Position numbers and translations under genes: made by a program | Assembly (NCBI GenBank): GCA_043818175.1 | Contig: JBDRGA010000016.1 | Coordinates: forward strand, 14,003 to 78,002 | DNA length: 64,000 nt | Reading direction: 5' to 3' | From: Candidatus Woesearchaeota archaeon | GTDB lineage: Archaea; Nanobdellota; Nanobdellia; Woesearchaeales; JBDRGA01 | Shown here: positions 1 to 64,000 of the stretch, piece after piece | How the letters are laid out: every line of letters begins with the position of its first letter | Numbering within the stretch: position 1 is the first letter of the stretch | Notes under the pieces: model-generated | What the model saw: only the letters and a program-made list of their open reading frames with translations | Told to the model about the DNA's origin: nothing | The model's database searches: none

Positions 1-935
1 AGCCCGGAAACAGGTGCATTTCCTGAGAATCCACCAAGGATTGTTGCGTGCCCCACCCAACCTTCCAAAAGTCTAGCAAACAACTGTATGTTGGCAATGA
101 GCGCAGCAACAAGAATAACAGGAATGTTGCTTGTGTAGAGGAAACTAAGAGGCCAACGAACACCGTGACCCCTTACTCTGCCAAAACTGAGAGGAATTTC
201 CACTTTCATTCCGTTCACGTAGACAACAAATGCGAATACTGCAAGCGTGCTTATTATACTCGCCAGACTCAGATAGACACCAGTAGGATCCGCGCCAGAT
301 GTGATTCCTCTAATTAATTCAGGAACTGCCCCGGCAAATGCTTCGGGATTGTTCGAGGGATGCAGCCAGCTGAACATTCCGACAAAGATTGTCTGAGATA
401 CACCTGCAGCGATGAATAGGGAAATACCTGAACCAAATCCCCACTTACTGACGACTTCATCCATGAACATTATAAGTACACCACCAAGGAACAGCTGGAA
501 TATCAGTACAAACGAACTGAATCCTGCAGCAGGTGATAGACCACCCATTTGGACATAAACTATCGCTTCGAATATGACGAAGAACACGCTCAAAAGCTTC
601 TGAATTCCTGTGAAACGTGCCTTTCCCTCGTGACTTGTAAGGTCAAACTTCACCAAACCAGAGCCTTGCAGAAGTTGAAGCACGATTGAAGCAGTAACTA
701 TGGGTCCAATACCTAAGGAGATTATGCTTCCGAAGCTTGCTCCGAGAATTATACTCAGAAATTCGAATTGTTGCAACGCGTTCGCACCTAGACCATACAA
801 AGGTATCAATCCTAGAATAAAGAATGCAACAAGCATCAATATTGTCCACTTAAGCTTCGTCTTGAAACCAAGACGCCTTTGGCTCGGACCCTGTACTTCA
901 GGGAGATTCGTCAGGATCGTGTCAAGAAATCCCAT
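1..935 (-). CDS. secY: Preprotein translocase SecY, 5' part of the gene (C-terminus lies beyond the window start)
   Basis: Reverse-complement translation from the ATG at 935 gives MGFLDTILTNLPEVQGP...RLGFKTKLKWTILMLVAFFILGLIPLYGLG with many TM segments, a typical archaeal SecY N-terminus. It sits directly downstream of L15, as in the conserved archaeal operon. The frame is open to position 1. Confidence 0.88.
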   Translation of the reverse strand, partial: MGFLDTILTNLPEVQGPSQRRLGFKTKLKWTILMLVAFFILGLIPLYGLGANALQQFEFLSIILGASFGSIISLGIGPIVTASIVLQLLQGSGLVKFDLTSHEGKARFTGIQKLLSVFFVIFEAIVYVQMGGLSPAAGFSSFVLIFQLFLGGVLIMFMDEVVSKWGFGSGISLFIAAGVSQTIFVGMFSWLHPSNNPEAFAGAVPELIRGITSGADPTGVYLSLASIISTLAVFAFVVYVNGMKVEIPLSFGRVRGHGVRWPLSFLYTSNIPVILVAALIANIQLFARLLEGWVGHATILGGFSGNAPVSG

Positions 936-937
936 GA

Positions 938-1387
938 CTATTCGCCTTCTGGCTTGTTCTTTAAGGTTACGGTTCCACCCGCCTTCTTGACCTTTTCAAT
1001 GGCAAGTGGAGTTGCTGAATCTACAGTTATATCGTATGCCTTCGTAACTGCACCCTTACTCAGAAGCTTATCATAACCTAATTTCTTAAGGTCTATTACA
1101 ATGGACTTACCAGTCATCGACGCCTTTCCAGACTTGATGAGGGATTCTGCACTGGACTCTATCCAGAACAAATTTATTGAAAACACAGAAACGGCATTCT
1201 GGCGTTTGAAACCTCGCTTTCCTACTGGCTCCTTCCAGAAGCTCGGCTTCTTGGCGTCTCCTTTCTTACCCGAGCCTGCTCTGCCCCTTCCACCTCTGTT
1301 TCCTGCGCCCCTGCGCTTCTTCATCGCGCCGCCACCGTGGGTCTTACTTCCTCTGTACTTCGTGACTTTTTTTCGTTTGAAAGCCAT
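938..1387 (-). CDS. rpl15: 50S ribosomal protein uL15
   Basis: 149 aa; KYRGSKTHGGG...GAGNRGGRGRAG glycine/arginine-rich L15 signature; position between L30 and SecY. Confidence 0.9.
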   Translation of the reverse strand: MAFKRKKVTKYRGSKTHGGGAMKKRRGAGNRGGRGRAGSGKKGDAKKPSFWKEPVGKRGFKRQNAVSVFSINLFWIESSAESLIKSGKASMTGKSIVIDLKKLGYDKLLSKGAVTKAYDITVDSATPLAIEKVKKAGGTVTLKNKPEGE

Positions 1388-1734
1388 CAGAGCATCCTCC
1401 CAATCAGTTCATTCATCTTGTCTCTTCTGTTACCAAGGGCACCACCAGAGGAATATGGCTTCTTAATTCCCTTTCTCTCGAATCCCTTTCGTGGGGGTGG
1501 CATTCCGTAATAATTTTCTTTTTTGAATTTACTCTTGTCCAATGCGTCCTTTGTTTCCTGGCTTATCTCGCCATAAGTGATATAATCCTTCACAATCTGG
1601 AGCATTCCCCTGACTTCGGGAGTATCTGATAGAACAACCAATGTGTGTTTTCTCCTGAGACGTAGAAGGTGAAGTGTCCTCTTTATGCCTACTTCTATAT
1701 TTATTGGGCCGCGCACAAGGAGTGCTGCTATCAT
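1387..1734 (-). CDS. rpl30: 50S ribosomal protein uL30
   Basis: MIAALLVRGPINIEVGIKRTLHLLRLRRKHTLVV... is an L30/L7 ferredoxin-like fold. The track ORF starts at 1767 and would overlap S5, so I took the internal Met at about 1734 as the start. Confidence 0.82.
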   Translation of the reverse strand: MIAALLVRGPINIEVGIKRTLHLLRLRRKHTLVVLSDTPEVRGMLQIVKDYITYGEISQETKDALDKSKFKKENYYGMPPPRKGFERKGIKKPYSSGGALGNRRDKMNELIGRML

Positions 1735-1741
1735 TGTTCCA

Positions 1742-2524
1742 TTACTGGGCTTCTTCGGTGCTGCCATGGTTTTCCTTCCTGCTTCCCTCTAGGACACTTA
1801 AGCGCTCAATATGTTCGGGCTTGAGCTTTGTTGTGCTGAGCTTCTTTAGTGCATCCACTAGAGCATATATCATGTTAATCCTGTTCTTGGTCTGGCCATA
1901 ACTCTTGCTCCAGACATTTTCAATGCCTGCAAGTTTTAGGACCTTTGCGCAGTCCTTTTCTGCAACGAGCCCCTTTCCTTTGGGAGCAGGCATTAGGACT
2001 ATGCGTACCGAACCACACTTACCTTCCACTTTGAATGGAATTGTGTGCGCGTCTGTCGTGTTATCATCCCACGCACCATTTCCCCTTCTGATCTTGATTA
2101 TGTTCAGCTTTGCACGGCGCATTGCCTTCTCGCGGGCAGGCACTGTTTCCTTTGCCTTTCCTACACCAACACCAACGTGACCATTCTTGTCTCCAACAAC
2201 GGCCATGGTGCTAAACTTGGGCTTGTTGCCTTCCATTGTTTTCTTCTGCGTCTGCTTGAATATTCTTCTCTGGCCGCCTCCAAACTTACCTCTACTTTGA
2301 CCTATAAGCAGCAAATCGGATTCCAGCTGAAGAAGCTCATCGACCATCTCCGGCTCGAGAATCGTGAGTCCTCTATCCAGAATTTCGTCAATGTCAGTTA
2401 TGAGTTTTGCCTTGACTTTCTTTCCCAATTCAGTCTTAGGCTTCCACTCTGGAGCTGGCTCTGTAGCCCTGGGTTGCCGGGGTTGCCTGTCCTGTCTTGA
2501 TTTTTCTCTTGCCATAATATTCAC
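1742..2524 (-). CDS. rps5: 30S ribosomal protein uS5
   Basis: 260 aa; S5 dsRBD and C-terminal domain (GKFGGGQRR..., VGVGVGKAKE, GKCGSVRIVLMPAPKG). Confidence 0.9.
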   Translation of the reverse strand: MNIMAREKSRQDRQPRQPRATEPAPEWKPKTELGKKVKAKLITDIDEILDRGLTILEPEMVDELLQLESDLLLIGQSRGKFGGGQRRIFKQTQKKTMEGNKPKFSTMAVVGDKNGHVGVGVGKAKETVPAREKAMRRAKLNIIKIRRGNGAWDDNTTDAHTIPFKVEGKCGSVRIVLMPAPKGKGLVAEKDCAKVLKLAGIENVWSKSYGQTKNRINMIYALVDALKKLSTTKLKPEHIERLSVLEGSRKENHGSTEEAQ

Positions 2525-3072
2525 CGTGCGAGCGCGCTCTTGATGCGCGACACTTCCTTTTCGATTTCTGAAGGATCCGCCTTTAATTTCGCGTAACCTG
2601 TGAAAGGGTCCTTGTTCTTGATGAAATGTGCCGAAATGTGTTTTCCGTTTATCCTTTCATCGGGTGGCACAATAGTATTGTCTACTCTAACTGTGAAGTG
2701 CTCTCCCGCACCCTTTGCAACAGCATATAGTTTACTGCCTTTGATTGGTACTTGGAGTCCAAGGTCAAGAATGACATCGTTTACTTTTCCCTTTGCCTTT
2801 GCTCCCAAAGCATACCCTACAAGATACGCAGCAGGAGTGTTCTTGCAGGAATACTTCCAACCGTGCTTCTTCAGTAGCATGCTGTTTGCGGCAGCGATGA
2901 CTTTGTCTCCATCCGGAAGGTACTGAACAATCTGTACTATTATCTGTTGATTTGTCTTACGAATTACCATTCTGGGCAGTCCGCTTTTGAGAAGAGCCAA
3001 TCTCTTCTTGTAATTCGTCTTGCCTTCTCTCTTTCTTCGATATGGTACAACGTGAGTAGTGTGACTAGCCAT
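2521..3072 (-). CDS. rpl18: 50S ribosomal protein uL18
   Basis: 183 aa; the N-terminus RRKREGKTNYKKRLALLKSGLPRMVIRKTN is a canonical L18/L5e start. Confidence 0.9.
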   Translation of the reverse strand: MASHTTHVVPYRRKREGKTNYKKRLALLKSGLPRMVIRKTNQQIIVQIVQYLPDGDKVIAAANSMLLKKHGWKYSCKNTPAAYLVGYALGAKAKGKVNDVILDLGLQVPIKGSKLYAVAKGAGEHFTVRVDNTIVPPDERINGKHISAHFIKNKDPFTGYAKLKADPSEIEKEVSRIKSALAR

Positions 3073-3610
3073 CCTTTTTCACCTCTTCCTTGAATTTACT
3101 TGTTTTCTTTTTGACAGGAACGGCCTGTGTTTTCTTCGCGACAGGAGACTTGCTCACTCCTTGCTTGATTAGTATGTTGTTCTCTTCAACGTAAAGCTTG
3201 AGGTGTCTTCTGCTACGGAAGAAGCCCCCTTTGGCGCGATTAAGCAACAGTCTGGCATTCTGCCTTGAAACATGTCCATTGTCCCTTAATGCGCGTATGA
3301 ATGCTCTCTGAAGCCTCAACCTGTTTATCCAAGTGTCCTTCCTGTTTGTGCGGGCATTATCAGTTCCCTTTCTGCTTCCCCTTGATTTTTGAAGACCTTT
3401 TGCCTTCTGCCTCTTCGTCTTCCTGGCGCGTGACCTGCTCACACCCTTGACAGGCAGCGCAGTTACTGCTTTCTCCCCAATCAAACCTCTTAAGTCAGTC
3501 TTGGTTATCGCTTCCTTAACATCATTCAATCGAGACTGGTCAAACCTGACACGCTTCTCACTCACACCAAGCAATGTAGCTGCAAGCCTTCTTTGAACGG
3601 TGAGTTTCAT
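3065..3610 (-). CDS. rpl19e: 50S ribosomal protein eL19
   Basis: 181 aa; MKLTVQRRLAATLLGVSEKRVRFD...IRALRDNGH is an L19e signature. This is an archaea/eukaryote-specific r-protein. Confidence 0.9.
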   Translation of the reverse strand: MKLTVQRRLAATLLGVSEKRVRFDQSRLNDVKEAITKTDLRGLIGEKAVTALPVKGVSRSRARKTKRQKAKGLQKSRGSRKGTDNARTNRKDTWINRLRLQRAFIRALRDNGHVSRQNARLLLNRAKGGFFRSRRHLKLYVEENNILIKQGVSKSPVAKKTQAVPVKKKTSKFKEEVKKDG

Positions 3611-4218
3611 TGTGACCTCTTTGTTAGCAGTTTATCCTTCTCTGCTTTCTCGAGTTTCTTCTTCTCGTCGGGATCCTCTTCCACGGGCTTCTCAGATTCC
3701 TTCTTCTGCGAAGTCTTCTTTTCTGCTTCCTTCTTCTCTGCCTCTTTCTTCTCTGTCTCTTTCTCCCGCTTTGCCTTGTCTACTTTCTTTGCCTTCCTGG
3801 CTTTCTGCCTTTCTTGAACTAGCTTGAACTTCTCATCGAGTCCTTGTGCATTCAGCAGCGTAATACCAAGCTTCAAAGCAGCATCCCTTATTGCTATCTT
3901 GTTCTTGATGCTGACACATCCAGCTATGATGACGACCTGCATTTTGGCATCAATTACCTGCAGGTCTTTGAGTGTACTGACGTGCTTCACAACTTTTCCA
4001 TCCTGAGTCATTCCCCTTATTGCGGAGGGACTGCCCCAGCCATCCTTGACTACCCTGCGATATCCTCTCTTCTCAAGCCGCATCTTATTATGCAGACCTC
4101 TTGGTTCTCTCCACTTCTTGGCGAGTTTCACCTTCTTGTGTCCATCTGCACGCAGGAACGAAGGCTTTCTCTTCTTTACCTTCTTCCGTTCTTCCAAGAG
4201 TTGTTTGGTGGTTGTCAT
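3607..4218 (-). CDS. rpl32e: 50S ribosomal protein eL32 with a long Lys/Glu-rich C-terminal extension
   Basis: 203 aa; L32e core (KRKPSFLRADGHKKVKLAKKWREPRGLHNKMR) followed by a ~70-aa tail carrying EKKEAEKKEAEKK repeats. Confidence 0.85.
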   Translation of the reverse strand: MTTTKQLLEERKKVKKRKPSFLRADGHKKVKLAKKWREPRGLHNKMRLEKRGYRRVVKDGWGSPSAIRGMTQDGKVVKHVSTLKDLQVIDAKMQVVIIAGCVSIKNKIAIRDAALKLGITLLNAQGLDEKFKLVQERQKARKAKKVDKAKREKETEKKEAEKKEAEKKTSQKKESEKPVEEDPDEKKKLEKAEKDKLLTKRSQ

Positions 4219-4772
4219 TGTGCTATTGTCTTGCCGTCCTTCTCTGTGATGTATATTCCGTCCTGAAATATTCTTGCGTCAAAATTTGGTCTTCTCGTGA
4301 GTTGCTCTATCCTTGCTGCAGCATCACCGACCTTTTCTTTGTCTATTCCTTCTGCAATAATCATATCTCCTTCAATCTTGACGCTAACTCCTTCAGGTAT
4401 TGTTGTGGTTCTGGGAACCTTTTCTCCGATGAAATTCTTAATCTCCAAATTCTGACCTTTGATTGTCACGCTCATCGGGAAGTGTCCTGAGCATATCTTG
4501 AGCTTGTACAAATGACCTTCTGTTACTCCCTTTGCCATGTTGCGAAGGTGCGCCGCATAAGTTCTGATTAACTTCTTTTCTCTCTGGGTCTGTTTCTTGG
4601 GCTTCAGGTGCACGACACTGCCCGCAACACTTATCAACACAGAGGGATTAGATAGGTTCCTCGTTACCGTTCCTTTGGGACCTTTGAAAGTCATGACTCC
4701 TACAGAAACGCCCACTTCCACAGCAGGTGGGAACGTTATGTCAAGGTCCATGCGCTTCTTTCTCTCTTCCAT
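4215..4772 (-). CDS. rpl6: 50S ribosomal protein uL6
   Basis: Two L6 alpha/beta repeats (VTFKGPKGTVTR..., VSVTIKGQNLEIKNFIGEK). The track start at 4790 overlaps S8, so I preferred the internal Met at about 4772. Confidence 0.88.
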   Translation of the reverse strand: MEERKKRMDLDITFPPAVEVGVSVGVMTFKGPKGTVTRNLSNPSVLISVAGSVVHLKPKKQTQREKKLIRTYAAHLRNMAKGVTEGHLYKLKICSGHFPMSVTIKGQNLEIKNFIGEKVPRTTTIPEGVSVKIEGDMIIAEGIDKEKVGDAAARIEQLTRRPNFDARIFQDGIYITEKDGKTIAQ

Positions 4773-4773
4773 T

Positions 4774-5166
4774 TTAGTAGCAGTAGGCAATCAACCTACC
4801 TCCAAGATTCTGTTCTTTCGCCTTTTCATGAGTTAATAGTCCCTTACTTGTTGATACTAATATTATTCCAAAACCCTTCGCGGGAAGGTAACGTTTCTCG
4901 AACTTCACGAATTCATCAGACTTCACACTATACCTCGGCTTAATAACACCACACTGGTTAACACCACCAAGCAGATTTATCGTGATTGTTTTGCCTCCAG
5001 GTACTGCAGTTTCTTCATGACTGCCCAAGTATCCGTGTTCCTGCAGCAAAGCGAGAACTTGCTTGATCAACTTGCCTGTGCTTCGTGTGGTAACTGACTG
5101 TTTGCCTTCATGCTCCGCATTGTTGATGTGCGAAAGCACGTTTGCGAGTGGATCATTCAGTGTCAT
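4774..5166 (-). CDS. rps8: 30S ribosomal protein uS8
   Basis: 130 aa; MTLNDPLANVLSHINNAEHEGK... and the C-terminal GGRLIAYCY are typical S8. Confidence 0.9.
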   Translation of the reverse strand: MTLNDPLANVLSHINNAEHEGKQSVTTRSTGKLIKQVLALLQEHGYLGSHEETAVPGGKTITINLLGGVNQCGVIKPRYSVKSDEFVKFEKRYLPAKGFGIILVSTSKGLLTHEKAKEQNLGGRLIAYCY

Positions 5167-5177
5167 TTTGTTTACCC

Positions 5178-5408
5178 TCAGCTATATTTCTTGAATCCTA
5201 TCTGGCTTGCCACTTCCCTAAAGCACTGTCTGCATATCTTCAAACCGTACTTCTGGATGTGGGCCGCAGTTCTGCCGCAGCGCAGGCATTCGTGAGCTTT
5301 CCTTCCAAATGCACGTTCTTTGGGAACGTTGTACTTCTTGTGACGCAGCACCTTGCTCGGCTTGTGGCCAATCTGCTTCATTACTTTATCATGCCTTGAG
5401 TATGTCAT
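5178..5408 (-). CDS. rps14: 30S ribosomal protein uS14 (zinc-binding type)
   Basis: Small basic protein with CLRCGR...CRQCFRE, the two CxxC pairs of archaeal S14; located between L5 and S8. Confidence 0.85.
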
Positions 5409-5923
5409 TCTGCGTCACCCACTGTTATTTTGTAATGTTTCTTGAAGTAATCAATTGCATTTTCTCTTGTTATCTGGTGTTTCCTGCTGATTCTTGTTTT
5501 CTTAATCTTGCGTCTCTTGATTCTGAAGCCTGGCCTTTCCAAAGTTACGGAGACCTGGAGTCCCAAAATTCCAAGCTTGGGATCGTACTTCACACCTGGA
5601 ATGTCTATGTACTCTTTAATTCCGAAGCTTACATTTCCGAAATCATCAAAGCAAGGAGTGTCAAGGATGTTCTCTCTTGCCTGAACTAGGCGAGTCAGCA
5701 TTTCGTGCGCTGGTGGGCCTCTAAGCGTAATCTTGCATCCGATGGGCAGTCCAGGTCTAAGGCCCCATGCGGCCAACCTTTTTTGGGTTACTGTCTTGAT
5801 AGGTGGAATGCCAGTTATGAGTTTAAGTAATTCTACTCCCTTGTTAAGAAGGGCCTGGTCCTTACCCGCACCGAAGTTAAGGGTGACCTTCGCTATCCTT
5901 ATTTCACGCATATTGTTTTCCAT
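5405..5923 (-). CDS. rpl5: 50S ribosomal protein uL5
   Basis: 172 aa; L5 motifs (NFGAGKDQ..., [16 protein letters not shown]). Confidence 0.9.
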
Positions 5924-5925
5924 CT

Positions 5926-6618
5926 TTATTCGAGCTTGACGCTCGTCTTACCTGCCTTACCCACTACATGGGCAAAGGAAGTCGCTGTTTCGTATTCGTC
6001 GTTGCCGTGTTTGAACCGTATCATTTCTTCTTCTATCTTGACAATTGTGCCTATCCGGCCCGCGTACCTTCCAGCAGTCAGCAGAATCGCTGCGTTCTGT
6101 TCGAAAGGAAGCACCTCTTGCACTTTCTGGTCTGGAACTGTAATTAGCATCGTGTCACCAACTTTGACAGTTTCTTTGCCAAGCAAAAGAGTTCTGCCAT
6201 CTGATAAGCCCACTTGAATCTTTTTACCTCTGAGCATCACTTTTGATTTTACTCTAAGAGGCTTCAGGTTTGCTTCCTTTGTTGATATTTCCAATAAGTC
6301 AAGCTTCGCCCTTGCATTGAGTATTAACCTATACTGTTTGTTCAGAGCGGGGAAGCTCAGTACATCCATGAGTCCTACTTGTGCCTTTTCATCATACATC
6401 GGCTTTCCATCCTTGTGAACTTGCTTGTTGTGAAGCATGAACTTGACTTCCTTAGTTGTCCTGGCAAGCCCCAGAACTTCCTTAAGTGCTGTATTAACAC
6501 TCATGGCCGTGTCAAAGGAGTGTCCTCCTGGAAGTGGCCTCGATATGAATTTTGATATCTTTCTTCGTACGTCCCACGTCCTGGGGGTGCTTATTCTTTT
6601 GAGGTGTGATTTTACCAT
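5926..6618 (-). CDS. rps4e: 30S ribosomal protein eS4
   Basis: 230 aa; S4e N-terminus (HLKRISTPRTWDVRRK) and KOW-like region; archaea/eukaryote-specific. Confidence 0.9.
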   Translation of the reverse strand: MVKSHLKRISTPRTWDVRRKISKFISRPLPGGHSFDTAMSVNTALKEVLGLARTTKEVKFMLHNKQVHKDGKPMYDEKAQVGLMDVLSFPALNKQYRLILNARAKLDLLEISTKEANLKPLRVKSKVMLRGKKIQVGLSDGRTLLLGKETVKVGDTMLITVPDQKVQEVLPFEQNAAILLTAGRYAGRIGTIVKIEEEMIRFKHGNDEYETATSFAHVVGKAGKTSVKLE

Positions 6619-6620
6619 GA

Positions 6621-7013
6621 TTATGCCTCTCTGGCGAGCTTCGCCTTCCTCTTCTTGTCGTCAAGGTTCAATTCTGTAATCATCATGTTGCTTGGATGGA
6701 TTCCCACTTGCACCTTTGAGCCGTCTCTCTTTGTCTGCTGTGCCTTGCCGAGGAACACTCGGGTCTCCTTTATGTCTACTCGCTCGACCTTCGCTTCTAT
6801 TCCTTTGAATGCACCACGAAGCACTTTCACCTTGTCACCTGTGCGAACCCTTATGTTTCGCATCTTATGCTTCTCACGGAGGAGTTTGCTAAGGTGGACT
6901 GACAGAAGATGCCCTTTAGTGTGGAGTGGCGCGTTGGCTGTGTACTTGCGCTGCTTCCTAGGTTGACTGCTTGCCTTCCATGCCGTGCTGAATTTTGCTT
7001 TCATCTCATACAA
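6621..7013 (-). CDS. rpl24: 50S ribosomal protein uL24
   Basis: 130 aa; KOW motif (RTGDKVKVLRGAFKGIEAKV). Confidence 0.88.
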   Translation of the reverse strand: MYEMKAKFSTAWKASSQPRKQRKYTANAPLHTKGHLLSVHLSKLLREKHKMRNIRVRTGDKVKVLRGAFKGIEAKVERVDIKETRVFLGKAQQTKRDGSKVQVGIHPSNMMITELNLDDKKRKAKLAREA

Positions 7014-7407
7014 TCGTACTCGCGACCTTTGCTATTGCAGGCCAGCGTGAGCACGCCTCCTTTGCTATTGGACCCTTGAAAATGGTCCCTTTGGGATTGC
7101 CCTTGTCATCCTTTAGGACAACAACAGCATTATCTTCGAATTTGATTCTGGTACCGTCTGCGCGCCTATACTCCTTCCTCTGGCGTACGATGATTGCGTG
7201 CACAACCTGCTTACGCATGTCCGGTCTGCCTTTCTTTACTGCCACCATCACCAGGTCGCCTACTCCTCCTGCGGGAATTCTTCCCTTTCTCGTATTATGA
7301 CCAACCACGCTAAATACCTTGACGACTTTCGCGCCAGAGTTATCACAGACATCAACCTGCGCCCCAACAGGTATTCCTCTTGTTACGCTCGCGCTTATGG
7401 CCTTCAT
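7006..7407 (-). CDS. rpl14: 50S ribosomal protein uL14
   Basis: 133 aa; L14 signature (VCDNSGAKVVKV..., GDLVMVAVKKGRPDMRK). Confidence 0.9.
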   Translation of the reverse strand: MKAISASVTRGIPVGAQVDVCDNSGAKVVKVFSVVGHNTRKGRIPAGGVGDLVMVAVKKGRPDMRKQVVHAIIVRQRKEYRRADGTRIKFEDNAVVVLKDDKGNPKGTIFKGPIAKEACSRWPAIAKVASTIV

Positions 7408-7685
7408 ACCTTTTCCACCTTGTTCACTATTTCTGTAACGATAAAGTGTTTTGTCTTGCTTATTGGTCTAGTTTCACATACTATGACCTTATCTCCTACT
7501 TTCGCATTGATTGACTCGGGATTGTGTGCTTTGATTCTGCTTCTGCGTTTCTCGAAACGTTCGAACTTGCTGATGTATTTGCGTCGCTCCCATTCTACTG
7601 TTACTGTGCGCGCCATCCTGTCTGCTATTACAGTACCTACTAGGGTCTTCCCGCGAGGGATTATGTTTTTCTTGGTTGGTGTCAT
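7404..7685 (-). CDS. rps17: 30S ribosomal protein uS17
   Basis: 93 aa; OB-fold S17 (GKTLVGTVIADRMARTVTVEWERRKYISKFERF). Confidence 0.88.
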   Translation of the reverse strand: MTPTKKNIIPRGKTLVGTVIADRMARTVTVEWERRKYISKFERFEKRRSRIKAHNPESINAKVGDKVIVCETRPISKTKHFIVTEIVNKVEKV

Positions 7686-7963
7686 ATTCTCTTGATCCTT
7701 TCTTCCGGACGATGCCGGATGTCATCACCCATTACTGTCGAAGTTCCTATGCGAAACACACCTCCCTTCTTCGGGAAGTGAATTTCACCCTCTTCAGTCC
7801 TGACGATGAACGTCTCCTTTGTTTCGTCGATGACTATGCCTTTGCTGCCCGCCAACTTTTGTGTTGGCGAGTCAATAACCTCAATCTGCAACCCAATGAA
7901 TGGGCGCTTGAGGTCACCTGACTTCGATTGTTTCCGGGGCGAATCCCAGTTTGACGAGCTCAT
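7682..7963 (-). CDS. rnp1: RNase P protein component 1 (Rpp29/Pop4 homolog)
   Basis: 93 aa; IGLQIEVIDSPTQKLAGSKGIVIDETKETFIVRT...HFPKKGGVF matches archaeal Rpp29 Sm-like barrels. It sits in the conserved position between L29/SUI1 and S17. Confidence 0.75.
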   Translation of the reverse strand: MSSSNWDSPRKQSKSGDLKRPFIGLQIEVIDSPTQKLAGSKGIVIDETKETFIVRTEEGEIHFPKKGGVFRIGTSTVMGDDIRHRPEERIKRI

Positions 7964-8222
7964 CTTTTATTTTGTTCCTGTGGTCTCCTTGTAATTCGAT
8001 GATTCCGCCCTTTGACGTTCCACCACATGCAAAGGTACCTTTCAGCTTCTTGGCGACATCCTTGATGTCGACTTCGTGCTTATTGATACCTTCAACAATC
8101 GTGTACGGCTTGCCAAACTTACGCTTGACGAGCTTTGCCTTGATTGTCTGGCCCTCTTTTGCGATTTGATCCCACGCGCCAAGGACCTTGGGCAAGCCTG
8201 TGATTGGGTCGATTTCCGTCAT
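7914..8222 (-). CDS. sui1: Translation initiation factor SUI1 (aIF1/eIF1 family)
   Basis: 102 aa; KAKLVKRKFGKPYTIVEGINKHEVDIKDVAKKLKGTFACGGT...IELQGDHRNKI is the SUI1 fold signature. Its 3' end overlaps the Rpp29 ORF by ~50 nt. Confidence 0.85.
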   Translation of the reverse strand: MTEIDPITGLPKVLGAWDQIAKEGQTIKAKLVKRKFGKPYTIVEGINKHEVDIKDVAKKLKGTFACGGTSKGGIIELQGDHRNKIKDELVKLGFAPETIEVR

Positions 8223-8425
8223 GCTTGTTCGCCCGTCACCTCCTTGTTTTTCTGTGCTGTTCTTATCTGCGCTATTGTGCGCTTGATTAACTTAATCTGG
8301 TTTGGATTCTTTGGAGGAGTTCCTGTGCTGGACTGTGCCTGTAGTTTCATCAAATCCATCTTCAGTTCCTGCTCTTTCTTGACGAGCGCTTCATCATTCA
8401 TCCTCGAAATATCCTGGAACTTCAT
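8219..8425 (-). CDS. rpl29: 50S ribosomal protein uL29
   Basis: 68 aa helical protein, L29-like (ALVKKEQELKMDLMKLQAQ); between S3 and SUI1. Confidence 0.82.
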   Translation of the reverse strand: MKFQDISRMNDEALVKKEQELKMDLMKLQAQSSTGTPPKNPNQIKLIKRTIAQIRTAQKNKEVTGEQA

Positions 8426-9216
8426 GAGCCCTCCGTGGCGTCTTCATTTTTCACGGATTTCTTTGTTGATTTCTTAGCGGCCTTCTTTGCTGATTTTTTT
8501 GCTTCTTTCTTTTCTGGTTTTTCTTTGACAGCGACTTCTGGTGCTTCCGTTGAACCGCTGTCTTCAGCTACTAATGCAGCTACTTTCTGAACTGGTTCCT
8601 CCAGCTCTGCTATGACCGCTTCAACGTTAACATGTATTCTGTCTGGAAGTATTGTGCCTGGAGGCATTATACTTACTTTAACGCCAACGGTTCCTGCCTT
8701 GAGTTTTGCTGTGGCGTATGCTCTGTTGACTCCTGTAAGAGCAACGTCTCCTGCCTTCTTGAGGTATCCCTTGGCAAATCTCCAGGACTTTGCTCTTGCA
8801 CCTGGAATCTTTCCTTTTATTATGATTTCAACACCTTGCGCTCCCGCATTCATGACTTCTGAAAGGTACTTGTGACCAACACCTTTGAACCTGTTCGTGC
8901 CAAAGCGTTCAAGACTCGATGCGATGAGTTCTGCAATTATGTTTGCGTCCAAACCCACGTTCTGAACTTCCTCTATCTCTATCTGTGGGTTTTCCAGCTT
9001 GAATTCTTCTTTTAGTTGTCTTGTCAGCCTGCTTATGTTGCTTCCTGCCCTTCCAACAACCAGACCAGGCCTGCTTGCCGAGATTACTATCTTCTCACCC
9101 AAGGGCGTTTTCTGGAGCTTGACTGTGCTCAGCCCTACCCTGCCCAAACTGGCTTTCACGAATTCTGTAATTCTAAACTCATTCAAGTTGTCCTGTATGA
9201 ATTTGCGCTCGATCAT
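8422..9216 (-). CDS. rps3: 30S ribosomal protein uS3 with a Lys-rich C-terminal tail
   Basis: 264 aa; KH domain and S3 C-terminal domain, ending in a KKEAKKSAKKAAKKSTKKSVK tail. Confidence 0.9.
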   Translation of the reverse strand: MIERKFIQDNLNEFRITEFVKASLGRVGLSTVKLQKTPLGEKIVISASRPGLVVGRAGSNISRLTRQLKEEFKLENPQIEIEEVQNVGLDANIIAELIASSLERFGTNRFKGVGHKYLSEVMNAGAQGVEIIIKGKIPGARAKSWRFAKGYLKKAGDVALTGVNRAYATAKLKAGTVGVKVSIMPPGTILPDRIHVNVEAVIAELEEPVQKVAALVAEDSGSTEAPEVAVKEKPEKKEAKKSAKKAAKKSTKKSVKNEDATEGS

Positions 9217-9719
9217 TTCTTGGTCTCCGTCTGCACTTTTTGTTCAATTGATTTCTTTGGTGCTTCTTTCTTTTCCTTCTTGGGCTTGGCTTCACCCAAC
9301 GCAATCTCAATATGTGTTCTCTTTGAAATCCTTCTTGAATGTCTACCGAACTTCATGCTCCTGGTGCCGTGTTGAGCTCTGGCATGAATTATGACTAGGT
9401 TTTTTCCAAGCCCCTTAACTTGGGCGTTTGCTTCCGCGCTTGACAAGATCTTCAGTATTGCTGTTGCCGCTTTAACTGGATATCTTCCCATTCCAATGCC
9501 TGGCTTGTGAGATGCGCCCTCACTGAATCGATTGTACCTTATTGGTGCGTCCTGTGTCATCGCGCCTTCCAACATCTTCTTTGCACGGGCAACTGGTTTC
9601 TTCCTTATGGCATCACATATCTCGATACTATCTTTCGTGCTTATTCCCATATCTACACCCAGCGCTTTGGCAAGGGGTACGTCGGGTTTCTCGTTCAAGC
9701 TGTATCCATATTTTGCCAT
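9213..9719 (-). CDS. rpl22: 50S ribosomal protein uL22
   Basis: 168 aa; L22 fold (AKYGYSLNEKPD..., KNLVIIHARAQHG) with a Lys-rich C-terminus. Confidence 0.88.
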   Translation of the reverse strand: MAKYGYSLNEKPDVPLAKALGVDMGISTKDSIEICDAIRKKPVARAKKMLEGAMTQDAPIRYNRFSEGASHKPGIGMGRYPVKAATAILKILSSAEANAQVKGLGKNLVIIHARAQHGTRSMKFGRHSRRISKRTHIEIALGEAKPKKEKKEAPKKSIEQKVQTETKK

Positions 9720-9721
9720 TA

Positions 9722-10102
9722 TTACCTCACGCTGAGTGCGGCGCTGCTCTTGGTTGCGCCCACTCCTGGTGCGTTATGTCTAACATGACTTCTCGTCAAG
9801 ACGAGTTCTCCAAAGTACAAGCCGAGCATGTCTTCAGTAATTGTAACGGGAACGAATATCTTGCCATTGTGAATGCTGACTGTCTTGCCAACCATGGACG
9901 GGAATACCAACATATCCCTGCGATGGGTTTTCGCTGAACCTTTCTGCTCTATTTTTGCCAGGAGCTTCTTGTGTTCAGCGGATAGGCCTCTTGCAATCTT
10001 CCTGCGTTGCCTTGAAGGATATAATTCTGCCAACTCTTTCATTGAGAGTGCCTGCAGCTCCTCGAGCGTCTTTCCTCTGTACGTGAATATTTTCTTTGCC
10101 AT
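9722..10102 (-). CDS. rps19: 30S ribosomal protein uS19
   Basis: 126 aa; S19 signature (GKTVSIHNGKIFVPVTITEDMLGLYFGEL). Confidence 0.9.
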   Translation of the reverse strand: MAKKIFTYRGKTLEELQALSMKELAELYPSRQRRKIARGLSAEHKKLLAKIEQKGSAKTHRRDMLVFPSMVGKTVSIHNGKIFVPVTITEDMLGLYFGELVLTRSHVRHNAPGVGATKSSAALSVR

Positions 10103-10104
10103 GG

Positions 10105-10806
10105 TTACTTCTTCCTTCCTGTTCTTCTAGGTCTAATCATACCAACATTGCGTCCTGGTGGTGCGTTCTTTGGCGCAGGTCTTGCCTTGCTCTTACGTGA
10201 GCTTCTCTTGTTACCCATTGGGTGAGCAACTGCATTCATCGCGCCTCCCGAAACGATTGGCCAGTACGTGTGCCTTGCTTTCATTCTGTGGAACTTGAAT
10301 CCTGCTTTGAGAAATGGTTTCTCTGTTCTGCCGCCTCCTGCCGCATCTCCAATCATTGCTTTGCAGTCTGGATTGAATGATTTCTGTTTCTTGCTCGGAA
10401 GCTTTACTACAACCTTGTCAGGACCTCGCAATACAATAGTCGCGGACATTCCCGATGCACGAACCAATTTTCCTCCGTCTCCCGGACTGACCTCGATGTT
10501 AAAAATAGAAGTGCCTTCCGGAATTTCCTTCAATGGAATGGAATTTCCTATCTTTAGAGGTGCGCCGCTGCCCACCTCAAATGTCTGACCTACTGTGGTG
10601 CCTGTAGTTGCGAGCACTGTTCCTATTGTTTTATCATCGTAAACTACTACTGCCAAAGGCGCTGTATGCGATGTTGACCTGATGAATCCATTTATTGTGT
10701 ATGACTTTGCTGATTTCAGGAATACCTTCTGCTTGGATGTAGACCTGGGTCTCTTGAACACACTTGAGCCCTTGCCTCTCCTTTGCTGAATAAGGTTCTT
10801 TCCCAT
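10105..10806 (-). CDS. rpl2: 50S ribosomal protein uL2
   Basis: 233 aa; L2 signature (GAMNAVAHPMGNKRSSRKSK, GGGRTEKP). Confidence 0.9.
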   Translation of the reverse strand: MGKNLIQQRRGKGSSVFKRPRSTSKQKVFLKSAKSYTINGFIRSTSHTAPLAVVVYDDKTIGTVLATTGTTVGQTFEVGSGAPLKIGNSIPLKEIPEGTSIFNIEVSPGDGGKLVRASGMSATIVLRGPDKVVVKLPSKKQKSFNPDCKAMIGDAAGGGRTEKPFLKAGFKFHRMKARHTYWPIVSGGAMNAVAHPMGNKRSSRKSKARPAPKNAPPGRNVGMIRPRRTGRKK

Positions 10807-10808
10807 TG

Positions 10809-11054
10809 TTACATCATCCCCAGCCTGCTCGCGATATCAATGGCTGGTGTTTCTGGACTGAATTTGACTATTGCCTTCTTCTGGCCCTTCCTGTCTATGA
10901 GTGTGTTTACTGAAATCACTTTGGCATCAAACATTTCTTCGACAACCTTTCTGATCTCTGGTTTCTTCGCTTTAAGGTCAACTACGAAAACTATCTTGTT
11001 CTCTGCTTCCATCAATCTTATTGCCTTTTCCGTGCTCACTGGATGCTTGATCAT
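10809..11054 (-). CDS. rpl23: 50S ribosomal protein uL23
   Basis: 81 aa; L23 fold (KIVFVVDLKAKKPEIRKVVEEMFDAKV). Confidence 0.85.
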   Translation of the reverse strand: MIKHPVSTEKAIRLMEAENKIVFVVDLKAKKPEIRKVVEEMFDAKVISVNTLIDRKGQKKAIVKFSPETPAIDIASRLGMM

Positions 11055-11992
11055 TTGCTAACCTTCTTCGTGGGTTTCTTAACTGCTTTCTTAACTGTTT
11101 TCTTAACTGGTGCTTTCTTCGTTCTTGATGCTGCTTTCCTCTTGGGTTCTGCAATCTTCTCTGTCCTTTGCTTTGCAGGCGGCACATTTAGGAATAGACC
11201 TTCCTCAATCAGCCTCTTGATTGCTGTTTCGGTGAATAATGTTATTCTTCCATGGTGTGTTCCTGGTGCGAGGAGTTCCGCATTCAAAGCATGCACGGCA
11301 ACACAGTCAACTCCTGGAATGTTATTCAATGCCTTCATGACTGGAGCTTCCTGTGCCGTTACAATCAGGATACTCTTGCCTATCTTATGCTGTCTTCCTC
11401 TTGTTCTAGCGCGTCCTGTTCTTCTCGTTGGCTTTTCGGTTCTTGCAAGCTCATCTGCAAACCCCAGGGCATCCAGCGTTTTCCACGCTTCTGCGGTCTT
11501 CTGAATGTTTTCAAATCCAGATTCGATTATGAATGGATATTCCTTTGGGGGTATGTGTCCCCTTGCTTTAACAACTTCAGGAATCAAAGTGGCACTCATT
11601 GCGCTTCTTATGGCAAGACGGTTCTCCTTCTTGTTGACTTTCTTATCCCAAATCTTTTCTGCCTTGGGAGGATGTGCTCTCCTTCCACCGACTGTTCCGG
11701 GAGCGAGGGCTCCAACCCAATTCATTCTTGTTCCTCTCCTTGACATGATTTTTCTAGGAACACGACTTATACCTATGCCGTACGCCCCTCTATAGTCTCT
11801 TCTTCTTCTTGAGAGCTTTGCGCTGACCTGTTGGCCCGCTTCCTTAAACGAACCATATGGTTGTCGTGCTCCTGCCTGAAGAGCCAAAACTGCTTTCTTG
11901 ATTATGTCCTCTCTGAGCGGCTCGCTGAACTGTATGGGCATCTCCTGTTGCCCTTTTGACGTGTTCTGCATTGACCGTATTGTGAGTTTCAT
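11051..11992 (-). CDS. rpl4: 50S ribosomal protein uL4 with a Lys-rich C-terminal tail
   Basis: 313 aa; archaeal L4/L1e core followed by a KKAPVKKTVKKAVKKPTKKVSK tail. Confidence 0.88.
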   Translation of the reverse strand: MKLTIRSMQNTSKGQQEMPIQFSEPLREDIIKKAVLALQAGARQPYGSFKEAGQQVSAKLSRRRRDYRGAYGIGISRVPRKIMSRRGTRMNWVGALAPGTVGGRRAHPPKAEKIWDKKVNKKENRLAIRSAMSATLIPEVVKARGHIPPKEYPFIIESGFENIQKTAEAWKTLDALGFADELARTEKPTRRTGRARTRGRQHKIGKSILIVTAQEAPVMKALNNIPGVDCVAVHALNAELLAPGTHHGRITLFTETAIKRLIEEGLFLNVPPAKQRTEKIAEPKRKAASRTKKAPVKKTVKKAVKKPTKKVSK

Positions 11993-12936
11993 CCTTGCTT
12001 GCTCCTCGTGCTTATTGAGTCAATGGTGTATTGTTCTGGTGCTTCAGTTGGTCTAAGGGCTTGCGCCATTATTACCATGCGTTTCTTTGGTCCTGGTATT
12101 GAGCCCTTGATGAGAACATAGGGGTTCTTTACCACACCATATCTTATGAAACCGCCCTTGGGCGTTACTTCTTCGCCTTTTGTACCAATTTTGAGAATGA
12201 GGTTGTTGTATTGTGTTCTTTGATGGTAACCCATCTGGCCTGCATGCGCTACCCTGTACATCATGTGGGCCTGGCCATACCAAGCACCCAAGCTTCCGGG
12301 CCCTCTCTTGGTTTTCTCGCTCTTGTGGTGTCTGATGCTTACTCCAAATCTTTTTACCGGACCTTGGAATCCCCTTCCTGTTGTTATTGCATGGAAGTCA
12401 ACAAGTGAACTTTCCTTAAGAGCATCCTGAACTGTTATTTCCTGATGCTCCTGGGCGTACTTAATCTTCTCTTCCATGCTTCCACCCATCGGAATTTCGA
12501 AGAGCTCCGGCTTCTTCTTGATGCCAGCAAGAGCAGGTTGAGTATGAATTATTAGAACAACATCCTCGTATTCAGCAGCATTAACCTTTGAAAGGTCTCC
12601 TTTCTGCTTAAGATTTACTTTTCTTAGAACGTCTTTGGATGGTTTGAAATGAATGTCGAGAGAAGGAATGGAATTTTTGTAGAAACGGACGCCCGCGACC
12701 TTGAGCGGCGGACATTCAATGACCGTCACAGGGATTGCGAGCGTTTCGCCCTTCATTGGACTATTTTTTCTTCCATCGGTTGCCATGACATGGGTCATGC
12801 CTGCCTTATAGCCAGGAAAACCAGCAGGGCCTGGATTCTTTGTGTTCCATGTTCTGACGCGAGCATAGCTTCTCCTGGCACGTACTCGAGGCCATACTTG
12901 CATGCTTCCGTGTCTTGGTTGTGCTGGTTTCGGCAT
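11989..12936 (-). CDS. rpl3: 50S ribosomal protein uL3 (first gene of the r-protein operon)
   Basis: 315 aa; archaeal L3 N-terminus (PRHGSMQVWPRVRARR...) and conserved core. Confidence 0.9.
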   Translation of the reverse strand: MPKPAQPRHGSMQVWPRVRARRSYARVRTWNTKNPGPAGFPGYKAGMTHVMATDGRKNSPMKGETLAIPVTVIECPPLKVAGVRFYKNSIPSLDIHFKPSKDVLRKVNLKQKGDLSKVNAAEYEDVVLIIHTQPALAGIKKKPELFEIPMGGSMEEKIKYAQEHQEITVQDALKESSLVDFHAITTGRGFQGPVKRFGVSIRHHKSEKTKRGPGSLGAWYGQAHMMYRVAHAGQMGYHQRTQYNNLILKIGTKGEEVTPKGGFIRYGVVKNPYVLIKGSIPGPKKRMVIMAQALRPTEAPEQYTIDSISTRSKQG

Positions 12937-13056
12937 CTTCTTGAAAGCCAGGGGAACTCGACAGAAAGGTCTCTCTTGAGAGTGACCAGCAACCGTCTCG
13001 CGCCGGGCTCGGGTTCAACTTTGCGTAAGTTGAGTGTTCCCGGAATTCACGAGGGC

Positions 13057-13064
13057 TTTATAAA
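13057..13064 (-). promoter_or_regulatory. Candidate TATA-like element (TTTATAAA) about 120 bp upstream of rpl3
   Basis: The only strong A/T-box in the 230-bp gap upstream of the operon's first gene. Its distance from the start codon implies a long leader, so this is uncertain. Confidence 0.25.
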
Positions 13065-13215
13065 GATTTGGGAATGGGTGTGGGTGACCGCACGAGTAAT
13101 AGAAAAGGGTAGGTAGCCCCGCTCGGACACTGAGGGTGGTTTGGTCTGAAGAGGACTCTATGTTGTTTTGCGCTATTATCCCTTATTTAAATTAGTTTGT
13201 ATTCTAACACAAACG

Positions 13216-13225
13216 TTTATAAATA
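13216..13225 (+). promoter_or_regulatory. TATA box (TTTATAAATA) for the downstream ATPase gene; leaderless-type spacing
   Basis: A canonical archaeal TATA lies ~22-30 bp upstream of the ATG at 13246. Purines precede it, consistent with a BRE. Confidence 0.45.
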
Positions 13226-13245
13226 GTAATGGCTTCTGCTCATTC

Positions 13246-14367
13246 ATGAGGGAAGAAATCGAAGCAGTAGCTCAAACAAAGTTTGCGAATGTGGGTGTGT
13301 TCCGTAAGAAGTACATCTCGAAGATTGAGGTGTGGTTGGAGAGACCTGAAATTATCATAGTCAAGGGGGTGCGTCGCGCAGGCAAGTCTACTATTCTAAG
13401 GCAGGTTGCTTCTAAGTTGGAAGGAAAGGCTGTTTATGTGAATTTTGATGATTATCGCTTGTTGCCTCATCTAGGATTGGAACTTCTTGAAACGGTAGTC
13501 GAGAAATTTCCCAATGCACAATATTATTTCTTTGATGAGATTCAGAAGGTTCCTGGTTTTGAAAGTTGGCTGCGAACATATTATGACATTAAAGTTCACA
13601 AGAAGTTCATTATCAGTGGTTCAAATATTTCGCTGCTTTCTCCAAAGCTTGGTACTGTTCTTACAGGTAGGAACATTACTTTTGAGATATTTCCTTTGGA
13701 TTATGCCGAGTTTCAAGCATTTGGCAAAGGATCGTTTGATGATTATCTTGAGTTTGGAGGGTTCCCAGAAGTTGTTCTCGAATCCGATGAAGGAAAGAAG
13801 AGACAGTTGTTGAGTCAGTACTTCAACGATATTCTGCTTAGAGATATCTTAGAAAAACAAGGTATTGCACCCACGCAACAATTCAAGGCGGTTGCACAAT
13901 ATGTAATATCTAATACGGGGTTGAAGGTTAGTGCTAACAAGCTCGCCAAGGAGTTGGGGGTAAACAGCAGGACGGCCGAGGCCTACTTGTCTCACATGGT
14001 GGATGCCTACTTGATTTTTGAAGTGCCTTTCTTTTCTTATTCCACGAAAACAAAGTATGTTGCAGGAAGGTCTTCAAAATACTATGCTATTGATAACGGT
14101 CTTACTACGGCGCTTTCTTCGAAGAAGAACAGAGGACATTTGTTCGAGGCGCTTGTTGCCCAGGCTTTGCGGAGGAAAGGACCTGATTTGTATCATTGGA
14201 TTGGAAAGAAGGAAGTGGACTTTATACAAAAGAACATAGCTTACCAGGTTTCTTTTGCAAAAGTCGAAGAAGACACGTTTGTTGAGCTAAAAAAGGAATT
14301 CAAGCACATAGAAACAACCAAGACAATTACCCCCGGAAACTTTGAAGAAGAATTAAAAGAACATTAG
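13246..14367 (+). CDS. AAA-type ATPase of the archaeal COG1373 / DUF4143-containing family
   Basis: Walker A GVRRAGKST and Walker B-like YYFFDEIQ motifs, followed by a C-terminal DUF4143-like region. The track ORF starts at 13168; I used the ATG at 13246, which has a TATA box upstream. Confidence 0.7.
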   Translation: MREEIEAVAQTKFANVGVFRKKYISKIEVWLERPEIIIVKGVRRAGKSTILRQVASKLEGKAVYVNFDDYRLLPHLGLELLETVVEKFPNAQYYFFDEIQKVPGFESWLRTYYDIKVHKKFIISGSNISLLSPKLGTVLTGRNITFEIFPLDYAEFQAFGKGSFDDYLEFGGFPEVVLESDEGKKRQLLSQYFNDILLRDILEKQGIAPTQQFKAVAQYVISNTGLKVSANKLAKELGVNSRTAEAYLSHMVDAYLIFEVPFFSYSTKTKYVAGRSSKYYAIDNGLTTALSSKKNRGHLFEALVAQALRRKGPDLYHWIGKKEVDFIQKNIAYQVSFAKVEEDTFVELKKEFKHIETTKTITPGNFEEELKEH

Positions 14368-14446
14368 GCAAGTATGGTTGGGTGCTCAATTGGTTTGGTA
14401 TGGAAATGATTTCAAGTACCTTGAATTGGGTGTAGCCCCACCCAAA

Positions 14447-15301
14447 CTACACAGGCTCACAATAGAACGCTTCGAACGTTTTGAAGCTCGCGCCCCTGTC
14501 GTCCATCGCGGTCATCGTGAACCTGTATGCTATTGTGTTCTCCCGCTCAGGCAGGTAGTTCCACGCGTAGAAAGTGTGCGTTCCCCTTGTGCAGTTTATC
14601 GCAAGAAGGTTCCTGCAGGTTGGCACGTCCTGGCAGGTTATGCTCTTCCAATCTGCCCAAGTAGCATAATCAAGAATCTTAAGTTTGGCGTCTTCTTTCC
14701 TGGAATTTACCAGACTAAGATAATAGTCGGGCATCTCATAAACGTTGCTTCTCAGATTGTTCACAGTATACTCAATACTGCCATCGAAGTATTGATTACG
14801 TAAGAGCCAGAACGGGTCTTCGATTGGGTTGTTTGGATTTCCTTCACGCCAGTAATATCCAACTTTTCCTTGGGTGTATAGTACCTTGCGATATGTTACT
14901 CCTCTGAACGCGGGATTAACCACAGCCATTGCCTGCACAATTTCTGTTTGGGTCCATCCTGTTATGTCAACATAAATCGGGTCTTCTGTTGGTATTGGCT
15001 CCTCTGGTGGTTTTTCTGCTGGCCTTGAAGGAACGTCTGGCATTGTTGTTGTATTATTGTCTGTGCTGTTCCTTCTCTGCGGGCAATCTGCCAATTTGAG
15101 AACCTTCGTTCCATCAGGACAAACATACTCAGTGGGAGGAACTACTTCTGCAGTAGTATTATTCGGGGTGAACATGGCAAAAACTCTGCCTTTGAATACG
15201 ACGAATAGAACAACGAGGATTAACACACCTAGAAATGTAAATAGAACTTTCTTATTGAGTATCGGCTTGAGAAGAACCTTTAGGATTGCGCCCAGTATCA
15301 T
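14447..15301 (-). CDS. Hypothetical membrane-anchored/secreted protein (N-terminal TM, Cys- and Trp/Tyr-rich ectodomain)
   Basis: 284 aa; N-terminal hydrophobic helix followed by a Pro/Thr-rich linker; I recognise no domain. Confidence 0.45.
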   Translation of the reverse strand: MILGAILKVLLKPILNKKVLFTFLGVLILVVLFVVFKGRVFAMFTPNNTTAEVVPPTEYVCPDGTKVLKLADCPQRRNSTDNNTTTMPDVPSRPAEKPPEEPIPTEDPIYVDITGWTQTEIVQAMAVVNPAFRGVTYRKVLYTQGKVGYYWREGNPNNPIEDPFWLLRNQYFDGSIEYTVNNLRSNVYEMPDYYLSLVNSRKEDAKLKILDYATWADWKSITCQDVPTCRNLLAINCTRGTHTFYAWNYLPERENTIAYRFTMTAMDDRGASFKTFEAFYCEPV

Positions 15302-16637
15302 GCTTCTTAACCTTGATTGGTGCTTTTAAAGGTTTCTGGGTGTTCAGGTATCTCGCTCTTCTTTTTGCGTACTGCAGTGGGTTCTTCACTCCTTTATGTC
15401 CTGGAGCGTCCTTACAATGTTGCATCGCGCCATAATACAATTGGTTGTCGCAGTTTGGAGGTAGTACTTTCTCCTTCCTTGCAAGATGATACCTTAGGTG
15501 GCCTGTAAGAATAGTTTCTCGCAATGGTTCTGGATTGCGCTTGTTCCATGCTCTTAATTCCTCTTCAATTCTATCGTTGGGCCAATTACAACATTTGAGG
15601 AAATTTATCAGAACGAACAGTGCTCTTTTCTTACCATCTTCCATTCCTTCCAGCATCGTCTTTATGCAGTCGGGAAAGCAGTGTACTGGAATCATTTCTG
15701 TAAAGTCCTCGTGAAAGACCTGTTTTGTCTCGAACTCTTCTTTTGGAAGTTCGGGCGCGAAATCATATGATTGCATTACGAGCAAAGATGCTTCTCCTTT
15801 CGTAACGTTCCTTGATAAGAAATCCGCATTGAATTTTACTTTGTCTGGTTCGGCCATTGCACGTTCGAACTTTAATACGTCTTCTGGATTTATCGGGACT
15901 GAAATCAGCTCGGACTTCTCGTGAAAGCTGTAAGGCATTCTGTAAAGATGTCTGCTCGATAGAAGAATTGTGTCTATGTCGAGGAAGGCTTCTGCATTAA
16001 GCTTGGGAACTTTTCTGCCATTTGAGTCAACGTATCTCGTTATTGCTTGGGCACTCATGTTGACGCGTTCCTTAACGGCATCGAAGCTTTCCCCTTCCAA
16101 TTTGAGAATTGCGTCGCTCACCGGCTCCTTTATCATGTGTTTTATGTACGTCGCGATTCTCTTGGGCGCTTCAGGAAACGATTCATTTGTGGGTTGACCA
16201 TTGATTGTTTCGGGAAACGATTCAAAAGGAACGCCTATGTGAAAACCTTTATTGCCGGAGAACTTGCAACTTATTCCTTTGATGCCATGGTGCTTTAGTG
16301 CTTCAATTGTGTAATGCGCAGCTATTCTTGAGTACTCAAAAAGATGACAATCAATATCCAGAACTAAATCCCAGCCTGCACGTAGTTCATCCAATTGAGA
16401 ACGGGACATCCCTGGAGTAATCTGCATTGGGTTAGTCCATATCTCTTCGCTGGCGTGAAAGCTTGTTGCTTTGTTCTTTGCGTGCTCAAGAACATCGTTT
16501 GGGTACATTAATACGTCCGGCCTCTTTCCAAAACTGTCTCCAAAACGAACACCAACCTCTTTACTCCTGGCTTGCACAACCATCGCCTGCTGTACTTCCG
16601 GCTTCTTGTACCATGAAAGGGTTTTTGCTATGAACAT
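15252..16637 (-). CDS. priS: Single-chain DNA primase: PriS catalytic domain fused to a PriL-CTD-like Fe-S domain
   Basis: PriS catalytic motifs are LVLDIDCHL (DxD), KFSGNKGFHIGVPF and YRMPYSFHEKSELISVPI. The C-terminal ~170 aa carries FPDCIKTMLEGMEDGKKRALFVLINFL..W, which matches the PPCMxxL...RxxxxLFL motif of the PriL C-terminal domain, and has multiple Cys. Confidence 0.7.
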   Translation of the reverse strand: MFIAKTLSWYKKPEVQQAMVVQARSKEVGVRFGDSFGKRPDVLMYPNDVLEHAKNKATSFHASEEIWTNPMQITPGMSRSQLDELRAGWDLVLDIDCHLFEYSRIAAHYTIEALKHHGIKGISCKFSGNKGFHIGVPFESFPETINGQPTNESFPEAPKRIATYIKHMIKEPVSDAILKLEGESFDAVKERVNMSAQAITRYVDSNGRKVPKLNAEAFLDIDTILLSSRHLYRMPYSFHEKSELISVPINPEDVLKFERAMAEPDKVKFNADFLSRNVTKGEASLLVMQSYDFAPELPKEEFETKQVFHEDFTEMIPVHCFPDCIKTMLEGMEDGKKRALFVLINFLKCCNWPNDRIEEELRAWNKRNPEPLRETILTGHLRYHLARKEKVLPPNCDNQLYYGAMQHCKDAPGHKGVKNPLQYAKRRARYLNTQKPLKAPIKVKKHDTGRNPKGSSQADTQ

Positions 16638-16712
16638 ACAATTGAAGACTTCTTCAGATTATATAATCGTTATGGCGAAAATTGTAAAAACACAGCACGA
16701 TTCCCCTTAGAA

Positions 16713-17075
16713 ATGGAACGCGCACCCGTGACGGACCTCACCCTTGCTCTTCTTAGTCAAGGATACAACTGGTACCTTCCTGAAGGCACGCAAGGTCAAC
16801 CCGCAATACTATCGAAATCCACAAATAAACGTGGAGTGTACCTCATGATGAGCCCAAATGATGGCACGTCAATCATGCAAATCGGATTTTGGGATGCTGA
16901 ACCAAAAACAGATGTTATTCAATTTGGTAATATGCTTCTTGTGCACGTACCTGTGCACGGCACGGACGGGACGTACAGCGGATTGGCGGCGGCAGTTGCC
17001 GAAGCGGATACCATTTGCACTGACAAATCAGACGCCGATGCTCTGACAACAGCCCTGCGTGCATTCAAAATATAA
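16713..17075 (+). CDS. Hypothetical small protein
   Basis: 120-aa ORF in an otherwise empty intergenic slot; no recognisable motifs. Confidence 0.3.
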   Translation: MERAPVTDLTLALLSQGYNWYLPEGTQGQPAILSKSTNKRGVYLMMSPNDGTSIMQIGFWDAEPKTDVIQFGNMLLVHVPVHGTDGTYSGLAAAVAEADTICTDKSDADALTTALRAFKI

Positions 17076-17984
17076 CTACATACCTTCCAATCGCTTGATT
17101 CTCTCGTCTATTGGCGGGTGTGTGCTGAACAAACCAGACATGAATGCCTTTGAGTTTCTCAACGGGTTTTCGATGTAGAGGTGCGCGGTTGCTCTGTTTG
17201 CAGTATCAACAACTTTATCGTGGTCGTCACGAATCTTCTTTAAAGCGCTGGAAAGACCCGCAGGATAACGAGTCAATTGTGCTCCTGTAGCATCTGCCAA
17301 GTACTCTCGTTTTCTCGAGACTGCCAGCTTGATCATTTGCGCGAAAATGGGTGCGAGTATCGCCAACGCGATTGCAACAAGAATCAGAACGATACCAAGG
17401 CCGCCAGAATCCTTTCCTCCGCTTCTTCTGCCCCCTCCAAAAAGAAAGCTTCTCAACATTATATCAGCAAGGATAACAACACTGCCTGCGAGTATTGCTG
17501 CCAGCATCATGACTCGTATGTCATAATTCTTAACATGACTTAGTTCGTGCGCAATTACCCCCTCAAATTCTTGCCTGTTCAATCTTTTTCTGCAACCAGA
17601 AGTAACGCAAACAACTGCGTGCTTGGGGTCTCTTCCTGAAGCAAAAGCATTGATGCTTTCTTCTTGAATCATGTATAGTTTGGGCATGGGAAGTCCTGCA
17701 GCAATGCACAATCCTTCAACAGTATTGTAGTAGAAAATGTCATCTTTCTTTTCTATTGGCTTGGCACCATTCAAAGATAAAACAGCATTCTGACCTGAAT
17801 AGAATCCTATCAGACTCATAATTACAGCCACTGCAAACGCAATTATTATACCAAATATTGGAGCTCCAAAAATATATCCAAGAAAATAACCCATTACTAA
17901 TAGGAGGGCGCTGAACATGACCAAGAGCATGAAGCTCCTGGTCTTGTTGCTCGACACTTCTTTGTAGAAGTTTGTCGTGGCCAT
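17076..17984 (-). CDS. htpX: Zinc metalloprotease HtpX (M48 family)
   Basis: HELSHV HExxH motif, N-terminal TM helices and a conserved C-terminal ENPL...THPP region. Confidence 0.85.
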   Translation of the reverse strand: MATTNFYKEVSSNKTRSFMLLVMFSALLLVMGYFLGYIFGAPIFGIIIAFAVAVIMSLIGFYSGQNAVLSLNGAKPIEKKDDIFYYNTVEGLCIAAGLPMPKLYMIQEESINAFASGRDPKHAVVCVTSGCRKRLNRQEFEGVIAHELSHVKNYDIRVMMLAAILAGSVVILADIMLRSFLFGGGRRSGGKDSGGLGIVLILVAIALAILAPIFAQMIKLAVSRKREYLADATGAQLTRYPAGLSSALKKIRDDHDKVVDTANRATAHLYIENPLRNSKAFMSGLFSTHPPIDERIKRLEGM

Positions 17985-17986
17985 GC

Positions 17987-18541
17987 CTAGAATTCTACTT
18001 TCACGTTCTTCCTTTCAGATTCCTCTGTTTTGAAGAACTCCATTTGGACGAAGTGGAACATTCCCGCTATTATGTTTGAGGGGAATGATTCTACCAGCGT
18101 GTTCATGACAAGCACGGAATCGTTGTAAAATTGTCTTGCGTATGCTATCTTGCTTTCTGTGCCTGACAATTCTTCCTGTAGCTGCATGAAGTTCTCATTT
18201 GCTTTTAGTTGAGGATAGTTCTCAGATACGGCAAACAAGGATTTCAGCGCTCCTGATAACATGTTGTCTCCCTTTGCCATTGCTGCTGGCGTTTTCGCGG
18301 ACATTATAGCTGCACGTGCATTCGTGACTTCAGTCAACACACCTTTTTCGTGCTTCATGTATCCCTTTACTGCATTTACCAGGTTGGGAATAAGGTCGTT
18401 TCTTCTCTTAAGCTGGACGTCAATTTGACTCCAGGCATTCTTTGCTCTGTTCTTCGTGACGATAAATTTGTTGTATGCTGCAATCAACCATATCACTATA
18501 ATTGCCAAAACTATTATTACAATCCAAAGTATGATGCTCAT
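17987..18541 (-). CDS. lemA: LemA family protein
   Basis: 184 aa with an N-terminal TM; LemA motifs (YNKFIVTKNRAKNAWSQIDVQLKRRNDLIPNLV). Its pairing with HtpX is a well-known gene couple. Confidence 0.8.
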   Translation of the reverse strand: MSIILWIVIIVLAIIVIWLIAAYNKFIVTKNRAKNAWSQIDVQLKRRNDLIPNLVNAVKGYMKHEKGVLTEVTNARAAIMSAKTPAAMAKGDNMLSGALKSLFAVSENYPQLKANENFMQLQEELSGTESKIAYARQFYNDSVLVMNTLVESFPSNIIAGMFHFVQMEFFKTEESERKNVKVEF

Positions 18542-18593
18542 TTTTTAGGTCACCCCATCTTGATATGAAGTTTCGATTTATATGCGTGTTGGT

Positions 18594-18989
18594 TCATGCG
18601 AGCGTGCCAATCTCAAAGCCATTGAGTGTACGTTCTGGCTTTCCCTGGCCGCCATGCTGAGCCAAAAATGCTTGCGTTGCGTCCTTTCCACACATGTTTA
18701 TTATGTTCTGCGAGCCCCCTGGATGCTGTTTAATCCAAGGAGTGAGGTCATAAACGACACCAGTTACTGCGCTCCAACATGCATCTGAAGTTCCGTGTGT
18801 CTGCACGTCTTGTAATGTGTACGTATCTTCTTGGGTTGTTGTGCTTGTTGGGTTTTCCGTCGCGGGCATTGTGCCGGTGGCTTGCTGCCCACTCTCTGTG
18901 GTTGTGATGTCAGTCTGTGATTTTGGCGTGCATGCTGTGATCACTAGCGCCACAAACAATAGTAATCCTAGTATTGTGTATATTTTCAT
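18594..18989 (-). CDS. Secreted lipoprotein with a cytochrome b5-like heme-binding domain
   Basis: Signal peptide plus lipobox (LLLFVALVITAC), a Thr-rich linker, then a HPGG motif typical of cyt-b5-like domains. The track ORF extends to 19115; I used the internal Met at 18989. Confidence 0.55.
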   Translation of the reverse strand: MKIYTILGLLLFVALVITACTPKSQTDITTTESGQQATGTMPATENPTSTTTQEDTYTLQDVQTHGTSDACWSAVTGVVYDLTPWIKQHPGGSQNIINMCGKDATQAFLAQHGGQGKPERTLNGFEIGTLA

Positions 18990-19059
18990 TGTTTTTGAAT
19001 ACCTCGGAAGTGAAAGAGTCAGTTCTGTAGATTTATAATACTTATGCACAATAAATACA

Positions 19060-21246
19060 TCAGTCAGAATACTCTGTATCAAGCACTTCGCGAATCCTTG
19101 CTGCTTTCTTTTCACCTATTAAGTCAACTTTCTGCAATTTTTCTTCAGATGCGGAAAGTAACTTCTTGGGCGTTTTGAACTTCTTGAGTAATGGTTTTGC
19201 AAGGGCAGGTCCAATACCAGGGAGTGAAGATATAAGATATTCCTGCTGTTCCTTCAGCGTTAATGGCTTTGCAGAATGCATTGTGAACTCCTTCTTCTTG
19301 TCTTCCTGAAATCGCTTTGCAATAACCCCAAATAATGCGGCAGTCTCTGCAGGACCAGAAGTTCTTAGCACAGGAATCTGAAAACTCAAAGCTAAAGTTG
19401 CAAGCATGCCCTGAATTGCAGAAGGATGCATATTCCTCTGCGCATACATATCTTCATCACCCTCAATGAGTATCAGTGGTTTCTGGTAAGCACGCAATCC
19501 TTTTGCCTGTGTAAGAAGCCGTCCATCAACAATACTATCAACAAAATCACGCACAGTCTTGAACTCAACACAAACATCCTCAGATAAAAGGTAATCTCCT
19601 ACTTCGAGTTGGGAGAGGTTAATAGTAAAGCCCTGTTCCGACAGGAGTTTTACTGTCTTTGATGCTTTCTCCCTGTGATCAACATAAATAGTCAATTTGT
19701 TGTCTGAGTAGTCCATAAGACTCCTTGTGCTCTTTTGGGGTGAGAAAGTTCTTTTCATCTCTTTCAATTCGCGATACATTCTAATCTCTTTATGGTGTGC
19801 GCTCCACCTGTGCGCTTCATCTCTTGTTCCCTTTGTTACTAGAACAACAACACGCCCTTTCTCCTGTCTCCCCGTTCTTCCTCTGCGTTGCACTGTTCTT
19901 ATTGCTGAAGGTACAGGTTCGTAGAATATCACCATATCCACTGCTGGAATGTCCAACCCTTCTTCTGCTACAGAAGTGGCCACTAAAACATTAAAACCTC
20001 CTTCCCTGAACGATTGCAATGTTGCCTGTTGTTTTTTCTGCGACATACCCGTATCTGCTTTCATCTGTTGGCCTACAAATATCTTGCAAGGTATCTTCTC
20101 TGTTTCGAGAGCGCGCACAAGCACAGATGCCTGGTCTCTGTATTGATTAAACAATATTATCTTAACCTCTTTATTGATGACATATTCATTCCTGATAAGC
20201 CGCACGGCTTCGCCGAGTTTCGGATGCTCAACTCCTTCCTCGAGAAGACGCGACGCCAAAAGGTGTGCCGCCTTAACATCTAGATGCTGCATCAGGTTCT
20301 TCACTGCTTTCACATTGGTGCTTCTAGACTGTTCGGAAAGTTTGTCAAGGTAGGCAACAACCGAAGCCACACCTTGTGTTTCCGCTAATTCTATGGCGTG
20401 CTGAACTTTCGTTGCCTGCGCAATAAGAGATAATGCTTTCATGGCAGTAAAATCTCTGTCGCGAGATACTGACGCACCAAGCGCGCGTTGAAGATGAAGC
20501 AAGTCCACTTTGTTCATCTGTGAACTATTATTTGGGGCGTGGCCCGTGGCAGCAAGCTGAGTCATTGCGTCGTCGTATGCTTTTTTCAAGTAATCTCTCA
20601 GCGCCAAAATCTTTGGGTGTGGTGTTAAGGTAACCCAATCCACGTTGATTTCCTGCACGTACTGTTTTACGTCGGGGTCTTCTTCTGTTCTTACTTCTAT
20701 ATCTTCAATATGAAGATTCTGCATTACTTCTTGAATGTCTTCTTTCCTGCTTCCCGGGCTTGCAGTTAGTGCGAGAAGTCTGGCGTGTGATGCTGACGCA
20801 AAATACCTCTTTGCAATAAAGACATAACCATAATCACCCACTGCTCTGTGCGCTTCATCCACTACGAGAAGCGAGACTGAGTCGAGTTTTATCCGTTTCG
20901 TGAGTATGTCGTTTTCAAGTCCTTGTGGTGTTGATATTACAACGCGCGCATCCTTCCACAATTCCTCTCGTGTTTCTGGTTTTACGTGGCCTGTGAACAA
21001 AACTATACGTTCCTCTGGAATGTCAAGATGATTTCGAAAACTGGCGGCGTGCTGCTCACATAAAGGTCTTGTGGGAGCCAACACCAACACTTTCGATCCA
21101 GAATAATGCTCTAGGCGGTGTGCGGCAAGCATCACGGCCACCATCGTTTTTCCCAGCCCCGTGGGCAAAACAACTAAAGTGTCGTGCTTTACTGCAGTGG
21201 CTAGAATTGTCTGCTGATATAGCCTTGGCTCGAACCCTTTAATCAT
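19060..21246 (-). CDS. hef: Hef: helicase-associated endonuclease for fork-structured DNA (SF2 helicase + ERCC4/XPF nuclease + HhH2)
   Basis: LPTGLGKT Walker A, VVDEAH DEAH box, a helicase C domain, an ERCC4 nuclease motif (IYVDHREKAS...) and C-terminal helix-hairpin-helix repeats. At ~728 aa from the internal Met (MIKGFEPRLYQQ), the size matches Pyrococcus Hef. Confidence 0.8.
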   Translation of the reverse strand: MIKGFEPRLYQQTILATAVKHDTLVVLPTGLGKTMVAVMLAAHRLEHYSGSKVLVLAPTRPLCEQHAASFRNHLDIPEERIVLFTGHVKPETREELWKDARVVISTPQGLENDILTKRIKLDSVSLLVVDEAHRAVGDYGYVFIAKRYFASASHARLLALTASPGSRKEDIQEVMQNLHIEDIEVRTEEDPDVKQYVQEINVDWVTLTPHPKILALRDYLKKAYDDAMTQLAATGHAPNNSSQMNKVDLLHLQRALGASVSRDRDFTAMKALSLIAQATKVQHAIELAETQGVASVVAYLDKLSEQSRSTNVKAVKNLMQHLDVKAAHLLASRLLEEGVEHPKLGEAVRLIRNEYVINKEVKIILFNQYRDQASVLVRALETEKIPCKIFVGQQMKADTGMSQKKQQATLQSFREGGFNVLVATSVAEEGLDIPAVDMVIFYEPVPSAIRTVQRRGRTGRQEKGRVVVLVTKGTRDEAHRWSAHHKEIRMYRELKEMKRTFSPQKSTRSLMDYSDNKLTIYVDHREKASKTVKLLSEQGFTINLSQLEVGDYLLSEDVCVEFKTVRDFVDSIVDGRLLTQAKGLRAYQKPLILIEGDEDMYAQRNMHPSAIQGMLATLALSFQIPVLRTSGPAETAALFGVIAKRFQEDKKKEFTMHSAKPLTLKEQQEYLISSLPGIGPALAKPLLKKFKTPKKLLSASEEKLQKVDLIGEKKAARIREVLDTEYSD

Positions 21247-21307
21247 AATGAAACAGAAAAGGAAGAATCGTTTAATTGCTTTTCCTCCGAAAAAAAGAGG
21301 AAAAAAT

Positions 21308-21562
21308 TTATCGCTTCTTGACAGTGCGTTTCCTGCCACGCGCCATCTTTGCGCGGCTGATGTCGCCCTGACTGTCTACGAAGTACAGGTATCCTGACTC
21401 CTTCTTGACGCCTGCCTTGGCTACCTTCTCGCGTTTGGCTTTTCCTTTCTTCTTGCCACCACCGCGGGCCATCTGTGCGCGGGAGATGTCTCCCTGCTTG
21501 TCGACGAAGTACAGGTAACCGTACTGTTTCTTAACTCCTACTTTTGCAACCTTTTGTGCCAT
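21308..21562 (-). CDS. Small basic protein built from two tandem ~36-aa repeats (VAKxGVKKxxGYLYFVDxQGDISRAxMARG)
   Basis: Directly visible internal duplication; Lys/Arg-rich with no Cys; possibly nucleic-acid binding. Function unknown. Confidence 0.45.
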   Translation of the reverse strand: MAQKVAKVGVKKQYGYLYFVDKQGDISRAQMARGGGKKKGKAKREKVAKAGVKKESGYLYFVDSQGDISRAKMARGRKRTVKKR

Positions 21563-21683
21563 GGTTTGTTATCCCTCCACTATACTGGATTATCGTCTTC
21601 CCGAGGAATTGCATATATAAAGGTTTTGGTTTTCTCGACGGTGCGGCCTCCATATTTATATTTCAACAGGAATTCCTAAAGGA

Positions 21684-21959
21684 ATGGCAGACTTGTTTGT
21701 CTCGGCTCTTGGCATTATGGACGTGCTATCCGGGCTTGGTGCAGTGCTCATAGGCCTTGATATTTTTGGATTGAGGGCGGGCGTGGGAATTGCCATGTAT
21801 CTAGTGCTTAAGGCAATAGTATTCAGATTCGAGATTCTTTCCACTATTGACGCGCTTGCTGGCCTTGTGGTGCTTATTGGCTCTCTGCTCCCTTTAGGAA
21901 TAGTTTTCTGGGTTGGAGCAGGTTACCTCATCGGAAAGGGTGCTTATTCTCTCCTTTAA
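21684..21959 (+). CDS. Small membrane protein (about 3 TM helices)
   Basis: 91-aa hydrophobic ORF. A TATTTATAT element lies ~25 bp upstream of the ATG. Confidence 0.45.
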   Translation: MADLFVSALGIMDVLSGLGAVLIGLDIFGLRAGVGIAMYLVLKAIVFRFEILSTIDALAGLVVLIGSLLPLGIVFWVGAGYLIGKGAYSLL

Positions 21960-22693
21960 GACTTCTCAAATGCTCTTGTGTATAACCAGGTGGCAAGAGC
22001 GGCCAGAACTACGGCCAGAATTACACCCCCAACACCACCTATGAGTGCGAGAAAACCATAGAAGAACACGAACGTGAAAACAAACGCCCAACCCATTCTT
22101 GAAGTCTTGAACAAATCAAGCCCTTGGTTCCACGGAAGGGGCAGAAGCATACCCACACCCAACCACCACGAGAGAAGTAGCAGGTCTCTCGCCAGTTCGG
22201 CACCAGATGCATAATATATTAGTTTGAAGAGTAAAACTCCAAGCACGGATACTAACGCGCCACCCGCAACTATTTTGGCAAGGTCTCCGTGGTTCCTCCA
22301 GTATCTAAACTGCCCGAGGCGCAGCCGTTCATGATGGTGCGCGTAGAACGTGCCAATGAATAGCCAGGGCGTTATTATTGTAGGAACAAGAGGTTCGAGC
22401 ATGTACGCAAGATACAAACCAATCCCTAGCAAGATTATGCTCATTCTGAATTCAAGACGATAACCCATGGAAAGTGCGAGAACCTTCTGAAATCCCAAGA
22501 TTGCGTACAGAAGAATAAGAACAACAATAAGATATAATATGAACACACTTATCCAAGTTATCAACGAATATTCTCTCTCAAAAAATCTAGGTATTGAGAA
22601 TGTTATCGCAAGTACAATTGCAGTAACAACATAATTTCTGAATTCCTCATCAGACCAAGAATAGTGTGCCCTTGCCCTTGCGAAGATTCCCAC
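21956..22693 (-). CDS. Polytopic membrane protein, unknown function (downstream partner of TraB)
   Basis: 245 aa with 6-7 predicted TM segments, directly downstream of the TraB-family gene on the same strand. Confidence 0.5.
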   Translation of the reverse strand: MGIFARARAHYSWSDEEFRNYVVTAIVLAITFSIPRFFEREYSLITWISVFILYLIVVLILLYAILGFQKVLALSMGYRLEFRMSIILLGIGLYLAYMLEPLVPTIITPWLFIGTFYAHHHERLRLGQFRYWRNHGDLAKIVAGGALVSVLGVLLFKLIYYASGAELARDLLLLSWWLGVGMLLPLPWNQGLDLFKTSRMGWAFVFTFVFFYGFLALIGGVGGVILAVVLAALATWLYTRAFEKS

Positions 22694-22716
22694 GTCAGTG
22701 CCGCTGGGAAAGTCGT

Positions 22717-23358
22717 TTATATTGCTTTTGCTTTGGTTAGTGCTTCAAGTATTCCCGGCACGTGGCCTGCACCCACAACAGCCAGAACGTCTTTAGAAGC
22801 TAATGCTGCGAGATTGCGCGCCATATACTCATCTCTTTCAGAAACAAGAACTGCATAGAGTGAAGGATACGATTTTTTGAACATTTGCATCACTTCAAGT
22901 ATTAGTTTGTCTTCTGGCACTTTTCTTATGTCCAGACTAAACTTCTGCCTTCTTGGAATTATCATATCTCTAAAAAGTCGCAATTTCTCTCTGAACGTGA
23001 ACTTCTTGGAGAACCTTTTCATCGTTATTACTAGTGGACGGTCTATTAATGCTACAGGAACATTATTTTCAGAAGCAAGCTTGACTGCATGAAGCATCTC
23101 ACTTCCGGGATTCATACCTACAAATCTACCAAACTTGCCTTGAATCCAGCTTCCTATTAAAACAAACAAATAACCAGCAAGACCTATCTGTCTTATCAGG
23201 TTGGGACTTCTGGAAGACTTAATGTTGTTTTGAAGAGCATACAAACGTTGAGAATCAAGTTCGACAGCCACGATTTCAGGAATCCTTTCCTTGAACGCCG
23301 CATTTATTGAATTAATAGAGTCCTTGGATACATGGGACGTGCCTAAAATACGAATCAT
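22717..23358 (-). CDS. TraB/PrgY/GumN family protein
   Basis: N-terminal ILGTSHVS (the GTxHxS hallmark), and the C-terminal AVVGAGHVPGI motif. Confidence 0.75.
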   Translation of the reverse strand: MIRILGTSHVSKDSINSINAAFKERIPEIVAVELDSQRLYALQNNIKSSRSPNLIRQIGLAGYLFVLIGSWIQGKFGRFVGMNPGSEMLHAVKLASENNVPVALIDRPLVITMKRFSKKFTFREKLRLFRDMIIPRRQKFSLDIRKVPEDKLILEVMQMFKKSYPSLYAVLVSERDEYMARNLAALASKDVLAVVGAGHVPGILEALTKAKAI

Positions 23359-23400
23359 GAACTTAAGATTAAGATAATGAATTAAAAGATTGCGAAATGA

Positions 23401-24213
23401 TTACGAAGTTGCCTTCATATTGTCCCAAGTGGTCTCAAACATGGACTTCAGGGCCTGGCCAAAGGACGGTGTCGTTGCCCAGATTCCAGCATCATATGAT
23501 GGATGTACGTTTTCATCGTGCAAAAACATGAACGCCACTTGTTTGTCGTCAACAATGCAGAATCTCGCCTTCTGATCTTTTTGAGTTCGAACTTCGGCCA
23601 CGGCCTTCAAAGACTCGATTGCTCTCTTTGTCTTTGCTGTTAGGGGGGCAGATATTCTTATTGATACGCCCCTGTCCTTTGCTTTCTTGAAGGACAGCAT
23701 CAACTGCTCGCTCTTCTTTACTATACCTTCTTCGCTCGTTACAAGAATTATTGAATGCTTTGCTTCGTTGATCATATACTCCAAATGGTCTGTGAGGCTG
23801 TCCCTTCCTTTTATGGATCCTGCCATATCTGAAGGATTAATCATTTCAATGCCTTGAGAATGAAGAATGGAAAGTTCAGTAAGGACTTCAGAACCTTTTA
23901 TTTCATCCATCATTTGGATATGTGTTTCTGAATCCTCTTTTATGCGCTTCTTGACACGTTCAAGAACCTCGTTTGGTTGAATGGCAAGGTACTTTATGGG
24001 TTTTCCAACCTTCATCATGATGAAGCCCTTCTTTTCGAGGGACTCAAGAACATCGTAGCTTCTGCTTCTGGGAACATTTGCTATGTCGCTTAGCTCGCCA
24101 GCAGTGCTTACGCCACGGCTGAGCAAAGCTGCCCAGATCTTTGCTTCGTAGCTGTTAAGCCCGAAATCCTTCAGTTTCTTGAGGAATCTTTCATTCACGA
24201 CCATTATCGTCAC
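23401..24213 (-). CDS. TrmB family transcriptional regulator
   Basis: N-terminal wHTH (LGLNSYEAKIWAALLSRGVSTAGELSDIANVPRSRSYDVLESLEKKGF), a coiled-coil and a C-terminal effector domain. Confidence 0.8.
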   Translation of the reverse strand: MTIMVVNERFLKKLKDFGLNSYEAKIWAALLSRGVSTAGELSDIANVPRSRSYDVLESLEKKGFIMMKVGKPIKYLAIQPNEVLERVKKRIKEDSETHIQMMDEIKGSEVLTELSILHSQGIEMINPSDMAGSIKGRDSLTDHLEYMINEAKHSIILVTSEEGIVKKSEQLMLSFKKAKDRGVSIRISAPLTAKTKRAIESLKAVAEVRTQKDQKARFCIVDDKQVAFMFLHDENVHPSYDAGIWATTPSFGQALKSMFETTWDNMKATS

Positions 24214-24565
24214 CTGTTAATGGGAATGTTTGTTGTATATATAAGCGTTTCGACATTTGACTATTGAGTAGTGATTACAAATTGTGGATGTTATGTGACC
24301 CTCCTGTTGCACTTGGAAACGCGAAAATCAAAATAAACGAACTTTTTCGAATGATGTTTATATATAATATATAATATATTTCAATATTGAAAAATAATAA
24401 TAAGAGTTCTCATTTCTGATATTAAACAAGAAAACAGTCGCAAGCCATATAAGAAAGTTCCATAGGAAATGAAGGGGTGTCTCTTCATCACTCGAAACCA
24501 ACAATTCCCTTACTTATATTCTCGTAGCGCAATCCTTAAATAGGGGTGTGTTTCGAGTGCAACGT
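24214..24565. other. Putative replication origin (oriC): ORB element, AT-rich unwinding region and inverted repeats upstream of orc1/cdc6
   Basis: A full ORB-like box GTTCCATAGGAAATGAAGGGGTG lies at ~24457-24479. A ~70-bp >85% AT stretch at 24355-24420 contains the palindrome TTTCAATATTGAAA. Inverted repeats GTTGCACTTGGAAAC (24306-24320) and GTTTCGAGTGCAAC (24550-24563) flank it. The layout matches the Pyrococcus cdc6-polD origin. Confidence 0.55.
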
Positions 24566-25771
24566 ATGGGGAATTTGAAGAATTATTTCGAGGCATACCT
24601 GAACACAACAAGCATTTTTAGTGATAAACATGTGCTTCAGAGCAACTACTTTCCAACCGAAGTAAATCATCGGAACGAACAGATAACTCAAGTGGCTAAA
24701 ATACTCGCTCCAGCACTTCGCGGCGAGAAACCGAGCAACCTATTTATTTATGGAAAAACAGGAACCGGAAAGACACTTTGCGTGAAACACACAACAAGTC
24801 AGATGTCCAAGGTGGCATCTGAGAAAGGAATTGCATTAAAAGTGTGTTATTTGAACTGCAAACTCAAGAAGATTGCAGATACAGAATACAGGCTTATTGC
24901 ACAGCTCGCGAGAGAATTTGGCAAGGCGATTCCACCAACAGGACTACCAACGGACGAAGTTTACAACACTTTCTTTTCTGCTCTAGATGCCGAGAAACAA
25001 ATAGTATTGTTGGTTCTGGACGAAATTGACCAATTGGTTAAGAAAGCAGGGGATGAAATAATATACAATCTCACAAGAATAAATTCAGACCTTAAGAACT
25101 CACAAGTGAGCATTATAGGAATAAGTAATGATTTAATGTTCAGTAACAATCTAGACCCACGCGTCAAGTCGAGTTTGAGTGAAGAGGAGCTTCTCTTTCC
25201 ACCATACAACGCGCTTCAGATCCAGGAAATACTAAAAGAAAGAGCAGACATCGCATTCAAAGAAGGAGCACTCCAGGAAGGAGTAATACAAAAATGTGCA
25301 GCATATGCTGCAAGGGAACACGGTGATGCGAGAAGAGCACTAGAACTGTTAAGAGTTGCAGGAGAACTGGCAGAAAGAAGCCAACAGGAACAAGTAACAA
25401 CAGAACAGATAGACAGCGCAGAGGATAAGATAGAGCACGACAGAGTGTATGAATTGGTAAAAACACAACCAAAACAACACCAACTCGTACTTTTCAGCAT
25501 TTTAAACATAAAACCAGAGAACTCACAAACCCAAATTTATACAGGAGAAGTTTACGATTATTACAAAGGGCTCTGCGACCAGGTTAGCCAAAGACCATTG
25601 ACGCAAAGAAGAGTCAGTGATGTAATACAGGAAATGGACATGTTGGGCATAATAAATGCAAACGTGATAAGCAAAGGCCGTTTTGGCCGGACAAGAGAAA
25701 TAAGTCTTGCGATACATCATTCCCTGAAGACAAAAATAATGACCACGTTGAAAGATGAAGTATTCTCCTGA
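24566..25771 (+). CDS. cdc6: Orc1/Cdc6 replication initiator
   Basis: AAA+ Walker A GKTGTGKT, Walker B LVLDEID, sensor motifs and a C-terminal winged helix. The track ORF starts at a GTG at 24548; I used the ATG at 24566. Confidence 0.88.
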   Translation: MGNLKNYFEAYLNTTSIFSDKHVLQSNYFPTEVNHRNEQITQVAKILAPALRGEKPSNLFIYGKTGTGKTLCVKHTTSQMSKVASEKGIALKVCYLNCKLKKIADTEYRLIAQLAREFGKAIPPTGLPTDEVYNTFFSALDAEKQIVLLVLDEIDQLVKKAGDEIIYNLTRINSDLKNSQVSIIGISNDLMFSNNLDPRVKSSLSEEELLFPPYNALQIQEILKERADIAFKEGALQEGVIQKCAAYAAREHGDARRALELLRVAGELAERSQQEQVTTEQIDSAEDKIEHDRVYELVKTQPKQHQLVLFSILNIKPENSQTQIYTGEVYDYYKGLCDQVSQRPLTQRRVSDVIQEMDMLGIINANVISKGRFGRTREISLAIHHSLKTKIMTTLKDEVFS

Positions 25772-27204
25772 TGGACCCCGAACTCATCAAACGGCTTCTT
25801 GAGAAGAACATTCTGGTGTCGCCAGACACCACAGATGAAGAAGCCAGAAGGCTACTTGGCGATGCACCAGAAACCAAATTAGTTATCAATCCAAACGAAG
25901 CACCGGAATTGAATATAGTTTATGATTTCAACGAACCGCCAAAGAAACGCACAGTTCAGGACTTTGTAGGGTTATTTAATGCGAGATTCCGCGAGCTTGA
26001 AGGAATACTGAGGAATCGTGTTGAACTACAGAACCTTACCAGCATTTCGAGAGCCAAGAAAATGCAGGCCAGAGAAAGAACAGCAATTATTGGAATGGTT
26101 CTGGACAAGCGCGAAACAAAAAATCACAACATAATACTTGTCATGGAAGACCAGACCGGAAGCATAACAACAATATTCACTCAGAAAAACAAAGAAACGT
26201 TTGAAATGGTCAAAGACATAATGCTGGATGAAGTAATAGGCATAACAGGCCAGACCGCAGGAGATGCAATCTTTGCTGATAAAATAATTTTGCCAGATGT
26301 GCCAGTAACAAAAGAACTCAGAAAAGCACAAGAGGATGAATATTTGGTCGTGCTTGGAGACCCACACATAGGAAGCAAACGATTTCTAAGACACAGCTTC
26401 GGAAAGTTTCTCCAATGGATAAATGCAGAGGCGGGCACACCAGAACAAAGAGATAATGCGAAAAAAGTAAAACACATAATTGTTACTGGTGATTTGGTTG
26501 AGGGAGTCGGAATTTATCCAAACCAGGAAAGGGACTTGGAAATTCCAGACATACGTGCACAGTACGAAGCCCTAACGAGTATAATCAGTCAGATTCCACA
26601 ACGAATACGGATAACGATGTTCACAGGCAACCACGATTCTGGCAGGATGGCAGAACCCCAACCCGCCCTGGGAGACTATTATTCAGAAACGTTGCACAAA
26701 TTACCAAACGTGACGTTCGTAAGCAATCCAAGCGTAGTCAACATAGGCAGAACAGACAAGTTTGAAGGATTTGATTTGCTTCTTTACCATGGATATAGTT
26801 TAGGATACTACGGGACAAATATACCAAGCGTCAGAGCGGCAGGAGGCATGACGCGCGCGGACCTAATCATGAAATACTTTCTTCAGAGAAGACACCTTGC
26901 GCCATCTCACAAGAGCACACTGTATGTTCCCACACCTCAGAAAGACCCGCTAGTAATATCCACAATTCCCGACTTCTTCATAACCGGGCACACCCACTGT
27001 GTTACTGTAACCAATTACAGAAATATTACTTTAATTAATGGCAGTTGCTGGGCGGGAATGAGTGAAGACCAGGAAAAGAGAGGAATAACACCAGCTCCAG
27101 CAAGAATAATTCTGGTGAACTTGAAGACAAGAGCAGTAAAGATAATGAATTTCATGGACAAGACAGACATAGAAGAAGGAAGGAGCCTGGAGCTGGTTGC
27201 ATGA
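25771..27204 (+). CDS. polB: DNA polymerase D small subunit (DP1; Mre11-like phosphoesterase)
   Basis: 477 aa; OB domain plus calcineurin-like phosphoesterase motifs (VVLGDPHIG, GDLVEGVG, GNHD, GHTH). Confidence 0.85.
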   Translation: MDPELIKRLLEKNILVSPDTTDEEARRLLGDAPETKLVINPNEAPELNIVYDFNEPPKKRTVQDFVGLFNARFRELEGILRNRVELQNLTSISRAKKMQARERTAIIGMVLDKRETKNHNIILVMEDQTGSITTIFTQKNKETFEMVKDIMLDEVIGITGQTAGDAIFADKIILPDVPVTKELRKAQEDEYLVVLGDPHIGSKRFLRHSFGKFLQWINAEAGTPEQRDNAKKVKHIIVTGDLVEGVGIYPNQERDLEIPDIRAQYEALTSIISQIPQRIRITMFTGNHDSGRMAEPQPALGDYYSETLHKLPNVTFVSNPSVVNIGRTDKFEGFDLLLYHGYSLGYYGTNIPSVRAAGGMTRADLIMKYFLQRRHLAPSHKSTLYVPTPQKDPLVISTIPDFFITGHTHCVTVTNYRNITLINGSCWAGMSEDQEKRGITPAPARIILVNLKTRAVKIMNFMDKTDIEEGRSLELVA

Positions 27205-30200
27205 ACGCAAGCAAACAGATGCAGCAGTACTTCAAGGAACTAGAGAAACAGTGCTTCAAAGAGCTTGCTGTTGCCGAGTCCTGTAGGAAAAAGTCATACG
27301 ACCCGACAAAAGAAGTGGAGACAGCTCTCGCGAAGAACATGGCAGAGCGAGTAATAGGAATAATTGCAGTTGTAGCACCCCAGATACGAGGAAAAGGAGC
27401 AGAAAAAAGAATACAGGAACTCGAGAAAGAGTATGGTGTTCTCGACTGGAGAGTTGCGCTGAAAATATCTGAAGAGATTGCAAGGCAGAAATTCTGCACG
27501 TTCAAAGATGAACGGGAAGCAATGGAAGTGGGTATTCGTGCAGGATTCACATATGTTACAGTTGGTGTTGTCAGCAGTCCCTTAGAAGGATTCACAAGCC
27601 TGGAACTGAAAGACAGAATGGATGGAACGGGGAAGTATTTCTGTCTGAATTATTCTGGCCCAATTAGGAATGCAGGTGGAACAGCGGCGGCGGTAAGTGT
27701 CATAATAGGAGATTATGTTCGAGTAAAGTTCGGCTATAAAGAATACGATCCAACAGAAAAAGAAGTAAAGCGTTGTTTTGCAGAAATGATGGATTATCAT
27801 GAATGGATTGCGAATTTGCAATATGTTCCTTCGGAAGCAGAAACGGAATTCTTGTTGCAGAGAATACCTGTAGAAGTAAGTGGCGACCCAAGCGAGAAGT
27901 ACGAAGTAAGCAACATAAATTTGAAAGACCTTCCAAGAGTGCAACATAATAGATTAAGGTCGGGCTACTGTCTGATTCATTCAAGCTGCATACCTTTGAA
28001 AGCACCAAAGCTGTGGAAGCAATTGTCTGTTTGGGGAGAAGAATTCTCGATGGGACACTGGAAGTTCCTTGAAGAATTTCTCGTGCTGCAGAAGAAGATG
28101 AAAGCACAGGGAAAGAAAGCAGCAAGTGACAAGCTTGCTCCGGATTATACATTCATTCATGATCTTGTTGCTGGCAGGCCGGTATTTGGACATCCATCAA
28201 GACAAGGAGGGTTCAGGTTAAGATATGGTAGGAGCAGAACATCAGGATTCAGCGGTCAAAGTTTGCATCCAGCAACAATGGTAGTGATGAACGAATACAT
28301 TGCTACTGCAACGCAACTCAAAGTCGAAAGACCCGGAAAAGCAGCAGCGTTTACGGTTTGTGATACAATAGAAGGTCCCGTAGTAAAGTTAGAGTCGGGA
28401 GACGTGGTGTGTTTGAACAACGAAAGGGAAGCACGAAAAATACGACCACAGATAAAAGAGATAATATACGCAGGAGACATCCTGATAAACTGGGGTGATT
28501 TCCTCAACAGAGCTCACGTCTTGGCGCCGGCAGGGTATTGTGAGGAATACTGGATACAGGAAGTTGAGGAGAGAATAGTGCACTTGTTCGGTACTCTGGA
28601 CTTCGAAAAGGCAGGATACTTACTGGATGAAGAAGAAGGCAAACTTCGAAGTATGTTCTCAAATCCTTTAGGGACGAATGTAAATGCGAGCACTTCAATT
28701 AAAATGAGCACGCGGCTGGGCTGTCCATTACATCCAGCACATACATTCAAATGGCGCGCATTGTCTGCGAAGCAACTCAAGGAACTTGTCGTGTGGCTAA
28801 AGAAAGGAAAAACAATAGAGGAAAGTGAGTATAAACTCATTCTTCCATTGGATTCAGCGAAGAGATATCTCGAGCTAATTGCATGTCCCCACAAACACAT
28901 CCAGAATGAACATTCAGTCATACAGCACGAAGCATTGCTGGCGCTGAAGACACAACTGGACTTCGAAAACATAAAAGAAGAAGACCTGTCTGAAGAGGGG
29001 AACGCGCTTAATGTTATAATATCACTCGCGGCCTATCCAATCAGAGATAAATTGGGCATTTCAATAGGTGCGAGGATGGGTCGTCCCGAAAAAGCAAAGA
29101 TGAGGAAGCTCACTGGAAGCCCGCATGCACTTTTCCCAATAGGCGAACAAGGGGGAAAACTGAGAAGCTTCCAGGAAGCACTGGTGGCTGGCAATGTTGA
29201 AGCAGATTTTGGAGTTTATTGGTGTGGCAAGTGTAAGAAAGAACAAGTATTGCCAATATGTATAACTTGTGAAAAGCCAACAGAGAAGAAGAAATTCTGC
29301 ACGACCTGTGGTGTAGTTGATGAATGTCCTCACGAACCAAAACCATTCAAGCGCAGCACAATACCAATACGAGAATACTTCAATTATGCACTAAAAAAAG
29401 GAGGCACAAGCATATATCCAGACCTGATTAAAGGGGTGAGGGGCACAGTTGGCACTGAACACATACCCGAGCACCCGTTGAAGGGAATATTGCGTGCAAA
29501 ACACAGCATCTGTGTAAACAAAGACGGCACAACCCGGTATGACATTAGTGAGGTCACAATGACCCACTTCAAACCAAAAGAAGTTGGCACATCTGTGGAA
29601 AAATTAAGGGAATTGGGATATACTAGTGACGTTTATGGTAAACCATTGGACCACGAAGACCAGGTTCTCGAATTAAAAGTGCAGGATGTCGCGCTTCCCA
29701 GCTGTCCAGATAGCCCCGACCTTCCGTGTGATGAAATACTATATAGAACTGCGAACTTCATGGACGAGCTGCTCGTGAGTCTTTACGGTCAAAAACCATT
29801 CTACAATCTCCAGAACAGAGCAGACTTGGTGGGTCATCTAGTGATTGGGTTGGCTCCGCATACTTCTGCAGGCATCCTTGGGAGAATCGTTGGCTTCACA
29901 AAAACACAAGGATTCTTCGCCCACCCTCTCTATCATGCAGCAATGCGCAGAGACTGCGATGGTGATGAGAGTTGTGTTGTGTTGCTTCTTGATTGTCTTG
30001 TCAACTTCTCCAAATCTTTCTTACCCAGCAGCAGAGGAAGCACGATGGACGCACCAATAGTACTGACATACATCTTAACACCATCAGAAGTGGACGATAT
30101 GGCATTTGATGTTGATAGGGTTTGGAAGTACCCTCTGAAACTGTACAGGGCTGCAGAACAATACAAAATGCCCTGGGACGTCCCACTTGATAAAATAGGG

Positions 30201-30704
30201 AACCACCTCGGAAAGCCAGGCGAGTACGAAGGCATGGGTTTTACGCACGACACAGACAACATCAATGCAGGTGTTCTTTGCAGCGCGTACAAGCTCTTGC
30301 CAAGCATGCAGGAGAAACTCATGAGTCAAATGGACCTAGCCGAGAAACTCAGAGCAACAACAGCTTCAGAAGTGGCAGCTTTGGTGATTGAGAAACACTT
30401 CATTAGAGATATTAAGGGAAATCTTCGTAAGTTTTCGCAGCAGGAATTCAGGTGTGTTAACTGTAATGCTAAATACAGACGACCACCCTTGAAGGGAAAT
30501 TGCACTACCTGTAATGGAAAGATAATATTCACAATAGCAGAAGGAAGTGTCATTAAGTACTTGGGCCCTTCAATCAGTCTAGCAAAGAAATATGGAGTTA
30601 GCACTTATCTTCAACAGACATTGGAACTTACACAGCAGCGTATTGACGAGCTTTTTGGCAAGGACAAGGAGAAGCAGTTAGGACTTGGTGCGTGGTTTGG
30701 GTAA
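27201..30704 (+). CDS. polC: DNA polymerase D large subunit (DP2), intein-free
   Basis: 1167 aa collinear with archaeal DP2. Zn-finger cysteine clusters (CGKCKKE..CITC, CTTCG, CVNCNAKY..CTTCNG). Its start overlaps the DP1 stop by 4 nt. Confidence 0.85.
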   Translation: MNASKQMQQYFKELEKQCFKELAVAESCRKKSYDPTKEVETALAKNMAERVIGIIAVVAPQIRGKGAEKRIQELEKEYGVLDWRVALKISEEIARQKFCTFKDEREAMEVGIRAGFTYVTVGVVSSPLEGFTSLELKDRMDGTGKYFCLNYSGPIRNAGGTAAAVSVIIGDYVRVKFGYKEYDPTEKEVKRCFAEMMDYHEWIANLQYVPSEAETEFLLQRIPVEVSGDPSEKYEVSNINLKDLPRVQHNRLRSGYCLIHSSCIPLKAPKLWKQLSVWGEEFSMGHWKFLEEFLVLQKKMKAQGKKAASDKLAPDYTFIHDLVAGRPVFGHPSRQGGFRLRYGRSRTSGFSGQSLHPATMVVMNEYIATATQLKVERPGKAAAFTVCDTIEGPVVKLESGDVVCLNNEREARKIRPQIKEIIYAGDILINWGDFLNRAHVLAPAGYCEEYWIQEVEERIVHLFGTLDFEKAGYLLDEEEGKLRSMFSNPLGTNVNASTSIKMSTRLGCPLHPAHTFKWRALSAKQLKELVVWLKKGKTIEESEYKLILPLDSAKRYLELIACPHKHIQNEHSVIQHEALLALKTQLDFENIKEEDLSEEGNALNVIISLAAYPIRDKLGISIGARMGRPEKAKMRKLTGSPHALFPIGEQGGKLRSFQEALVAGNVEADFGVYWCGKCKKEQVLPICITCEKPTEKKKFCTTCGVVDECPHEPKPFKRSTIPIREYFNYALKKGGTSIYPDLIKGVRGTVGTEHIPEHPLKGILRAKHSICVNKDGTTRYDISEVTMTHFKPKEVGTSVEKLRELGYTSDVYGKPLDHEDQVLELKVQDVALPSCPDSPDLPCDEILYRTANFMDELLVSLYGQKPFYNLQNRADLVGHLVIGLAPHTSAGILGRIVGFTKTQGFFAHPLYHAAMRRDCDGDESCVVLLLDCLVNFSKSFLPSSRGSTMDAPIVLTYILTPSEVDDMAFDVDRVWKYPLKLYRAAEQYKMPWDVPLDKIGNHLGKPGEYEGMGFTHDTDNINAGVLCSAYKLLPSMQEKLMSQMDLAEKLRATTASEVAALVIEKHFIRDIKGNLRKFSQQEFRCVNCNAKYRRPPLKGNCTTCNGKIIFTIAEGSVIKYLGPSISLAKKYGVSTYLQQTLELTQQRIDELFGKDKEKQLGLGAWFG

Positions 30705-31127
30705 TTGTGTATAGTAATCGGCAATCATTCTTTCGAGTACTGTAAAAAGATCCGGGTCTGTTGTTTTGTGTATTGTTGTGTATTCTGCAATGTCTTTCTT
30801 TCCTATGGCGTATGCTTCCTTTCCATTGTGCATTACAGGACTCAGATCGAGAAAGGGCATGCCCCTGCCTGTTAGCTTTGCATCAGGAATTCCCGAATTT
30901 CTGTCTATTCTGAAAAGCATTTTTACAGGAAGAAATGGCTTTCTTCCATTTTCAACGTCGACGAGAATTTTGTATTTTGGCACGGAGAATGCATAGTAAA
31001 TTATTTGCTGTTCTTTGTCATAAATAACAATTCGTTCTTCTATTTCGCCGAGTCTTGAAGCAATATCTTCGAGGTATTCTCTTCCGTTAAATGAGTTGGC
31101 AATGTCAGCAAAAGGAACCCTTTTCAT
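30678..31127 (-). CDS. Hypothetical protein
   Basis: 149-aa ORF convergent with DP2; no recognisable motifs. Confidence 0.35.
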   Translation of the reverse strand: MKRVPFADIANSFNGREYLEDIASRLGEIEERIVIYDKEQQIIYYAFSVPKYKILVDVENGRKPFLPVKMLFRIDRNSGIPDAKLTGRGMPFLDLSPVMHNGKEAYAIGKKDIAEYTTIHKTTDPDLFTVLERMIADYYTQLPKPRTKS

Positions 31128-31221
31128 TCAACAAGGTAATCTTTCTGCGCTATTATGTCTGTCCCCTTTGTTTTCGAAAACCTTCCAAAGCATTAAAAAG
31201 AAAGAGCGTGATAATTTCGAC

Positions 31222-31875
31222 ATGCATCGCTGGCACGGAATCGCGTTGTTTTTCATGACTGTAGTTATTCTGGGGTTTGTGTTCTATTCGATGGGTGCAG
31301 GCCTTGACGCATTCCAAATAGTGCAGGGCACGCACAGCGAGAAGACTGTGTCTGTTATTGTGTTGTTCTTATTACAGACCGCTGAAAGCGTTGTTCCGGT
31401 GTTTCCTGGGGTTGTTCTTGCTGCCGTTGCAGGTTACACATTTGGCACGTTTGTGGGTGCAATAATTAGTTTGTTGGCCAATCTCGCTGGTGCGTCCATC
31501 GTTTATTATCTCGCACGAAAAATACCAATTGATATTATAATAGGAAAGCATGAAATGTTAAGGTACGAAAGTTATGTTAAAAGGCATGGCACTCTGGCAG
31601 TGCTCGTTGGAAGAATGGCAATAGTTTTTCCCAATGCGGCAATAAGTGCAGGCGCCAGTTTGGGAAGAATGCATTACTTGAGGTTTATTATCTTAAGTGC
31701 AATTGGTTCTCTTCCTGTGCTTGTTTTGTTCAGCTATTTTGGAAGTGCGTTGACAGGCCTGCATAATTTGCCTGTGATGCCTGCATTCCTTGCTGTACTG
31801 GTTGTTCTTGGTGCGTTTTATGCTCGAAGAATTATCCACGCACAGAGTATTTTGCGCCGCAGGCCTGGCATCTGA
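31222..31875 (+). CDS. DedA / SNARE-associated (VTT domain) membrane protein
   Basis: Multi-TM protein with a VTT-like core (...ESVVPVFPGVVLAAVAGYTFG...). The internal Met at 31222 gives the typical ~217 aa. Confidence 0.65.
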   Translation: MHRWHGIALFFMTVVILGFVFYSMGAGLDAFQIVQGTHSEKTVSVIVLFLLQTAESVVPVFPGVVLAAVAGYTFGTFVGAIISLLANLAGASIVYYLARKIPIDIIIGKHEMLRYESYVKRHGTLAVLVGRMAIVFPNAAISAGASLGRMHYLRFIILSAIGSLPVLVLFSYFGSALTGLHNLPVMPAFLAVLVVLGAFYARRIIHAQSILRRRPGI

Positions 31876-32239
31876 CGAACAAGAAACCCTGTTCCTTTAG
31901 AAGTTTTGAATCTGGTTTTCCACATTCCTTACAGAAGACGTACAAATCTGCATATTTCTGGATTTTCTCGTTGATTTTAGAAGCGGGTATTTTTGCGTTG
32001 AAAATCGCTGCCTGCTTTCTCATTTCACCTTTAGTTGCCAGCTCTTTCAGAATGAATTTCATGAAATGCTGTGCTGGCCTGTTCAACGTTTGAGTTATCT
32101 GCTCAAAATTCGTGATTAAGGTCTTATTACCCTCAATCTGGCCTCTAACCTTCGGAATCTCAAATCTTTCTCCCGAGTCCTTCTGCTCGGGAAGTTCCTT
32201 CTTTCCCTTGTCCAATAACTCTTCGTAGGTTGGGGTCAT
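31832..32239 (-). CDS. eif2b: Translation initiation factor 2 beta subunit (aIF2-beta)
   Basis: 135 aa with a C-terminal zinc ribbon (CKECGKPDSKLL...LFVRCQACGA) and an eIF2-beta core. Confidence 0.85.
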   Translation of the reverse strand: MTPTYEELLDKGKKELPEQKDSGERFEIPKVRGQIEGNKTLITNFEQITQTLNRPAQHFMKFILKELATKGEMRKQAAIFNAKIPASKINEKIQKYADLYVFCKECGKPDSKLLKEQGFLFVRCQACGAKYSVRG

Positions 32240-32278
32240 TGTATTCGAGACTGTCGGGCGTTTTAAAACCTTTGTGAT

Positions 32279-33034
32279 TCAGGTTCGCTTATTCCTGATG
32301 CTTCCTTTCAGTTCTTTGAAAGCAGAATATTCCTTGTTGACTGCAAACTCGGCAAGTGTGTCAAGGCAACGCACGTCGCCACTATAATATAGTTTGTCTG
32401 TAGCGTCGAGTGCAGCAAGATAGATATCTCGTTCAGTCCTATCAACTTTAAATGGGAGGAGACCTCCACCTGCCAAAATGGCATTTTGTAGTATCCTTGC
32501 TGTTCTACCATTTCCGTCTTCTAGAGGGTGAATTCGTGTGATGCCGTAGTGGCTAAGCAAAGCTCTTTCGAATCTCGAATCTCGATTGCGAACATCTGTG
32601 CTAAGTGTAAGAAGCTCATCTAGCAATCTGTGTGGTGCGGGTGGTTGGTGAGTCGCTCCACTTATCTTAACGTCTCCTTCCCTAAATCCGTTTCCAGGAT
32701 GGAACTGTTGATTTGGGGCTATGTAGAGACCAATCTGCATTATTTCTCTCGTGCCGTATGTGCCCTCAGGAGCAACCTTTTCCAAGGCATATGCCCAGGC
32801 ACGCATGTGTCTTGCAACTGCTTCTTTCCTTACTGTTTGAGAGACGTGCTGAGGTCTGAAGAACGGGTAGTGTGTTCGTAATTCCAAATCCACACTGTGT
32901 CTTCCCGCAGCATCTGCTATGTGTCTTCTTATTGTTTTTTCTCGCTTCAAATCTGCTTCGTGCTTGTTTGCATCGACGAAACTAAGTATTTCTTGCTCTA
33001 GTTCCACAACAGATGAAGGCAGTTTTATTTTCAT
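32279..33034 (-). CDS. Fic/Doc family protein (putative AMPylase)
   Basis: The canonical Fic motif HPLEDGNGRTARIL (HxFx[DE]GNGRxxR) is present. Confidence 0.8.
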   Translation of the reverse strand: MKIKLPSSVVELEQEILSFVDANKHEADLKREKTIRRHIADAAGRHSVDLELRTHYPFFRPQHVSQTVRKEAVARHMRAWAYALEKVAPEGTYGTREIMQIGLYIAPNQQFHPGNGFREGDVKISGATHQPPAPHRLLDELLTLSTDVRNRDSRFERALLSHYGITRIHPLEDGNGRTARILQNAILAGGGLLPFKVDRTERDIYLAALDATDKLYYSGDVRCLDTLAEFAVNKEYSAFKELKGSIRNKRT

Positions 33035-33121
33035 GTTACTACTGTGGCGTGGTGTTTGTAGTTTATATAGTTTTCGGTTGTTTGGGGTTCTCGAGGTAAA
33101 CTTTATAAATACTCTTTAAGC

Positions 33122-33982
33122 ATGGGTCGCATGGTCCTCGAGTCCCTAACCTCGCCTTTCTCTGCAGAGAAAACGCCGTGGAAGATGTTCTTCTTCGGGA
33201 TTGTGTATGCTTCTGCTGGTGCGTTCCTGGCGATGTGGATATTCAAGGAGTACAGTTCCTTGATTATGGTATTCTTAACCACGATGGCCGCAATTCCACT
33301 GATTTACAATACAATCAGAATGGAAGAGAAGAAAGATCTCGAAGAACTCTCGGAAAGAAGGCTCTTAAAAGAGCACGGTAAAGCATTGAGTTATTTCATG
33401 TGGTTGTTCTTTGGAATGGTCGTTGCTGGCGTTTTCTGGTTTGCAGTCTTGCCTTCAAACACAGTAAGCACACTCTTCGAATCACAACTCGCAACAATTC
33501 AAACATTAGCACCAACAACAGGAAACGCAATACAAGCTTCTGCAAGCACTTTCAACTTCATATTCCTCAACAACGTACAAGTCTTAATCTTCTGTATTTT
33601 GTTTAGTTTCTTGTATGGTGCGGGCGCGATATTCATTCTCACTTGGAACGCTTCAGTAATTGCTGCAGCAATAGGAAACTTCATCAGAGGTGGACTTTCA
33701 GTAGCAAGCACCGCCATCGGCGCGGACAAGATGGGGCAGTACTTCAGCACGGTTGCCATAGGTTTGTTGAAATATACAATTCACGGCATTCCGGAGATTC
33801 TGGCATACTTCACTGCTGGTTTGGCTGGAGGAATAATATCTGTTGCAGTAATACGGCATGATTTTGGGACGAGAAGCTTCGAACACATATTGCTTGATTC
33901 GGCGGACTTGATACTGTTATCTTTGCTCTTGCTCTTTGTTGCGGCGATACTTGAAGTGTTTGTAACGCCGATAGTGTTTTGA
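33122..33982 (+). CDS. DUF95 / SpoIIM-like membrane protein
   Basis: 286 aa polytopic; IHGIPEILAYFTAGLAGG is a motif typical of the stage II sporulation protein M family. Confidence 0.6.
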   Translation: MGRMVLESLTSPFSAEKTPWKMFFFGIVYASAGAFLAMWIFKEYSSLIMVFLTTMAAIPLIYNTIRMEEKKDLEELSERRLLKEHGKALSYFMWLFFGMVVAGVFWFAVLPSNTVSTLFESQLATIQTLAPTTGNAIQASASTFNFIFLNNVQVLIFCILFSFLYGAGAIFILTWNASVIAAAIGNFIRGGLSVASTAIGADKMGQYFSTVAIGLLKYTIHGIPEILAYFTAGLAGGIISVAVIRHDFGTRSFEHILLDSADLILLSLLLLFVAAILEVFVTPIVF

Positions 33983-34014
33983 ACAAAGAAGTACTTGAAG
34001 TGTTCAGTAATAGT

Positions 34015-34533
34015 TCAGTCAATATCAACGAATGAAGGTTCGAGAGTAATCATCTTGACAAGATCTTTAAGAGTTCTTCCTCTTGATGTTGTATGCCTGA
34101 TTGCAGGCGAGAAGGAAGAGCAACGTCCAAGGTATCCTTCGTCTATGTTGTGCGCGTCATCACAAAACAGTATGACGTCAGCAACGTTTCTTGCCGGCTC
34201 CATGTTGTAATGTTCGCAGGCGGGGCACGTTCCGTTAGTAGTTGAACCCCACGATTCCAACGCTTTGTTCAACAGCGAGAAATCAAACTCGACATCTCCA
34301 AGAAGGCCTAGGTTCGTGTTGTTCACTCGTTCCAGACGCACCACAGGAACACTGGACGTTACGACCTCGAGTAGGTCCTCAAAAGATTGCAGGGGCATTC
34401 CTCTTGAATTCCATATGAGGTGCATTCTCGAGCAGGAATCATACACAATTCTAAGGTCCCTGAGAACGGTCATCACGTCCTCCTCTTTGGAGAACCGGTC
34501 GTTGCAGACGTACTGTATTCGGTAGTTCGCCAT
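34015..34533 (-). CDS. Hypothetical protein with a C-terminal Cys cluster
   Basis: 172 aa from the internal Met (MANYRIQYVCNDRF...); contains CPACEH...C. No confident family. Confidence 0.35.
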   Translation of the reverse strand: MANYRIQYVCNDRFSKEEDVMTVLRDLRIVYDSCSRMHLIWNSRGMPLQSFEDLLEVVTSSVPVVRLERVNNTNLGLLGDVEFDFSLLNKALESWGSTTNGTCPACEHYNMEPARNVADVILFCDDAHNIDEGYLGRCSSFSPAIRHTTSRGRTLKDLVKMITLEPSFVDID

Positions 34534-34643
34534 GCTTTGAACCTCCCTACTCGACTTAGTGTTGTAGTAAATAAGATGGTTTGCTGTATATTTATTGCAA
34601 CGCTGTCGCAAAATATATGAACTTGAAAGCAAATTGAAGATTA

Positions 34644-35468
34644 ATGACTCTTAACGAAGAATCAAGAAAGAAGCTTTTGGAATTCGTAAGGCCAGAACCG
34701 AGAACAATGCAGGACGTGGCAAATGTTCTTGGCGTTTCATGGCATACAGCAGAATCGTATGTTTCAACTCTAGGAAAACAGACCGGTCTTGTCGACGTTA
34801 AAGTGTTCAGACCAGGAACCAAAGCAGCCTTGAAAATTGTGTATTGGAACTACTCTGAGCGAAATTCTCCCGATGAAGTGCGAGAAGGGCTCGTTAACCA
34901 ACTCATGCTGGGAAGAAAGAAAGGTGATTTTGATGTTTTGGATATGTTTGAGTTGGTTCCTGATGAGAGAAAAAGAGCAGTAACAGAACCACCAAAAGTC
35001 AAGACGGCAAGAATAAGGAATTTTATCGAGGCAACGAAATCTGAACTATCCTCTTTCTCAGGGAACATCTCCTGGATGCGTCTTCCCGACGTAGCCGAAG
35101 CTCTTGAAAAGGCATTAAAACGAGGGGTTCACGTAACGATTCTTTCGCGAATTGATTACGGGACCATCGAGAATTATCGTGCCTTGAATGAACTCATGAA
35201 GAGATACCCTGGTAGTATTGAGATAAGGCACGCATTTCAGCCATTGAGGGGTTTCATCCGTGACGGAGAGCTCGTTCAGTTGAAGGATGAGAAAGAATAT
35301 GGAGAATATAGGTCTGGAGAGATGCGCGCAGATAGCATTAGGATAGTGTATGAGATAACAGACAAGGAATGGGTTGATTGGATTCAACACGTGTTCTGGA
35401 CGATGTTCAGACGCGCTTCACAGGCAGAAAGCAGGATACGAGAGCTGAACAGATTACAGACTGTTTAA
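34644..35468 (+). CDS. Putative winged-helix transcriptional regulator (TrmB-like N-terminus, uncharacterised C-terminal domain)
   Basis: N-terminal wHTH-like segment (RTMQDVANVLGVSWHTAESYVSTLGKQTGLVDVKV) plus a ~190-aa C-terminal domain. Confidence 0.45.
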   Translation: MTLNEESRKKLLEFVRPEPRTMQDVANVLGVSWHTAESYVSTLGKQTGLVDVKVFRPGTKAALKIVYWNYSERNSPDEVREGLVNQLMLGRKKGDFDVLDMFELVPDERKRAVTEPPKVKTARIRNFIEATKSELSSFSGNISWMRLPDVAEALEKALKRGVHVTILSRIDYGTIENYRALNELMKRYPGSIEIRHAFQPLRGFIRDGELVQLKDEKEYGEYRSGEMRADSIRIVYEITDKEWVDWIQHVFWTMFRRASQAESRIRELNRLQTV

Positions 35469-36059
35469 TTATTCAAGAACCCTAACCTTTCCCTTGACTT
35501 CATAAACATCGCCTTCCTTCATCAGCGTGTCCAGTATTTCATCGAAGTTCGGAAGATTGACTTCGTTTTCCAATGCAACAATATCAACACCTTGGCCTTT
35601 GTCTAACGTTCTTATTGCTTCAACAACAAGATTATTAGGACTTTTTATGAGCTCGGCTTCCTGAACGGGCGCTATGTGTTGCTTTACTGTCTGCGTCGGA
35701 CGTCTGTTTTCCAGTTCTTTTCGTCTGATAAGAACCCAAGTCATATCTTGCTTTTTTATAATTTCAGAAGCGAGGAAAATTCCTCCGGAGCTCCTTGGTC
35801 TGCCTATAACAAGCACGATGTCTCCGACATCTTCGTTTATCGTGCCATCAAAATTCCTGACTGTTATTTGGCCGGAGCCGTCGTCAACGAGAACTTCGGA
35901 AGTGGAATCTTTCTGCACGACAACCCCGATTAAGTTAACACGAGAAACATCACCAAAGCGCGTCTGCAAGACACTTGGCTCCATTCCTTCCCTCTGCACG
36001 TAACTCCCTTCAACAATATCCTTCGCGGAAAGCTTGACTGCGGTTAGGTGGGGTCGCAT
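35469..36059 (-). CDS. OB-fold plus C-terminal winged-helix protein, RPA32/Rpa2-like
   Basis: Central OB-fold pattern (VNLIGVVVQKDSTSEVLVDDGSGQITVRNFDG) and a C-terminal wH-like segment; lies downstream of MCM on the same strand. Assignment is tentative. Confidence 0.35.
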   Translation of the reverse strand: MRPHLTAVKLSAKDIVEGSYVQREGMEPSVLQTRFGDVSRVNLIGVVVQKDSTSEVLVDDGSGQITVRNFDGTINEDVGDIVLVIGRPRSSGGIFLASEIIKKQDMTWVLIRRKELENRRPTQTVKQHIAPVQEAELIKSPNNLVVEAIRTLDKGQGVDIVALENEVNLPNFDEILDTLMKEGDVYEVKGKVRVLE

Positions 36060-36167
36060 GGCGTTGGTAAATTTGAAGAAGTATTAGAGCGTTTCGCAAA
36101 TGTATGATGAGAGCACAATTGCCTTTCCATTAATGTGTATGTAATTTAAGCAGTGAACTCAGACAGT

Positions 36168-36569
36168 TCAAGGGTACAAGTCATATCTGCAGGTGTAGAT
36201 GTTGCCGTTTGTGTCGAGTGCTTCATCTAGACGGAAAAGCATCCAAACACCGCTTATTTCTGTTCCGTCAGTCAATACGATATCTAGGTCTCTTCTGAAT
36301 AAGTTTCTATCCAACGCTTCGGAATATGTCATATCTTCTGGAAGCTTATCTTCGACCCACATCGTACCGTTCTGGTTGTTGTACGTGTTGCCTTCCTTGA
36401 GTATTGTGAATGCTTGTTCGTCATTTTGGACGGGCGCACCAACGGCGCCGGACAATTCATAGATACCAGGGCACGATATATATTGCGCACTCGAAGAAGA
36501 TTTACATCCTGTCAGCGCACCAGTCAACAAAATGAGAATGCATAAAGCGAGAATGCTTTTCGATGTCAT
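36168..36569 (-). CDS. Small secreted lipoprotein
   Basis: Signal peptide with lipobox LTGALTGC; 133 aa. Confidence 0.5.
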   Translation of the reverse strand: MTSKSILALCILILLTGALTGCKSSSSAQYISCPGIYELSGAVGAPVQNDEQAFTILKEGNTYNNQNGTMWVEDKLPEDMTYSEALDRNLFRRDLDIVLTDGTEISGVWMLFRLDEALDTNGNIYTCRYDLYP

Positions 36570-36659
36570 AAACGCATAAAACGTTTTTCAGTTTATAAAT
36601 CTCACGAAAAATGCCATCCTACTTTGTCCTTCTTTCAAAGGCAGCAACACATTTCTAAC

Positions 36660-39600
36660 TCACATCTTACTAATCTTTCCAGGCTTGGGATGATAGATAT
36701 CTCCCTTCCTGGTTAGCTTTTCTAAGATTTCTTCTGCCTTGTCCTGGTTGATGCTCTGGTTCAGGGCTTCCTGGATAACGTCTTCCGTCTCAATTACCTT
36801 GCCGTACGTTTCAGTCAGTTGATTAATAATCTCCTTGATTTGGTGAATCTGATTACGTTCAGAAGCAGGAATACCTCCAGTGAAACGGTCAATGTCAATC
36901 TTTCCCGTTTGAGGGTCCATTCCAATCTGTTGCAAGCAGTAATGAACCAGTTCAATCGCTCTTCGGGAGTCCTTCCTTCTAATTACAGTGTCCAATCTTG
37001 TTTTAGCTGAAGCTTCACTCAAACGAACAAGCGCTTCCAACTGACGAGCAGAAATCGGTACTGCTTTAACACCACCCTCGCCTCCACCAGAAGCACGCAT
37101 TTCAACGAAGTATCTTTGGATCTCTTCCTTGGCTTCATCGCTTAGAATGGGCTTGCAGCGTATCCTAGCATAACTCACGTACTTCTTGTAGAATTCAGTC
37201 TTCAGTTCAACCGTGTCAAGAGCGTGCTCATCCTGATGCAGGTCTAGGATGAAACTAGCCATCTGCTCGTCCTTGAACTTATCGGGCATGTCTTTCACTG
37301 CAAAGATTAGGTCAAAGCGATTAATCAACGTAGAAGGCAGTTCAATCTGTTTTCCAACCATCTCGTAGGGGTCAAAACGCCCGAATTTTGGGTTTGCAGC
37401 TGCGAGAACAGTTGTTTCAGCCCTCAATGTTGCCTGAATGTTCGCTTTAGAAATAGAAATAGTCTGCTGTTCCAAAGCTTCGTGCAAAGCACTAGTATCT
37501 TCTTTAGTCATCTTATCTAGTTCGTCAATACAACAGATGCCTTTGTTCGTTAAAGGCAAGGCTCCAGCTTCCAAAGCCCAACCACGAAGGAAATCATCTT
37601 TCACAACCGAAGCAGTATTGTGAACCAAAACACCGTCAACGATGAAATTATGCGAATCCTCCACAGTTAAGTCATACACAAAGTCAAACTTTGACTTCTT
37701 CAATTCAACAGATTTCACCTTTTCCCAGAACACATCGCTGTTTGCCAGCGCGAGAAGCTCGACGTCTTCTATTTGATTCTCAAGTACAATTCTCTGCAAC
37801 GCTTCTTTGCTCAGATTGGGATGCCATCCTGCCTTTTTGAGTGGAATCTTTCTAGATTGGAGAATCTCCTTCAACCGCTCAGAAACGCCAGGAACAACAT
37901 CAATGTTTGTATTGTGCTTGGTTTTTGAAATTAATGCCAGTTTTGCCTTCTTTTTGGGGTGGCGTAATGGAATCTCTTTTGCAAATGTCTCGATGTCCTT
38001 ACCTCTTATTGATAGAACCCATTTGTCCAGTTTTCCCTGAATCTTCGAATTAACACTCGGGCTTCTGGGTCTTAATCGTGCATGCACGCCATATCTTAGG
38101 AATGCAAGCTGAAGCTGCCGTGCGAGTTTCTCTGAACAAGTCGTGAACTCGATGCACGAGCTATTATGTCCTTTACTGACGTAAACAGATCCATCTGCGT
38201 CATATAGTCCTGCGATGTATGAAGCAAGAAGTTTATTTGAAAGGTGAAGGAGTGTATTGGACATAAATATTGAAGACGATTTGGGGCTTAGTGAAATTCC
38301 GAGAGACATAAGAATCTCTCCAACAATCTTTGATGCAACTCTGCTTGCCTGTGGTCTGGTATCTGATTCTGGTTGAGTATCACATGAAAGTTGGAATTCC
38401 TTCTCAAACAAGTTTCTGAATGTGTCAAGAATGGTTGGTTCGCCGTTTGACAACCTAATGGCTATTGAATCTCCTGGAGTTTTTCTCATGTCGCCGTCGC
38501 CTGCGATGAGCCCTGCAACATGGAGAAATTCTTTTGAGAGATTGATGGGCACTTTGTGCTTCTTCCCGTTCCAGAGACTCACTGTCTGTACTCTGTGTTT
38601 CCAAGGAATCCTCGCAGCTTCAGCAAGGAGTCTCAGGTCATTAAGCTTGATGGTCCCTCTGGTTTCTGGATTCACCCAATGATGATATAGTTGGTTCTCG
38701 TTTATGCAAAGCGCGTTGGCTGCCTTTCTCACAGAACCGTATATTTCTTTCAGAATCTCAACAGATTCCTTGACCAAATCCTCAACGCCGCGCACAACAG
38801 GATTGCTCGCAATAAGGTCAACTGGGCTTTGCTCATTGACTGTGCCTCCAATTAGTTTTCTGGGTGTTCCGACAAAAGTGCCAGTTGTTATCTCAGAACT
38901 CTTAGTCCAAGACGGCTTACCACCATTTAGTACGAAGAGTTTCGTATTTGCAGTAAGTTGAACCCGTTTTCCGCTATCAAGCGTTACCTCATACATGAAT
39001 TCAGGAGCCTCAAGACGCCATATTGCAGAGGGATGCTTAGAATGTAACTTCATGTCTTTAGATAAAGACTGTATTTTGACATCTGTCACGTTATCTCTTT
39101 TCCACACACCTGATCTGAACTCAAGAGGAAATTCCATTCTTGATTCAACAACCTCTTGGATTGTTTCACATCCTCCTGGATTTGTAAGAACCATGCTTTC
39201 AGGGCTCACGCACAATCCAGCACCGGACGCACCTTTACCAGAAACAAACCTTGATTTAGGCGCAACTTTAGCAATTCTCCTCAACAATTGTGATTTTCCC
39301 GAACCAGGGTCTCCAATGAGCAGAATATGTATGTCTCCTCTCCTAACTACACCATCGGTCATGCTCTTTCTCACACCACCAAACAATTGCAATAACAGCG
39401 CTTCCTTGATTTTATCGTGACCGTAAATGCTTGGAGCTAAACTACCAATCAATGATTCGTAAACATCAGGCCTTTTGGCGAAATCCTCTATTCCAGCCAG
39501 TTCTTCAGGAGAAATAGCCATCTCAGAGAAATCTTCAAGCACTGGTTCTACAAAATTTGCTTCGCACATCAAATCAAAGCGAGTGCTCTGTCCGCCTTGT

Positions 39601-40295
39601 TGCAAGGTAATTGGAACCTCTTTTACGATTCCAACAACCTTTATCTTTGCACCAGGATTGGTTCTTTTCTCTGTTATTGGAGAGACAAGATCGTTCTTCA
39701 GGAAGATGTTGAACCTTTTAGGTTGCTCTCCGCCTTCTAATTCGTCAGGAGACTCTTCTAAAGTAATCTTCTGCGCATCGACCAGTTCCTTACCAATCAA
39801 ACGGAACTTACCTTTTCTACCACAACCACATCTTGTTGGCTCCTTGAATTTAGTATCGAGCTGTAGCACCGCAATAATATTGCCACAGGAAGGGCATTCA
39901 AAACGAGCAGCCGTTACTTGAGGCCGGACATCTGTCTTCTGCTTTACGATACCCTGCATCTCGAGAAATTTGCCAATATGTCTGGAACGAATATCTCTGA
40001 TCATAATCTGCTGACTTTCAGGAAGGTCCTTGAATCGTATCTGGAAGTTCTTTACTTCTCCAGCAAGATCAAACCGGTCAACGGCAGCAGAAGCAGCAGC
40101 CAGTACTTCTTCAGGGTCTTCGAGCAGCAGGTCAGCTAGTTCAGGATTGAACTTCGCGAGCTCTCCAAGCTCCACAACGAGAAACTTATGCCCCTTCGAG
40201 GCCTGTTTTACCAGGTCTGCGTAATGATGTTCCTCGAGGAACTTGTGGAAAAGCTCAATCTGCTTGGCTGCATCGATTGTTTGAGCTTCCTGCAT
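36660..40295 (-). CDS. mcm: MCM replicative helicase interrupted by one large intein
   Basis: N-terminal Zn motif CPSCGN...CGCG, Walker A GDPGSGKSQ, Walker B CCIDELDKM, sensor and arginine-finger regions, and a C-terminal wH. It is 1211 aa, of which ~679 aa is extein. Confidence 0.88.
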   Translation of the reverse strand: MQEAQTIDAAKQIELFHKFLEEHHYADLVKQASKGHKFLVVELGELAKFNPELADLLLEDPEEVLAAASAAVDRFDLAGEVKNFQIRFKDLPESQQIMIRDIRSRHIGKFLEMQGIVKQKTDVRPQVTAARFECPSCGNIIAVLQLDTKFKEPTRCGCGRKGKFRLIGKELVDAQKITLEESPDELEGGEQPKRFNIFLKNDLVSPITEKRTNPGAKIKVVGIVKEVPITLQQGGQSTRFDLMCEANFVEPVLEDFSEMAISPEELAGIEDFAKRPDVYESLIGSLAPSIYGHDKIKEALLLQLFGGVRKSMTDGVVRRGDIHILLIGDPGSGKSQLLRRIAKVAPKSRFVSGKGASGAGLCVSPESMVLTNPGGCETIQEVVESRMEFPLEFRSGVWKRDNVTDVKIQSLSKDMKLHSKHPSAIWRLEAPEFMYEVTLDSGKRVQLTANTKLFVLNGGKPSWTKSSEITTGTFVGTPRKLIGGTVNEQSPVDLIASNPVVRGVEDLVKESVEILKEIYGSVRKAANALCINENQLYHHWVNPETRGTIKLNDLRLLAEAARIPWKHRVQTVSLWNGKKHKVPINLSKEFLHVAGLIAGDGDMRKTPGDSIAIRLSNGEPTILDTFRNLFEKEFQLSCDTQPESDTRPQASRVASKIVGEILMSLGISLSPKSSSIFMSNTLLHLSNKLLASYIAGLYDADGSVYVSKGHNSSCIEFTTCSEKLARQLQLAFLRYGVHARLRPRSPSVNSKIQGKLDKWVLSIRGKDIETFAKEIPLRHPKKKAKLALISKTKHNTNIDVVPGVSERLKEILQSRKIPLKKAGWHPNLSKEALQRIVLENQIEDVELLALANSDVFWEKVKSVELKKSKFDFVYDLTVEDSHNFIVDGVLVHNTASVVKDDFLRGWALEAGALPLTNKGICCIDELDKMTKEDTSALHEALEQQTISISKANIQATLRAETTVLAAANPKFGRFDPYEMVGKQIELPSTLINRFDLIFAVKDMPDKFKDEQMASFILDLHQDEHALDTVELKTEFYKKYVSYARIRCKPILSDEAKEEIQRYFVEMRASGGGEGGVKAVPISARQLEALVRLSEASAKTRLDTVIRRKDSRRAIELVHYCLQQIGMDPQTGKIDIDRFTGGIPASERNQIHQIKEIINQLTETYGKVIETEDVIQEALNQSINQDKAEEILEKLTRKGDIYHPKPGKISKM
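37617..39212 (-). mobile_element. MCM intein (~532 aa) with a LAGLIDADG homing-endonuclease domain
   Basis: Inserted after SGKGASGAGL. It begins CVSPESMVL and ends GVLVHN, with T as the +1 extein residue. Two LAGLIDADG blocks are present (VAGLIAGDGDM and LASYIAGLYDADGSV). Coordinates are derived by residue counting, +/- a few nt. Confidence 0.8.
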
Positions 40296-40921
40296 TAGCG
40301 TACATTCTTGACGTTCTCGATGAGCATGGCAAGCGCTTTATGCACCTGTTCTTCGCTCTTAGTACCTGTGCAAACAACCTTTCCGTTGCTGAACAGGAGG
40401 AACGTGGCTTTTGCTTCCCTTAGCTTGTATACAAGTCCTGGGAACTGTTCTGGCTCGTATTCTGTGTTTTCGAGCTTCATAGCCAATGTGTTAAGGTTAA
40501 GGTCCATGCCTATGCTTCCTGAAGCAACGATGTTCTGGATTATTATCTTAGGTGTTATTGTTATCTTTATACCTATTTTCTTCAAAGATTCGATAATCTT
40601 CTGGATTGACTCCTCAACTTTCTCCATGCTTCTCGCGCCAGTGCAGACCACTTTGCCAGAGCTGAATATCAAAGCTGAAGTTTTGGGTTCACGAATCCTA
40701 ATTACCAAACCAGGGAACTGCTCAGGATTGTATTCTGTGTTGGACAAAGTTGCAGCCATCTTTTCCAGAGGAATATCGTGCTCAAGGCTAGTGCTAACTA
40801 CCATATTAACAACTTCAACTTGAACTTCGCGTTTAATTCCTTTATCGGTCTTAATTGCTTTGTCGGTTGATGTTTTCTGTACGGCCTTTTTTGCTGCTTT
40901 GTGTGCGGCTTTCTTTGGCAT
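40295..40921 (-). CDS. tbp: TATA-box binding protein with a Lys-rich N-terminal extension
   Basis: Two TBP repeats (NTEYNPEQFPGLVIRIREPKTSALIFSSGKVVCTGARS and NTEYEPEQFPGLVYKLREAKATFLLFSNGKVVCTGTKS). The track ORF runs to 41029 through a TTG; I used the Met at 40921 (MPKKAAHKAAKK...). Confidence 0.85.
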   Translation of the reverse strand: MPKKAAHKAAKKAVQKTSTDKAIKTDKGIKREVQVEVVNMVVSTSLEHDIPLEKMAATLSNTEYNPEQFPGLVIRIREPKTSALIFSSGKVVCTGARSMEKVEESIQKIIESLKKIGIKITITPKIIIQNIVASGSIGMDLNLNTLAMKLENTEYEPEQFPGLVYKLREAKATFLLFSNGKVVCTGTKSEEQVHKALAMLIENVKNVR

Positions 40922-40928
40922 AATACAA

Positions 40929-41150
40929 ACCCCCTGTTTCGGGTTCTTTCTTAAACCCTTTATAAGGGGAATTGCTTTCTTATTTATAAAGGCTTTCGTT
41001 CCCTGACCAGTATGTTGCTTATACACCAATTCCAGAATCTAAGACCCCTTGATTTCCACTGGAACTTTGGCTGTAGAGGCTCTGTAAGGCCAGTATTTGG
41101 TGTTCTTTATGTTTTGGTGACGAAATAGACCCCCTTGTTTCCGATGGAAC
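40929..41150 (-). promoter_or_regulatory. Cluster of ORB-like elements (two full boxes plus a mini-ORB) and a TATA element upstream of tbp-mcm
   Basis: On the minus strand the full boxes are GTTCCATCGGAAACAAGGGGGTC (~41128-41150) and GTTCCAGTGGAAATCAAGGGGTC (~41044-41065). A mini-ORB CCCGAAACAGGGGGT (~40929-40943) lies 8 bp before the TBP ATG, and CCCCTTATAAAGGG sits at ~40956-40969. Confidence 0.5.
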
Positions 41151-41164
41151 TCATTTATAAACAA

Positions 41165-41956
41165 TCAACGTTTTCTTGATGCTCTTTCAATGATGTTCTT
41201 AGTGATTATTCTATTCTCGCTGCATATCTGCAAGAGTTCTCCTGTTGGTCTGCGAGGAAAACTGCAGTAGACCACTTTCTTGTGGAACTGGTTGATTGCG
41301 GCCTTGATTGCAGGGGAGAAGTCGGCATCGTTGCTGAACAACAGCGCCAAGTCGAAGGAATCCTGTGCGGCATCAAGCAGGAGAACTGTTGCCAGTTGAA
41401 CATCCACTCCCTTCTCAATGCTCTTCTGGATGTCCTTTGTGCGTATTAGGTTTCCACAGTCCGGACACGAGAGAGTCTTTACGTTCCGGCAACCGCACGA
41501 AGGACACGCCGCCATGATGTGTCCAAGAGGTCTGTTCGCGAGCTTTCCGAAATGAAGGTCGATTCTTCCAGTCTCTTTCAAGCGCGCAAGAAATGTGTGG
41601 TGTTTCTCTTGAGTATTCTGGTTGAGTTGACCGTTTCCTGAAGTCGTAAAGTACTTGATTCTCGACAGAGTCTCATCACCAAGGAGCATTCGTTCCGCAA
41701 CTCGGACGAGGTCAACTCTGTGAATCCCGAAAGCTCGTTTGCATGAATGATAGAAATTGCTTCCGTCTACGTATGCATTCACTCTCGCTCGATAAGCATT
41801 CTTGTTTGAGTTAGAAACGTGCCCACCATTACTAGACCTTTCAGTCAAGCAAGGATGGGGAGGTAATTGATTATCGGAAGACTCCTTATTATATAATCCT
41901 TTGCTCGAGAAATCCGGAAATCTTTCAGACTCAATGATGCATTCAGAAGACGTCAT
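41165..41956 (-). CDS. NYN (LabA-like) domain protein with an inserted/C-terminal zinc ribbon
   Basis: The NYN N-terminal signature VNAYVDGSNFYHS and the catalytic-core D residues are present, plus a CPSCGC...CPDCG zinc ribbon. Confidence 0.6.
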   Translation of the reverse strand: MTSSECIIESERFPDFSSKGLYNKESSDNQLPPHPCLTERSSNGGHVSNSNKNAYRARVNAYVDGSNFYHSCKRAFGIHRVDLVRVAERMLLGDETLSRIKYFTTSGNGQLNQNTQEKHHTFLARLKETGRIDLHFGKLANRPLGHIMAACPSCGCRNVKTLSCPDCGNLIRTKDIQKSIEKGVDVQLATVLLLDAAQDSFDLALLFSNDADFSPAIKAAINQFHKKVVYCSFPRRPTGELLQICSENRIITKNIIERASRKR

Positions 41957-42029
41957 TAACCTGTGATTCTTTCATTCAATAAATCCGTTGCCCACGAAAA
42001 CATAGAAATCCTTCGAGAGTACTGATTTA

Positions 42030-42043
42030 TTTCAATATTGAAA
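42030..42043. promoter_or_regulatory. Perfect 14-bp palindrome TTTCAATATTGAAA (copy 2 of 3)
   Basis: An exact self-complementary 14-mer in the NYN / small-ORF divergent intergenic region. The AT-rich flanks are conserved with the other copies. Confidence 0.5.
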
Positions 42044-42102
42044 ATAAATGTGGCCTTTGTCAACTTGCAAATCTTATTAACTAAAACAAGAACCCCATCT
42101 AA

Positions 42103-42459
42103 ATGCATGAAACACCATACGATTCATTATATGAAGTAATAGTCGCAGCTAAAGACAGACATCTCCCCGAGCTGAGGGATGCTTTGGCAGACGAAGACCC
42201 CGTAAGAAGAAATGAACGACTTCAAACTCAATGGATGTACGTCACGAACACGCTTGATATATACGCCACATTTCTACAAAATGGACCTGAGTTACCTGAC
42301 ACGGCACGTATTCGAATTTCCTGTCTTCATGAATCGCTACGCGGTATTTCCACCGAACTTGGAGAGAGAAGAGACAACATAGAGGGTCTTCTTGCTATTG
42401 CTGAAGGTGCGGCCAACGACGCGGTGTTCATGGTAGAACCGTTGGCAGGAAAAAAATAA
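42103..42459 (+). CDS. Hypothetical small acidic protein
   Basis: 118 aa, helical and acidic, with GC content visibly above the window average; no known motif. Confidence 0.4.
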   Translation: MHETPYDSLYEVIVAAKDRHLPELRDALADEDPVRRNERLQTQWMYVTNTLDIYATFLQNGPELPDTARIRISCLHESLRGISTELGERRDNIEGLLAIAEGAANDAVFMVEPLAGKK

Positions 42460-42549
42460 GAAAAATAATTCTAAGCCCATTGGCTGTTATCCGTGCTCGA
42501 GTTAAAGTTAAAGGAAAAATAGATAAAATCGGCAGAACCACAAAAATGC

Positions 42550-42879
42550 ATGCCGTGCCTTACGCGCGAAGACTACGAGGGAACTGCTCGAGTTTTAAGA
42601 CAAATAAGAGATGACGCGTTTCCGACCATTGAGAGAGGAGACTACGGGAGTGCTGCAATGATGTTGGGAACAATGCTCCCTGTGCTACGAATGTTCGGAA
42701 GAGAATATTACGTCAGAGGAGTCCCAGGAGTGAGACTGCTAACGATAACGTCTAGGCTGCCATTGCTAGAACGAGCACTACTCGAGTCAAACGAGAGGTA
42801 TATCCTGCAGAACAGAGACGCAATAGATGCGGCCATATCCATTGTTCTTTTTGATTTGGAAGGAAATGAAGAAGAATAA
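42550..42879 (+). CDS. Hypothetical small acidic protein
   Basis: 109 aa; same orientation and composition as the preceding ORF; no known motif. Confidence 0.4.
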   Translation: MPCLTREDYEGTARVLRQIRDDAFPTIERGDYGSAAMMLGTMLPVLRMFGREYYVRGVPGVRLLTITSRLPLLERALLESNERYILQNRDAIDAAISIVLFDLEGNEEE

Positions 42880-42889
42880 AGAAAAGAAA

Positions 42890-43222
42890 TTAAGCTCCTT
42901 GGCTGTAACCCGTTCTCCACAAATCGAAGTTGAAGAACGTCAGGAATTGTGCCTGTAATTCAGGACGCGTGCCTAACCAATCATGCAACCTTTGGGTATA
43001 GCAATAAGGACAGACACCCATAGGGTCATGACACTTAATGCACTTCGTATTGCCATTCGTGGACTGCATCTCACTTGACACGTCCAGAAACGTGGGCAAT
43101 AGCCCTGGCGCTTCCCACTGGAGCCACTCATGCACGGCTTCCTGCAAACAAACCGTGCATAATGGTGTCGTTATTACTTCTTCGCACACATTGCACGGCA
43201 TGGGTCTCTCCTCCAGAGCCAC
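42890..43222 (-). CDS. Small double zinc-ribbon protein with an internal repeat
   Basis: CNVC...CTVCLQEAVHEWL and CIKC...CPYCYTQRLHDWL are two copies of a CxxC-x8-CxxC-x5-H[ED]WL module. Confidence 0.45.
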   Translation of the reverse strand: MALEERPMPCNVCEEVITTPLCTVCLQEAVHEWLQWEAPGLLPTFLDVSSEMQSTNGNTKCIKCHDPMGVCPYCYTQRLHDWLGTRPELQAQFLTFFNFDLWRTGYSQGA

Positions 43223-43497
43223 AGTTTCTCAGCAGTACGTTGTCTTAGATGACGCCGAACCACTGAGCCCTAACGGAGCCAGCAGTTCAGCAGCGCTTTG
43301 TAATCGTGTTGAACAGATAGCTCACACTAGTCGAATTCCAATTTTGGATTCCGGTAATGTGGCTCATGATTTCTTTCTGAACGTACTTGTATTTAATTAT
43401 TGTGTAAACGCAAATGCTAGTTTCCAAAATGATAGGTTGTGAAATCGCGAATAACATTCAACGAAAACATTATGAACGCACGCGGCATTAGCTATCC

Positions 43498-43965
43498 ATG
43501 CGCACAAACGCTCACTTCATCATAACTGCGATATTCGCGTACTTCGTGTTCCGAAACACGCCATTGTACACTCTTGATACTGTTCTCATAATGCTAGCAA
43601 CAACAATGCTGATAGACTTTGACCACTTGATCAACTATGTTGTGGGGAAGAGGAGTATGAACATCAAGCGCTTCGTGAAGTATCACTTCTTCACGTACAC
43701 GCACAAAAAACAATTGCTTTATCCGTTTCACACACTGGAGTTTCAGGCAGTTCTGTTTCTCTTGGGATTCCTAGACATACGATTCTTCATAGTATTTGTA
43801 GCGTGCATCTCGCACATAGTTGCGGACATAGTTCCGTACATGTGGCATCACGGCTCAATACTTTCAATAAGGCCTTGGCTGATGACGTGGCACATAAGAA
43901 ATCAATGGTGGAAACGTGCACATATCCATAGAAGCGGAAAACCGGACTACCTCTATACACTTTGA
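43498..43965 (+). CDS. Membrane-bound metal-dependent hydrolase-like protein (DUF457/YdjM-like)
   Basis: Polytopic membrane protein with His/Asp motifs in helices (LIDFDH, SHIVADIVPYMWHH), characteristic of the YdjM/DUF457 family. Confidence 0.5.
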   Translation: MRTNAHFIITAIFAYFVFRNTPLYTLDTVLIMLATTMLIDFDHLINYVVGKRSMNIKRFVKYHFFTYTHKKQLLYPFHTLEFQAVLFLLGFLDIRFFIVFVACISHIVADIVPYMWHHGSILSIRPWLMTWHIRNQWWKRAHIHRSGKPDYLYTL

Positions 43966-44110
43966 GGGCAGTGCAAAAGAGCTTTGCAAGAAGCTAGGGG
44001 TTAACGTAGAAACTGTGCTGGTAATACAGAACGGTACTTTAGTTGGAGATGATACTTTATTGAAAGATTCTGACAAGATTGAGTTGTTGAGCGTTGTTAG
44101 CGGGGGATAG
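43916..44110 (+). CDS. ThiS/MoaD/SAMP-like small ubiquitin-fold protein ending in Gly-Gly
   Basis: 64 aa; beta-grasp pattern (ISIEA..TSIHFEG..AKELCKKLGV..VLVIQNGTLV..DTLLKDSDKIELLSVVSGG) with a C-terminal GG; overlaps the upstream ORF by ~50 nt. Confidence 0.65.
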   Translation: MHISIEAENRTTSIHFEGSAKELCKKLGVNVETVLVIQNGTLVGDDTLLKDSDKIELLSVVSGG

Positions 44111-44114
44111 AGAT

Positions 44115-44948
44115 TCAAAGCGTCCTGAGCACTTCTGGATATCGTTCTCTCAAGATTAGATGATTCGCGTACATCATCCTTCCAAATGGAGTTCCTGCAC
44201 GCACTTCTGCAATCACTTCTTGTGGGGTGTATTGTTTTATGGTTTTTCTGGACTTTAATGTCAAGAAACCAGATTCCTTAGAAACCAACCTGATGATTTC
44301 GTCCAGAAGTTCGGGTTTCAGAACGTCTCTCTTCACAATTAGAAGTTCTCCGTGTTCGCCTTCTTGCACCCAGGGATTAATAGGGGCTGCGCTGTAGATG
44401 CTGAAGCCAAGCCTTTCGAAGGATCTGGGAGTGTGGTGTTTTGGAGATGACCAAACGCCTCCAAAATATCCATCTGCTCTTCTGGCAGGGTCCTCAGAAT
44501 GTTCGATTTCTTGTTCCCACGCTCTTCTTAGCGCGTGTGCAAGGCCTTGACTCTTGTAAGCTTCACGTACATTCAGATGAATCTCAGGTAAGCCTTTTGG
44601 CATTTTCGGAGAATGTTTTATGAGTGCGGGCATGGTTTCTATGAACTTGCGCATGTCTGCTGACTCATCCCCAGCATACACTCCTGTTGCACCATAAATC
44701 AGCATTTTAGCAACGTCACCAAGAAGGCTGAAAGTCATTGGCTTTGTATGCGCTCCAAGAAGATATCCCTGCACTTCTCCGTTTTCAACCCCAACAAAAC
44801 CCCATCCTGCTTTCAAATGCTGATGTAATACAGAATGAACAAATGGCTCCGCAAACTCTTCAGGAATGGGTCTGCCACCTGCGAAGGTTTCCTGGCATAT
44901 CTTTTCGATGCCTGGTTTGTGTTCTGGCTTGTATGGTACTACTTGCAT
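44115..44948 (-). CDS. GNAT-family N-acetyltransferase with a C-terminal extension
   Basis: GNAT motif A-like IHLNVREAYKSQGLAHALRRAWEQ and motif B-like SFERLGFSI. Confidence 0.5.
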   Translation of the reverse strand: MQVVPYKPEHKPGIEKICQETFAGGRPIPEEFAEPFVHSVLHQHLKAGWGFVGVENGEVQGYLLGAHTKPMTFSLLGDVAKMLIYGATGVYAGDESADMRKFIETMPALIKHSPKMPKGLPEIHLNVREAYKSQGLAHALRRAWEQEIEHSEDPARRADGYFGGVWSSPKHHTPRSFERLGFSIYSAAPINPWVQEGEHGELLIVKRDVLKPELLDEIIRLVSKESGFLTLKSRKTIKQYTPQEVIAEVRAGTPFGRMMYANHLILRERYPEVLRTL

Positions 44949-45069
44949 TTTCTAGGGAAAGGAAACGCACTTATAAGCATTTTCTTTTTGTTGTCTCTCT
45001 ATAGTGATACTTTTGTGTTGGGTGTGTTGTTCGCAGCACATATAAGAACAGGCGAGAACTCTCAAAGTT

Positions 45070-45936
45070 ATGCAATGCTGCGTGTGTAACAACAATGCAA
45101 TCATCACGAAGCCAGAGCCGCGCTGTTCTGATCACTTCAAGGAATACTTTGAAGCGACTGTTAAGGACACGATTAAACGCTTCTCGTTGATTTCGCCAGG
45201 TGAGAAGATTGTTGTTGCAGCTTCCGGAGGAAAGGACAGTATGACCTTGTTATATTTGTTGCATTCTTTCGGGTATCACGTTCACGCGCTGGCCGTAGAC
45301 GAGGGCATCAAAGGATACCGAGACGAAACTCTTGAGCACCTTAGAGCATTCTGCACGCCAAGAAGCATACCTTTGAAGATTGTTTCGTTCAAGGAAACAA
45401 CGGGAAAGACGTTGGACGAGATGAAGCCAGAACACCCATGTAGTACTTGTGGCGTACTAAGAAGAAAGGCTCTGAACGATAATGCAGAAGGATACGATAA
45501 GATTGCATTAGGACATAACTTAGATGATGAAGCCCAAAGCATTCTTATGAACCTGTTCAGGAACCAGATACCTTTGCTCTTTCGCTTGGGACCAATGAGC
45601 AAAACACAAGAAGGCATGACTCCAAGGATAAAACCTTCGTATTTTCTTTCTGAAAAGGAAGTCGCAACGTACGCACACCTGATGAAACTAAGTCCAGCAT
45701 GGAGCGAATGCCCGAATGCAATTGATGGTTACCGTTCAGACGTGAGAAACTGGCTGAACAAACAGGAAGAAGAACATTCTGGCTCTAAGAGAAACATAAT
45801 CAACTGGTTCCTTAAGATAAAAGAAGAAAAGATTCTGGAAGAAAAAGAAGCAAAGAAATGCGCTAAGTGCGGGGCGCCGAGCTCTGCAGAACTATGTCGC
45901 GCGTGTCAACTTCAAGTTAAACCTACTCGAGTTTAA
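45070..45936 (+). CDS. ncsA: tRNA 2-thiolation PP-loop ATPase (TtuA/NcsA/Ncs6 family)
   Basis: PP-loop SGGKDS, an N-terminal CxxC...C zinc finger (CCVCNN..C), a central CSTCG and a C-terminal CAKCG...CRAC zinc finger. Confidence 0.8.
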   Translation: MQCCVCNNNAIITKPEPRCSDHFKEYFEATVKDTIKRFSLISPGEKIVVAASGGKDSMTLLYLLHSFGYHVHALAVDEGIKGYRDETLEHLRAFCTPRSIPLKIVSFKETTGKTLDEMKPEHPCSTCGVLRRKALNDNAEGYDKIALGHNLDDEAQSILMNLFRNQIPLLFRLGPMSKTQEGMTPRIKPSYFLSEKEVATYAHLMKLSPAWSECPNAIDGYRSDVRNWLNKQEEEHSGSKRNIINWFLKIKEEKILEEKEAKKCAKCGAPSSAELCRACQLQVKPTRV

Positions 45937-46177
45937 TCTTGATCTTTTTGCCTTTGAGTTTTGCCTCAATTGCGGGAGCGACAGTTTGGCCTTGGAAAGT
46001 TGTCACGTCAAATTCTTTCATGAATTTCTTGGTAACACTTTCAGAACCAGTCACGATATAGATGCCATTCTCCAGAAGAATAGCGACTCCATTATTTGCT
46101 GCGTTAGTGACACTGCTAACTTTTGATTCCATTTCTTTTCCCATATGATCACCTTTACTTTGTTGTTTCCAAATCAA
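45923..46177 (-). CDS. Hypothetical small protein
   Basis: 84-aa ORF immediately downstream of two paralogous small membrane proteins; no motif. Confidence 0.35.
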   Translation of the reverse strand: MIWKQQSKGDHMGKEMESKVSSVTNAANNGVAILLENGIYIVTGSESVTKKFMKEFDVTTFQGQTVAPAIEAKLKGKKIKIKLE

Positions 46178-46451
46178 TTTTTATTCCGACAACCCATTTG
46201 GCGAATACATTGTAGAGCCACGCGCCTATTATTCCGGAGACGAAGCCCATTATTCCGTATAGTATGATGTACAGGATGCCCGCTATCAAAACACCAAGCG
46301 CAATCCAATAACCATAATTCTGGCCCGCAAAGCCAAGCGTCAAACCAAGCAAAATGATTGCGATGAATGCAACGACCAGAATGCTCATCATACCCAACGC
46401 GCAAAGCAATCCAGTCTTCAAAACGTCAATTCGTTTGAGCTCCTGTTTCAT
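46155..46451 (-). CDS. Small membrane protein, paralog A of a tandem pair
   Basis: 98 aa with 3 TM helices; shares YxIMGFxSxxIxGxLYNxxAK with the next ORF. Confidence 0.5.
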   Translation of the reverse strand: MKQELKRIDVLKTGLLCALGMMSILVVAFIAIILLGLTLGFAGQNYGYWIALGVLIAGILYIILYGIMGFVSGIIGAWLYNVFAKWVVGIKIDLETTK

Positions 46452-46765
46452 TCTTTCACCAGTTCAACACCAATACCACCTATCTTCTTTGCCCAGAAGT
46501 TGTAAAGGCCACCAGCAATAAATGCCGAAATAAAACCCATTATTGCATAAAAAATGGGGAAGATGATTATCGCCAGGGCGCCAAGCCCTAACATCCAGGC
46601 ATTCACAGGATCGACGGTTGCTGCAGTGTCAACGGGCACGCTGCTCATGGCCCACGAGAATAACGCGAAGAATATACCAACGATAATGCCAAGGACGGCA
46701 TACGTCAGGGTCATTATTTTTGCTAGAGACATTACATCAAGATGCTTTACAACGTTTCTTGTCAT
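46448..46765 (-). CDS. Small membrane protein, paralog B of a tandem pair
   Basis: 105 aa; clear sequence similarity to paralog A; overlaps it by 4 nt. Confidence 0.5.
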   Translation of the reverse strand: MTRNVVKHLDVMSLAKIMTLTYAVLGIIVGIFFALFSWAMSSVPVDTAATVDPVNAWMLGLGALAIIIFPIFYAIMGFISAFIAGGLYNFWAKKIGGIGVELVKE

Positions 46766-46811
46766 GAGACCACCAATAACGGTCTGGACGTGCTAATATA
46801 TAAGAATATCG

Positions 46812-48284
46812 TCACAACGGTTCAACAGATTGAGGGAGGGTCTTCACGAAATTCAGGCGCTCTTCTCTGTTTATCTTGTCGCTCTTGAACATATAACGGC
46901 TCCTGCAATACCTGCAGCACGGTTCATTGTTCATTTTGAAGAATTTTGGGGGTATGTCCTCTTCCACAACACGAGAAATGCAGTTCTGGTTCTGGCACAG
47001 AAGATAGACAAACTTCTTCGTGATTGTTCCTTTGTTGATGTAATTTATTGTTGTCTCGGGCGATATCAAGGCCGCCCGTTTCAAGTCACGATCAGTCAAC
47101 GATGGAAGGTCCGTCTTCAATATGTTTGTGCTCTTTTGGGGAATGTGTGCAAATATGGCCAGCTTCCCTCGCTCCTTGAGCTTCAGTTGCATTCCGATTT
47201 CTAGTTCAAGTCCCTTTGCTATGTGGTCAATTACAACACCATCTTTTATGTCATTTATTATCCCTGGTTCTCTGTTCTTTGAACCATGTCTGAGCAGAAT
47301 GTTGTTTCCATTTTCCAACAAAGGATTCAGGATGCCTGAGAATTGAACAATTTCGGCGTCTTTGAACATACTGTAAAGAAGCGCTTTCCTCAGAAATATG
47401 CCATTCTCCGCCTGCTTGAAGAATCCCTGTGCATCGCTGAAGTAAACAGCATGGTCAATTTCTGCCAGTTCGCTGTTGACAGGCAAAGGATGCAAAACCT
47501 TTCCCTTGAATTCACGAACCCGTTCAAGTGTGATCCTGTACTTGTCCATTAAATCATGGACTTGAGAGGCAGAACTACCCATTCTCTCCAATTGAGGTCG
47601 GGTCATGTAGAAAACATCAACGTTCTTCATAACATCAACAACTTCAGCATGTCGAACGACTTTTACGCCTTTCTTAGCAAGGTGCTCTGTAAGTGAAGTG
47701 GGCATTCCAAGAAAATCCTCAGCACACCAATGAATCTCAACGTTATCATAATTGGCTAAAGCTAATGTCTGGGAATGTATAGTTCTTCCATGCGCTAGAT
47801 CACCTCCATAACCCACTTTTATTCCATCGAGCTTTTCTCTCAAAGTGCTCATCGTGAAAAGGTCAAGCAATGCCTGCGTGGGGTGCTCGTTCTTTCCATC
47901 GCCCCCATTAATAACAGGAATCTCAGAAACGTCAGCAGCCCACTGAACACTTCCATCTTTAGGATGTCGCATCACGATAGCGTCAGCATGATTGGCCTCA
48001 AACATCTTTATCGTATCTCTTATGCTTTCCTTCTTCGTTACGGACGTGCCCTCAATACCGCTGAAACCACCTGCTCTTCCACCAAGCTCTACAATTGCAG
48101 TTATGAAACTCTGCCTTGTCCTTGTGCTTGGCTCGTAGAAAAGGTTTGCAAGCCGGAAAGTGCGAGGAAGCTGTAGTGAATACCTCTTGCCAGATTCCTC
48201 AATTTGCTTCATCTTCCCGGCCAACGCGAGAAGCTTGTTGATTTCGTCCTTCGAGAAGTCCTGAATGGAAATTACATCCCCCAT
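46812..48284 (-). CDS. pyrBI: Aspartate carbamoyltransferase with fused catalytic (PyrB) and regulatory (PyrI) chains
   Basis: N-terminal ~310 aa carry STRTR, HPTQ and HPLP ATCase motifs. The C-terminal ~150 aa match PyrI (GVVIDHI..., zinc site CQNQNC...CCRYC). Confidence 0.8.
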   Translation of the reverse strand: MGDVISIQDFSKDEINKLLALAGKMKQIEESGKRYSLQLPRTFRLANLFYEPSTRTRQSFITAIVELGGRAGGFSGIEGTSVTKKESIRDTIKMFEANHADAIVMRHPKDGSVQWAADVSEIPVINGGDGKNEHPTQALLDLFTMSTLREKLDGIKVGYGGDLAHGRTIHSQTLALANYDNVEIHWCAEDFLGMPTSLTEHLAKKGVKVVRHAEVVDVMKNVDVFYMTRPQLERMGSSASQVHDLMDKYRITLERVREFKGKVLHPLPVNSELAEIDHAVYFSDAQGFFKQAENGIFLRKALLYSMFKDAEIVQFSGILNPLLENGNNILLRHGSKNREPGIINDIKDGVVIDHIAKGLELEIGMQLKLKERGKLAIFAHIPQKSTNILKTDLPSLTDRDLKRAALISPETTINYINKGTITKKFVYLLCQNQNCISRVVEEDIPPKFFKMNNEPCCRYCRSRYMFKSDKINREERLNFVKTLPQSVEPL

Positions 48285-48325
48285 TCTATTGCTTGGAATG
48301 ATGAGTATTTAGAGTTTGTTGTGGT

Positions 48326-48628
48326 TCATAATCTCTTTCCCACACTAATTGCTGAGATTATTGATAATATGATTCCAGCAATTGCAGTCAACGTGCCAGG
48401 GAACGGGATTAGTGTTACGAACGCAAGAACAACAGCCGCGATTGAATTACCCTTTACTTCGTTGAGCAGTATTGAAAAAATCAAGTTCATAACTGCCAGG
48501 GGAATAACCCACCATGCAGCAATAAGATAAACAAAAGGAATCAGCCCAATCATGAATCCTCCACCTACTAGAATGATCGATGCGAACAGAATTACTCGCA
48601 TCACCTTCTTGTCTGATGAAGAAACCAT
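48326..48628 (-). CDS. Small membrane protein
   Basis: 100-aa hydrophobic ORF with 3 TM helices. Confidence 0.4.
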   Translation of the reverse strand: MVSSSDKKVMRVILFASIILVGGGFMIGLIPFVYLIAAWWVIPLAVMNLIFSILLNEVKGNSIAAVVLAFVTLIPFPGTLTAIAGIILSIISAISVGKRL

Positions 48629-48644
48629 AAAAAAGAATTAGCCC

Positions 48645-49091
48645 TTATTTCTTGGCTGCAGGTTTTGCTGCCACTGGTGCTGCTTTCTGTTCCTTCCACG
48701 CCAGGAATCCCAATACAATCCACTGTGCAATTGGAACAACCATTAATATTCCCAAAGGTCCTGGATAGTTTCTCCTTTCCGAGATCTTCCACCACCACCA
48801 GATTGTTGCTGCAATCACAACTACAATTCCAAGGAACGGTATGAACGAAGCCACCACAACTATTAAGGCAGTCCACCACGGAACCTGGGCAATCATCGGC
48901 AACAGGAATAGATTCGCTATCGGAATCCACGCCAGCCAGGGATATTTTGTCTTTGTCTTCTGGGCTATTACCATCGTAGCCCACGCCTGGTAGATGTACG
49001 CAGCAATGAATAGTATCACGAAGAACACCATCATTCCAGCGAACGCACCCAACAGCGCACCCATACCATAAGCATCAAGCATGTTTGCCAT
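48645..49091 (-). CDS. Membrane protein with a Trp-rich motif and an Ala/Lys-rich tail
   Basis: 148 aa with 4 TM helices; WWWWK motif; C-terminal AAPVAAKPAAKK. Confidence 0.4.
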   Translation of the reverse strand: MANMLDAYGMGALLGAFAGMMVFFVILFIAAYIYQAWATMVIAQKTKTKYPWLAWIPIANLFLLPMIAQVPWWTALIVVVASFIPFLGIVVVIAATIWWWWKISERRNYPGPLGILMVVPIAQWIVLGFLAWKEQKAAPVAAKPAAKK

Positions 49092-49127
49092 TACGCATCA
49101 CCAATGAGAACACGGTCTGAATGATAT

Positions 49128-50408
49128 TTAAACGTTTGCCTCGGCTGGCTTTCCTCTAAGGTCGAGAGGAGTAGCATTCTCGACTTGTACAATGATTGCT
49201 GAGCCAAGCGGCACCTTGCTTGCGAGTATCACAGGCCGGTACGAATCAGTCCTTCCAACAAACGTACCGTTCTTGCCCGTTTCATTTACTGTTACCTTTC
49301 CGTTCAAACCAATCCACTTCTTGTTGTTCTTTTCAGCCATCGCGAAGAACTCATTTCTGAGTCGTATGCTTCTCTCCTTTACAGCATTGCTCGGTACTTG
49401 CTTCATCTTCGCAGCCAAAGTATCGGGTCTTGGCCAGAACCGTGACATATTCAAGACTTCTGGCTGAACGTCATGCAATAGTCTCATAGTCAACTCGAAA
49501 TCCTCGTCAGTCTCGGAAGGAAATCCAACTATAATATCTGTTGCGATGGTAATGCCGGGAATTGCCTTTCTCGCTTTCTCAACTATAGTGCGGAAATTTG
49601 CGATAGAATATGGTCTTAACATCTTCTTCAACACGGCGTCAGAACCAGATTGTACTGGTACATGAAGGAACTTGAACATCCTTTCATTTTTCATCACTTC
49701 AAGCAATTCATCAATGTATTCAAGTAAATGGTCTGGATTTCCCATACCCAACCTAACTTTGAATCCGCCTCTTTCCATAAGAACAGCACGAAGAAGTTCG
49801 GGAAGTTGCTTGCCAATGTCCTTGCCCCATGTTGCAGTATCTGGAGAAGTAAGCCAGATTTCTTTAGCACCATTATTGACTGCGTTTTTGACTCTCGCAA
49901 CTATGTCTTCAACAGAATAACTTGTCGTGTTGCCTCTTGCTTTTTTGGTATGGCAAAAAGAGCACGCGCTCATACATCCTTCGTTGATGGGTATTATTGC
50001 GATAAGATTGTTGGTTCGAATAGTTGGTAAAGAAATTCTCTCTTGACTGTGCTTTTCGCCGATGAATGAAACAACCTTTCTTTCATTTGCCGCATTAACA
50101 GCCGCGCCTATCTTATCAATTGTGTTCGTACCAACACAAGAGTACTTTTCGTACAACTTTTGGCCGTACTTTGTTTGGGAAAGGCATCCGGCAAGAACCA
50201 CTTTCTTTTCTTGTGATTCCAACTCTCGCAACTCCTTGCGTATCTTGGCTTCGGTTGGGCCTTTTACGGTGCACGTGTTAATCACCACGATGTCTGCTGT
50301 ATCTTTGGACAGTACAATATCATGTCCTTCTTTAGCAAGCACGCCCGCAATTGATTCTGAATCTGATTGGTTTAAAGCACAGCCGTATGTGCTGATGTAA
50401 ACTTTCAT
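49128..50408 (-). CDS. mtaB: Radical-SAM methylthiotransferase, MiaB/MtaB (CDKAL1-like) family
   Basis: An N-terminal MTTase domain (YISTYGCALNQ...NTCTV), the radical SAM CMSACSFC motif and a C-terminal TRAM domain. I used the internal Met (MKVYISTYGC). Confidence 0.8.
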   Translation of the reverse strand: MKVYISTYGCALNQSDSESIAGVLAKEGHDIVLSKDTADIVVINTCTVKGPTEAKIRKELRELESQEKKVVLAGCLSQTKYGQKLYEKYSCVGTNTIDKIGAAVNAANERKVVSFIGEKHSQERISLPTIRTNNLIAIIPINEGCMSACSFCHTKKARGNTTSYSVEDIVARVKNAVNNGAKEIWLTSPDTATWGKDIGKQLPELLRAVLMERGGFKVRLGMGNPDHLLEYIDELLEVMKNERMFKFLHVPVQSGSDAVLKKMLRPYSIANFRTIVEKARKAIPGITIATDIIVGFPSETDEDFELTMRLLHDVQPEVLNMSRFWPRPDTLAAKMKQVPSNAVKERSIRLRNEFFAMAEKNNKKWIGLNGKVTVNETGKNGTFVGRTDSYRPVILASKVPLGSAIIVQVENATPLDLRGKPAEANV

Positions 50409-50439
50409 CAACGAAGTAAATTCGTTAACGTTTAAAGCG

Positions 50440-51504
50440 TTACGGATACTTCGTCTTCCCAGTATTAACAATGAGAACTTTCGCGTCCTTTGGAACAAGC
50501 CCCTGAAGCTGTAAAAGCATACCAAGACCTGCGATGCCAGAGGGCTCACAAGTGATACCTTGTGCTTCAGCAATCTCCATCGCTTTCAATAGGTATTGTT
50601 CTTCCAATGGAATCACGTCTGAATGAGAACCACAGAAACCAAGATACTTGTAAAGCCGCATGGCCTGTTCGTCATAATGCTTGAATGGTGAGTGTGGTGA
50701 GTAAAGCTTTTCTGCCTTGCTCTTGGCATTGTTGGTGGTAACGCCGATAAAGTTGCATTCGCGTAGCAAAGCAACGTTCCCGTTGAACCTCGGATCATGT
50801 GACTCGGTGGCGAGCTCGTGCTTAGTAACGTTGAGTATGTTCTCAAAAAGGTTTCCAGTGCCAAAAGGAACGAAACAATACACAGGAGAAGAATTTATGA
50901 TCTCGTAGCTCAACCAATCGTAAAAATTCGTCGTGGGGTCCAAAGCATCTGCGCTCGTAATGTCGAAACCCTCCCAATTGTTTGTTAAGGAAAGAATTTC
51001 TTTCCATGTTAATGGTTTCTTGCTTAAATCCGTCTCGAAAAGCTCACAACCTACACGTTTTAGACTGGCCTTCACTGAAGGTTTCATCTTATAGTCAACA
51101 AGAACGTGGAGATTTGGAAGTCCATATTTCATAAGCATGGTTTGGATTGCAACTGCAGCACTACCTGAACTTATTATACTCATATTCGGCAAGCGACCCG
51201 AAATCTGCCCTCTTTTCTTTGCAAGAAGCATGCTTCTATACGTGACGACAATCTCCCAAGCCATCCTATCCTTGTGCGTTCCTGTGGGATTTTTGCTTTC
51301 GTCTTTCAACCAGACATTTGTGAAGCCAGGCACTTCAATCTGGTATGTTGGGGTAGCGGGAAATTTCGGGGCATGTGGAGGAAACTCGGGATGTTCAGGG
51401 TCGTTCTCACTTGCAACAACGATTTGTTTTAGAATCAAGGCTTCGCGGGCATTAAGCATCATGAACATCCAGTTTATTTCAGTACATAAAAACGTTTGCA
51501 ACAC
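50440..51504 (-). CDS. PLP-dependent fold-type II enzyme, threonine-synthase-like
   Basis: Lysine motif KDESKNPTGTHKDR (compare threonine synthase NPTGSFKDR) and a Gly-rich PLP phosphate loop (SSGSAAVA). Confidence 0.6.
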   Translation of the reverse strand: MLQTFLCTEINWMFMMLNAREALILKQIVVASENDPEHPEFPPHAPKFPATPTYQIEVPGFTNVWLKDESKNPTGTHKDRMAWEIVVTYRSMLLAKKRGQISGRLPNMSIISSGSAAVAIQTMLMKYGLPNLHVLVDYKMKPSVKASLKRVGCELFETDLSKKPLTWKEILSLTNNWEGFDITSADALDPTTNFYDWLSYEIINSSPVYCFVPFGTGNLFENILNVTKHELATESHDPRFNGNVALLRECNFIGVTTNNAKSKAEKLYSPHSPFKHYDEQAMRLYKYLGFCGSHSDVIPLEEQYLLKAMEIAEAQGITCEPSGIAGLGMLLQLQGLVPKDAKVLIVNTGKTKYP

Positions 51505-51569
51505 TTACTGCGCAAATAAGTTACTACCAAATAGTAACACTTATAAAGGGGCGCGGGTTGCTTTAGGTT

Positions 51570-52652
51570 ATGAACATTCTCGAGACGCTAGAAAACGAAC
51601 TTCGGGAATGGGAGCACGGGGGAACTTATCCTGCGGTAGTTCATCCAAATGGCGTTTTTTCATCCAAATACACGCCCGAGGTAGATTTTCTTAATACGAA
51701 GCTTAATGAAATGCAACGTGGAACAATTCTGCCCCAACTTCGCAGCGCAGTGAAGAAACTTGAGAAGGTTAGGATATCCCAAGGTCCTCTGGCGTTCGAA
51801 GAAGCGCTGAAATACGCTGACGGTATACGGGTAAGAACTGGCACGACTGAGAACGGTGAAACTGCCACCGGACTCGGGTTCTGGGTAAAGACAGACTCAG
51901 GATACCATGAAGAACAACCCCCTGAATGGTTATGGCCAGTCTGCAGAGCAATGGGCAATCTCCTGGAGTCCAGACTGGAATGTGCCAGGTTTCTTGCTTG
52001 TCCGCCAAGCTTCGCATTCGAGTCAGGAGAATTCTCAACGAGGGGCCTTGTAAATTTGGTAAATGATACGAATTTCACATATGATGCCCACCGTCATAAT
52101 CTCAGGTCTAGCGTGGTGCTTCCTTCAAACTTTCCAGGGAGAAAGCTTAAGGTGCAGCTGATGCTGGGCGAATCCTCGAGCAGAATGATATTCGACGTGA
52201 AGTACATGGCCTTCGGTCTAGAAAGGGATGGGAAGCAGGACAAGTTCGACGTGGTTGTTGAACTCGACGCGGCAGGGAATCCTTCTGATATCCCACATTA
52301 TGAGAAAGCCCTGCCCGTGGCCAAGCAGATATACATGGTCCGCGCAAAGCACGACCTGGCAGACTGCCTACAGGGTTATCAGGAAGCAATGGCATACAAG
52401 CGAATTGGAGTCAGTGGCAGGTACAGATTCGAACTGGATGGCATGGATGGAGTAAAACAAGTATTCGAGACTGACAAGCTGAACATGGTGCGTAATTTGG
52501 AAATAGTTCTGAATGACCCAAGACTGCTTGGTGGACTCCCCCTGCAAAGGGCAATAACCCATGTTCGTGCGTATGCTAATGAATTGAGAAACATGTACTT
52601 CAAATTCAGAGCAGGTAAAATGGACTTTCCGCGCAGGGAGCAGTACGCTTAA
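51570..52652 (+). CDS. Hypothetical protein (360 aa)
   Basis: Long ORF with elevated GC; no recognisable motifs. Confidence 0.4.
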   Translation: MNILETLENELREWEHGGTYPAVVHPNGVFSSKYTPEVDFLNTKLNEMQRGTILPQLRSAVKKLEKVRISQGPLAFEEALKYADGIRVRTGTTENGETATGLGFWVKTDSGYHEEQPPEWLWPVCRAMGNLLESRLECARFLACPPSFAFESGEFSTRGLVNLVNDTNFTYDAHRHNLRSSVVLPSNFPGRKLKVQLMLGESSSRMIFDVKYMAFGLERDGKQDKFDVVVELDAAGNPSDIPHYEKALPVAKQIYMVRAKHDLADCLQGYQEAMAYKRIGVSGRYRFELDGMDGVKQVFETDKLNMVRNLEIVLNDPRLLGGLPLQRAITHVRAYANELRNMYFKFRAGKMDFPRREQYA

Positions 52653-52676
52653 ATAAGCAGGAAAAACAACATTACT

Positions 52677-52901
52677 ATGCCAAGAGTCAGGTACGAAAGA
52701 GAGAAATGCATAGGCTGTGCTGCCTGTGCAGCCGTAGCTCCTGATTATTGGGATATGCATGGCGAGAAAAGCGTTCTGAAAGGAAGCATAGAGATTAAGC
52801 CCGACATATTTGTGAGGGACATAAAGGACTCAGAAAGAGACATTAATCAAGACGCGGCAGATTCCTGTCCTGTGGAATGCATACATTTAGAGAAAGATTA
52901 A
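52677..52901 (+). CDS. fdx: Small single-cluster ferredoxin
   Basis: CIGCAACAAVAP...CPVECI is the CxxCxxC...CP iron-sulfur binding pattern. Confidence 0.65.
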   Translation: MPRVRYEREKCIGCAACAAVAPDYWDMHGEKSVLKGSIEIKPDIFVRDIKDSERDINQDAADSCPVECIHLEKD

Positions 52902-52939
52902 ACCTGCAAAGCTTAAATACTTGATTAGATTCACCACTC

Positions 52940-54190
52940 TTGAGGACTATCAAAATGGCCAAAATAATCGAAACTGAAAGATCCATAGTACCTGCGTGGA
53001 ACGTCAAAACATCAAGATTTAGAAAAGTCTTGCAGGGAACTGCAAACGTTGAGGGTATTGGCGCGTACATGATAGGCGCGGTTCCAATACTTGAGCATGG
53101 CCTTCCGGAAGCAGTTGAGCGTGCCCGTGAAGTAAGACAAGGAGTGCCCTTGCTCTACAACCACGGAGGGCTAGGAAGTGACTTTGAGCAATTACAGTCT
53201 CCAGTATTTCAGGAAATCAAGAGAGCAGGAGTAGAAGCAGTAGTTCTGACTGGATTGGCAGGGCCAAGTGTTCTTTCAAGCTGGATACGTGCTGCCCAGA
53301 CAGCAGGTCTTGAAGTCGTGTTGGAACAAATGCAGCCACACTCAGGATTCTTAAGTCAGAATCCAATGGATACATCAGATGTTTTGTCTGGTTATCTGCT
53401 CCCTAAGGCAATCATTGATGCGCACAAGTTAGCAGTCTCGCAAGGTGTGAGAATGTTCATCCTTCCTGGCGAATCAGCATACTTGCCCGATTTTGTCGAG
53501 CAAATGAAGGGAAAAATTAAGGCGACTTTCAAGGACAGAGACTGTACTGTCCACTATAGAAGCACGGAAACTGGTAAATTGGAACGGAGTCCTTATCACG
53601 AAATCAACGGTGTTGACGTGATGGAACACGGCCTCGGCGGCGTGCTTTTCGAGTTGGCGCAGCACAATGACAAATCTGCAATAATAGATTGGCAGAGTTT
53701 AGGTACGTACACACCCAACAGGGCAGCAGAACTTGTCGGTGCTGTACTAAAAGCGCCGATGAAGTCAAGCGTACGTGCCATAAGAGTTCTGCCGCTTTCT
53801 GGTTCGTCCACTCTGGATGCGATTAGCGAGGCAGCAGGAACAAGAGTGAAGCTTCTAGTGGAAGCACATCGTGGAAACGAAGACTACACAAAGTCAAATG
53901 GAGGTTTCCTAACAACTGAAACACCCGAGTTCATCTTGTCAGAAGCAAACGCAAAGGGAACAGGAATAATGTTCCCATCGAACAGAGAACGCGAGCTCAA
54001 AGCGTTCATGGAAACGCATCCAAATGCTGAGTTCTTCATTGGAGGGTCTAGTGGGAGTAACAGAATTCCAACGGACAGATTATTACCTAGGTCATATCAT
54101 AGGGTTATTGGAAGCGCACTAGTATTGAACTCAGATTCAGGCGCGATTGAAAGACTGGCAGATAGTTACGTCCAGAAGCTACGTTCCTGA
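52940..54190 (+). CDS. Hypothetical protein (416 aa), possibly an alpha/beta-barrel enzyme
   Basis: No confident motif; Gly-rich segments. Confidence 0.35.
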   Translation: MRTIKMAKIIETERSIVPAWNVKTSRFRKVLQGTANVEGIGAYMIGAVPILEHGLPEAVERAREVRQGVPLLYNHGGLGSDFEQLQSPVFQEIKRAGVEAVVLTGLAGPSVLSSWIRAAQTAGLEVVLEQMQPHSGFLSQNPMDTSDVLSGYLLPKAIIDAHKLAVSQGVRMFILPGESAYLPDFVEQMKGKIKATFKDRDCTVHYRSTETGKLERSPYHEINGVDVMEHGLGGVLFELAQHNDKSAIIDWQSLGTYTPNRAAELVGAVLKAPMKSSVRAIRVLPLSGSSTLDAISEAAGTRVKLLVEAHRGNEDYTKSNGGFLTTETPEFILSEANAKGTGIMFPSNRERELKAFMETHPNAEFFIGGSSGSNRIPTDRLLPRSYHRVIGSALVLNSDSGAIERLADSYVQKLRS

Positions 54191-54227
54191 GCGACAGTTT
54201 TTTATAGCCGTTTCTTGGTAGTGTAGT

Positions 54228-55127
54228 ATGATTGTCAAGAAGATAATTCCTTTGTTTCTGGTCTTAGTTTTGACTACTTTTGCAAATGCAGCAACCCTCT
54301 CAGACTTTCCCTCAATCTTTGTGGAGAAAGGCTGGGAATTACAGGCTAACTTCGTTGTTGGGGAAAGGGCTTCCAGCAGCGATGTACTTCTTGGTGTTGA
54401 TCTGGCAACAAGGCTTTCACAATGGGTAAGTCAGGAAAATGAAAACAGACCTCTTGACAACCAGATGGAATATGACCGCAAGGGAATAAGCAAGACTGCG
54501 GACATGGACGACCTTGGTGATAATTATTTTGCAATCGGACTTCCATGTAAGAACAAGATTGTTTCTAAGTTGTTGAATACCACCAGTTGTTCAGCATTCA
54601 AAACAGGAGATGGTTATCTCGCACTGTTCATTTCAAACGAAACCAAGATTATTGTGATAACCGGAGGGGATTATGCTGGAATGGAAAAGGCGAAGAATGT
54701 GCTTTACAATTTTGAAGAATATAACTTGAACAGCGAAAATATTTTGATACGAGAATCAAACCCGTATGTGCTAATTGACATGAAATTCAAGTCTACAAAT
54801 GAAACAGAAGACATAGTTCTTAATGAAACAGACGAGACAAGCGTAAGCGAGGATTCACAAATAAAGAAAGAGGGATGCTCTGGCTGTCTTGTTTCAGGTG
54901 TTTGTTATTCGATTGGAAGCATATCAAACGGTACGTACTGCAGTTCTGCAGGTGACTTTGAACCGCAGATTGGTGAAGGTGAAGCGTGCGGTTCGAGTTA
55001 TCAATGTACCATTCCTTTAATGTGCATACAGAATGTATGTGAGAAACCTGAAGCGCCGGAAATGAAGAGCGAAGGTTTCTTCCAAGCAATTGCGAACTTC
55101 TTCAAGCGATTATTTGGGAAGAGTTAA
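54228..55127 (+). CDS. Secreted protein with a Cys-rich C-terminal module
   Basis: Signal peptide (IIPLFLVLVLTTFANA); C-terminal CSGCLVSGVCYS...CSS...CGSSYQC...CIQNVC. Confidence 0.5.
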   Translation: MIVKKIIPLFLVLVLTTFANAATLSDFPSIFVEKGWELQANFVVGERASSSDVLLGVDLATRLSQWVSQENENRPLDNQMEYDRKGISKTADMDDLGDNYFAIGLPCKNKIVSKLLNTTSCSAFKTGDGYLALFISNETKIIVITGGDYAGMEKAKNVLYNFEEYNLNSENILIRESNPYVLIDMKFKSTNETEDIVLNETDETSVSEDSQIKKEGCSGCLVSGVCYSIGSISNGTYCSSAGDFEPQIGEGEACGSSYQCTIPLMCIQNVCEKPEAPEMKSEGFFQAIANFFKRLFGKS

Positions 55128-55154
55128 ATACACGAAGCCTTGCGAAGATAAAGC

Positions 55155-55556
55155 ATGCAAGTCCTTTCTGCTGGAGCGGGCAACCGTGCAAGAGAATACT
55201 TGGCAAAGAGTGCTGGACTTGAGCAGAATGATTGTATAAAGCCATACGGTGCCATTTTAGCAGATATTCTTCAAGGTGATTGGCGTGAAGTTGCGAGACA
55301 GGCATCAGGCAATCATTGCAAAGATTGTGACGCCAGCGAAGCTTATTGTGCACATCCTGGACTCAGAATAACAGAAAAAGTAAGGCCTAGCGAATTAGAA
55401 GGAAGAACATTATTTGTCAGCGGCATGTCGGAAGAGCACATCCACTGCGGATTATGTAACACTGCTTTCTTGAGGCAGGGTCTGCATTCAGTTATCCTGC
55501 GCGTTGACGGGGAACCCGTCGAGTTTACTAGAACAGACATGGAACGTCAGACATAA
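55155..55556 (+). CDS. Small CxxC...CxxC protein, possibly Rpp21/Rnp4-like
   Basis: CKDCDA...HIHCGLCNTAF resembles the Rpp21 zinc-ribbon arrangement, and the gene is adjacent to Rpp30. This is weak evidence and the ORF may be spurious. Confidence 0.2.
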   Translation: MQVLSAGAGNRAREYLAKSAGLEQNDCIKPYGAILADILQGDWREVARQASGNHCKDCDASEAYCAHPGLRITEKVRPSELEGRTLFVSGMSEEHIHCGLCNTAFLRQGLHSVILRVDGEPVEFTRTDMERQT

Positions 55557-55581
55557 ATAGTTGTATTGGGTTTCTGTGTGA

Positions 55582-56145
55582 ATGTTCATAGACATATGCT
55601 TTCCATCTGGGAATGAAGAAGAGTTCTTGAAAACAGCGAAAGCTTTGGGCACTGGGAAGTTGTTGTTTGTCTACAAAGAAATGCCTTCCCATTCAAAAGG
55701 AATCAAAGCAGCACTCTTCAACACGAAAGCAGCAAGACAGAAACCTTCGCTTGTTTTGGCTTCTGGAGCTAGGAACGTGTTCGAGCATCCTTCAGTTAAT
55801 CTTGTTTACGGACAGGAGAAATTAGGAGTTAAAGATACGGTGAGGCAACCAGACTCAGGAATGAATGAAGTGCTTGCTCGAATTTTAGCCAGGAAAGATA
55901 AAGCATATGGAATTGCTATTAGTGATTTGATTGAGAATCCTGCATTGATAAGAAGGTTCAAACAGAACATCATTATTTGTCAAAAAGCAAAAACACCAAT
56001 TGTGCTGGCGAGTTTTGCCAAGAAGCCAGAACAAATGAGAAAAGCAAGCGATCTGGAAGCTCTTGGTTCGTACATTGGAATCGCACAGCCGAAGAAAGCG
56101 ACAGAAGCACTTTCTAACTTTCTTCTAAAACACGGCTCTGAATAA
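55582..56145 (+). CDS. rnp3: RNase P protein component 3 (Rpp30 homolog)
   Basis: 187 aa collinear with archaeal Rpp30 TIM-barrels; the C-terminal RFKQNIIICQKAKTPIVLASFAKKPEQMRKASDLEALGSYIGI resembles the Rpp30 C-terminus. Confidence 0.5.
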   Translation: MFIDICFPSGNEEEFLKTAKALGTGKLLFVYKEMPSHSKGIKAALFNTKAARQKPSLVLASGARNVFEHPSVNLVYGQEKLGVKDTVRQPDSGMNEVLARILARKDKAYGIAISDLIENPALIRRFKQNIIICQKAKTPIVLASFAKKPEQMRKASDLEALGSYIGIAQPKKATEALSNFLLKHGSE

Positions 56146-56719
56146 TCCTTAGAGGCATGAACGTTGGAATTTCAACATAGCTGAGGTTCCACGTCTTCAA
56201 GTAATCTTTTACCTCTTGAAGATTTTCTTTTCCCACACCCAGAACTTGGTCTGCAACCTTGATTAGTTTGAATCGTTGTACCATTCCCTTGTCTGTTTTT
56301 GTTCTGCCATTCAAACTGTAGTAAAAGCGTACTCTATTGGATTTTGAAAGACCTTCCAACGAGTACTTGAACAGTATTATTTCCTGGAAACCAAGTCCTT
56401 CTGCAATTCCTCCCTTCCTAATTAATGAGTAGCCTTCAAGGAACGCTTCCCTTGCGATGAAACTGGGCTCGAACAACGAGAAATATGTTCTTGAGGTTAC
56501 TTCAACATTCCAGTCTGACATTGTTTTCTTTAATTCGTAATTCAAGTTTAAGTCGTCCTGGTCTTTGTAGATTACTAGAATATCAACGTCTTTAGGTGAT
56601 TCTTTTCCCTTTAGGATTGAGCCGAATAACAATATGTCTACAATTCTGCTGTAGTGCTCTCTGTAGAACTTATTTACCTTCGAGAGGAATACTGTATTCT
56701 TGTACAAGGGCACTGACAC
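56114..56719 (-). CDS. Minimal nucleotidyltransferase (MNT-type) with a C-terminal extension
   Basis: LLFGSILKGKESPKDVDILVIY matches the GSx9-13Dx[DE] NTase signature. Confidence 0.65.
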   Translation of the reverse strand: MSVPLYKNTVFLSKVNKFYREHYSRIVDILLFGSILKGKESPKDVDILVIYKDQDDLNLNYELKKTMSDWNVEVTSRTYFSLFEPSFIAREAFLEGYSLIRKGGIAEGLGFQEIILFKYSLEGLSKSNRVRFYYSLNGRTKTDKGMVQRFKLIKVADQVLGVGKENLQEVKDYLKTWNLSYVEIPTFMPLRIIQSRVLEES

Positions 56720-57014
56720 TCTTTCTCACCTCGTCGGTTGTTTCTTTGCTGATTTCTGTTGTGTACGTAGTCCTGTACGTGGGGAAGAGTTTGTCGAGGA
56801 TTCTGTAAAGGTTTGGGTACTTCTTCTCGCAGATTCTGAAACGGTCGCCATGGTCATGTGGGATTCTTCCTTCGTTCTGCAGTATTACATAATCAATCGC
56901 CATGAACAACGCCTTGAAATAAAGAATTGCTGCAGACGTGTAATCCTTCATCGCGTAAACAGCTTTCGCTGAATCAAGAATGCGTTTCATGTTCTTCGCG
57001 AGGGCACGTTCCAT
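56670..57014 (-). CDS. HEPN-domain protein (partner of the downstream nucleotidyltransferase)
   Basis: A 114-aa helical protein with an Rx4H (RIPHDH) motif. It overlaps the NTase gene by 50 nt in the classic HEPN/MNT arrangement. Confidence 0.5.
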   Translation of the reverse strand: MERALAKNMKRILDSAKAVYAMKDYTSAAILYFKALFMAIDYVILQNEGRIPHDHGDRFRICEKKYPNLYRILDKLFPTYRTTYTTEISKETTDEVRKSVSALVQEYSIPLEGK

Positions 57015-57142
57015 GTTATGTTTGCTAATGGAACTCGTGGTTTATATGGTTTTTGTTGGTTGAGCTAACTTGTTGGTTGGGATAATGTGGGTGGTTTATT
57101 TGGTCTATCTGGTTATTCGTGCTAACTGGAGGTTTATGTTGT

Positions 57143-57156
57143 TTTCAATATTGAAA
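57143..57156. promoter_or_regulatory. Perfect 14-bp palindrome TTTCAATATTGAAA (copy 3 of 3)
   Basis: Lies ~90 bp upstream of the giant surface-protein gene. It is preceded by a 100-bp stretch of degenerate GGTT(T/G)AT / GCTAAC direct repeats. Confidence 0.5.
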
Positions 57157-57246
57157 TCTATTATTGTGTTCGAATCAACGCAGGTCGACAAAAACGCGGA
57201 CTCCATAACAAACTATTTAAACACATAATCGGCGAAGCAGTCTATA

Positions 57247-60200
57247 ATGCGGGTCGGAGTCATCATTCCAGTACTGTTCTTGCTTCTTGTGGTTGTCTCA
57301 AGCGAGACACTTGCTGTTACTCCACCAGTTACGGCAGGAACGCCAAGTTATCCGTATGGGGCAGATGCGTGGAATGTCGCAACCCGTGGCGACAAGACAT
57401 CCAATCCAACAATATATTACGCTGGCGAAACCGTGAACGTTGGCAGTTTTCCGTTCAGCCGTTTGAGTGGTAGCGCAGATCAGTACTCGAGTATTCTTAC
57501 TAAAATAAACGATTATTCTACCATTGCAGGGGCGTGCTCACACAATTCAGAAAATGCAGAACAGTCAACAGACAGTAATGAGGGTGACTGTGCCAGAACA
57601 GGAGATAAATACCGCGAATTCTTTTGGCAAACTGAGGTATTCATCCCAGCACATGTAAAAAAAATTCGCCTCGTTGCGTGGGTTGACAATGATGCTGCAG
57701 TGTACATTGCACCATACACGCGGACAGGAAACACGTACAACTTTGACTTGTTGGACTTCAAACCTACAAGTAGTAAATCCATATTTTATTCTCCTGGAAA
57801 CGGGGGGAACATCGATGTTTCAAATTCAAAATATGGGAAAGGGCTTATACTTTGGGGTGGGTCATCGTGTCGGAGTGTAGCGTTTGGTTACGCTTTTTTT
57901 TGTAAGCCCGACACACCAACACATGCAGATTTAGTTCAGGGAGCCGACTTTCAACCAGGATGGAATGTGCTTGGAATTTGGTACAGGGACCATGAAGGGG
58001 GTGACCACCTAACAATCAAGATGCTTGACCCAGATAAGCCGGAGCCGGAAACAAGCGACATGCTCCTTGAAGGAATAAAGCTCAGAACAGACATGCCACT
58101 CATCTCATACCGAAGTGTATTCTCGGCAATAAGTACAAATTCCCTCGCGGACACAGTACCAGCCAAACACCAGAATGATGGTCGCTCGGTCAATTATATT
58201 TCACTCAGGCAGGCTATGGGTACTCGTGAAGGAGATATTTCTGGTGGGTGCTGGGACGGTATTGACAACGATGGAAACTGGATGGCTCCTAAAGACTTGA
58301 TAGATTCAGAAGGCAGAAATTATCCTGACGGAATAATTCAAGCAGCAGAACTGAAGGATCCAGTTACTGGAAGTTATTTGAATGATGATCATAAATTGCA
58401 GACGACAGAGTACACATACAATGGAACAATAATAAACAGACCACCAGTATATTACGACACAGAATACAAGACGCCGTCCGAAGGCAACTTACAGCCAAAC
58501 ATCGGAGAATACGGCGTTGACTGTTTGGACAAGAGTTGTGATGGTAAACCAGGACCGGGTGGCGTAACATGCAATTGGGCTGACCAGTCTTTATCTTATC
58601 CGACAGAATCAGATTGCACTGACGGCGAAGACAATGACTTCGATGGCAAAATAGACCTTCTCGACGAGGACTGCTTGAACGCGCAGTGTGGTATCCCTCC
58701 AGGCACAACAATCTCTCAAATAATTGACTCTTTGAATTCAGCAGAAGACACGTATGATGCTGGAGCATTAGATGGAAGTGACGCCTGCTGTGGGGATGAT
58801 TTGCCTGAGCTTGGATGTGCTTCTCCTGAGGGTCAGTGTTCTGGCACACTGAATGATTGTAGAGGAACACCTGTGGATGATTTTTCGAGGGTGTGTGCTT
58901 CTAAGAACGGGCCAGACTGTAATGCAGACTACAGGTGTGCTTGGGATGGTGACTATTGCTGGGAAGCGGGATGTTCCGACTTGTCTGTGGACGCGTGTAA
59001 AAAACTAGACGGGTGTTCTTTGAAAACGTGCAGTGATTATAATCATTCGACGTGTCTTAGTCCACAATGCTCATGGGAAGAAACATGTCCTGCAGGCACA
59101 CCTCAAACGTATACGACGCTTGGTGACCTCGGCTACATCACCCCCGACGGAAGGTACTTCTGTGGAAAGGACAGCAAAGATGGTGCCATAACATATGACG
59201 GCACTGGCTCTTGGAAATGGTGGGACGCGCAAGCTATGGGTTCTCCCTTCACGATACACGAAGTGAAACCAGAAACAGACGTAGCGAGCAATGGAGAAGC
59301 GTGGTATTATTGCACTGCGCCAGAGTTTGCCACAGACACAGAGCAAAAGGTTGAGAAATGGGCCATCTTGCCAGAACCAAGTTTTGTAACTGGAATTGTA
59401 TTTGGCCAGTATCAGCAGTGGCCCGATAGGTGCACAATCAACGAAACAACAAAGAAGTGCATACTAAACAGCGAACCCGATGGGTTTGCCGACTGTGATA
59501 TAAACAAGAACACCCAAATCGATCCAGGCGAGGACTGGAGATCGTTTGCGAGCGTATATGCTGGTGTTTATCCTCCTATTACCACAGGGTCATTGTATTG
59601 TTCTGATGGCATCGAGGGTTTTATGACTTTGTGCGACGCAATCAATCCAGAAAAGGGCAACTACCCTTGGCTTGCAAACATAGAGAAATGGAAGGATGCA
59701 GCACTCGAATGTGATAAAACTGAAACGTCAGTACAAAAATGTCCAGATGCCGGAACAAGCGACGCAACAGTTCCAAAACGAGGATGGCGTCCAGATTTCA
59801 ATCCAGGATGCACGCCGGAAAACACAGTATTCGCAGATGGAACTTCAGGTTGTGCAGACGGAATAGATAATGACTTTGATAATCTTGTAGACTGCAATGA
59901 CCGTCTGTGTGATGGGCTGCTGGGTCCAGATGGGCAGATCTGTGAGTTCCAAGGTGAGCTTAATTGTCAGGACAAACAGGATGATGACGGGGACACATTA
60001 ATAGACTGTTCAGACCCTGACTGTATATTCGAAGCGAGTTGCAGGTATGAATCACCAAAAGTAGCGCCACATTACCAGGCATTGCTTTGCTTGCAAGGCA
60101 ACAATCCAGAATATCCACAATTCCAGGAATGCTGTGGTGCGTCTGCTTGCTCAAATACAGACGCAATTCTTCTTGGAGCCGCAAAATTGTACGGACCTGG

Positions 60201-61740
60201 TACGACCGCTGAAGTGGCAATGGACTTTAACGAACTCGTAAACAGCGCGATTTTGGATAAAATTCGACCGATACGAACTACAAACAGCATTCCAATTCAG
60301 AGAATTGTCAGTGCAGGCGACACACTTGAATTTGACTACATAACAAACAATCCCGCGGGAAGCATCACGCTCACAGGAACAGCAAGCGGGACATATTCTC
60401 TCTGGGAAAATACCGTAAACAAACCAGCCAATTTCGGAATCATCACAGGATATTGGTGGCATGTGCGAATACCAATGGATACTTCTGGTGAGATATTGAG
60501 TGTCAAGTTCACAGCTCCGGCATACGTTGACAACATACAAATCGTTCCTGGTGATGCAGAAGGCGAACAAAGATATTGCTCGTACGGTGGTTCGTGGAAC
60601 ACAAGTCTTGTTGACCCAGCAACCTGCAACAGTGTTGTTGCTCTGGGATACGGAAGTTATGGTTGGACGGGAACAATGTGTTGTGGTGACAATACAAATG
60701 AAGAGTACTACAAAGACAGTAACGCAGGATGCTTTGCCCGAAACACAATATATGCAGGCCAGAGAGTTGGAGATGTCTTACACAACACGTCTTTGAATAA
60801 CCTGCTTTATTATGATGGAAAGTTCTGGGCGTGCGTTGAAAATGTCTCTGGTTTAAGCAGGGCCGTTGTGGGTGCAATAACCACTACTGAATCAAGGAAA
60901 ACTCCAAGCTTCACAATAAAATCCCAGTGGTACTGCGATCCGGACCACACTTGGAAAGTGCTGAAGGACCTGAAAGTTGAGAATGTCCTTGCAGGAAAAC
61001 TGGCAGACATGGGTGACGAGTCAGGAAAGTCATACACGCTCTTCTGTGACGATGAGCAAAGAAGCATTAACAACGTCGAATCAGTTAATCCCAGCACGCA
61101 AGGAGCATTCTGTGTGCTCACCGGACCCGAGACAGAAAATCAGAAAGAAGTGTTTGTTGGCTTCGTGCTTGACCGAAAAGCAGGCGCGAACATAAACGAT
61201 TACCTTACCTCTTTACAGGAGAACTATGTTCCAGAGTGGCAGGATGATGAATCTGAAATGATACCTGCAGATTACTGTGATGATGTAACAAATCCAAACG
61301 TAAACGAATTCTTCGAAGCATGCACGAATGGCGGAGTGAAGAACTACAAGGTCTACTATAACAAGGCATTTGGCATAGTCATAATTGGAAGAGAACCAGC
61401 ATCAACTAATTGGGCTGATTCCATGTGGCGAGCCGTCAGAAATTTCTTCAGGAATATATTCGGGTACGTTCCACCATCACTGGGACGCCCCGTGCTGCCC
61501 AGCGAGATACCGTCTCAATTCGAAAAACTATACTTACACGTACAAGATGGCAAGAGCATAGTGGGTGCGTATTACAATAATGCATTCCTTGTTAACTATA
61601 CTAACTATGATGGCACGGCAGTCCGCAGACTTGCTTCAGCCAATGGACTCACATACGATCCATCAAGCAACACGATATACTCAAAGCCAGGGGACTTGAA
61701 AGCATGGCAACAAGTAACTTCCGCACTGAGGCCGCGCTGA
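57247..61740 (+). CDS. Giant secreted Cys/Asp-rich surface protein (1497 aa) with CxDGxDNDxDxxxDxxDxDC repeats
   Basis: Signal peptide (VIIPVLFLLLVVVSSETLA). At least four copies of an acidic Cys-bracketed module are present: GGCWDGIDNDGNWM, CTDGEDNDFDGKIDLLDEDC, CADGIDNDFDNLVDCNDRLC and CQDKQDDDGDTLIDCSDPDC. Many additional Cys are present. Confidence 0.7.
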   Translation: MRVGVIIPVLFLLLVVVSSETLAVTPPVTAGTPSYPYGADAWNVATRGDKTSNPTIYYAGETVNVGSFPFSRLSGSADQYSSILTKINDYSTIAGACSHNSENAEQSTDSNEGDCARTGDKYREFFWQTEVFIPAHVKKIRLVAWVDNDAAVYIAPYTRTGNTYNFDLLDFKPTSSKSIFYSPGNGGNIDVSNSKYGKGLILWGGSSCRSVAFGYAFFCKPDTPTHADLVQGADFQPGWNVLGIWYRDHEGGDHLTIKMLDPDKPEPETSDMLLEGIKLRTDMPLISYRSVFSAISTNSLADTVPAKHQNDGRSVNYISLRQAMGTREGDISGGCWDGIDNDGNWMAPKDLIDSEGRNYPDGIIQAAELKDPVTGSYLNDDHKLQTTEYTYNGTIINRPPVYYDTEYKTPSEGNLQPNIGEYGVDCLDKSCDGKPGPGGVTCNWADQSLSYPTESDCTDGEDNDFDGKIDLLDEDCLNAQCGIPPGTTISQIIDSLNSAEDTYDAGALDGSDACCGDDLPELGCASPEGQCSGTLNDCRGTPVDDFSRVCASKNGPDCNADYRCAWDGDYCWEAGCSDLSVDACKKLDGCSLKTCSDYNHSTCLSPQCSWEETCPAGTPQTYTTLGDLGYITPDGRYFCGKDSKDGAITYDGTGSWKWWDAQAMGSPFTIHEVKPETDVASNGEAWYYCTAPEFATDTEQKVEKWAILPEPSFVTGIVFGQYQQWPDRCTINETTKKCILNSEPDGFADCDINKNTQIDPGEDWRSFASVYAGVYPPITTGSLYCSDGIEGFMTLCDAINPEKGNYPWLANIEKWKDAALECDKTETSVQKCPDAGTSDATVPKRGWRPDFNPGCTPENTVFADGTSGCADGIDNDFDNLVDCNDRLCDGLLGPDGQICEFQGELNCQDKQDDDGDTLIDCSDPDCIFEASCRYESPKVAPHYQALLCLQGNNPEYPQFQECCGASACSNTDAILLGAAKLYGPGTTAEVAMDFNELVNSAILDKIRPIRTTNSIPIQRIVSAGDTLEFDYITNNPAGSITLTGTASGTYSLWENTVNKPANFGIITGYWWHVRIPMDTSGEILSVKFTAPAYVDNIQIVPGDAEGEQRYCSYGGSWNTSLVDPATCNSVVALGYGSYGWTGTMCCGDNTNEEYYKDSNAGCFARNTIYAGQRVGDVLHNTSLNNLLYYDGKFWACVENVSGLSRAVVGAITTTESRKTPSFTIKSQWYCDPDHTWKVLKDLKVENVLAGKLADMGDESGKSYTLFCDDEQRSINNVESVNPSTQGAFCVLTGPETENQKEVFVGFVLDRKAGANINDYLTSLQENYVPEWQDDESEMIPADYCDDVTNPNVNEFFEACTNGGVKNYKVYYNKAFGIVIIGREPASTNWADSMWRAVRNFFRNIFGYVPPSLGRPVLPSEIPSQFEKLYLHVQDGKSIVGAYYNNAFLVNYTNYDGTAVRRLASANGLTYDPSSNTIYSKPGDLKAWQQVTSALRPR

Positions 61741-61775
61741 AATCTTTAAATAATCAAGTATGGCATAGACTAATA

Positions 61776-64000
61776 ATGCAACGCCGCGCGCAACTAACAC
61801 TTTTGCTTCTCGTAGGAATCATGCTGGTTCTTGCCTTCGGCTTCGTTCTGTATCTTAGAGGAATAATCGTTGAAGAAAGAATCAATGCACAGGCAGACAA
61901 AGCAATTCAGGGGTACTTACAAGCAGCTTCGGCATCAACATATGTATCAAGCTGCGTGACAAGAATAAGCGATGAAGCAATATACATGCTGGGAAGACAA
62001 GGAGGAGTAATATACAAGTCCCAGAACGGAACCATAGACCAGCAGACAAGAACATATGTTCCATTCGATGAAGCGGGAAAGCAATGGAACGTTACATACT
62101 CCCTGAGCAGATACGTCAACGATAATTGCGCAGTAACAAACCCACCAGAGTATCCTTATCCTGAAACACCAGTGAACAGACTGCTGGTTCCATTCACCCA
62201 GAGATTGAACAGTGGCCAGTGTCCAATCCCGCCAGGACTGTCGTCAGGGCCGGTTGGAAATTATACACTGCAACCATTATGCGATCCACAAGGTAAGAAT
62301 GGTATTGGCGCATCCACGAGGAATACTTATTTATGTATCATATCCAGTTATGGGGAAGAAAGTATCCAACTGCAACTCGAGAAGTACATAGAAAACCAGC
62401 TACCCCTCTGCGTAAACTTCACCCTATTCCAAGATATCACAGGAAACACAATCAACGTCACAGGACTTCCAAACGTTTCGATAACCCTTGGCCAGGATGA
62501 TATGTTGATTCAATCAATCTACCCGTTCACAGTAAGCCTGCACGGAGGCGAACCAATAACTAGACTAGTAACATTCGATGTGTCAAGAGACATTCCATTA
62601 AAACGAATTCATGAAACACTGAGCTACCTTCTAACATTGGACGCCAAGAACCTACATTTCAGCCCGACCGCAAACGCTACCAGAATTGCAATCAGACCCT
62701 TGCCAGAAATTGAGAGGTATAGGGACGTATGCACTACTTGTGTTGCTGAAAGGCACGACGACATCCTGAACCTAACGGACACAACAAGCAAAGTAAAGGG
62801 AGAACCATTCACATTCCTTTCCGCAATACAAAACAGGGCGCCGGTACTTGATTATATACACTTCTCCGAAGGAAACCCAGTACCACAACATTATGACCTG
62901 GTAATCCTGGAAGGCCTCACAATAGAACTCAGCCCCGAGGGGTACGACCCTGATGAGGATAATGCAAACAACTCACAGTATCTCATGTCCAAGAATTATT
63001 CATACAAAGGATGGAAAGCAGAATACGAACAGGAAAACAGCATTCCTACAGAATGGATGTGGAATGGCGTGTGGCGTGGCGGCACAGTAATCGCGGCGGG
63101 AAGAAGTTTCAACATTTCTCTGCTGGCAGACCTGATACTTTTCCCGTACTCAAACATATCCTGCTATAAGGATGCCACTTACAATATTGGACCAACACCA
63201 CCCTGTTCTGATTTAAGAAACATATGGGAAAACAGCCAAAAATTCATGCTCACAAAAAGGGAAGCAACGTACACCACAGGACCACCAGACATTGGTCCAC
63301 ATGAGGTCAAAATAATAATAAGAGAGGACTCAGGCCTCCTTGACTACCAGTTGCTTCACATCCTTGTTGCAGATTTATGTGCCAACGGCAGACAGGTATA
63401 CACCGAATTTGCTGGAAAGGATGCAAGCGTTGAAGACCCATACCTGCTCGAAAGCTGCAGCGTAACTCCCATGCCTGGATGGGACTACCTTTGGAACAGC
63501 AGCAAGGAAGGAGAACTGGGAAGACTGCCAGTGCTTAACTTCGGCAAGGACATTATGAACCCCCTTGAAAGCCCTTTCACGAAAACAGGAATGCACACCA
63601 TAACCCTTTGGATAACAGCACAGGACGGCCAGGTAAGCAATACAAGCATTAACGTTGAAGTGAAGCAGTGCATTCCATTCAATAACGGGCCTGGAGGCAT
63701 TCCGTACCCATACTCCACAGAAAGCGACCCATTCTTAGCGGACCATGTTTGCTGTGAGAGCAATGGAAACTTGAGGAATAAAAACTTCGCTTGTTATTCT
63801 TTTGATGAGAACTGGTGTTATCCTTCAGACATAACGCTTTCAGAATTTCCACCTCTTGATGTTGCAGTTAAAGAAGACCCACTTATTGAAAAGAAGATTT
63901 TGGATGCCGCCTCATCAGACTATCGAGGAACAAGCAAGTTTGAAGATGACGGTATAGAATTAACTCCCGGAAGAGCACTGCAAAACGACATCTTCAACCG
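61776..64000 (+). CDS. Second large membrane-anchored/secreted surface protein, 3' truncated by the window end
   Basis: The ATG at 61776 is followed by a TM/signal segment (LTLLLLVGIMLVLAFGFVLYL). An open frame of >740 codons with no stop runs to position 64000; it is absent from the ORF track only because it has no in-window stop. Asn/Thr/Cys-rich ectodomain. Confidence 0.6.
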   Translation, partial: MQRRAQLTLLLLVGIMLVLAFGFVLYLRGIIVEERINAQADKAIQGYLQAASASTYVSSCVTRISDEAIYMLGRQGGVIYKSQNGTIDQQTRTYVPFDEAGKQWNVTYSLSRYVNDNCAVTNPPEYPYPETPVNRLLVPFTQRLNSGQCPIPPGLSSGPVGNYTLQPLCDPQGKNGIGASTRNTYLCIISSYGEESIQLQLEKYIENQLPLCVNFTLFQDITGNTINVTGLPNVSITLGQDDMLIQSIYPFTVSLHGGEPITRLVTFDVSRDIPLKRIHETLSYLLTLDAKNLHFSPTANATRIAIRPLPEIERYRDVCTTCVAERHDDILNLTDTTSKVKGEPFTFLSAIQNRAPVLDYIHFSEGNPVPQHYDLVILEGLTIELSPEGYDPDEDNANNSQYLMSKNYSYKGWKAEYEQENSIPTEWMWNGVWRGGTVIAAGRSFNISLLADLILFPYSNISCYKDATYNIGPTPPCSDLRNIWENSQKFMLTKREATYTTGPPDIGPHEVKIIIREDSGLLDYQLLHILVADLCANGRQVYTEFAGKDASVEDPYLLESCSVTPMPGWDYLWNSSKEGELGRLPVLNFGKDIMNPLESPFTKTGMHTITLWITAQDGQVSNTSINVEVKQCIPFNNGPGGIPYPYSTESDPFLADHVCCESNGNLRNKNFACYSFDENWCYPSDITLSEFPPLDVAVKEDPLIEKKILDAASSDYRGTSKFEDDGIELTPGRALQNDIFN

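Follow-up and report, generated by a model that had tools for sequence, protein, structure and literature searches.

A probable class-1-type intein lacking the block B histidine in the MCM gene of a Woesearchaeota-like (DPANN) genome fragment

The MCM gene and its insert

MCM is the commonest archaeal intein host. In the window, by which we mean the whole 64-kb stretch of DNA analyzed here, we found a single mcm gene, an uninterrupted reading frame of 3.6 kb whose 1211-aa product has no identical entry on record. The protein carries the Pfam domains MCM_N, MCM_OB, MCM P-loop, MCM_lid, and MCM_WH_arc, and an insert divides its P-loop domain into two stretches. The parts of the gene are as follows.

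36660..40295, minus strand: MCM precursor gene, comprising N-extein, intein, and C-extein, 1211 aa (ORF list; Pfam)
39213..40295, minus strand: N-extein, aa 1 to 361, with the C-terminal end FVSGKGASGAGL (translation)
39291..39314, minus strand: Walker A motif of MCM, GDPGSGKS (translation)
37617..39212, minus strand: intein, 532 aa, from Cys1 to His531-Asn532 (translation, Pfam, structure model)
36660..37616, minus strand: C-extein, starting at Thr+1 (TASVVKDDF...), stop codon included (translation)
37509..37532, minus strand: Walker B motif of MCM, CIDELDKM (translation)

The initial annotation described an element of ~532 aa that interrupts the 1211-aa MCM after SGKGASGAGL, and this proved exact. 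SGKGASGAGL spans aa 352 to 361 of the precursor, with Leu361 at position -1. As had been read from the letters, the insert starts with Cys (precursor aa 362, codon 39210..39212) and ends in His-Asn (aa 892 and 893, Asn codon 37617..37619), followed by Thr (aa 894). Its placement just downstream of Walker A, in the ATPase core, also holds: 27 residues lie between the Walker A Lys334 and Cys362, and the insertion point precedes Walker B within the AAA+ core. Excision of the insert yields the junction SGKGASGAGLTASVVKD, which is identical in three intein-free relatives (P0016, P0018, and P0022), and the junction of the spliced MCM core aligned gap-free with the Pfu and Tko MCM structures. The extein retains intact Walker A, Walker B, and RFD arginine-finger motifs and is 62 to 66% identical to functional-looking MCMs; the mature protein after intein removal has 679 aa. 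For annotation, mcm is best recorded as a single 1211-aa precursor whose intein occupies 37617..39212; it should not be called frameshifted or fused.

The insertion point is site b, a catalogued MCM insertion point (PMC4760082). It is shared with the second intein of Pyrococcus abyssi MCM, Pab CDC21-2 (intein 2 of UniProt Q9UYR7), which lies 27 residues past the P-loop site (PMC6801210), and, by literature description, with Tko CDC21-1, the first intein of Thermococcus kodakarensis MCM3 (TK1620), which is located between Walker A and Walker B (PMC3239210). Site B of haloarchaeal MCM, given as position 362 versus 335 (PMC3972481), is the same point. The Pab CDC21-2 intein is described as a 268-residue mini-intein without an endonuclease (PMC6801210), unlike the full-length window intein with its intact LAGLIDADG motifs.

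DP2 and the other replication genes in the window had been called intein-free. Consistent with this, no intein domains were detected in DP2 (27201..30704), DP1, Cdc6/Orc1, a primase subunit, or Hef, and a search of 407 six-frame ORFs of the window with the intein-family profile returned one match, the MCM ORF.

The splicing domain and its block B

The residues and blocks of the splicing domain map to the following positions.

39174..39212, minus strand: splicing block A, CVSPESMVLTNPG, with the nucleophile Cys1 (translation; Cys1 in 57/57 family members)
39015..39020, minus strand: Trp65-Arg66 (family alignment)
38937..38972, minus strand: splicing block B, GKRVQLTANTKL, with Thr87 at B:7 and Thr90 (38943..38945) at B:10 (alignment to PDB 6rpp/6rpq)
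37617..37685, minus strand: splicing blocks F and G, DFVYDLTVEDSHNFIVDGVLVHN, with Asp514 (F:4), His521, the penultimate His531, and Asn532 (translation)

The excised segment matches the Pfam family Intein_splicing (PF14890) with an E value of 1.3e-22, far beyond chance. An AlphaFold model of the intein is of high confidence (pLDDT 90.9, pTM 0.90), and its best Foldseek match in the PDB is PI-PkoII (2cw7; E=4.6e-27, TMq 0.68), with the TliVMA intein and PI-PfuI ranking next. Together, the Pfam hit, the model, and the matches to intein structures support a HINT fold of the splicing domain. Within the intein family (n=57), Cys1, Asp514, His531, and Asn532 are conserved in 100% of members and His521 in 96%; Asp514 and His521 both lie in the block F segment VYDLTVEDSHNF.

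The three structural matches, PI-PkoII, the TliVMA intein (7qss), and PI-PfuI (1dq3), resemble the window intein in their overall architecture, which unites a HINT domain with a two-motif LAGLIDADG endonuclease and with accessory parts that bind DNA (Foldseek E=4.6e-27 to 1e-21, TMq 0.58 to 0.68). Nevertheless, they are only 16 to 18% identical to it and reside in other hosts, namely, DNA polymerase, V-ATPase, and RNR. The closest solved splicing domains by sequence are PDB 6rpp and 6rpq (E=1.6e-8 and 3.6e-9). They share with the window intein an additional beta-strand inserted between blocks A and B, a Trp-Lys dipeptide, and the block F/G sequence but differ in occupying the P-loop site a (GK/C...HN/S), in having a canonical His (TPTH), and in lacking an endonuclease.

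The splicing residues named in the initial annotation are in place in blocks A (Cys1) and F/G (HN-T), whereas block B departs from the TxxH listed there. It reads T-A-N-T and aligns with the T-P-T-H of 6rpp/6rpq, so that B:10 is Thr90; in the model, residues 87 to 90 form the turn that joins strands 83 to 86 and 91 to 96. The His at B:10 is near-universal in inteins and usually essential. An exhaustive search gave 96 site-b inteins (clusters at 50% identity), in which B:10 is Thr (86) or Asn (10), and the same pattern was seen at 29 site-b loci of reference genomes (Thr in 26, Asn in 3); His was found in none of either set. On the other hand, all 24 sister inteins at the P-loop site in reference genomes have His at B:10. 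This clean split, spanning ~125 independent sequences, is of modest value in its own right.

Since Thr or Asn is fixed in 96/96 and 29/29 site-b inteins from many archaeal groups, the absence of the B:10 His is a trait of the lineage and not a sign of decay, in agreement with the published Tko CDC21-1 orthologs, which splice without it. Nor does the departure from TxxH count against an intein, because every site-b intein that we found is without this His and because an active precedent has been published: three papers (PMC4031507, PMC6333167, and PMC3239210) describe an active His-less intein at this site, Tko CDC21-1. This intein is reported to be fully active without the B:10 His and to use Lys58 instead (PMC4031507); PMC7765530 also reviews it. 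By analogy with this one characterized relative, the window intein would be competent to splice.

Loss of competence in a decayed, His-less copy is, in our view, very improbable. Such decay could be suspected where the missing residue is one described as the most conserved in inteins and where the view is limited to 64 kb of a genome. Moreover, of the two His-less inteins known in 2014, one was a degraded pseudogene (PMC4031507). However, the 3.6-kb frame is unbroken, the remaining catalytic residues are all intact, and the extein keeps its motifs and its 62 to 66% identity to functional-looking MCMs. Thr and Asn are fixed at B:10 throughout the site-b sets, the characterized relative splices (PMC4031507), and the window holds no second mcm gene; an intein-free copy could lie elsewhere in the genome.

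The lack of the canonical block B His is also what might suggest a domain that belongs to an MCM lineage and was never an intein. We rejected this reading as having practically no chance of being correct: blocks A, F, and G are invariant, the B:7 Thr is kept, HINT and LAGLIDADG folds are predicted with high confidence, and the junction is seamless in close, insert-free relatives. Other intein classes were considered as well. Class 2 inteins have Ala1 with Ser at G:6, and class 3 inteins lack a nucleophile at position 1 and have a Trp-Cys-Thr triplet, its Cys at F:4 (PMC4031507); Cys1, Asp514 at F:4, and His531 at G:6 of the window intein led us to reject both. The element is very probably a class-1-type intein that belongs to the site-b lineage of MCM and harbors a nested LAGLIDADG homing endonuclease with two motifs; its host is the single MCM gene seen on this Woesearchaeota-like (DPANN) fragment. 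The copy itself adds one more ordinary member to a known lineage; its one oddity is the absence of a usually essential catalytic His.

The homing endonuclease and the distribution of site-b inteins

Between the splicing halves lie the following features.

38568..38852, minus strand: mostly helical insert of ~95 residues, intein aa 121 to 215, separating the endonuclease from the N-terminal splicing half (model secondary structure)
37923..38567, minus strand: LAGLIDADG homing endonuclease core, intein aa about 216 to 430 (Pfam LAGLIDADG_3; fold matches to PI-PkoII, PI-PfuI, and I-DmoI)
38490..38519, minus strand: LAGLIDADG motif 1, VAGLIAGDGD, intein aa 232 to 241, catalytic Asp239 (translation)
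38187..38216, minus strand: LAGLIDADG motif 2, IAGLYDADGS, intein aa 333 to 342, catalytic Asp340 (translation)

A full-length intein with two LAGLIDADG blocks and an intact-looking endonuclease had been proposed from the sequence, and each part of this description stood: both motifs have their catalytic Asp, and the excised segment matches Pfam LAGLIDADG_3 (PF14528; E=5e-19) in addition to the splicing family. This Pfam match and Foldseek matches to PI-PkoII, PI-PfuI, I-DmoI, and I-Tsp061I support a pseudo-dimeric alpha-beta-beta-alpha-beta-beta-alpha fold. The helical insert, which presumably takes part in DNA recognition, carries an E-N-x-L-Y-H-x-W family motif whose conservation allowed its use as a search pattern. 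The endonuclease would presumably cleave intein-less mcm alleles at the site coding for GAGL/TASV and so initiate homing. Its putative target, the reconstituted intein-less site of 60 bp, consists of TCTGGTAAAGGTGCGTCCGGTGCTGGATTG joined to ACTGCTTCGGTTGTGAAAGATGATTTCCTT at the insertion point. The window intein might also yield a LAGLIDADG endonuclease of new specificity.

The nearest relatives are inteins at site b of Woesearchaeota MCMs, 46 to 55% identical over the full length. Members of this group in public MAGs (L001 to L012, P0001, P0003, and P0145) share with the window intein the site, the length (530 to 538 aa), and a T-x-N-T block B, although none exceeds 55% identity. In a genome scan with the intein alignment, DPANN MAGs made up most of the matches, and isolates of Thermococcus or Pyrococcus were absent. 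The site-b lineage reaches beyond DPANN groups to Archaeoglobi, Halobacteria, a Thermococci MAG, Methanosarcinales, and Thaumarchaeota MAGs. The 96 site-b inteins homologous to that of the window include members from an Archaeoglobus sp. and Halorubrum distributum, and hits with E<=1e-30 number 610. A search for Thermococcales mini-inteins with concatenated splicing halves devoid of the endonuclease returned only two irrelevant DnaB fragments. A tblastn search of phage and plasmid collections revealed no viral or plasmid vector of the intein family; the hits were distant inteins only, in Bacillus/Psychrobacillus phage genes (helicase and terminase) and one Nocardia record. The initial annotation had proposed a comparison with intein-less alleles, and this showed a sporadic distribution: of the 120 MCMs nearest to that of the window, 119 are intein-free.

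It is possible, although we would lean the other way, that the intein still splices but that its endonuclease is now inactive, which would make it a fixed, vertically inherited passenger and not a currently mobile element. Intein and extein identities roughly covary (62% extein and 51% intein for P0145, 45% and 45% for P0146), as expected of a passenger, and the nearest intein is just 55% identical. We saw no signal of recent transfer in composition: the GC content is 0.432 in the intein and 0.448 in the extein, and codon usage is indistinguishable from that of the host, leaving a recent arrival unsupported. In addition, some family members have lost catalytic residues, as has P0208 with its degenerate LAGLIDADG motifs. 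Several observations point instead to an endonuclease that is still at work. Both catalytic Asp residues persist in the window intein and in most of the family (Asp239 in 92%, Asp340 in 91%), and the tight length range of 512 to 555 aa in all 56 full-length members argues for continued selection on the endonuclease. The predominance of intein-free MCMs among the closest relatives is what gain-and-loss cycles of homing predict, and some identities are incongruent (extein 52% and intein 30% for P0203, against the 45% and 45% of P0146).

Splicing without the block B histidine

For the class-1-type intein that we favor, splicing would proceed as follows. After folding of the 1211-aa precursor, Cys1 would begin an N-S acyl shift by attacking the peptide bond that links it to Leu(-1), and transesterification would then pass the N-extein to Thr+1. 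Cyclization of Asn532, aided by His531, would release the intein, and an O-N shift would restore the GAGL-TASV peptide bond, giving active 679-aa MCM. The first step would have to take place without the canonical block B His, with Thr90 of the T-A-N-T turn at B:10. Activation of the scissile bond would most likely come from Arg66, the bulky Leu(-1), and possibly the small polar side chain at B:10. Leu is found at position -1 in 91 of 94 site-b relatives, the other three having Ile.

Arg66, the basic residue that follows Trp65, is taken here as a candidate equivalent of Lys58, which the Tko CDC21-1 intein requires. In the family (n=57), position 66 is Lys (30) or Arg (27) and is the sole invariantly basic position of the splicing domain; in the wider set of 94 site-b inteins, it is Lys in 52, Arg in 41, and Gln in 1. 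It precedes B:10 by about 23 to 24 residues, a spacing that fits the review description of Lys58 (PMC4031507). The Trp-Lys/Arg dipeptide is also present in His-containing sister inteins, which weakens Arg66 as the sole compensating feature.

The likeness to Tko CDC21-1 goes further. Both inteins have an MCM host and interrupt it after Walker A and before Walker B. The flanking residues are Leu (-1), as in Tko CDC21-1 orthologs (PMC6333167), and Thr (+1), within a motif given as AAGL-TAA (PMC3239210, PMC6333167) that is GAGL-TASV in the window MCM. Both also lack the B:10 His (PMC4031507), and the family of the window intein has a conserved basic residue at the corresponding distance upstream. 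They differ in that Lys58 is reported for Tko CDC21-1 where the window intein has Arg, in that the window intein has 532 aa and bears an endonuclease, and in its DPANN host, which is not a hyperthermophile; the likeness is known from descriptions of Tko CDC21-1 and not from its sequence. A mesophile-type, full-length, apparently intact copy could be an easier model than the hyperthermophilic Tko intein for the histidine-independent N-S acyl shift.

A broader proposal, which we put forward tentatively and do not yet favor, is that all members of the site-b lineage, which at 50% identity has at least 96 clusters, splice with B:10 occupied by Thr or Asn and never by His. The putatively compensating basic residue (Lys58 in Tko CDC21-1, Arg66 here) is shared with the His-containing sisters at the P-loop site; loss of the His would then have been enabled by a pre-existing feature, and the strictly polar B:10 residue would contribute to catalysis together with Leu(-1). 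If true, this would be an ancient, broadly distributed variant of class 1 catalysis, as opposed to the "very small subset" of reviews.

The initial annotation considered splicing essential, and this is a sound inference for MCM function: the unspliced precursor must be inactive, because the intein interrupts the ATPase core beside the helix-2 insert (PMC4760082). The same location makes it conceivable, if unlikely, that splicing is conditional and that the intein acts as a posttranslational switch on helicase supply, e.g., one gated by redox state or stress, as has been suggested for inteins of other replication proteins; conditional splicing is documented for RadA and DnaB inteins (PMC4513877, PMC6195587). 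Relatives have Met, Ile, or Leu at intein position 15, but the window intein carries an additional Cys there, and this residue might in principle form a pair with Cys1. However, Cys15 is not conserved in the family, and the patchy distribution of these inteins is more in keeping with a selfish element than with a regulator that has been retained.

The intein and its insertion site

The initial annotation had described an insert that follows SGKGASGAGL, starts with Cys, ends in His-Asn before Thr, and contains two LAGLIDADG blocks. Indexed translation bore this out, fixing the length of the insert at exactly 532 aa.

36660..40295, minus strand: MCM precursor ORF, 1211 aa (ORF listing)
MCM aa 328-335: Walker A, GDPGSGKS, before the intein
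MCM aa 352-361: SGKGASGAGL, directly before the insert
39210..39212: codon of Cys362, which starts the insert
37617..39212: insert
Intein aa 121-215: helical accessory insert, ~95 residues
38490..38519: LAGLIDADG motif 1, VAGLIAGDGD, intein aa 232-241
38187..38216: LAGLIDADG motif 2, IAGLYDADGS, intein aa 333-342
MCM aa 892-893: His-Asn ending the insert (Asn codon, 37617..37619), then Thr894
C-extein, after the intein: Walker B, CIDELDKM

Pfam matched the excised segment to Intein_splicing (E=1.3e-22) and LAGLIDADG_3 (E=5e-19), an intein-like match far above chance level, and split the MCM P-loop domain of the whole protein into two stretches on either side of the insert. An AlphaFold2 model built from a 14-sequence family alignment (mean pLDDT 90.9, pTM 0.90) had whole intein-endonucleases as its top PDB structural matches, with PI-PkoII the best (2cw7; E=4.6e-27, TMq 0.68) and the TliVMA intein (7qss) and PI-PfuI (1dq3) also among them; mini-inteins matched the splicing part and I-DmoI-type enzymes matched the nuclease part. 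The element is thus an intein that combines a HINT splicing domain with a two-motif LAGLIDADG nuclease and a helical accessory insert. Together with the Pfam matches and the model fold, the presence of both Asp239 and Asp340 upholds the earlier description of a full-length intein with an intact-looking homing endonuclease. Cys15 (39168..39170, NPGGCETI) is Met, Ile, or Leu in three full-length relatives; a Cys1-Cys15 disulfide gating splicing of the window intein is conceivable.

The Walker A lysine and Cys362 are separated by 27 residues. The Pyrococcus abyssi (Pab) CDC21-2 intein is described as lying “27 residues downstream” of the site used by the P-loop intein (PMC6801210), haloarchaeal MCM site B is position 362, versus 335 for site A (PMC3972481), and Thermococcus kodakarensis (Tko) MCM3 carries two inteins, the first of which occupies the Pyrococcus position in the stretch from Walker A to Walker B (PMC3239210). 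By sequence position, the window insertion point (site b) matches the descriptions of Pab CDC21-2, haloarchaeal site B, and the catalogued MCM site b (PMC4760082). The P-loop site (site a) is unoccupied in the window mcm; P0114, a close MCM relative from the database, has a different intein there (GAGK/C...IHN/S), with a canonical TPDH block B.

Excision leaves a 679-aa MCM that is 62 to 66% identical, over 98 to 100% of its length, to Woesearchaeota- or Nanoarchaeota-labeled MCMs of 669 to 690 aa. Comparison with intein-less mcm alleles, as the initial annotation had suggested, revealed a seamless junction: the intein is absent from 119 of the 120 best matches, and the intein-free relatives run uninterrupted across the site (SGKGASGAGLTA[ST]VVKD[ED]F). 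The spliced ATPase core aligns without gaps to MCM structures solved from archaea and eukaryotes, one of them Tko MCM3 (8x7t), whose junction reads SSAAGL-TAAAVRDEF. With its two Walker motifs kept apart by the insert, the precursor cannot work as a helicase, so splicing is needed, unless the genome has another mcm beyond the window (a search within it found no second mcm).

Block B without histidine

The TxxH motif of block B, listed for checking in the initial annotation, proved to be T-A-N-T. In a phmmer alignment to the Pab CDC21-1 intein structure (6rpp; GKRIRV-T-P-T-H-PFF), window block B reads GKRVQL-T-A-N-T-KLF, with Thr87 at B:7 and Thr90, not His, at B:10. The turn that joins strands 83-86 and 91-96 in the model consists of residues 87-90, and this geometry is the one reported for B:7 and B:10 (PMC4031507). 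Reviews rate His B:10 the most conserved residue of inteins and name only two exceptions, one pseudogene and the active Tko CDC21-1, which uses Lys58 (PMC4031507, PMC7765530). Leu at -1, reported for Tko CDC21-1 orthologs (PMC6333167), is also found in the window intein.

A search of 1.84 billion cluster representatives, with a profile built from four full-length relatives, yielded 13,471 matches at the E<=1e-3 cutoff, of which 610 reached E<=1e-30. Of these matches, the 150 best were inspected, as were those of the first homology search.

Residue at B:10, by insertion site
MCM site b (...G[LI]/C ... HN/T), exhaustive search, n=96: Thr 86, Asn 10, His 0
Other insertion sites, exhaustive search, n=13: His 10, Asn 2, Thr 1
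MCM site b, GTDB species-representative genomes, n=29: Thr 26, Asn 3, His 0
P-loop-type sites (GK/C), GTDB species-representative genomes, n=24: His 24

Among the 96 site-b sequences, 94 had a legible -1 residue, either Leu (91 sequences) or Ile (3). Named site-b hosts include Woesearchaeota, Nanoarchaeota, Aenigmatarchaeota, Thaumarchaeota, a Thermococci MAG, Methanosarcinales, Archaeoglobus sp., and Halorubrum distributum. Since His is absent from the surveyed site-b inteins of these many hosts, Thr or Asn, small polar residues only, is fixed at B:10 throughout a large, old lineage. As the substitution is lineage-wide and limited to small polar residues, the His loss reflects selection and not decay. 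The His-less state is not strictly limited to MCM site b, because P0235 and P0261, related inteins in a non-MCM host (...QQRGQQGIG[VA]/C ... HN/SG...), have Asn at B:10 and lack the block B His; P0271, in yet another insertion context, has Thr.

Among 57 full-length site-b inteins, all 512 to 555 aa, Cys1, Asp514 (F:4), His531, and Asn532 are invariant; His521 is kept in 96%, Trp65 in 98%, and the nuclease residues Asp239 and Asp340 in 92% and 91%, respectively. The window intein carries every one of them. Position 66 (Arg in the window), 23 to 24 residues upstream of B:10, is Lys or Arg in 57/57; no other splicing-domain position is invariantly basic. Tko Lys58 is one residue past a position 22 residues from B:10 (PMC4031507); because position 66 is invariantly basic and its spacing fits this placement, we propose Arg66 as the candidate equivalent of Lys58. 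The Trp-Lys/Arg dipeptide is present too in most His-containing sister inteins and thus alone cannot explain why only site-b inteins manage without His. A contribution of Leu(-1) may apply to the window intein, because Leu is near-universal there in site b. P0208, a 520-aa site-b family member, has the motifs LIGLYAGSLIY and ISGLFDYSANI without the catalytic Asp, a case of endonuclease decay without deletion, at nearly full length.

Class assignment, splicing, and mobility

The only canonical class 1 feature missing from the window intein is His B:10, an absence that is the published hallmark of the MCM site-b allele. Matched by descriptions, the element probably works as a class 1 intein, the site-b allele of Tko CDC21-1/Pab CDC21-2. 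Pab CDC21-2 is described as a mini-intein, whereas the window intein is full length with an intact-looking endonuclease and, unlike the characterized Tko and Pab members, resides in a DPANN-type genome. It adds to an already known kind of intein; the added value is a clean demonstration that surveyed site-b inteins never have the “essential” His and that their site-a sisters always do.

By established intein chemistry (PMC4031507), splicing would begin with an N-S acyl shift at Leu361-Cys362, followed by transesterification involving Thr+1, cyclization of Asn532 assisted by His531, and an O-N shift to give the 679-aa MCM. By analogy, Arg66 and strain from Leu(-1), possibly with Thr90, would activate the acyl shift, and the nuclease would cut the intein-less GAGL/TASV-coding site.

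The closest inteins, 46 to 55% identical, come from Woesearchaeota MAGs and marine metagenomes; a database look-up for the exact precursor protein found no record. The intein seems not to have arrived recently, because its GC content (0.432, versus 0.448 for the extein) and codon usage match those of the extein and the rest of the window. Intein identity tracks extein identity only loosely (extein/intein identities to the window MCM of 62%/51% for P0145, 45%/45% for P0146, and 52%/30% for P0203); this, with the near-absence of the intein from close MCMs, is what gain-and-loss homing cycles would be expected to produce. Searches of phage and plasmid collections found no relative, and the profile of the family detected no intein-like window ORF other than MCM. 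DP2, DP1, Cdc6/Orc1, the primase subunit, and Hef lack intein domains, as the initial annotation had held for the other replication genes. Five MCM precursors of 2000 to 2766 aa (P0136, P0154, P0179, P0189, and P0218) match the intein profile in 5 to 9 separate stretches, which suggests that most catalogued MCM insertion sites are occupied simultaneously.

Neighboring genes

24548..25771, plus strand: Cdc6/Orc1, intein-free
25771..27204, plus strand: DP1, intein-free
27201..30704, plus strand: DP2, intein-free
35469..36059, minus strand: 196-aa ORF, after the 133-aa ORF
36168..36569, minus strand: 133-aa ORF, downstream of mcm
40295..41029, minus strand: TATA-binding protein (TBP) ORF
46812..48284, minus strand: 490-aa ORF
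52940..54190, plus strand: 416-aa ORF
57247..61740, plus strand: 1497-aa ORF

The 1497-aa and 416-aa ORFs had no Pfam match at E<=1e-3. Neither did the 133-aa and 196-aa ORFs match Pfam; the former carries a signal at its N terminus and a lipobox-like cysteine (LTGALTGC). Cdc6/Orc1, DP1, and DP2 adjoin with overlapping or abutting ends, forming a replication gene cluster (24548..30704), with a possible replication origin upstream of cdc6. The 490-aa ORF, with OTCace_N and OTCace (aspartate carbamoyltransferase catalytic) together with PyrI and PyrI_C (regulatory chain), looks like a PyrB-PyrI fusion. The TBP ORF as listed has a Lys/Ala-rich N-terminal extension ahead of two TBP repeats. Because its TAA overlaps the MCM start codon (TAATG, 40293..40297), TBP and MCM appear to be cotranscribed and are possibly translationally coupled.

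Follow-up and report, generated by a model that had tools for sequence, protein, structure and literature searches.

What are predicted Orc1/Cdc6 boxes (ORBs) doing in front of a gene pair that codes for the TATA-binding protein (TBP) and the replicative helicase MCM, in an organism whose cdc6 gene has an ORB-containing site of its own? The question arises from a contig of a Candidatus Woesearchaeota archaeon, of which a stretch of 64,000 nucleotides (hereafter, the window) was analyzed. The initial annotation of this DNA listed three ORB-like boxes upstream of tbp and offered two explanations for them, a second replication origin unusually close to the first one or a role of Orc1/Cdc6 in controlling the transcription of these two genes. 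Judging from the sequence comparisons described below, we consider it fairly probable that the single Orc1/Cdc6 of this organism binds there as a promoter-upstream regulator of an operon comprising tbp, mcm, and an RPA32-like gene, and that the site is not a canonical origin. The features on which this reading is based are listed in Table 1.

Table 1. Features of the tbp-linked and cdc6-linked sites (positions in the window)
Feature	Position	Strand	Description
NYN-domain ORF	41165-41956	-	Upstream neighbor of tbp
Intergenic region	40922-41164		243 bp between the stop codon of the NYN-domain ORF and the tbp ATG at 40921; genes concerned all on the minus strand
ORB1, distal predicted Orc1/Cdc6 box	41128-41150	-	GTTCCATCGGAAACAAGGGGGTC; dyad core, then G-string; 1 mismatch to consensus; 29.2 bits
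Inter-ORB spacer	41066-41127	-	58% AT, longest A/T-only run 5; length kept in relatives, sequence not
ORB2, proximal predicted Orc1/Cdc6 box	41043-41065	-	GTTCCAGTGGAAATCAAGGGGTC; 0 mismatches; 33.2 bits; contains the TTCCAGTGGAA core
TATA1	40983-40990	-	TTTATAAA; preceded by BRE-like cgAAAGcc; begins 51 nt beyond the 25-nt matrix window on ORB2
TATA2	40959-40966	-	CTTATAAA; 25 nt past TATA1, close to the expected start of a TATA1 transcript
"Mini-ORB" of the initial annotation	40929-40943	-	CCCGAAACAGGGGGT; 7 nt before the tbp ATG; G-run at 40929-40934
tbp, TATA-binding protein	40295-40921	-	208 aa, Lys-rich N-terminal extension; Pfam PF00352, E = 2.8e-62, two repeats
mcm, replicative helicase	36660-40295	-	1211 aa, LAGLIDADG intein; Pfam MCM, MCM_OB, MCM_lid, Intein_splicing, LAGLIDADG_3
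133-aa ORF	36168-36569		Function unassigned; between mcm and the RPA32-like gene
RPA32-like gene	35469-36059	-	196 aa; OB fold and C-terminal winged helix; third conserved cluster member
Degenerate inverted ORB	24296-24320	-	Far side of the unwinding element; 9.4 bits
AT-rich unwinding element	24330-24404	.	~75 bp, almost pure A/T; A/T-only run of 25
Reference ORB	24457-24479	+	GTTCCATAGGAAATGAAGGGGTG; 35.5 bits; points towards cdc6
cdc6	24548-25771	+	Likely start ATG 24566
cdc6-polD(DP1)-polD(DP2) gene string	24548-30704	+	Pfam; ORFs overlap or abut

The gene pair had been called correctly: Pfam matches support both assignments, and mcm lies immediately 3' of tbp, its start overlapping the tbp stop codon, so that the two genes are expected to be co-transcribed. 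The RPA32-like ORF further downstream was recognized by phmmer through its similarity to RPA32 of Pyrococcus abyssi (9f26_C; E = 1.8e-6). The tbp-linked and cdc6-linked sites are ~16.7 kb apart, close to the ~16 kb given previously. A paralogue search of the 64-kb window detected one copy of Orc1/Cdc6 and no second one, and in Nanobdellota this gene has been assigned to the single-copy core (bioRxiv 10.64898/2026.05.13.725050).

Canonical ORBs consist of a dyad core, TTCCAnnGGAA, and a G-rich string that follows about 6 to 8 nt downstream. Both full boxes upstream of tbp have this structure and fit GTTCCANNGGAAAYNAAGGGGTS (0 and 1 mismatches), and the same motif is present at the cdc6-linked origin of the window and of its lineage. 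In P. abyssi, TTCCAGTGGAACT has been given as the repeat, and TTCCAGTGGAA is the core of the Pyrococcus ORB and mini-ORB (PMC1904270). When all 64 kb were scanned with the 23-mer consensus of the initial annotation, allowing up to 3 mismatches, just three matches were found (ORB1, ORB2, and the cdc6-proximal box), compared with none in 100 shuffled controls. The two full elements in direct orientation are confirmed. They form direct repeats that share the strand of tbp, with 85 bp from start to start, and ORB1 begins 14 nt past the stop codon of the upstream gene. By their sequence features, both are genuine, non-random sites of the ORB type, predicted to be recognized by the Orc1/Cdc6 protein of this genome.

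The count of three boxes did not hold. The proposed mini-ORB, which lies 7 rather than 8 nt before the tbp start, scored below 8 bits with the ORB weight matrix described below, and in the relatives of this locus only its G-run is kept (GGGGGT or GGAGG, about 5 to 12 nt before the ATG), while the GAAAC part is not; neither the score nor the conservation pattern supports it as a third Orc1 site. The sequence GGGGGTG is, with one G-U pair, complementary to the usual 3' end of archaeal 16S rRNA. As it can pair there, we read the G-run as a ribosome-binding site: most likely, it is the Shine-Dalgarno sequence of tbp and not an ORB. Motifs of the Shine-Dalgarno type precede only 11 of the 63 genes in the window.

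To see how the two full boxes fare in other genomes, we collected the loci of the closest TBP homologues, taking one genome per GTDB species, which yielded 80 loci of up to 12.5 kb each. The TBP sequences in this set are 73 to 88% identical to that of the window, and all come from genomes of the Woesearchaeota/Nanoarchaeota type, some of which have been deposited under other names. Adjacency of tbp and mcm is seen in nearly all of these loci, and a homologue of the RPA32-like gene follows in most of them. The NYN-domain gene was considered as a partner of the boxes and rejected, as none of the 80 loci has a homologue of it upstream of tbp. Since the upstream neighbor varies and the tbp-mcm-RPA32-like arrangement is kept, the boxes appear to belong to the operon.

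A 25-nt weight matrix was built from the boxes found upstream of tbp in the relatives, and hits of at least 10 bits were counted. Iteration of this matrix led it to drift into matches within coding sequences by the third round, and the seed matrix was used instead. In the 450 bp preceding tbp (34 kb over all loci), it produced 73 hits on the tbp strand, compared with 39 on both strands of the remaining 763 kb, which amounts to an ~80-fold enrichment upstream of tbp; most of the strong hits outside this DNA were located upstream of mcm or cdc6. Seven of the 80 loci end too near tbp to be informative. Among the 73 with enough upstream DNA, at least one box on the tbp strand was found in 54; the other 19 have no box and retain the TATA array, which indicates that the boxes are not essential for expression of tbp and mcm. 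No locus of the 80 has more than three boxes. Two are present in 18 loci, in 14 of which they are spaced 83 to 88 bp from start to start, with spacer sequences that cannot be aligned, and the distal box of the relatives lies between about -205 and -235 relative to the tbp ATG. A non-coding RNA between the boxes was considered too and rejected; a search of positions 40700 to 41400 against Rfam at permissive thresholds gave no match, and the spacer sequence is not conserved.

The site upstream of cdc6 (24296-24479) provides a reference for what an origin of this lineage should look like. It resembles a textbook origin and displays in full the features of the canonical archaeal oriC1 type, with 78% AT between its ORBs and 94% AT in the best 50-bp window. 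A set of 18 cdc6 loci was retrieved from metagenomes; those with upstream DNA, together with locus L003 and the window, gave 15 sites for examination. In all 15, the matrix that had been trained on tbp-upstream boxes recovered inverted ORBs flanking an AT-rich element upstream of cdc6, with an ORB(+) located 70 to 115 bp before the gene. The DNA between the ORBs of these sites is 77 to 93% AT, the best 50-bp windows reach 86 to 100%, and runs consisting solely of A/T extend over 17 to 63 nt. These results also bear on whether the boxes might be bound by some other protein, for example one with a winged helix, or be conserved for a reason unrelated to Orc1/Cdc6. Some relatives do have winged-helix genes ~2 kb from cdc6 that themselves carry or follow ORB-like boxes. 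However, such genes were not found in the window, and the motif has the canonical ORB anatomy, with the TTCCAnnGGAA dyad and the G-string, and is inverted around an unwinding element beside cdc6 in 15 of 15 loci, which makes this explanation very improbable.

With this reference at hand, the tbp site can be compared with origins of the oriC1 class. Its two boxes point the same way (minus strand), and no nearby hit of 8 bits or more, other than a palindromic shadow, could serve as the inverted partner. No 50-bp window around the boxes exceeds 72% AT. The initial annotation correctly stated that a strongly AT-rich unwinding element is absent between the boxes (58% AT in the spacer versus a locus mean of 56%, with the longest A/T run of 5), and the inter-ORB spacers of the tbp-linked sites in general, at 49 to 81% AT, are near their locus means and have A/T-only runs of 5 to 15. 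The gene for the initiator is 16.7 kb away, and it is tbp-mcm that adjoins the site. On the strand opposite to tbp, only 8 hits were found near tbp in the entire set, ~4 of which are palindromic shadows; an independent inverted box is present in just 3 of the 80 loci. Neither of the two inverted ORBs of Sulfolobus islandicus oriC1 is dispensable for the activity of this origin (PMC12141716). Lacking both an inverted partner and an unwinding element, the tbp site fails to show two defining features of the oriC1 class, both of which are present in 15 of 15 cdc6-linked sites, and this argues against the suggestion of a second origin near the first. Judging by these features, a canonical second origin at tbp is unlikely.

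A looser version of this idea is that of a second or auxiliary origin beside the helicase gene, at which Orc1/Cdc6 bound to direct ORBs would load MCM, with unwinding at the moderately AT-rich region of multiple TATA boxes or, in some lineages, at an AT-rich stretch upstream of ORB1. The tbp boxes are indeed full-strength, scoring as high as or higher than most origin ORBs, and the region that follows ORB2 is somewhat enriched in AT, with 72% AT in the best 50 bp of the window and 72 to 92% in the relatives. In four relatives with GC-rich genomes (L058, L047, L005, and L054), an AT-rich stretch is found just upstream of ORB1. One of these, L058, additionally has an inverted ORB ~560 bp away at a divergent mcm gene, which creates an origin-like order, mcm<-ORB(-), an AT-rich segment of ~160 bp, and ORB(+)ORB(+)->tbp. 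In view of the AT-rich stretches and the inverted ORB of L058, the site could conceivably have an origin-like function in some lineages. In addition, transcription of tbp and mcm runs in the direction of the cdc6 origin in the window, L003, L081, and L083, and would be co-directional with forks coming from the ORB pair. In the window, however, the inverted partner is missing, no 50-bp stretch is more AT-rich than noted above, and ORB1 directly follows the upstream gene. The cumulative GC skew has its minimum at 24 to 25 kb and no extremum at 41 kb; this is weak evidence against initiation at tbp, as the skew follows the gene strand and the window is short. The fraction of divergent coding bases is similar at both kinds of sites (60% upstream of tbp vs 65% upstream of cdc6). 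We know of no rationale for two origins 6 to 16 kb apart under one initiator, and counted this, too, against a second origin, along with the fixed offsets between boxes and TATA elements described below, which would not be expected of an origin. Overall, an auxiliary origin at tbp seems quite unlikely.

The regulatory reading makes a different prediction, namely that the boxes should keep a fixed position and orientation with respect to the core promoter across species, and this is what was found. TATA1 probably represents the main tbp promoter; TATA2 may be a second promoter or a site of TBP self-regulation. In an alignment of 24 loci from the relatives, the first TATA box is a nearly invariant ATTTATAAA preceded by aaAAG (a BRE of the AAAG type), and the second one, ~25 nt beyond it, is a nearly invariant TTTATAAA. 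The islands of strong conservation in this alignment coincide with ORB2, the BRE, the TATA boxes, and the Shine-Dalgarno/ATG region, while the spacer between ORB2 and TATA shows only weak conservation. The distance from the end of the proximal box to TATA1 is exactly 50 nt in 25 of 55 loci, and that to an additional upstream TATA box is 34 nt in 17 of the 55; other loci display a second register, with +20/+36 from the proximal box to TATA. In the window, the respective offsets from ORB2 are 51 and 76 nt. The constrained layout is thus ORB1, ~60 bp, ORB2, ~50 bp, BRE/TATA1, 17 bp, TATA2, Shine-Dalgarno sequence, and ATG. Because the spacer after ORB2 is ~50% identical among the loci, part of the constancy in spacing may stem from common descent with few indels and not from selection for geometry.

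Loci in which the gene order has changed show that the box travels with the gene. In four of them, mcm has its own promoter, being divergent from tbp in L058, located elsewhere on the contig in L070, and separated from tbp by a gap in L047 and by a short spacer in L072. Each of the four has an ORB in the orientation of mcm ~24 nt upstream of a TATA box of the TTTTAAAC type, which is followed after 25 to 30 nt by the start codon (ORB-N24-TATA-N25-30-start codon), and L070 has a box at mcm and none at tbp. Where only a short spacer lies between tbp and mcm, a scan for hidden ORBs found one in L072 and in no other locus. Similar arrangements are found at cdc6 promoters: in L082, L084, and L088, they read ORB-N25-TTTAAATA-N22-ATG, and in the window, TATA-like boxes are located 34 and 56 nt after the ORB. 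The cdc6 promoters of L081, L083, and L095 have an additional ORB-like dyad, located between TATA and ATG, where binding typically represses. Speaking against the regulatory reading, the box-to-TATA distance is 24 to 25 nt at the mcm and cdc6 promoters but 50 nt from ORB2 to TATA1.

The same observations are relevant to the main rival explanation, that the ORB pair is an initiator-titration or architectural site of the type of datA in Escherichia coli or oriC2D in Haloarcula hispanica, which would hold Orc1/Cdc6 near the origin and buffer the availability of the initiator or form a loop with the origin, but would not act directly on the transcription of tbp-mcm. Wherever tbp-mcm and cdc6 are found on one contig (the window, L003, L081, and L083), they are 6 to 16 kb apart, and roughly a quarter of the lineages do without the boxes, as might be the case for a modulatory site. 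Genetic evidence shows that the non-origin ORB cluster of H. hispanica negatively controls a nearby origin, probably by titration of Cdc6 (PMC3936714). Like the tbp boxes, this oriC2D cluster is a group of ORBs that lies near but apart from a cdc6-linked origin; it has no origin activity and is regulatory, as is proposed for the tbp boxes. It comprises, however, 11 ORBs in 722 bp immediately behind cdc6E, with titration of Cdc6E as its presumed mode of action, whereas the 243-bp region upstream of tbp has two, located at a distance of 16.7 kb from the origin, oriented along the gene and in a fixed promoter register. With only two boxes, the titration capacity would be small. Titration also predicts neither a strict gene-strand orientation nor fixed TATA offsets nor an ORB at a separate mcm promoter, and we regard it as rather unlikely here.

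The initial proposal that Orc1/Cdc6 acts as a regulator of tbp and mcm is, by contrast, favored by the boxes on the gene strand in 54 of 73 loci, the fixed TATA offsets, and the ORBs at separate mcm promoters, and stands as a prediction. On this reading, the two boxes would constitute the upstream module of a promoter that drives the operon of tbp, mcm, the 133-aa ORF, and the RPA32-like gene. Two Orc1/Cdc6 monomers could occupy the boxes with the same polarity and, since 85 bp correspond to ~8 turns, on approximately the same side of the helix. In co-crystal structures from Aeropyrum and Sulfolobus, the dyad is reportedly bound by the winged helix and the G-rich end by the AAA+ domain, so that the site has a polarity and the AAA+/G-string ends of the bound proteins would face the promoter. 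From this upstream position, Orc1/Cdc6 could modulate the recruitment of TBP/TFB. Archaeal regulators bound upstream of BRE/TATA usually activate, and our guess is therefore that activation is likelier than repression. Such an arrangement would make the synthesis of TBP, the helicase, and the RPA subunit dependent on how much initiator is present or on its nucleotide state. With the cdc6-polD operon, which follows the origin-proximal ORB, the tbp-mcm operon might then make up a small initiator-controlled replication regulon. As far as the distribution of these boxes allows one to tell, the chances are about even that the sole Orc1/Cdc6 is also a transcription factor on canonical ORBs, with a regulon consisting of cdc6-polD and tbp-mcm-RPA32-like.

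How would such a system relate to the known ones? In bacteria, DnaA boxes are found in promoters, as in the autoregulation of dnaA and in the DnaA regulon, and by analogy we regard these boxes as the closest functional counterpart. The likeness is in the re-use of an origin sequence at the promoters of replication genes, with ORBs at cdc6-polD and tbp-mcm-rpa32 in the present case. The differences are that the predicted regulator here belongs to the Orc1/Cdc6 family and would act on archaeal TATA/BRE promoters, and that the boxes are ~24 to 50 nt upstream of TATA whereas DnaA boxes overlap the core promoter. Compared with Sulfolobus oriC1 and Pyrococcus oriC, the tbp site has ORBs of the same type, including the TTCCAGTGGAA core and the G-string, but not the inverted pair, the unwinding element, or the adjacent initiator gene.

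Among archaeal proteins, Orc1-2 of Sulfolobales has a recognition motif that is short and distinct from the ORB. Like the initiator proposed to act at tbp, it is a transcription regulator of the Orc1/Cdc6 family that works at promoters, in this case in the DNA-damage response (PMC6061795, PMC9738581). Orc1-2, however, is a paralogue with no initiator function and shows no origin binding in vivo (PMC3607249), whereas the tbp boxes are canonical ORBs in a lineage with a single Orc1/Cdc6, where the initiator itself would be the regulator. For the Sulfolobus initiators, Samson et al. (PMC3607249) mentioned non-origin Orc1 ChIP-seq sites, altered transcript profiles, and a possible transcriptional role, all without details. 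In P. abyssi, ChIP-chip showed Cdc6 bound only in the oriC region (PMC1904270); binding of promoters by the initiator is thus not a general archaeal trait. Our literature search, the coverage of which was incomplete, turned up no paper on ORBs at tbp or mcm promoters, nor any on origin analysis in Woesearchaeota, and a preprint in which complete genomes were rotated to the Orc1/Cdc6 gene contains no ORB analysis (bioRxiv 10.64898/2026.05.13.725050).

Whether archaeal Orc1/Cdc6 initiators regulate genes in the way DnaA does is an unsettled question, and the one proven case, Orc1-2, is that of a non-initiator paralogue. The sites described here add canonical ORBs that are conserved in register with TATA boxes before a helicase operon across an order of uncultured archaea with one Orc1/Cdc6. 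If the proposed role is true, replication licensing and basal transcription capacity would be set by one protein, in an archaeal counterpart of the DnaA regulon. The two promoters and the 23-bp site offer a concrete and testable set of targets. A practical consequence is that, in DPANN genomes, a second origin could be predicted falsely by programs that rely on the number of ORBs. The linkage of a TBP gene with replication genes was itself unexpected.

The cdc6 gene and those for the PolD subunits DP1 and DP2 form a single string of overlapping genes immediately behind the predicted cdc6-linked origin, both in the window (positions 24214-30704) and in three relatives, L003 (a tbp locus that also holds cdc6) and L081 and L083 (cdc6 loci taken from metagenomes). 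On these four contigs, the only ones to hold both, the tbp-mcm-rpa32 cluster is located 6-16 kb from the cdc6-PolD string and is transcribed towards the origin. Together, the two clusters constitute a compact island of replication genes. In the window, a gene for a Hef-type protein is found 3 kb from the origin, and the weight matrix detects no ORB (predicted Orc1/Cdc6 recognition box) ahead of it.

Features identified in the window and in metagenomic cdc6 loci of its relatives (L-numbers); bit scores are from a 25-nt weight matrix built on the relatives' tbp boxes
Feature	Sequence	Positions	Strand	Basis
Tandem TATA boxes of tbp promoter	window	40955-40992	-	homologous region in L001-L080
Weak ORB-like match within tbp coding sequence	window	40751-40775	-	9.4 bits
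Hef-type protein (DEAD helicase, ERCC4 nuclease and HhH domains)	window	19060-21339	-	
Intragenic ORB	L088	303-327	-	weight matrix
Intragenic ORB	L089	1526-1550	-	weight matrix
Intragenic ORB	L090	2719-2743	-	weight matrix
Intragenic ORB	L091	827-851	-	weight matrix
Intragenic ORB	L093	7048-7072	-	weight matrix

Many operon-first genes of the window, such as the one at 33122, lack a Shine-Dalgarno motif and have a TATA box ~22-25 nt ahead of the ATG, a layout suggestive of leaderless mRNAs. The ATG at 24566 is likely the true start of cdc6; TTAAATAG ends 22 nt upstream of it, matching this leaderless-type layout.

The tbp promoter, in the window and in the 80 related tbp loci (L001-L080), carries two to four TATA boxes in tandem. 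The second one, TTTATAAA, is near-invariant and follows the first, BRE-linked box by ~25 nt, approximately where transcription from that first box is expected to start. Binding of TBP to this second box may serve to control the tbp gene itself. The ORB-like match within the tbp coding sequence reaches up to 14.9 bits in relatives; it encodes IPLEKMAA, is found at the corresponding codons in several relatives, and is probably a by-product of this conserved peptide. Across the window (tbp at 40295-40921, minus strand) and L001-L080, the Lys-rich N-terminal extension of TBP differs greatly in length, with ~5 to ~50 residues ahead of the conserved VVNIVVS that opens the core.

In five of the metagenomic cdc6 loci, a gene ~2 kb upstream of cdc6 encodes a protein of ~232 aa whose C-terminal domain is a winged helix, and a full-strength ORB (31-32 bits) lies within its coding sequence; no member of this family is found in the window. 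The box translates as ISTGNQGVP, followed by TDRQTDRQ. Between L089 and L093, it is identical in 25 of 25 nt despite only 56% identity of the proteins, a sign that selection may act on the DNA itself. In L089, a paralogue (338-967, plus strand) starts 122 nt downstream of an ORB.

The window mcm (36660-40295, minus strand) is interrupted in its P-loop region by a large intein that includes a homing-endonuclease domain of the LAGLIDADG type. Many relatives encode intein-free versions of ~670 aa, and others also have long ones.

Follow-up and report, generated by a model that had tools for sequence, protein, structure and literature searches.

In the TtuA/TtuB and SAMP2/NcsA systems of tRNA thiolation, an E1-like enzyme adenylates the C-terminal glycine of a small sulfur carrier and converts it into a thiocarboxylate. 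The carrier thiocarboxylate passes its sulfur to the [4Fe–4S] cluster of TtuA, which activates the target uridine at C2 by adenylation and then exchanges the oxygen for sulfur. Thiolation by TtuA/TtuB and NcsA/SAMP2 has so far been well understood as a soluble pathway, and we know of no membrane or THUMP protein in the Thermus TtuA/TtuB or Pyrococcus horikoshii PH0300 systems. The m5s2U54 system of Thermus thermophilus comprises TtuA and TtuB together with TtuC, its E1, and TtuD. In archaea, the SAMP2/UbaA/NcsA system is accompanied by a JAMM desampylase (HvJAMM1 of Haloferax volcanii; JAMM1–SAMP2 of P. furiosus, 5lda), a metal-dependent hydrolase that acts on the GG terminus of the carrier.

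Two further families are relevant here. YdjM/DUF457 proteins (PF04307; COG1988, "membrane-bound metal-dependent hydrolase") are small polytopic proteins with a conserved His/Asp set; E. coli YdjM is an inner-membrane protein of the SOS regulon. To our knowledge, no activity has been demonstrated for any member of the family, which we presume, from its Pfam clan, to be akin to zinc phospholipase C and P1 nuclease. The other family is typified by PH1313 of P. horikoshii, a ThiI-like THUMP protein whose structure was solved nearly two decades ago and whose activity is still unconfirmed (PMC9957541).

This study concerns a locus from a Candidatus Woesearchaeota archaeon, located in a 64-kb stretch of DNA that is referred to below as the window. 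We read the locus as a lineage-specific form of a tRNA-thiolation operon conserved in Woesearchaeota and Nanoarchaeota; it combines a known thiolation system with a new element, a membrane protein that may be an unrecognized helper. Together with a degenerate ThiI-like protein encoded in the operon of relatives, such a helper would add unknown steps to thiolation in genome-reduced DPANN archaea, candidates being carrier recycling, tRNA delivery and membrane localization. The operon also provides testable contexts for two families without confirmed activity, YdjM/DUF457 in bacteria and archaea and the PH1313-type ThiI-like proteins.

Organization of the locus

The four open reading frames (ORFs) proposed in an earlier note on this DNA were all confirmed. 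On the plus strand, the gene for a hydrophobic membrane protein of 155 aa (43498–43965; GenBank ABIA93_02645, annotated as a hypothetical protein of Ca. Woesearchaeota) is followed by a gene for a 64-aa carrier of the ThiS/TtuB/SAMP2 type (43916–44110, plus strand), which starts with GTG and encodes the C-terminus ...LSVVSGG. The two genes overlap in different reading frames, that of the carrier gene being +1 with respect to its neighbor's; the overlap, previously put at about 50 nt, is exactly 50 nt (43916–43965, plus strand). As also proposed, a gene on the opposite strand (44115–44948, minus strand; 277 aa), convergent with the carrier gene, stands between it and a divergent gene of the TtuA/NcsA family (45070–45936, plus strand; 288 aa, SGGKDS). 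In T. thermophilus, a gene for a GG-tailed carrier likewise lies beside that for a thiolase with a PP-loop, zinc fingers and a [4Fe–4S] cluster.

The GenBank record carries no annotation for the 64-aa ORF, and the tags of its neighbors, _02645 and _02650, follow directly on each other; a real sulfur-carrier gene was overlooked by the public annotation of this genome.

The sulfur carrier and its overlap with the membrane-protein gene

The earlier reading of the 64-aa ORF as a GG-tailed, ThiS/SAMP-like carrier is borne out by profile and PDB searches. The ORF passed the Pfam ThiS threshold (PF02597; 33.9 bits, cut-off 22.5, E = 4.6e-8) and matched Pfam SAMP2 with E = 1e-4, whereas the NCBIfam equivalog models ThiS, SAMP2 and MoaD all matched below their cut-offs. 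Its best solved relatives in the PDB search were P. furiosus SAMP2 (PF1061, 1rws/5lda; E = 5.9e-5), to which the carrier is nearest, and Thermus TtuB (5ztb; 5e-4). Residues 14–64 align with 1rws, 5lda, 5ztb and 5gha, pointing to a beta-grasp fold. Gly-Gly forms the extreme C-terminus (LSVVSGG, then the stop codon), as it does in all orthologues read.

The missing annotation, the GTG start and the +1 offset from the reading frame of the upstream gene might suggest an artefact, that is, a spurious ORF or a single gene split by an assembly frameshift. This explanation is effectively refuted, and we regard it as extremely improbable. The ORF scores above the Pfam ThiS threshold, and separate 64-aa orthologues with ATG starts, ending in LSV[VI]SGG at the equivalent position, are present at eight other, independent loci. 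The homologues of the membrane protein stop short of the overlap, and none of 125 is a fusion protein. In addition, an independent assembly, L001, shows the same two-ORF layout and counts as a ninth locus for the orthologue, whose ORF is cut there by the contig end. The orthologues, all of 64 aa, are 36–50% identical to the window protein and 36–62% identical over all pairs. A stop codon in the carrier frame lies closely upstream, so that the GTG at 43916 is the first possible start; an ATG occupies the homologous position in seven relatives, and the N-termini align as M-x-I-x-I-E.

The 50-nt overlap is found again in L001, a relative 72% identical, whereas the overlaps in other relatives are 4, 17 or 29 nt long and L056 has a 9-nt gap. 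Between the window and L001, the core of the membrane protein is identical at 106 of 139 positions, its tail (residues 140–155) at only 6 of 16, and the N-terminus of the carrier, encoded in the other frame of the overlap, at 11 of 17; most homologues of the 155-aa protein stop before this tail. The length of 50 nt is not in itself the conserved feature; it arises from a poorly conserved, lineage-specific C-terminal tail. The tight coupling of carrier and membrane-protein genes claimed earlier is nevertheless real and kept in relatives: the two genes overlap by 4–50 nt in eight of the nine loci with a carrier gene. The ORF is thus conserved and the overlap recurs, two of the points on which the earlier note had let its reading stand or fall. 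Co-transcription is implied by this clade-specific, co-directional and mostly overlapping arrangement, and the two genes are probably translationally coupled. The sequence GGTGGA (43907–43912) was considered as a conserved Shine-Dalgarno element of the carrier gene and dropped; L001 alone has it as well, and the other frame uses these bases for Trp-Trp, so that the motif is not evidence of a ribosome-binding site.

The TtuA/NcsA-family enzyme and other pathway components

The identification of the 288-aa protein as a TtuA/NcsA-type PP-loop/zinc-finger enzyme was confirmed. The PP-loop motif SGGKDS occupies residues 52–57 (Pfam PP-loop, E = 1.2e-15), and the PDB search returned P. horikoshii TtuA PH0300 at 1.2e-56, Thermus TtuA at 1.6e-44 and M. 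maripaludis NcsA at 3e-38. All three cluster cysteines of PH0300 are present, with C124, C127 and C214 aligning with its C128, C131 and C220, which we take to be the [4Fe–4S] ligands. Both zinc fingers also align with those of PH0300, namely an N-terminal CxxC..CxxH (C3/C6...C19/H22) and a C-terminal CxxC..CxxC (C264/C267...C276/C279), and Pfam zn-ribbon_14 matches at 3.6e-5. The NCBIfam model for Pyrococcus-type TtuA (NF049949) gave 3.1e-62 and 210 bits against an equivalog cut-off of 450, and that for NcsA (NF047749) 2.2e-48 and 165 bits against 500. The enzyme thus scores closer to TtuA (U54) than to NcsA (U34), with both equivalog cut-offs missed.

No E1-like gene (ThiF/MoeB/UbaA/TtuC) was detected by Pfam scans of about 50 ORFs of the 64-kb window, in agreement with the earlier note, nor by a motif search of the window and a phmmer search with an approximate MoeB query from E. 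coli; in this respect the window differs from the Thermus system, in which TtuC serves as the E1. Rhodaneses and cysteine desulfurases were likewise not seen among the scanned ORFs, and no ORF in the window or at the related loci contains the JAMM motif E...H[ST]H...S..D.

The YdjM-like membrane protein

The 155-aa protein had been labeled DUF457/YdjM-like. The protein itself does not match PF04307 at E <= 0.1, and its sole Pfam match is DUF6122 (E = 0.015; 16 bits, cut-off 27). The label holds, however, at the level of the superfamily. A word-index search found only the protein and one relative, and an exhaustive search of representative sequences yielded 125 homologues at E <= 1e-3, covering query residues of about 1–135. 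Among 60 aligned homologues, 26 match PF04307 (best 1.3e-7) and nine match DUF6122; precomputed PF04307 matches are recorded for P0012 and, weakly, for P0006, which belongs to the thiolation-linked clade described below. Through these homologues, the protein is assigned to the YdjM/DUF457 superfamily as a distant member.

Residues D40, D42, H43, H78 and D110 are invariant in the 60 aligned homologues, and H6, E81 and H106 are each kept in at least 90% of them, corresponding to the His/Asp set of YdjM/DUF457. The conserved core extends about 135–139 residues from the N-terminus and includes four hydrophobic segments; the AlphaFold2 model is all-helical (pLDDT 94.5). Loop 40–79 and the C-terminus each contain 7–8 Lys and Arg residues, whereas the two short loops have about 0.1, which by the positive-inside rule assigns the His/Asp/Glu set to the cytoplasmic face. 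This places the predicted polar site on the side of the membrane where the carrier and tRNA are. Similarity to zinc phospholipase C or P1 nuclease was not significant in comparisons with approximate query sequences.

Compared with YdjM/DUF457, the window protein is archaeal (DPANN), shorter, marked by its own signature residues and encoded in a tRNA-thiolation context. Our literature search found no link between YdjM/COG1988 and ThiS, TtuB or SAMP2, an apparent "DUF457" paper being a false match to DUF4579.

Conservation of the gene neighborhood

As the earlier note had proposed to check, the pairing of YdjM-like and carrier genes recurs in diverged related genomes. In a neighbor-joining tree, the thiolation-linked YdjM-like proteins appear near-monophyletic, forming one clade with a single unlinked intruder. 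Clade members occur at 12 loci from diverged Woesearchaeota and Nanoarchaeota (the window, L001, L002, L003, L004 (= L007), L005, L006, L054, L055, L056/57, L060 and L062/63), and in all 12 the YdjM-like gene is the same-strand neighbor of at least one of the genes for a ThiI-like THUMP protein, the carrier and TtuA. The full gene order in the clade is ThiI-like THUMP (PH1313 type), YdjM-like, ThiS, TtuA. Identities in the linked loci are 44–59% for TtuA and 36–62% for ThiS, and the YdjM-like proteins are 24–35% identical to that of the window. The clade carries the signature residues K70, W127 and H132, the last present in 82% of linked and 2% of unlinked sequences. The clade is small, with about a dozen members in 15 billion sequences, and could reflect no more than the descent of a single lineage of organisms.

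The THUMP protein is a fourth conserved partner that the earlier note overlooked. The window lacks its gene. In seven relatives, the gene immediately precedes that of the YdjM-like protein and overlaps it by 4–25 nt in six of these seven loci, L055 having an 8-nt gap. The protein matches PH1313 (PDB 1vbk) at 7.2e-36 and contains ferredoxin-like (ThiI_fer), THUMP and shortened PP-loop-like domains. At the position of SGGxDS it reads GGEASLLAA, TGKKSVFAA or KDEKDELAA, and this degenerate motif makes it unlikely that the protein adenylates tRNA itself. It is best matched as a ThiI-like protein of the PH1313 type rather than a true ThiI, and an operon link of such a protein to TtuB/TtuA has not been described before.

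In the wider family, about 48 loci (L008–L053, L058/59 and L061) have no ThiS, TtuA or THUMP gene within about 4–6 kb; a locus search with an alignment built around FHTLEF returned mostly such unlinked members. A PDZ-SecD/SecF gene adjoins the YdjM-like gene in 31 of the wider-family loci, and a lysine-biosynthesis operon does so in L058.

Functional interpretation

We infer that the YdjM-like protein is a functional partner of the thiolation genes, a reading to which we give an even chance. Conserved synteny without shared function is a serious competitor, although its probability falls clearly short of even. Under this explanation, the YdjM-like protein would serve membrane housekeeping, for example as a phospholipase-C-like or lipid/envelope hydrolase, a job presumably shared by its SecDF-linked relatives; its gene would have become wedged once between the ThiI-like and ThiS genes in a Woesearchaeota ancestor, and the stop/start overlaps would reflect only genome compaction. 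Lipid genes are present in the same block and keep this explanation open: a FabH-like gene adjoins ThiS in L005, L006, L055 and L062, in L006 and L055 with TtuA on its other side, and a CTP_transf_1-like gene is located upstream in L004–L006. Neither has a plausible role in thiolation, and their persistence indicates that synteny here can last without shared function. The membrane-related and other neighbors of the wider family (SecD/SecF, lysine operon) point the same way, as do the identical catalytic-looking residues of linked and unlinked members and the grouping of linked sequences in one clade apart from the intruder, which a single ancestral rearrangement predicts.

Several observations argue against mere synteny. 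The outer flanks have been reshuffled repeatedly (MCM/TBP, L34e/RFC, LemA/HtpX, KaiC-like/MFS), and the YdjM-like gene has still stayed with thiolation genes at 12 of 12 loci. Where ThiS is missing, it is the immediate neighbor of TtuA (L002) or retains just the THUMP gene (L003), and thus remains with whichever thiolation gene is left; the absence of both ThiS and TtuA beside it in L003 at the same time counts against the partner reading, as do the small size of the clade and the opposite-strand gene between ThiS and TtuA in the window. The YdjM-like gene is co-directional and overlapping, whereas three of the four loci with a FabH-like gene carry it on the opposite strand. Furthermore, H132, W127 and K70 are clade-specific residues in the cytoplasmic C-terminal helix.

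If the YdjM-like protein is a functional partner, it could be an accessory thiolation component at the cytoplasmic face of the membrane. The mechanism we prefer, itself unlikely on present evidence, is that of a metal-dependent hydrolase acting on TtuB. Such an enzyme would attack the carrier at its GG C-terminus, the role of JAMM, and would free TtuB from isopeptide, thioester or acyl-adenylate adducts for reuse; JAMM proteases perform this recycling in other archaea. The YdjM-like protein differs from JAMM in being all-helical and membrane-embedded, with no JAMM motif or fold, and could share its role by analogy only. The carrier already ends in GG, so that C-terminal processing is unneeded, which argues against a processing role. 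The processing or deconjugating role suggested for the membrane protein in the earlier note remains a matter of guilt by association.

Alternatively, the protein could be linked to thiolation without hydrolyzing TtuB. It might anchor the ThiI-like, TtuB and TtuA proteins at the membrane, or it might handle a metal or sulfide, for example providing iron or sulfur to the TtuA cluster or to TtuB during thiocarboxylation, in a host without the usual sulfur-relay enzymes. This is pure inference, and we consider it improbable. It would fit the THUMP linkage (seven loci), which is nearly as frequent as the ThiS linkage (nine loci), the ability of a His/Asp/Glu cluster to bind metal without hydrolysis, the lack of a visible E1, rhodanese or cysteine desulfurase in the window, and the automatic JGI name of one member, "predicted cation transporter". 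With four short hydrophobic helices in 135 aa, the protein is, however, small for a transporter.

Returning to the hydrolase reading, a broader and equally speculative extension is a DPANN-specific, membrane-tethered thiolation machine in which a THUMP tRNA adaptor and a YdjM-clade hydrolase would be obligate partners of TtuA/TtuB. The PH1313-type protein would be the tRNA-binding adaptor, and the YdjM-clade protein would free or recycle the carrier as a non-homologous replacement for JAMM. If true, this would for the first time place the widespread DUF457 superfamily in a functional setting.

The intervening gene

The 277-aa gene is an orphan outside the conserved module. A search of 5.8 billion proteins returned only the protein itself, no Pfam or NCBIfam model matched even at E <= 10, and no homologue was found at the related loci. 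A single-sequence AlphaFold2 model was unusable (pLDDT 36.8). The only hint in favor of the GNAT acetyltransferase label given in the earlier note is a weak match of residues 3–71 to an acetyltransferase in the PDB (4bmh, E = 0.069), so that a GNAT-like fold is no more than possible. As this opposite-strand gene separates TtuA from ThiS in the window, TtuA must have its own promoter there.

Genomic organization of the locus

The window, which derives from a metagenome-assembled genome of Candidatus Woesearchaeota (DPANN), encodes a 155-aa YdjM-like membrane protein (43498-43965, plus strand), a 64-aa ThiS-type protein (43916-44110, plus strand), a 277-aa orphan protein (44115-44948, minus strand) and a 288-aa TtuA-type thiolase (45070-45936, plus strand). 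All four ORFs were found at the positions reported in the earlier note, whose observation as a whole was confirmed. The ThiS–TtuA pairing is ordinary, as that note had expected of a SAMP–NcsA linkage. What is new is that a clade of the YdjM superfamily and a degenerate ThiI-like protein are kept in one co-directional string of overlapping genes. In GenBank the 155-aa and 277-aa proteins have identical entries, the hypothetical proteins ABIA93_02645 and ABIA93_02650 (103-kb contig), and the gene between them is absent from the public annotation of this genome; because the two locus tags are consecutive, the 64-aa ORF is unannotated.

The 277-aa protein retrieved only itself in the homologue search and matched no family in Pfam or NCBIfam, the sole hint being a weak acetyltransferase match (E = 0.069). 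At related loci this gene is absent and other, unrelated genes fill the ThiS–TtuA gap, placing it outside the conserved module. The opposite strand immediately ahead of the cluster carries a gene for a 110-aa Cys-rich protein with four CxxC motifs (42890-43222, minus strand), which showed no family match and no homologue at related loci.

The ThiS-type carrier and the TtuA-type thiolase

Judged by its sequence, the 64-aa protein is a genuine TtuB/SAMP2-type carrier. It passes the Pfam ThiS model (33.9 bits against a gathering score of 22.5), and its matches to the SAMP2, ThiS and MoaD models fall below their cut-offs. Its closest solved relatives are Pyrococcus furiosus SAMP2 (1rws, 5lda) and Thermus TtuB (5ztb, 5gha), with alignments extending through the terminal GG, in agreement with the GG-tailed ThiS/SAMP-like protein originally proposed. 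The small ORF is also conserved: at each of eight other loci the orthologue has a length of exactly 64 aa and ends in LSV[VI]SGG, those compared sharing 36-50% identity with the window protein. The reading frame is closed by a stop codon shortly before the GTG at 43916, which makes this codon the first available start; relatives carry ATG at the homologous codon, and the N-termini align as M-x-I-x-I-E.

The 288-aa protein was likewise borne out as a TtuA/NcsA-type thiolase, matching P. horikoshii TtuA PH0300 (1.2e-56), Thermus TtuA (1.6e-44) and M. maripaludis NcsA (3e-38). It carries the SGGKDS motif together with the two zinc fingers, and its C124, C127 and C214 align with the PH0300 cluster cysteines C128, C131 and C220. 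It misses both NCBIfam equivalog cut-offs, so its target may be U54 or U34. The C-terminal CxxC..CxxC zinc ribbon is present in the TtuA of the window and of the related locus L056, and is lacking in the TtuA-like proteins of L006 (4611-5354, 247 aa) and L055 (3130-3888, 252 aa).

The YdjM-like membrane protein

The 155-aa protein itself matched no YdjM model, its only Pfam hit being DUF6122 (E = 0.015). An exhaustive search returned 125 homologues, mostly of 130-150 aa and covering query residues of about 1-135. Among 60 aligned homologues, 26 matched PF04307 (YdjM) and nine matched DUF6122; the label "DUF457/YdjM-like" is therefore right at the superfamily level, by transitive homology. In this alignment D40, D42, H43, H78 and D110 are invariant, and conservation reaches at least 90% at H6, F77, E81 and H106.

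An AlphaFold2 model built from the 60-sequence alignment was all-helical (pLDDT 94.5), and a structure search with it found no solved structural relative. The protein has four hydrophobic segments. Lys plus Arg residues number 7-8 in loop 40-79 and likewise in the C-terminus, but about 0.1 in the two short loops, so that the N-terminus, long loop and C-terminus are predicted to be cytoplasmic, which would place the conserved polar residues at the cytoplasmic membrane interface. Membership of a common Pfam clan would make YdjM kin to zinc phospholipase C and P1 nuclease; a comparison with sequences of these enzymes did not confirm the relationship, the HxxxD motif alone aligning.

Gene overlap and conserved neighborhoods

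The 155-aa and 64-aa ORFs overlap by exactly 50 nt in separate frames. The shared stretch encodes the C-terminal ~16 residues of the YdjM-like protein, outside its conserved core, and the YdjM-like stop codon falls within a conserved Phe-Glu of ThiS. Compared with L001, a 72%-identical relative, the tail retains 6/16 identities against 106/139 in the core, and the ThiS N-terminus, read in the other frame, retains 11/17. The overlap is 4 nt in L004, L054 and L055, 17 nt in L005 and L062, and 29 nt in L006; L056 has a 9-nt gap. Given these variable overlaps and the poorly conserved tail, tight coupling of the two genes is conserved and the 50-nt overlap is not. The interpretation in the earlier note is partly supported: it stands for the carrier, the thiolase, the superfamily label and the coupling, and not for the overlap as a conserved feature.

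Close relatives of the YdjM-like protein were found at 12 loci. The order YdjM-like, ThiS, TtuA occurs in L004 (= L007, where, like in the window, MCM and TBP lie upstream) and L056/57; a minus-strand gene separates ThiS from TtuA in the window (277 aa), L006 (FabH-like) and L054 (PNPOx-like, with a THUMP gene ahead of the string). L055 reads THUMP, YdjM-like, ThiS, FabH-like, TtuA-like. THUMP, YdjM-like and ThiS are found in L005, with a ThiI-like C-terminus in the THUMP position in L062/63, and the YdjM-like gene stands between THUMP and TtuA in L002 and between THUMP and RFC in L003. The contig ends after YdjM-like and ThiS in L001 and after THUMP and YdjM-like in L060.

The gene upstream of YdjM-like in seven relatives encodes ThiI_fer and THUMP domains and a short PP-loop-like remnant (L002 47-787; L003 4232-5011; L005 2677-3585; L054 252-1085; L055 132-947; L060 450-1301; L063 3-287). 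It lies directly upstream, overlapping in six of the seven and separated by 8 nt in L055; the window holds no copy. These proteins match PH1313 (1vbk, 7.2e-36), and their PP-loop motif is degenerate, SGGxDS having been lost. The linkage suggests a possible TtuA/TtuB thiolation context for PH1313-type structural-genomics proteins, the activity of PH1313 being unconfirmed (PMC9957541).

In a neighbor-joining tree the linked proteins form one clade, sharing H132, W127 and K70, with P0015 as the sole unlinked homologue inside it. No ThiS, TtuA or THUMP gene lies within about 5-6 kb of the YdjM-like gene in L008-L053, or nearby in L058/59 (a lysine-biosynthesis operon) and L061; in the wider unlinked set it mostly comes after a PDZ-SecD/SecF gene (31 loci). 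Among linked genomes TtuA identity is 44-59% and the outer flanks vary.

Functional interpretation

Whether the YdjM-like protein is functionally linked to the thiolation genes appears evenly balanced. The main rival, inherited synteny, is somewhat less likely but a serious possibility, and it draws support from the other settings in which the wider family is found and from the persistence of lipid genes in the same block. Immediately downstream of ThiS there is a recurrent FabH-like (ACP_syn_III) gene (L005 4185-5021, minus; L006 3300-4535, minus; L055 1619-3088, plus; L062 783-1787, minus), lying between ThiS and TtuA where the contig reaches TtuA (L006, L055), and a divergent gene for a 222-aa CTP_transf_1-like membrane protein recurs upstream of the cluster (L004 4147-4815, L005 2016-2690 and L006 1965-2633; minus); the synteny block therefore includes lipid genes.

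The mechanism we prefer, itself unlikely, is that the YdjM-like protein would act as a cytoplasm-facing metal hydrolase recycling the GG terminus of the carrier. Among about 50 window ORFs, none was found to encode a JAMM enzyme, rhodanese, cysteine desulfurase or ThiF/E1, consistent with the earlier remark that no E1-like gene is nearby. A search of the available literature found no paper linking YdjM/COG1988 with ThiS, TtuB or SAMP2.

Other features of the window

The window also encodes an archaeal ribosomal-protein cluster, PolD, MCM, TBP and Orc1/Cdc6, and gave no tRNA or Rfam matches. Tandem genes for small membrane proteins of 98 and 105 aa (46155-46451 and 46448-46765, minus strand) share a 4-nt overlap, and their products resemble each other in the C-terminal half; neither has a significant family match. 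A 1497-aa Cys-rich secreted protein (57247-61740, plus strand) is followed by an ORF of >765 aa (61704-63998, plus strand) that runs past the window end and has no Pfam match. One 490-aa ORF (46812-48284, minus strand) is a fusion of the two aspartate carbamoyltransferase chains, catalytic (OTCace_N + OTCace) and regulatory (PyrI + PyrI_C). The MCM helicase ORF (36660-40295, minus strand) spans 1211 aa against 675 aa in the syntenic L004 orthologue, and the additional sequence in its middle resembles an intein that includes a region of homing-endonuclease type.

Follow-up and report, generated by a model that had tools for sequence, protein, structure and literature searches.

Aspartate carbamoyltransferase (ATCase), whose catalytic and regulatory chains are separate, serves as a textbook model of allostery. 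The locus described here raises the question of whether a Woesearchaeote makes both chains from one gene and, if so, what kind of ATCase that gene encodes. The window, by which we mean the whole 64-kb stretch of DNA that was analyzed, has an archaeal gene content (ribosomal proteins L3 and L4, Orc1/Cdc6, both PolD subunits, TBP, Hef, primase, and an intein-containing MCM). On its minus strand, the ORF list contains a single ORF at 46812..48284 that starts with ATG and encodes 490 aa and a stop, laid out as PyrB (aa 3-306), a 36-aa linker, PyrI (aa 343-464), and a 26-aa tail (Table 1). An earlier note had placed PyrB and PyrI motifs in one ORF, without giving the strand, and we found all six of the motifs that it named in this single minus-strand frame; the profile scan for PyrB plus PyrI that it had proposed gave matches to OTCace_N, OTCace, and PyrI. 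The note was also right that a junction separates the two domains, but the junction occupies nt 47259-47366 and not ~47300-47400, where it had been put. The product is 100% identical to a database protein, P0001, which is labelled 'MAG: aspartate carbamoyltransferase [Candidatus Woesearchaeota archaeon]' and is encoded on a 103-kb contig; the label fits the archaeal gene content. We confirmed that the ORF encodes PyrB and PyrI as one genuine protein; the proposed fusion of catalytic and regulatory parts in a genuine gene is supported by the homologues, the conservation of the linker, and a structure model.

Table 1. Features of the fused pyrB-pyrI gene (aa, residues of the fused protein; nt, positions in the window)
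Feature	aa	nt	Strand	Basis
Whole fused pyrB-pyrI ORF		46812..48284	-	ORF list; stop codon 46812-46814
PyrB carbamoyl-phosphate-binding domain	3-146	47847..48278	-	Pfam PF02729 (OTCace_N), 1.6e-40
PyrB aspartate-binding domain	153-305	47370..47828	-	Pfam OTCace (PF00185), 5.3e-18
Inter-chain linker, 36 aa	307-342	47259..47366	-	Clade-conserved motif F.G.L...L..GNN.L.R
PyrI allosteric (nucleotide-binding) domain	343-425	47010..47258	-	Pfam PF01948, 7.3e-13; contains GVVIDHI
PyrI zinc domain	429-464	46893..47000	-	Cys430, Cys435, Cys457, Cys460; PyrI_C match
C-terminal tail	465-490	46815..46892	-	Alignments and AlphaFold2 model
Motif STRTR	53-57	48114-48128	-	Same frame as whole ORF
Motif HPTQ	134-137	47874-47885	-	Same frame as whole ORF
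Motif HPLP	265-268	47481-47492	-	Same frame as whole ORF
Motif GVVIDHI	349-355	47220-47240	-	Same frame as whole ORF
Motif CQNQNC	430-435	46980-46997	-	Same frame as whole ORF
Motif CCRYC	456-460	46905-46919	-	Same frame as whole ORF

We consider it very probable that the window protein is a genuine class-B-type ATCase with PyrB and PyrI in one polypeptide, and that it belongs, as a divergent member, to a large clade of fused proteins that occurs in Woesearchaeota and several bacterial phyla and is distinct from the Thermotoga maritima fusion; its catalysis, zinc binding, nucleotide regulation, and oligomeric form are what we infer for it. Independent assemblies from NCBI, JGI, ENA, and Logan supplied the 119 other listed homologues; every one is a single chain carrying both PyrB and PyrI domains, at 52-58% identity, and 118 of them are about 495-536 aa long (the remaining one is 447 aa). 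Members of what we call the window-type clade share the layout, linker motif, zinc site, and tail of the window protein; examples come from Woesearchaeota (B3_Woes P0064), Acidobacteriia (P0060), Spirochaetes (P0028 and P0078), and Aminicenantes (P0045), and in public metagenome-assembled genomes (MAGs) they are annotated merely as 'aspartate carbamoyltransferase'. The window protein is the most divergent member of the core clade; it is 52-58% identical to the others, and they are 55-90% identical to each other. A literature search found no activity, zinc, effector, or oligomer data for any member of the clade.

The catalytic half was readily assigned. In an NCBIfam scan, the fused protein scored 299.4 bits against TIGR00670, the aspartate carbamoyltransferase equivalog, for which the cutoff is 236.95, and its matches to PF02729 (139 bits) and PF00185 (66 bits) both exceeded the gathering scores. 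The E. coli residues that we take to contact substrate are STRTR, K84, R105, HPxQ, R167, R229/Q231, and HPLP, and the fused protein has the full set of catalytic residues (STRTR, K84, R106, HPTQ, R167, R229, Q231, and HPLP). Its STRTR, HPTQ, and HPLP motifs are kept across 41 relatives, and in the 41-member clade alignment S53, T54, R55, T56, K84, R106, H134, Q137, R167, R229, Q231, and L267 are invariant. The closest solved structures are 1ml4, 2rgw, and 2yww, the best match being the Pyrococcus abyssi catalytic chain 1ml4 (E 4e-66), and an AlphaFold2 monomer model predicts the catalytic-chain fold. Models for ornithine, putrescine, N-acetylornithine, and YgeW-type transcarbamylases scored only 15-131 bits, far under their cutoffs, and since TIGR00670 passes, we rejected these other substrates. 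The N-terminal 306 residues would accordingly be expected to form the usual catalytic trimer and to convert carbamoyl phosphate and aspartate to N-carbamoyl-aspartate, which in de novo pyrimidine synthesis is the first committed step.

Whether this enzyme would serve a pyrimidine pathway in its own genome is a separate matter. The earlier note took the fusion as showing that this reduced genome keeps de novo pyrimidine regulation, which goes beyond what the window supports: among the 40 other window ORFs scanned with Pfam, we found no other pyr gene. The fused gene belongs to a run of small membrane-protein ORFs, on the same strand, that lack Pfam matches; nearby genes encode a PP-loop ATPase, a MiaB-like radical-SAM enzyme, and a PLP-dependent enzyme. 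Five small minus-strand ORFs of 84-148 aa flank it (45923-46765 and 48326-49091), again with no Pfam matches, and most of these appear to be membrane proteins by sequence; two of them, 46155-46451 and 46448-46765, have paralogous C-termini, with 47% identity across 36 aa (E 5e-8). The gaps between the fused gene and its neighbours are only about 41-46 nt, so co-transcription with the flanking small ORFs is possible. A bacterial-type promoter scan around the gene gave 6 hits against 5.8 expected, archaeal promoters being outside the coverage of the bacterial model, and a terminator scan, also with a bacterial model, gave 2 against 3.2 expected.

Other family members have a more telling setting. 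The gene for P0002, which at 58% is the closest homologue among the matches listed, directly adjoins carA, carB, pyrF, pyrD, pyrC, pyrE, and a cytidine/dCMP deaminase gene in a compact pyrimidine cluster (L084, 830-9970 and 10001-11551), and this position of the closest relative inside a carAB-pyrFDCE cluster links the family to pyrimidine synthesis. The same cluster adjoins Pta-AckA genes and a NiFeSe hydrogenase gene, and from its gene content the L084 context looks bacterial. At the Woesearchaeota P0115 locus, OMP-decarboxylase and phosphoribosyltransferase domains are encoded about 5-6 kb off, and a thymidylate-kinase-domain gene lies about 1 kb upstream. In Woesearchaeota B3, as in an Acidobacteriia lineage, the fused gene stands alone. 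Clade members occur in both archaeal settings (PCNA, primase, and Hef in L001, the Woesearchaeota B3 contig) and bacterial ones (phosphoketolase, acetate kinase, and MacB/FtsX in L002). Identity between Woesearchaeota-labelled and bacterial members reaches 65-67%, which suggests transfer between the domains, that is, that the clade gene moved between archaea and bacteria.

These observations bear on the possibility that a reduced DPANN genome carries the gene as an orphan, a horizontally acquired ATCase without a complete de novo pathway that has taken on another role or is decaying. The lack of a pyr gene among the scanned window ORFs would fit, as would the suggested inter-domain transfer, the position of the window protein on the longest branch of its core clade, and the fact that many DPANN archaea are without nucleotide synthesis (PMC8421398 discusses variation between subgroups). 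Nevertheless, we regard an orphan as unlikely. The gene shows no sign of decay, all of its catalytic and zinc residues being intact, and genes with pyrE- and pyrF-type domains are found close to other Woesearchaeota copies. The 64-kb window, moreover, covers just part of the genome; one contig of a related Woesearchaeota assembly measures 1.0 Mb. Pyrimidine-synthesis genes have been reported across Woesearchaeota subgroups (PMC8421398), so an ATCase in this lineage is unsurprising.

The regulatory half scored less well against its profiles. The allosteric domain matched PF01948 over aa 343-425 with 49 bits (gathering score 25), while PyrI_C (PF02748), at aa 429-464, reached 20.9 bits (E 3.2e-4), slightly under the gathering score of 23.4. 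In this the window protein differs from its clade: PF02748 is in the precomputed Pfam lists of 119 of the 119 other listed relatives. The fused protein also missed the cutoffs of TIGR00240, the standalone PyrI equivalog (48.6 bits vs. 148.55), and of NF002063 (41.4 bits vs. 171). Judged from its sequence, the regulatory half is a divergent PyrI-type domain and, by the TIGR00240 criterion, not an equivalog of standalone PyrI. When the last 184 residues were searched alone, however, significant matches were found only to solved regulatory chains, namely those of M. jannaschii (2yww), S. acidocaldarius (1pg5_B), M. profunda (2be7_D), and E. coli (1acm_B), and the regulatory-chain fold is likewise predicted in the AlphaFold2 monomer model. 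The four cysteines C430, C435, C457, and C460 align with the zinc-site cysteines of the E. coli PyrI sequence CPNSNC...CKYC, and they are invariant in 41 clade members together with N432 and N434, which lie between the first two. Within the allosteric domain, the same 41 members do not vary at D353, H354, and K390, nor at K424 on the C-terminal boundary of the domain, and N414 is kept in at least 90% of them. These positions (D353/H354, K390, N414, and K424) align to D19/H20, K60, N84, and K94 of the E. coli regulatory chain, which are presumably its nucleotide-site residues. The invariance of these pocket residues, at identities to the window protein of only 52-58%, points to selection on the putative nucleotide pocket. 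The Cys4 site would be expected to bind zinc, and the conserved residues are consistent with regulation by nucleotides.

How far the window protein resembles the classical class B enzymes is relevant here. Those of E. coli (c6r6), P. abyssi, M. jannaschii, and S. acidocaldarius are encoded by separate pyrB and pyrI genes. The window protein is like them in its catalytic-site residues, its Cys4 zinc site, its VIDHI motif, and the presence of both folds in the model, and unlike them in being the product of one gene and in having an extra 36-aa linker and a longer tail. Relative to the solved PyrI chains, it has a deletion of ~9 residues between the allosteric and zinc domains. The P. abyssi sequence GDLKYGRT has become GDLAHGRT in the window protein and GDLSHGRT in the family consensus. 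We take the KY pair of this motif to be K164/Y165 in E. coli numbering; because the pair is replaced, E. coli-type inter-trimer contacts are doubtful, and the E. coli-style T state and its contacts may not apply to the window protein.

Some of these differences would be expected if the fusion were real but its PyrI half no longer bound effectors, serving as a structural or assembly module in an ATCase that is unregulated or otherwise regulated. The weak PyrI scores (PF01948, TIGR00240, and the sub-threshold PyrI_C), the deletions relative to solved PyrI chains, the tethering of a regulatory-chain N-terminus that is otherwise free, and the replaced K164/Y165 equivalents could all be read in this way. 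We give this explanation only a small chance, given that the four zinc ligands and both asparagines of the C.N.NC motif are invariant and that D353/H354, K390, and K424 in the putative pocket are as well, with N414 nearly so. A fused ATCase may also be regulated, in that the title of Chen et al. 1998, as cited in PMC4581275, calls the Thermotoga fused enzyme allosteric.

We favor instead a regulated enzyme, in which the C-terminal part would fold around the Cys4 zinc site, dock on a catalytic chain, and bind nucleotide effectors that shift activity. Fusion would fix a 1:1 stoichiometry and tether the regulator to the enzyme in stable association. The fused chains could assemble either as a single trimer or as two trimers that are joined through regulatory dimers; the 1998 abstract on the Thermotoga enzyme reportedly describes it as 'assembled in trimers'.

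The linker and tail also bear on the reality of the fusion. Clade members have in common the linker motif F.G.L...L..GNN.L.R and a near-constant linker length of 35-39 residues, so the spacer is not random, and a G[NE]N.[LV] pattern is present somewhere in the protein in 108 of 120 listed proteins. In the AlphaFold2 model, the linker of the window protein is predicted to contain a short helix (aa 321-324) and a strand (aa 329-331), with low confidence at aa 336-340. In alignments the tail is conserved in the clade at K470, E475, L483, P484, and I487, and a helix is predicted at aa 473-482, with pLDDT values of 86-93 over the tail stretch. The tail region measures 20-29 residues in the window-type clade vs. 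6-12 in remoter fused lineages, the Thermotoga-type P0207 included. We conclude that both linker and tail are under selection.

As a control, we collected 44 species-representative genome loci, among the matches listed, with a tblastn match covering both domains. In 41 of the 44 the genes are split, the first ORF ending after 299-313 aa and pyrI being separate; such loci include Vibrio, Photobacterium, Clostridia, Bacteroidales, Thermoplasmata, and Halobacteriales. The other three, from an Acidobacteriota MAG, an uncultured bacterium, and a Spirochaetaceae MAG, are single ORFs, all of the window type. The earlier statement that separate, adjacent pyrB and pyrI genes are the rule thus holds for these loci. 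That separate genes are usual, and that the window itself derives from a metagenome-assembled genome, might raise the suspicion that an assembly or sequencing artefact (a lost stop or a frameshift) joined adjacent pyrB and pyrI genes, but this is extremely improbable, since the 36-aa linker has no counterpart in the split control loci and is conserved clade-wide in sequence and length, all 119 other listed homologues from independent assemblies are single chains, the identical protein of the bacterial member P0060 occurs on 21 contigs, and the junction DNA (nt 47259-47366) contains no long homopolymer run or other feature suggesting a frameshift.

The start of the PyrI domain has a feature of its own. 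The majority clade consensus reads MFIDKI..GTVIDHL, with a Met at the exact start of the domain in many or most members; the window protein differs from its clade in having no such Met and reads GIINDIK at aa 342-348. Several database proteins of 150-200 aa (P0121-P0124 and P0129) match the window-type PyrI, and some of 150-160 aa (P0121 and P0129) begin at the position of this Met. These short PyrI-type proteins could be gene fragments, unfused relatives, or products of internal initiation.

Fused ATCases as a kind have been known since 1998, and the window clade is already in public databases. Class B ATCases have been described as having regulatory subunits that may or may not be fused (PMC6022934). 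The T. maritima enzyme is cited as the fused case in the review PMC4581275 (as reference 6 there: Chen et al. 1998, J Bacteriol 180:6389), and the review puts it in the dodecameric class. Thermotoga was accordingly named in the earlier note as the precedent for fusions that it called rare; it is the precedent in the literature, but 'rare' was an overstatement. All 119 other listed homologues are fused, and an exhaustive HMMER search with the linker-PyrI-tail segment as query returned 96 cluster representatives at 50% identity, at least about 20 of which are fused proteins of 488-534 aa. Their linkers are 32-43 aa long across the fused lineages, in sequences that cannot be aligned between lineages.

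The window protein and the Thermotoga type are alike in being one polypeptide with the catalytic part followed by the regulatory part. NF009916 (PRK13376), the NCBIfam model for the Thermotoga-type 'bifunctional aspartate carbamoyltransferase catalytic subunit/regulatory subunit', aligns over both halves of the window protein, and linker lengths are similar (36 aa vs. about 41 aa in the Thermotoga-type P0207). The score of the window protein, however, was 179.6 bits where the cutoff is 800; the scores of six clade members were 159-193 bits, while P0207, the positive control, reached 808 bits. Overall identity between P0207 and the window clade is 25-30%, the P0207 linker is not alignable with that of the clade, and the tail region has 25 residues in the window protein vs. 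10 in P0207. The NF009916 score, the low identity, and the unrelated linker ruled out the window protein as a Thermotoga-type fusion.

Neighbor-joining (NJ) trees of the PyrB domain with 200 bootstraps gave a consistent picture. The window-type clade was monophyletic in 175 of 200 replicates and sister to the Thermotoga type in none of the 200, on an NJ backbone that is poorly resolved (unfused sequences were monophyletic in just 22/200). One may go further and propose that the window-type clade is a fusion lineage apart from the Thermotoga type, with a structured and selected linker and tail, inter-trimer contacts altered by the change of KY to S/A-H, and transfer between DPANN archaea and bacteria (Spirochaetota, Acidobacteriota, and Aminicenantes). 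We offer this combined proposal tentatively and think it somewhat doubtful as a whole.

Several other features of the window were recorded along the way. A 1211-aa MCM replicative helicase gene (36660-40295, minus strand) is split by an intein with a LAGLIDADG homing-endonuclease domain, and Pfam places Intein_splicing at aa 378-893 and LAGLIDADG_3 at aa 690-775, within the MCM P-loop domain. On the plus strand, Orc1/Cdc6 is directly followed by the genes for the small (DP1) and large (DP2) PolD subunits (24548-30704), an arrangement that might mark a replication-origin region. A block encoding the Hef helicase-nuclease, an M48 peptidase, and primase is common to the window (15252-21339) and L001 (16356-21298); it lies ~5 kb from the fused ATCase gene in B3 and ~25 kb from it in the window, so synteny has been rearranged. 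A plus-strand ORF of 1497 aa (57247-61740) has no Pfam match at E <= 1e-3, and the ORF at 54228-55127 upstream of it shows a weak match to an S-layer outer domain; the ORFs of 54228-61740 may form a cell-surface protein region. No tRNA genes were found in the 64-kb window.

What is new here is a clade of fused ATCases that is distinct from the characterized Thermotoga type, is biochemically uncharacterized, and is common to DPANN archaea and bacteria. ATCase fusions are no Thermotoga curiosity, in that a large clade of fused enzymes, with a conserved linker and tail peculiar to it, spans DPANN archaea and several bacterial phyla. Natural single-chain ATCases indicate that the same regulation can be hard-wired into one polypeptide, and they should be handy for structural and engineering work. 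Should the proposal of a separate fusion lineage prove true, assembly or allosteric switching in this clade may be of a sort undescribed for ATCase. For the organism, the fused gene would indicate that this genome has, at a minimum, the first committed step in pyrimidine synthesis, and the presence of an ATCase bears on the host dependence of this Woesearchaeote.
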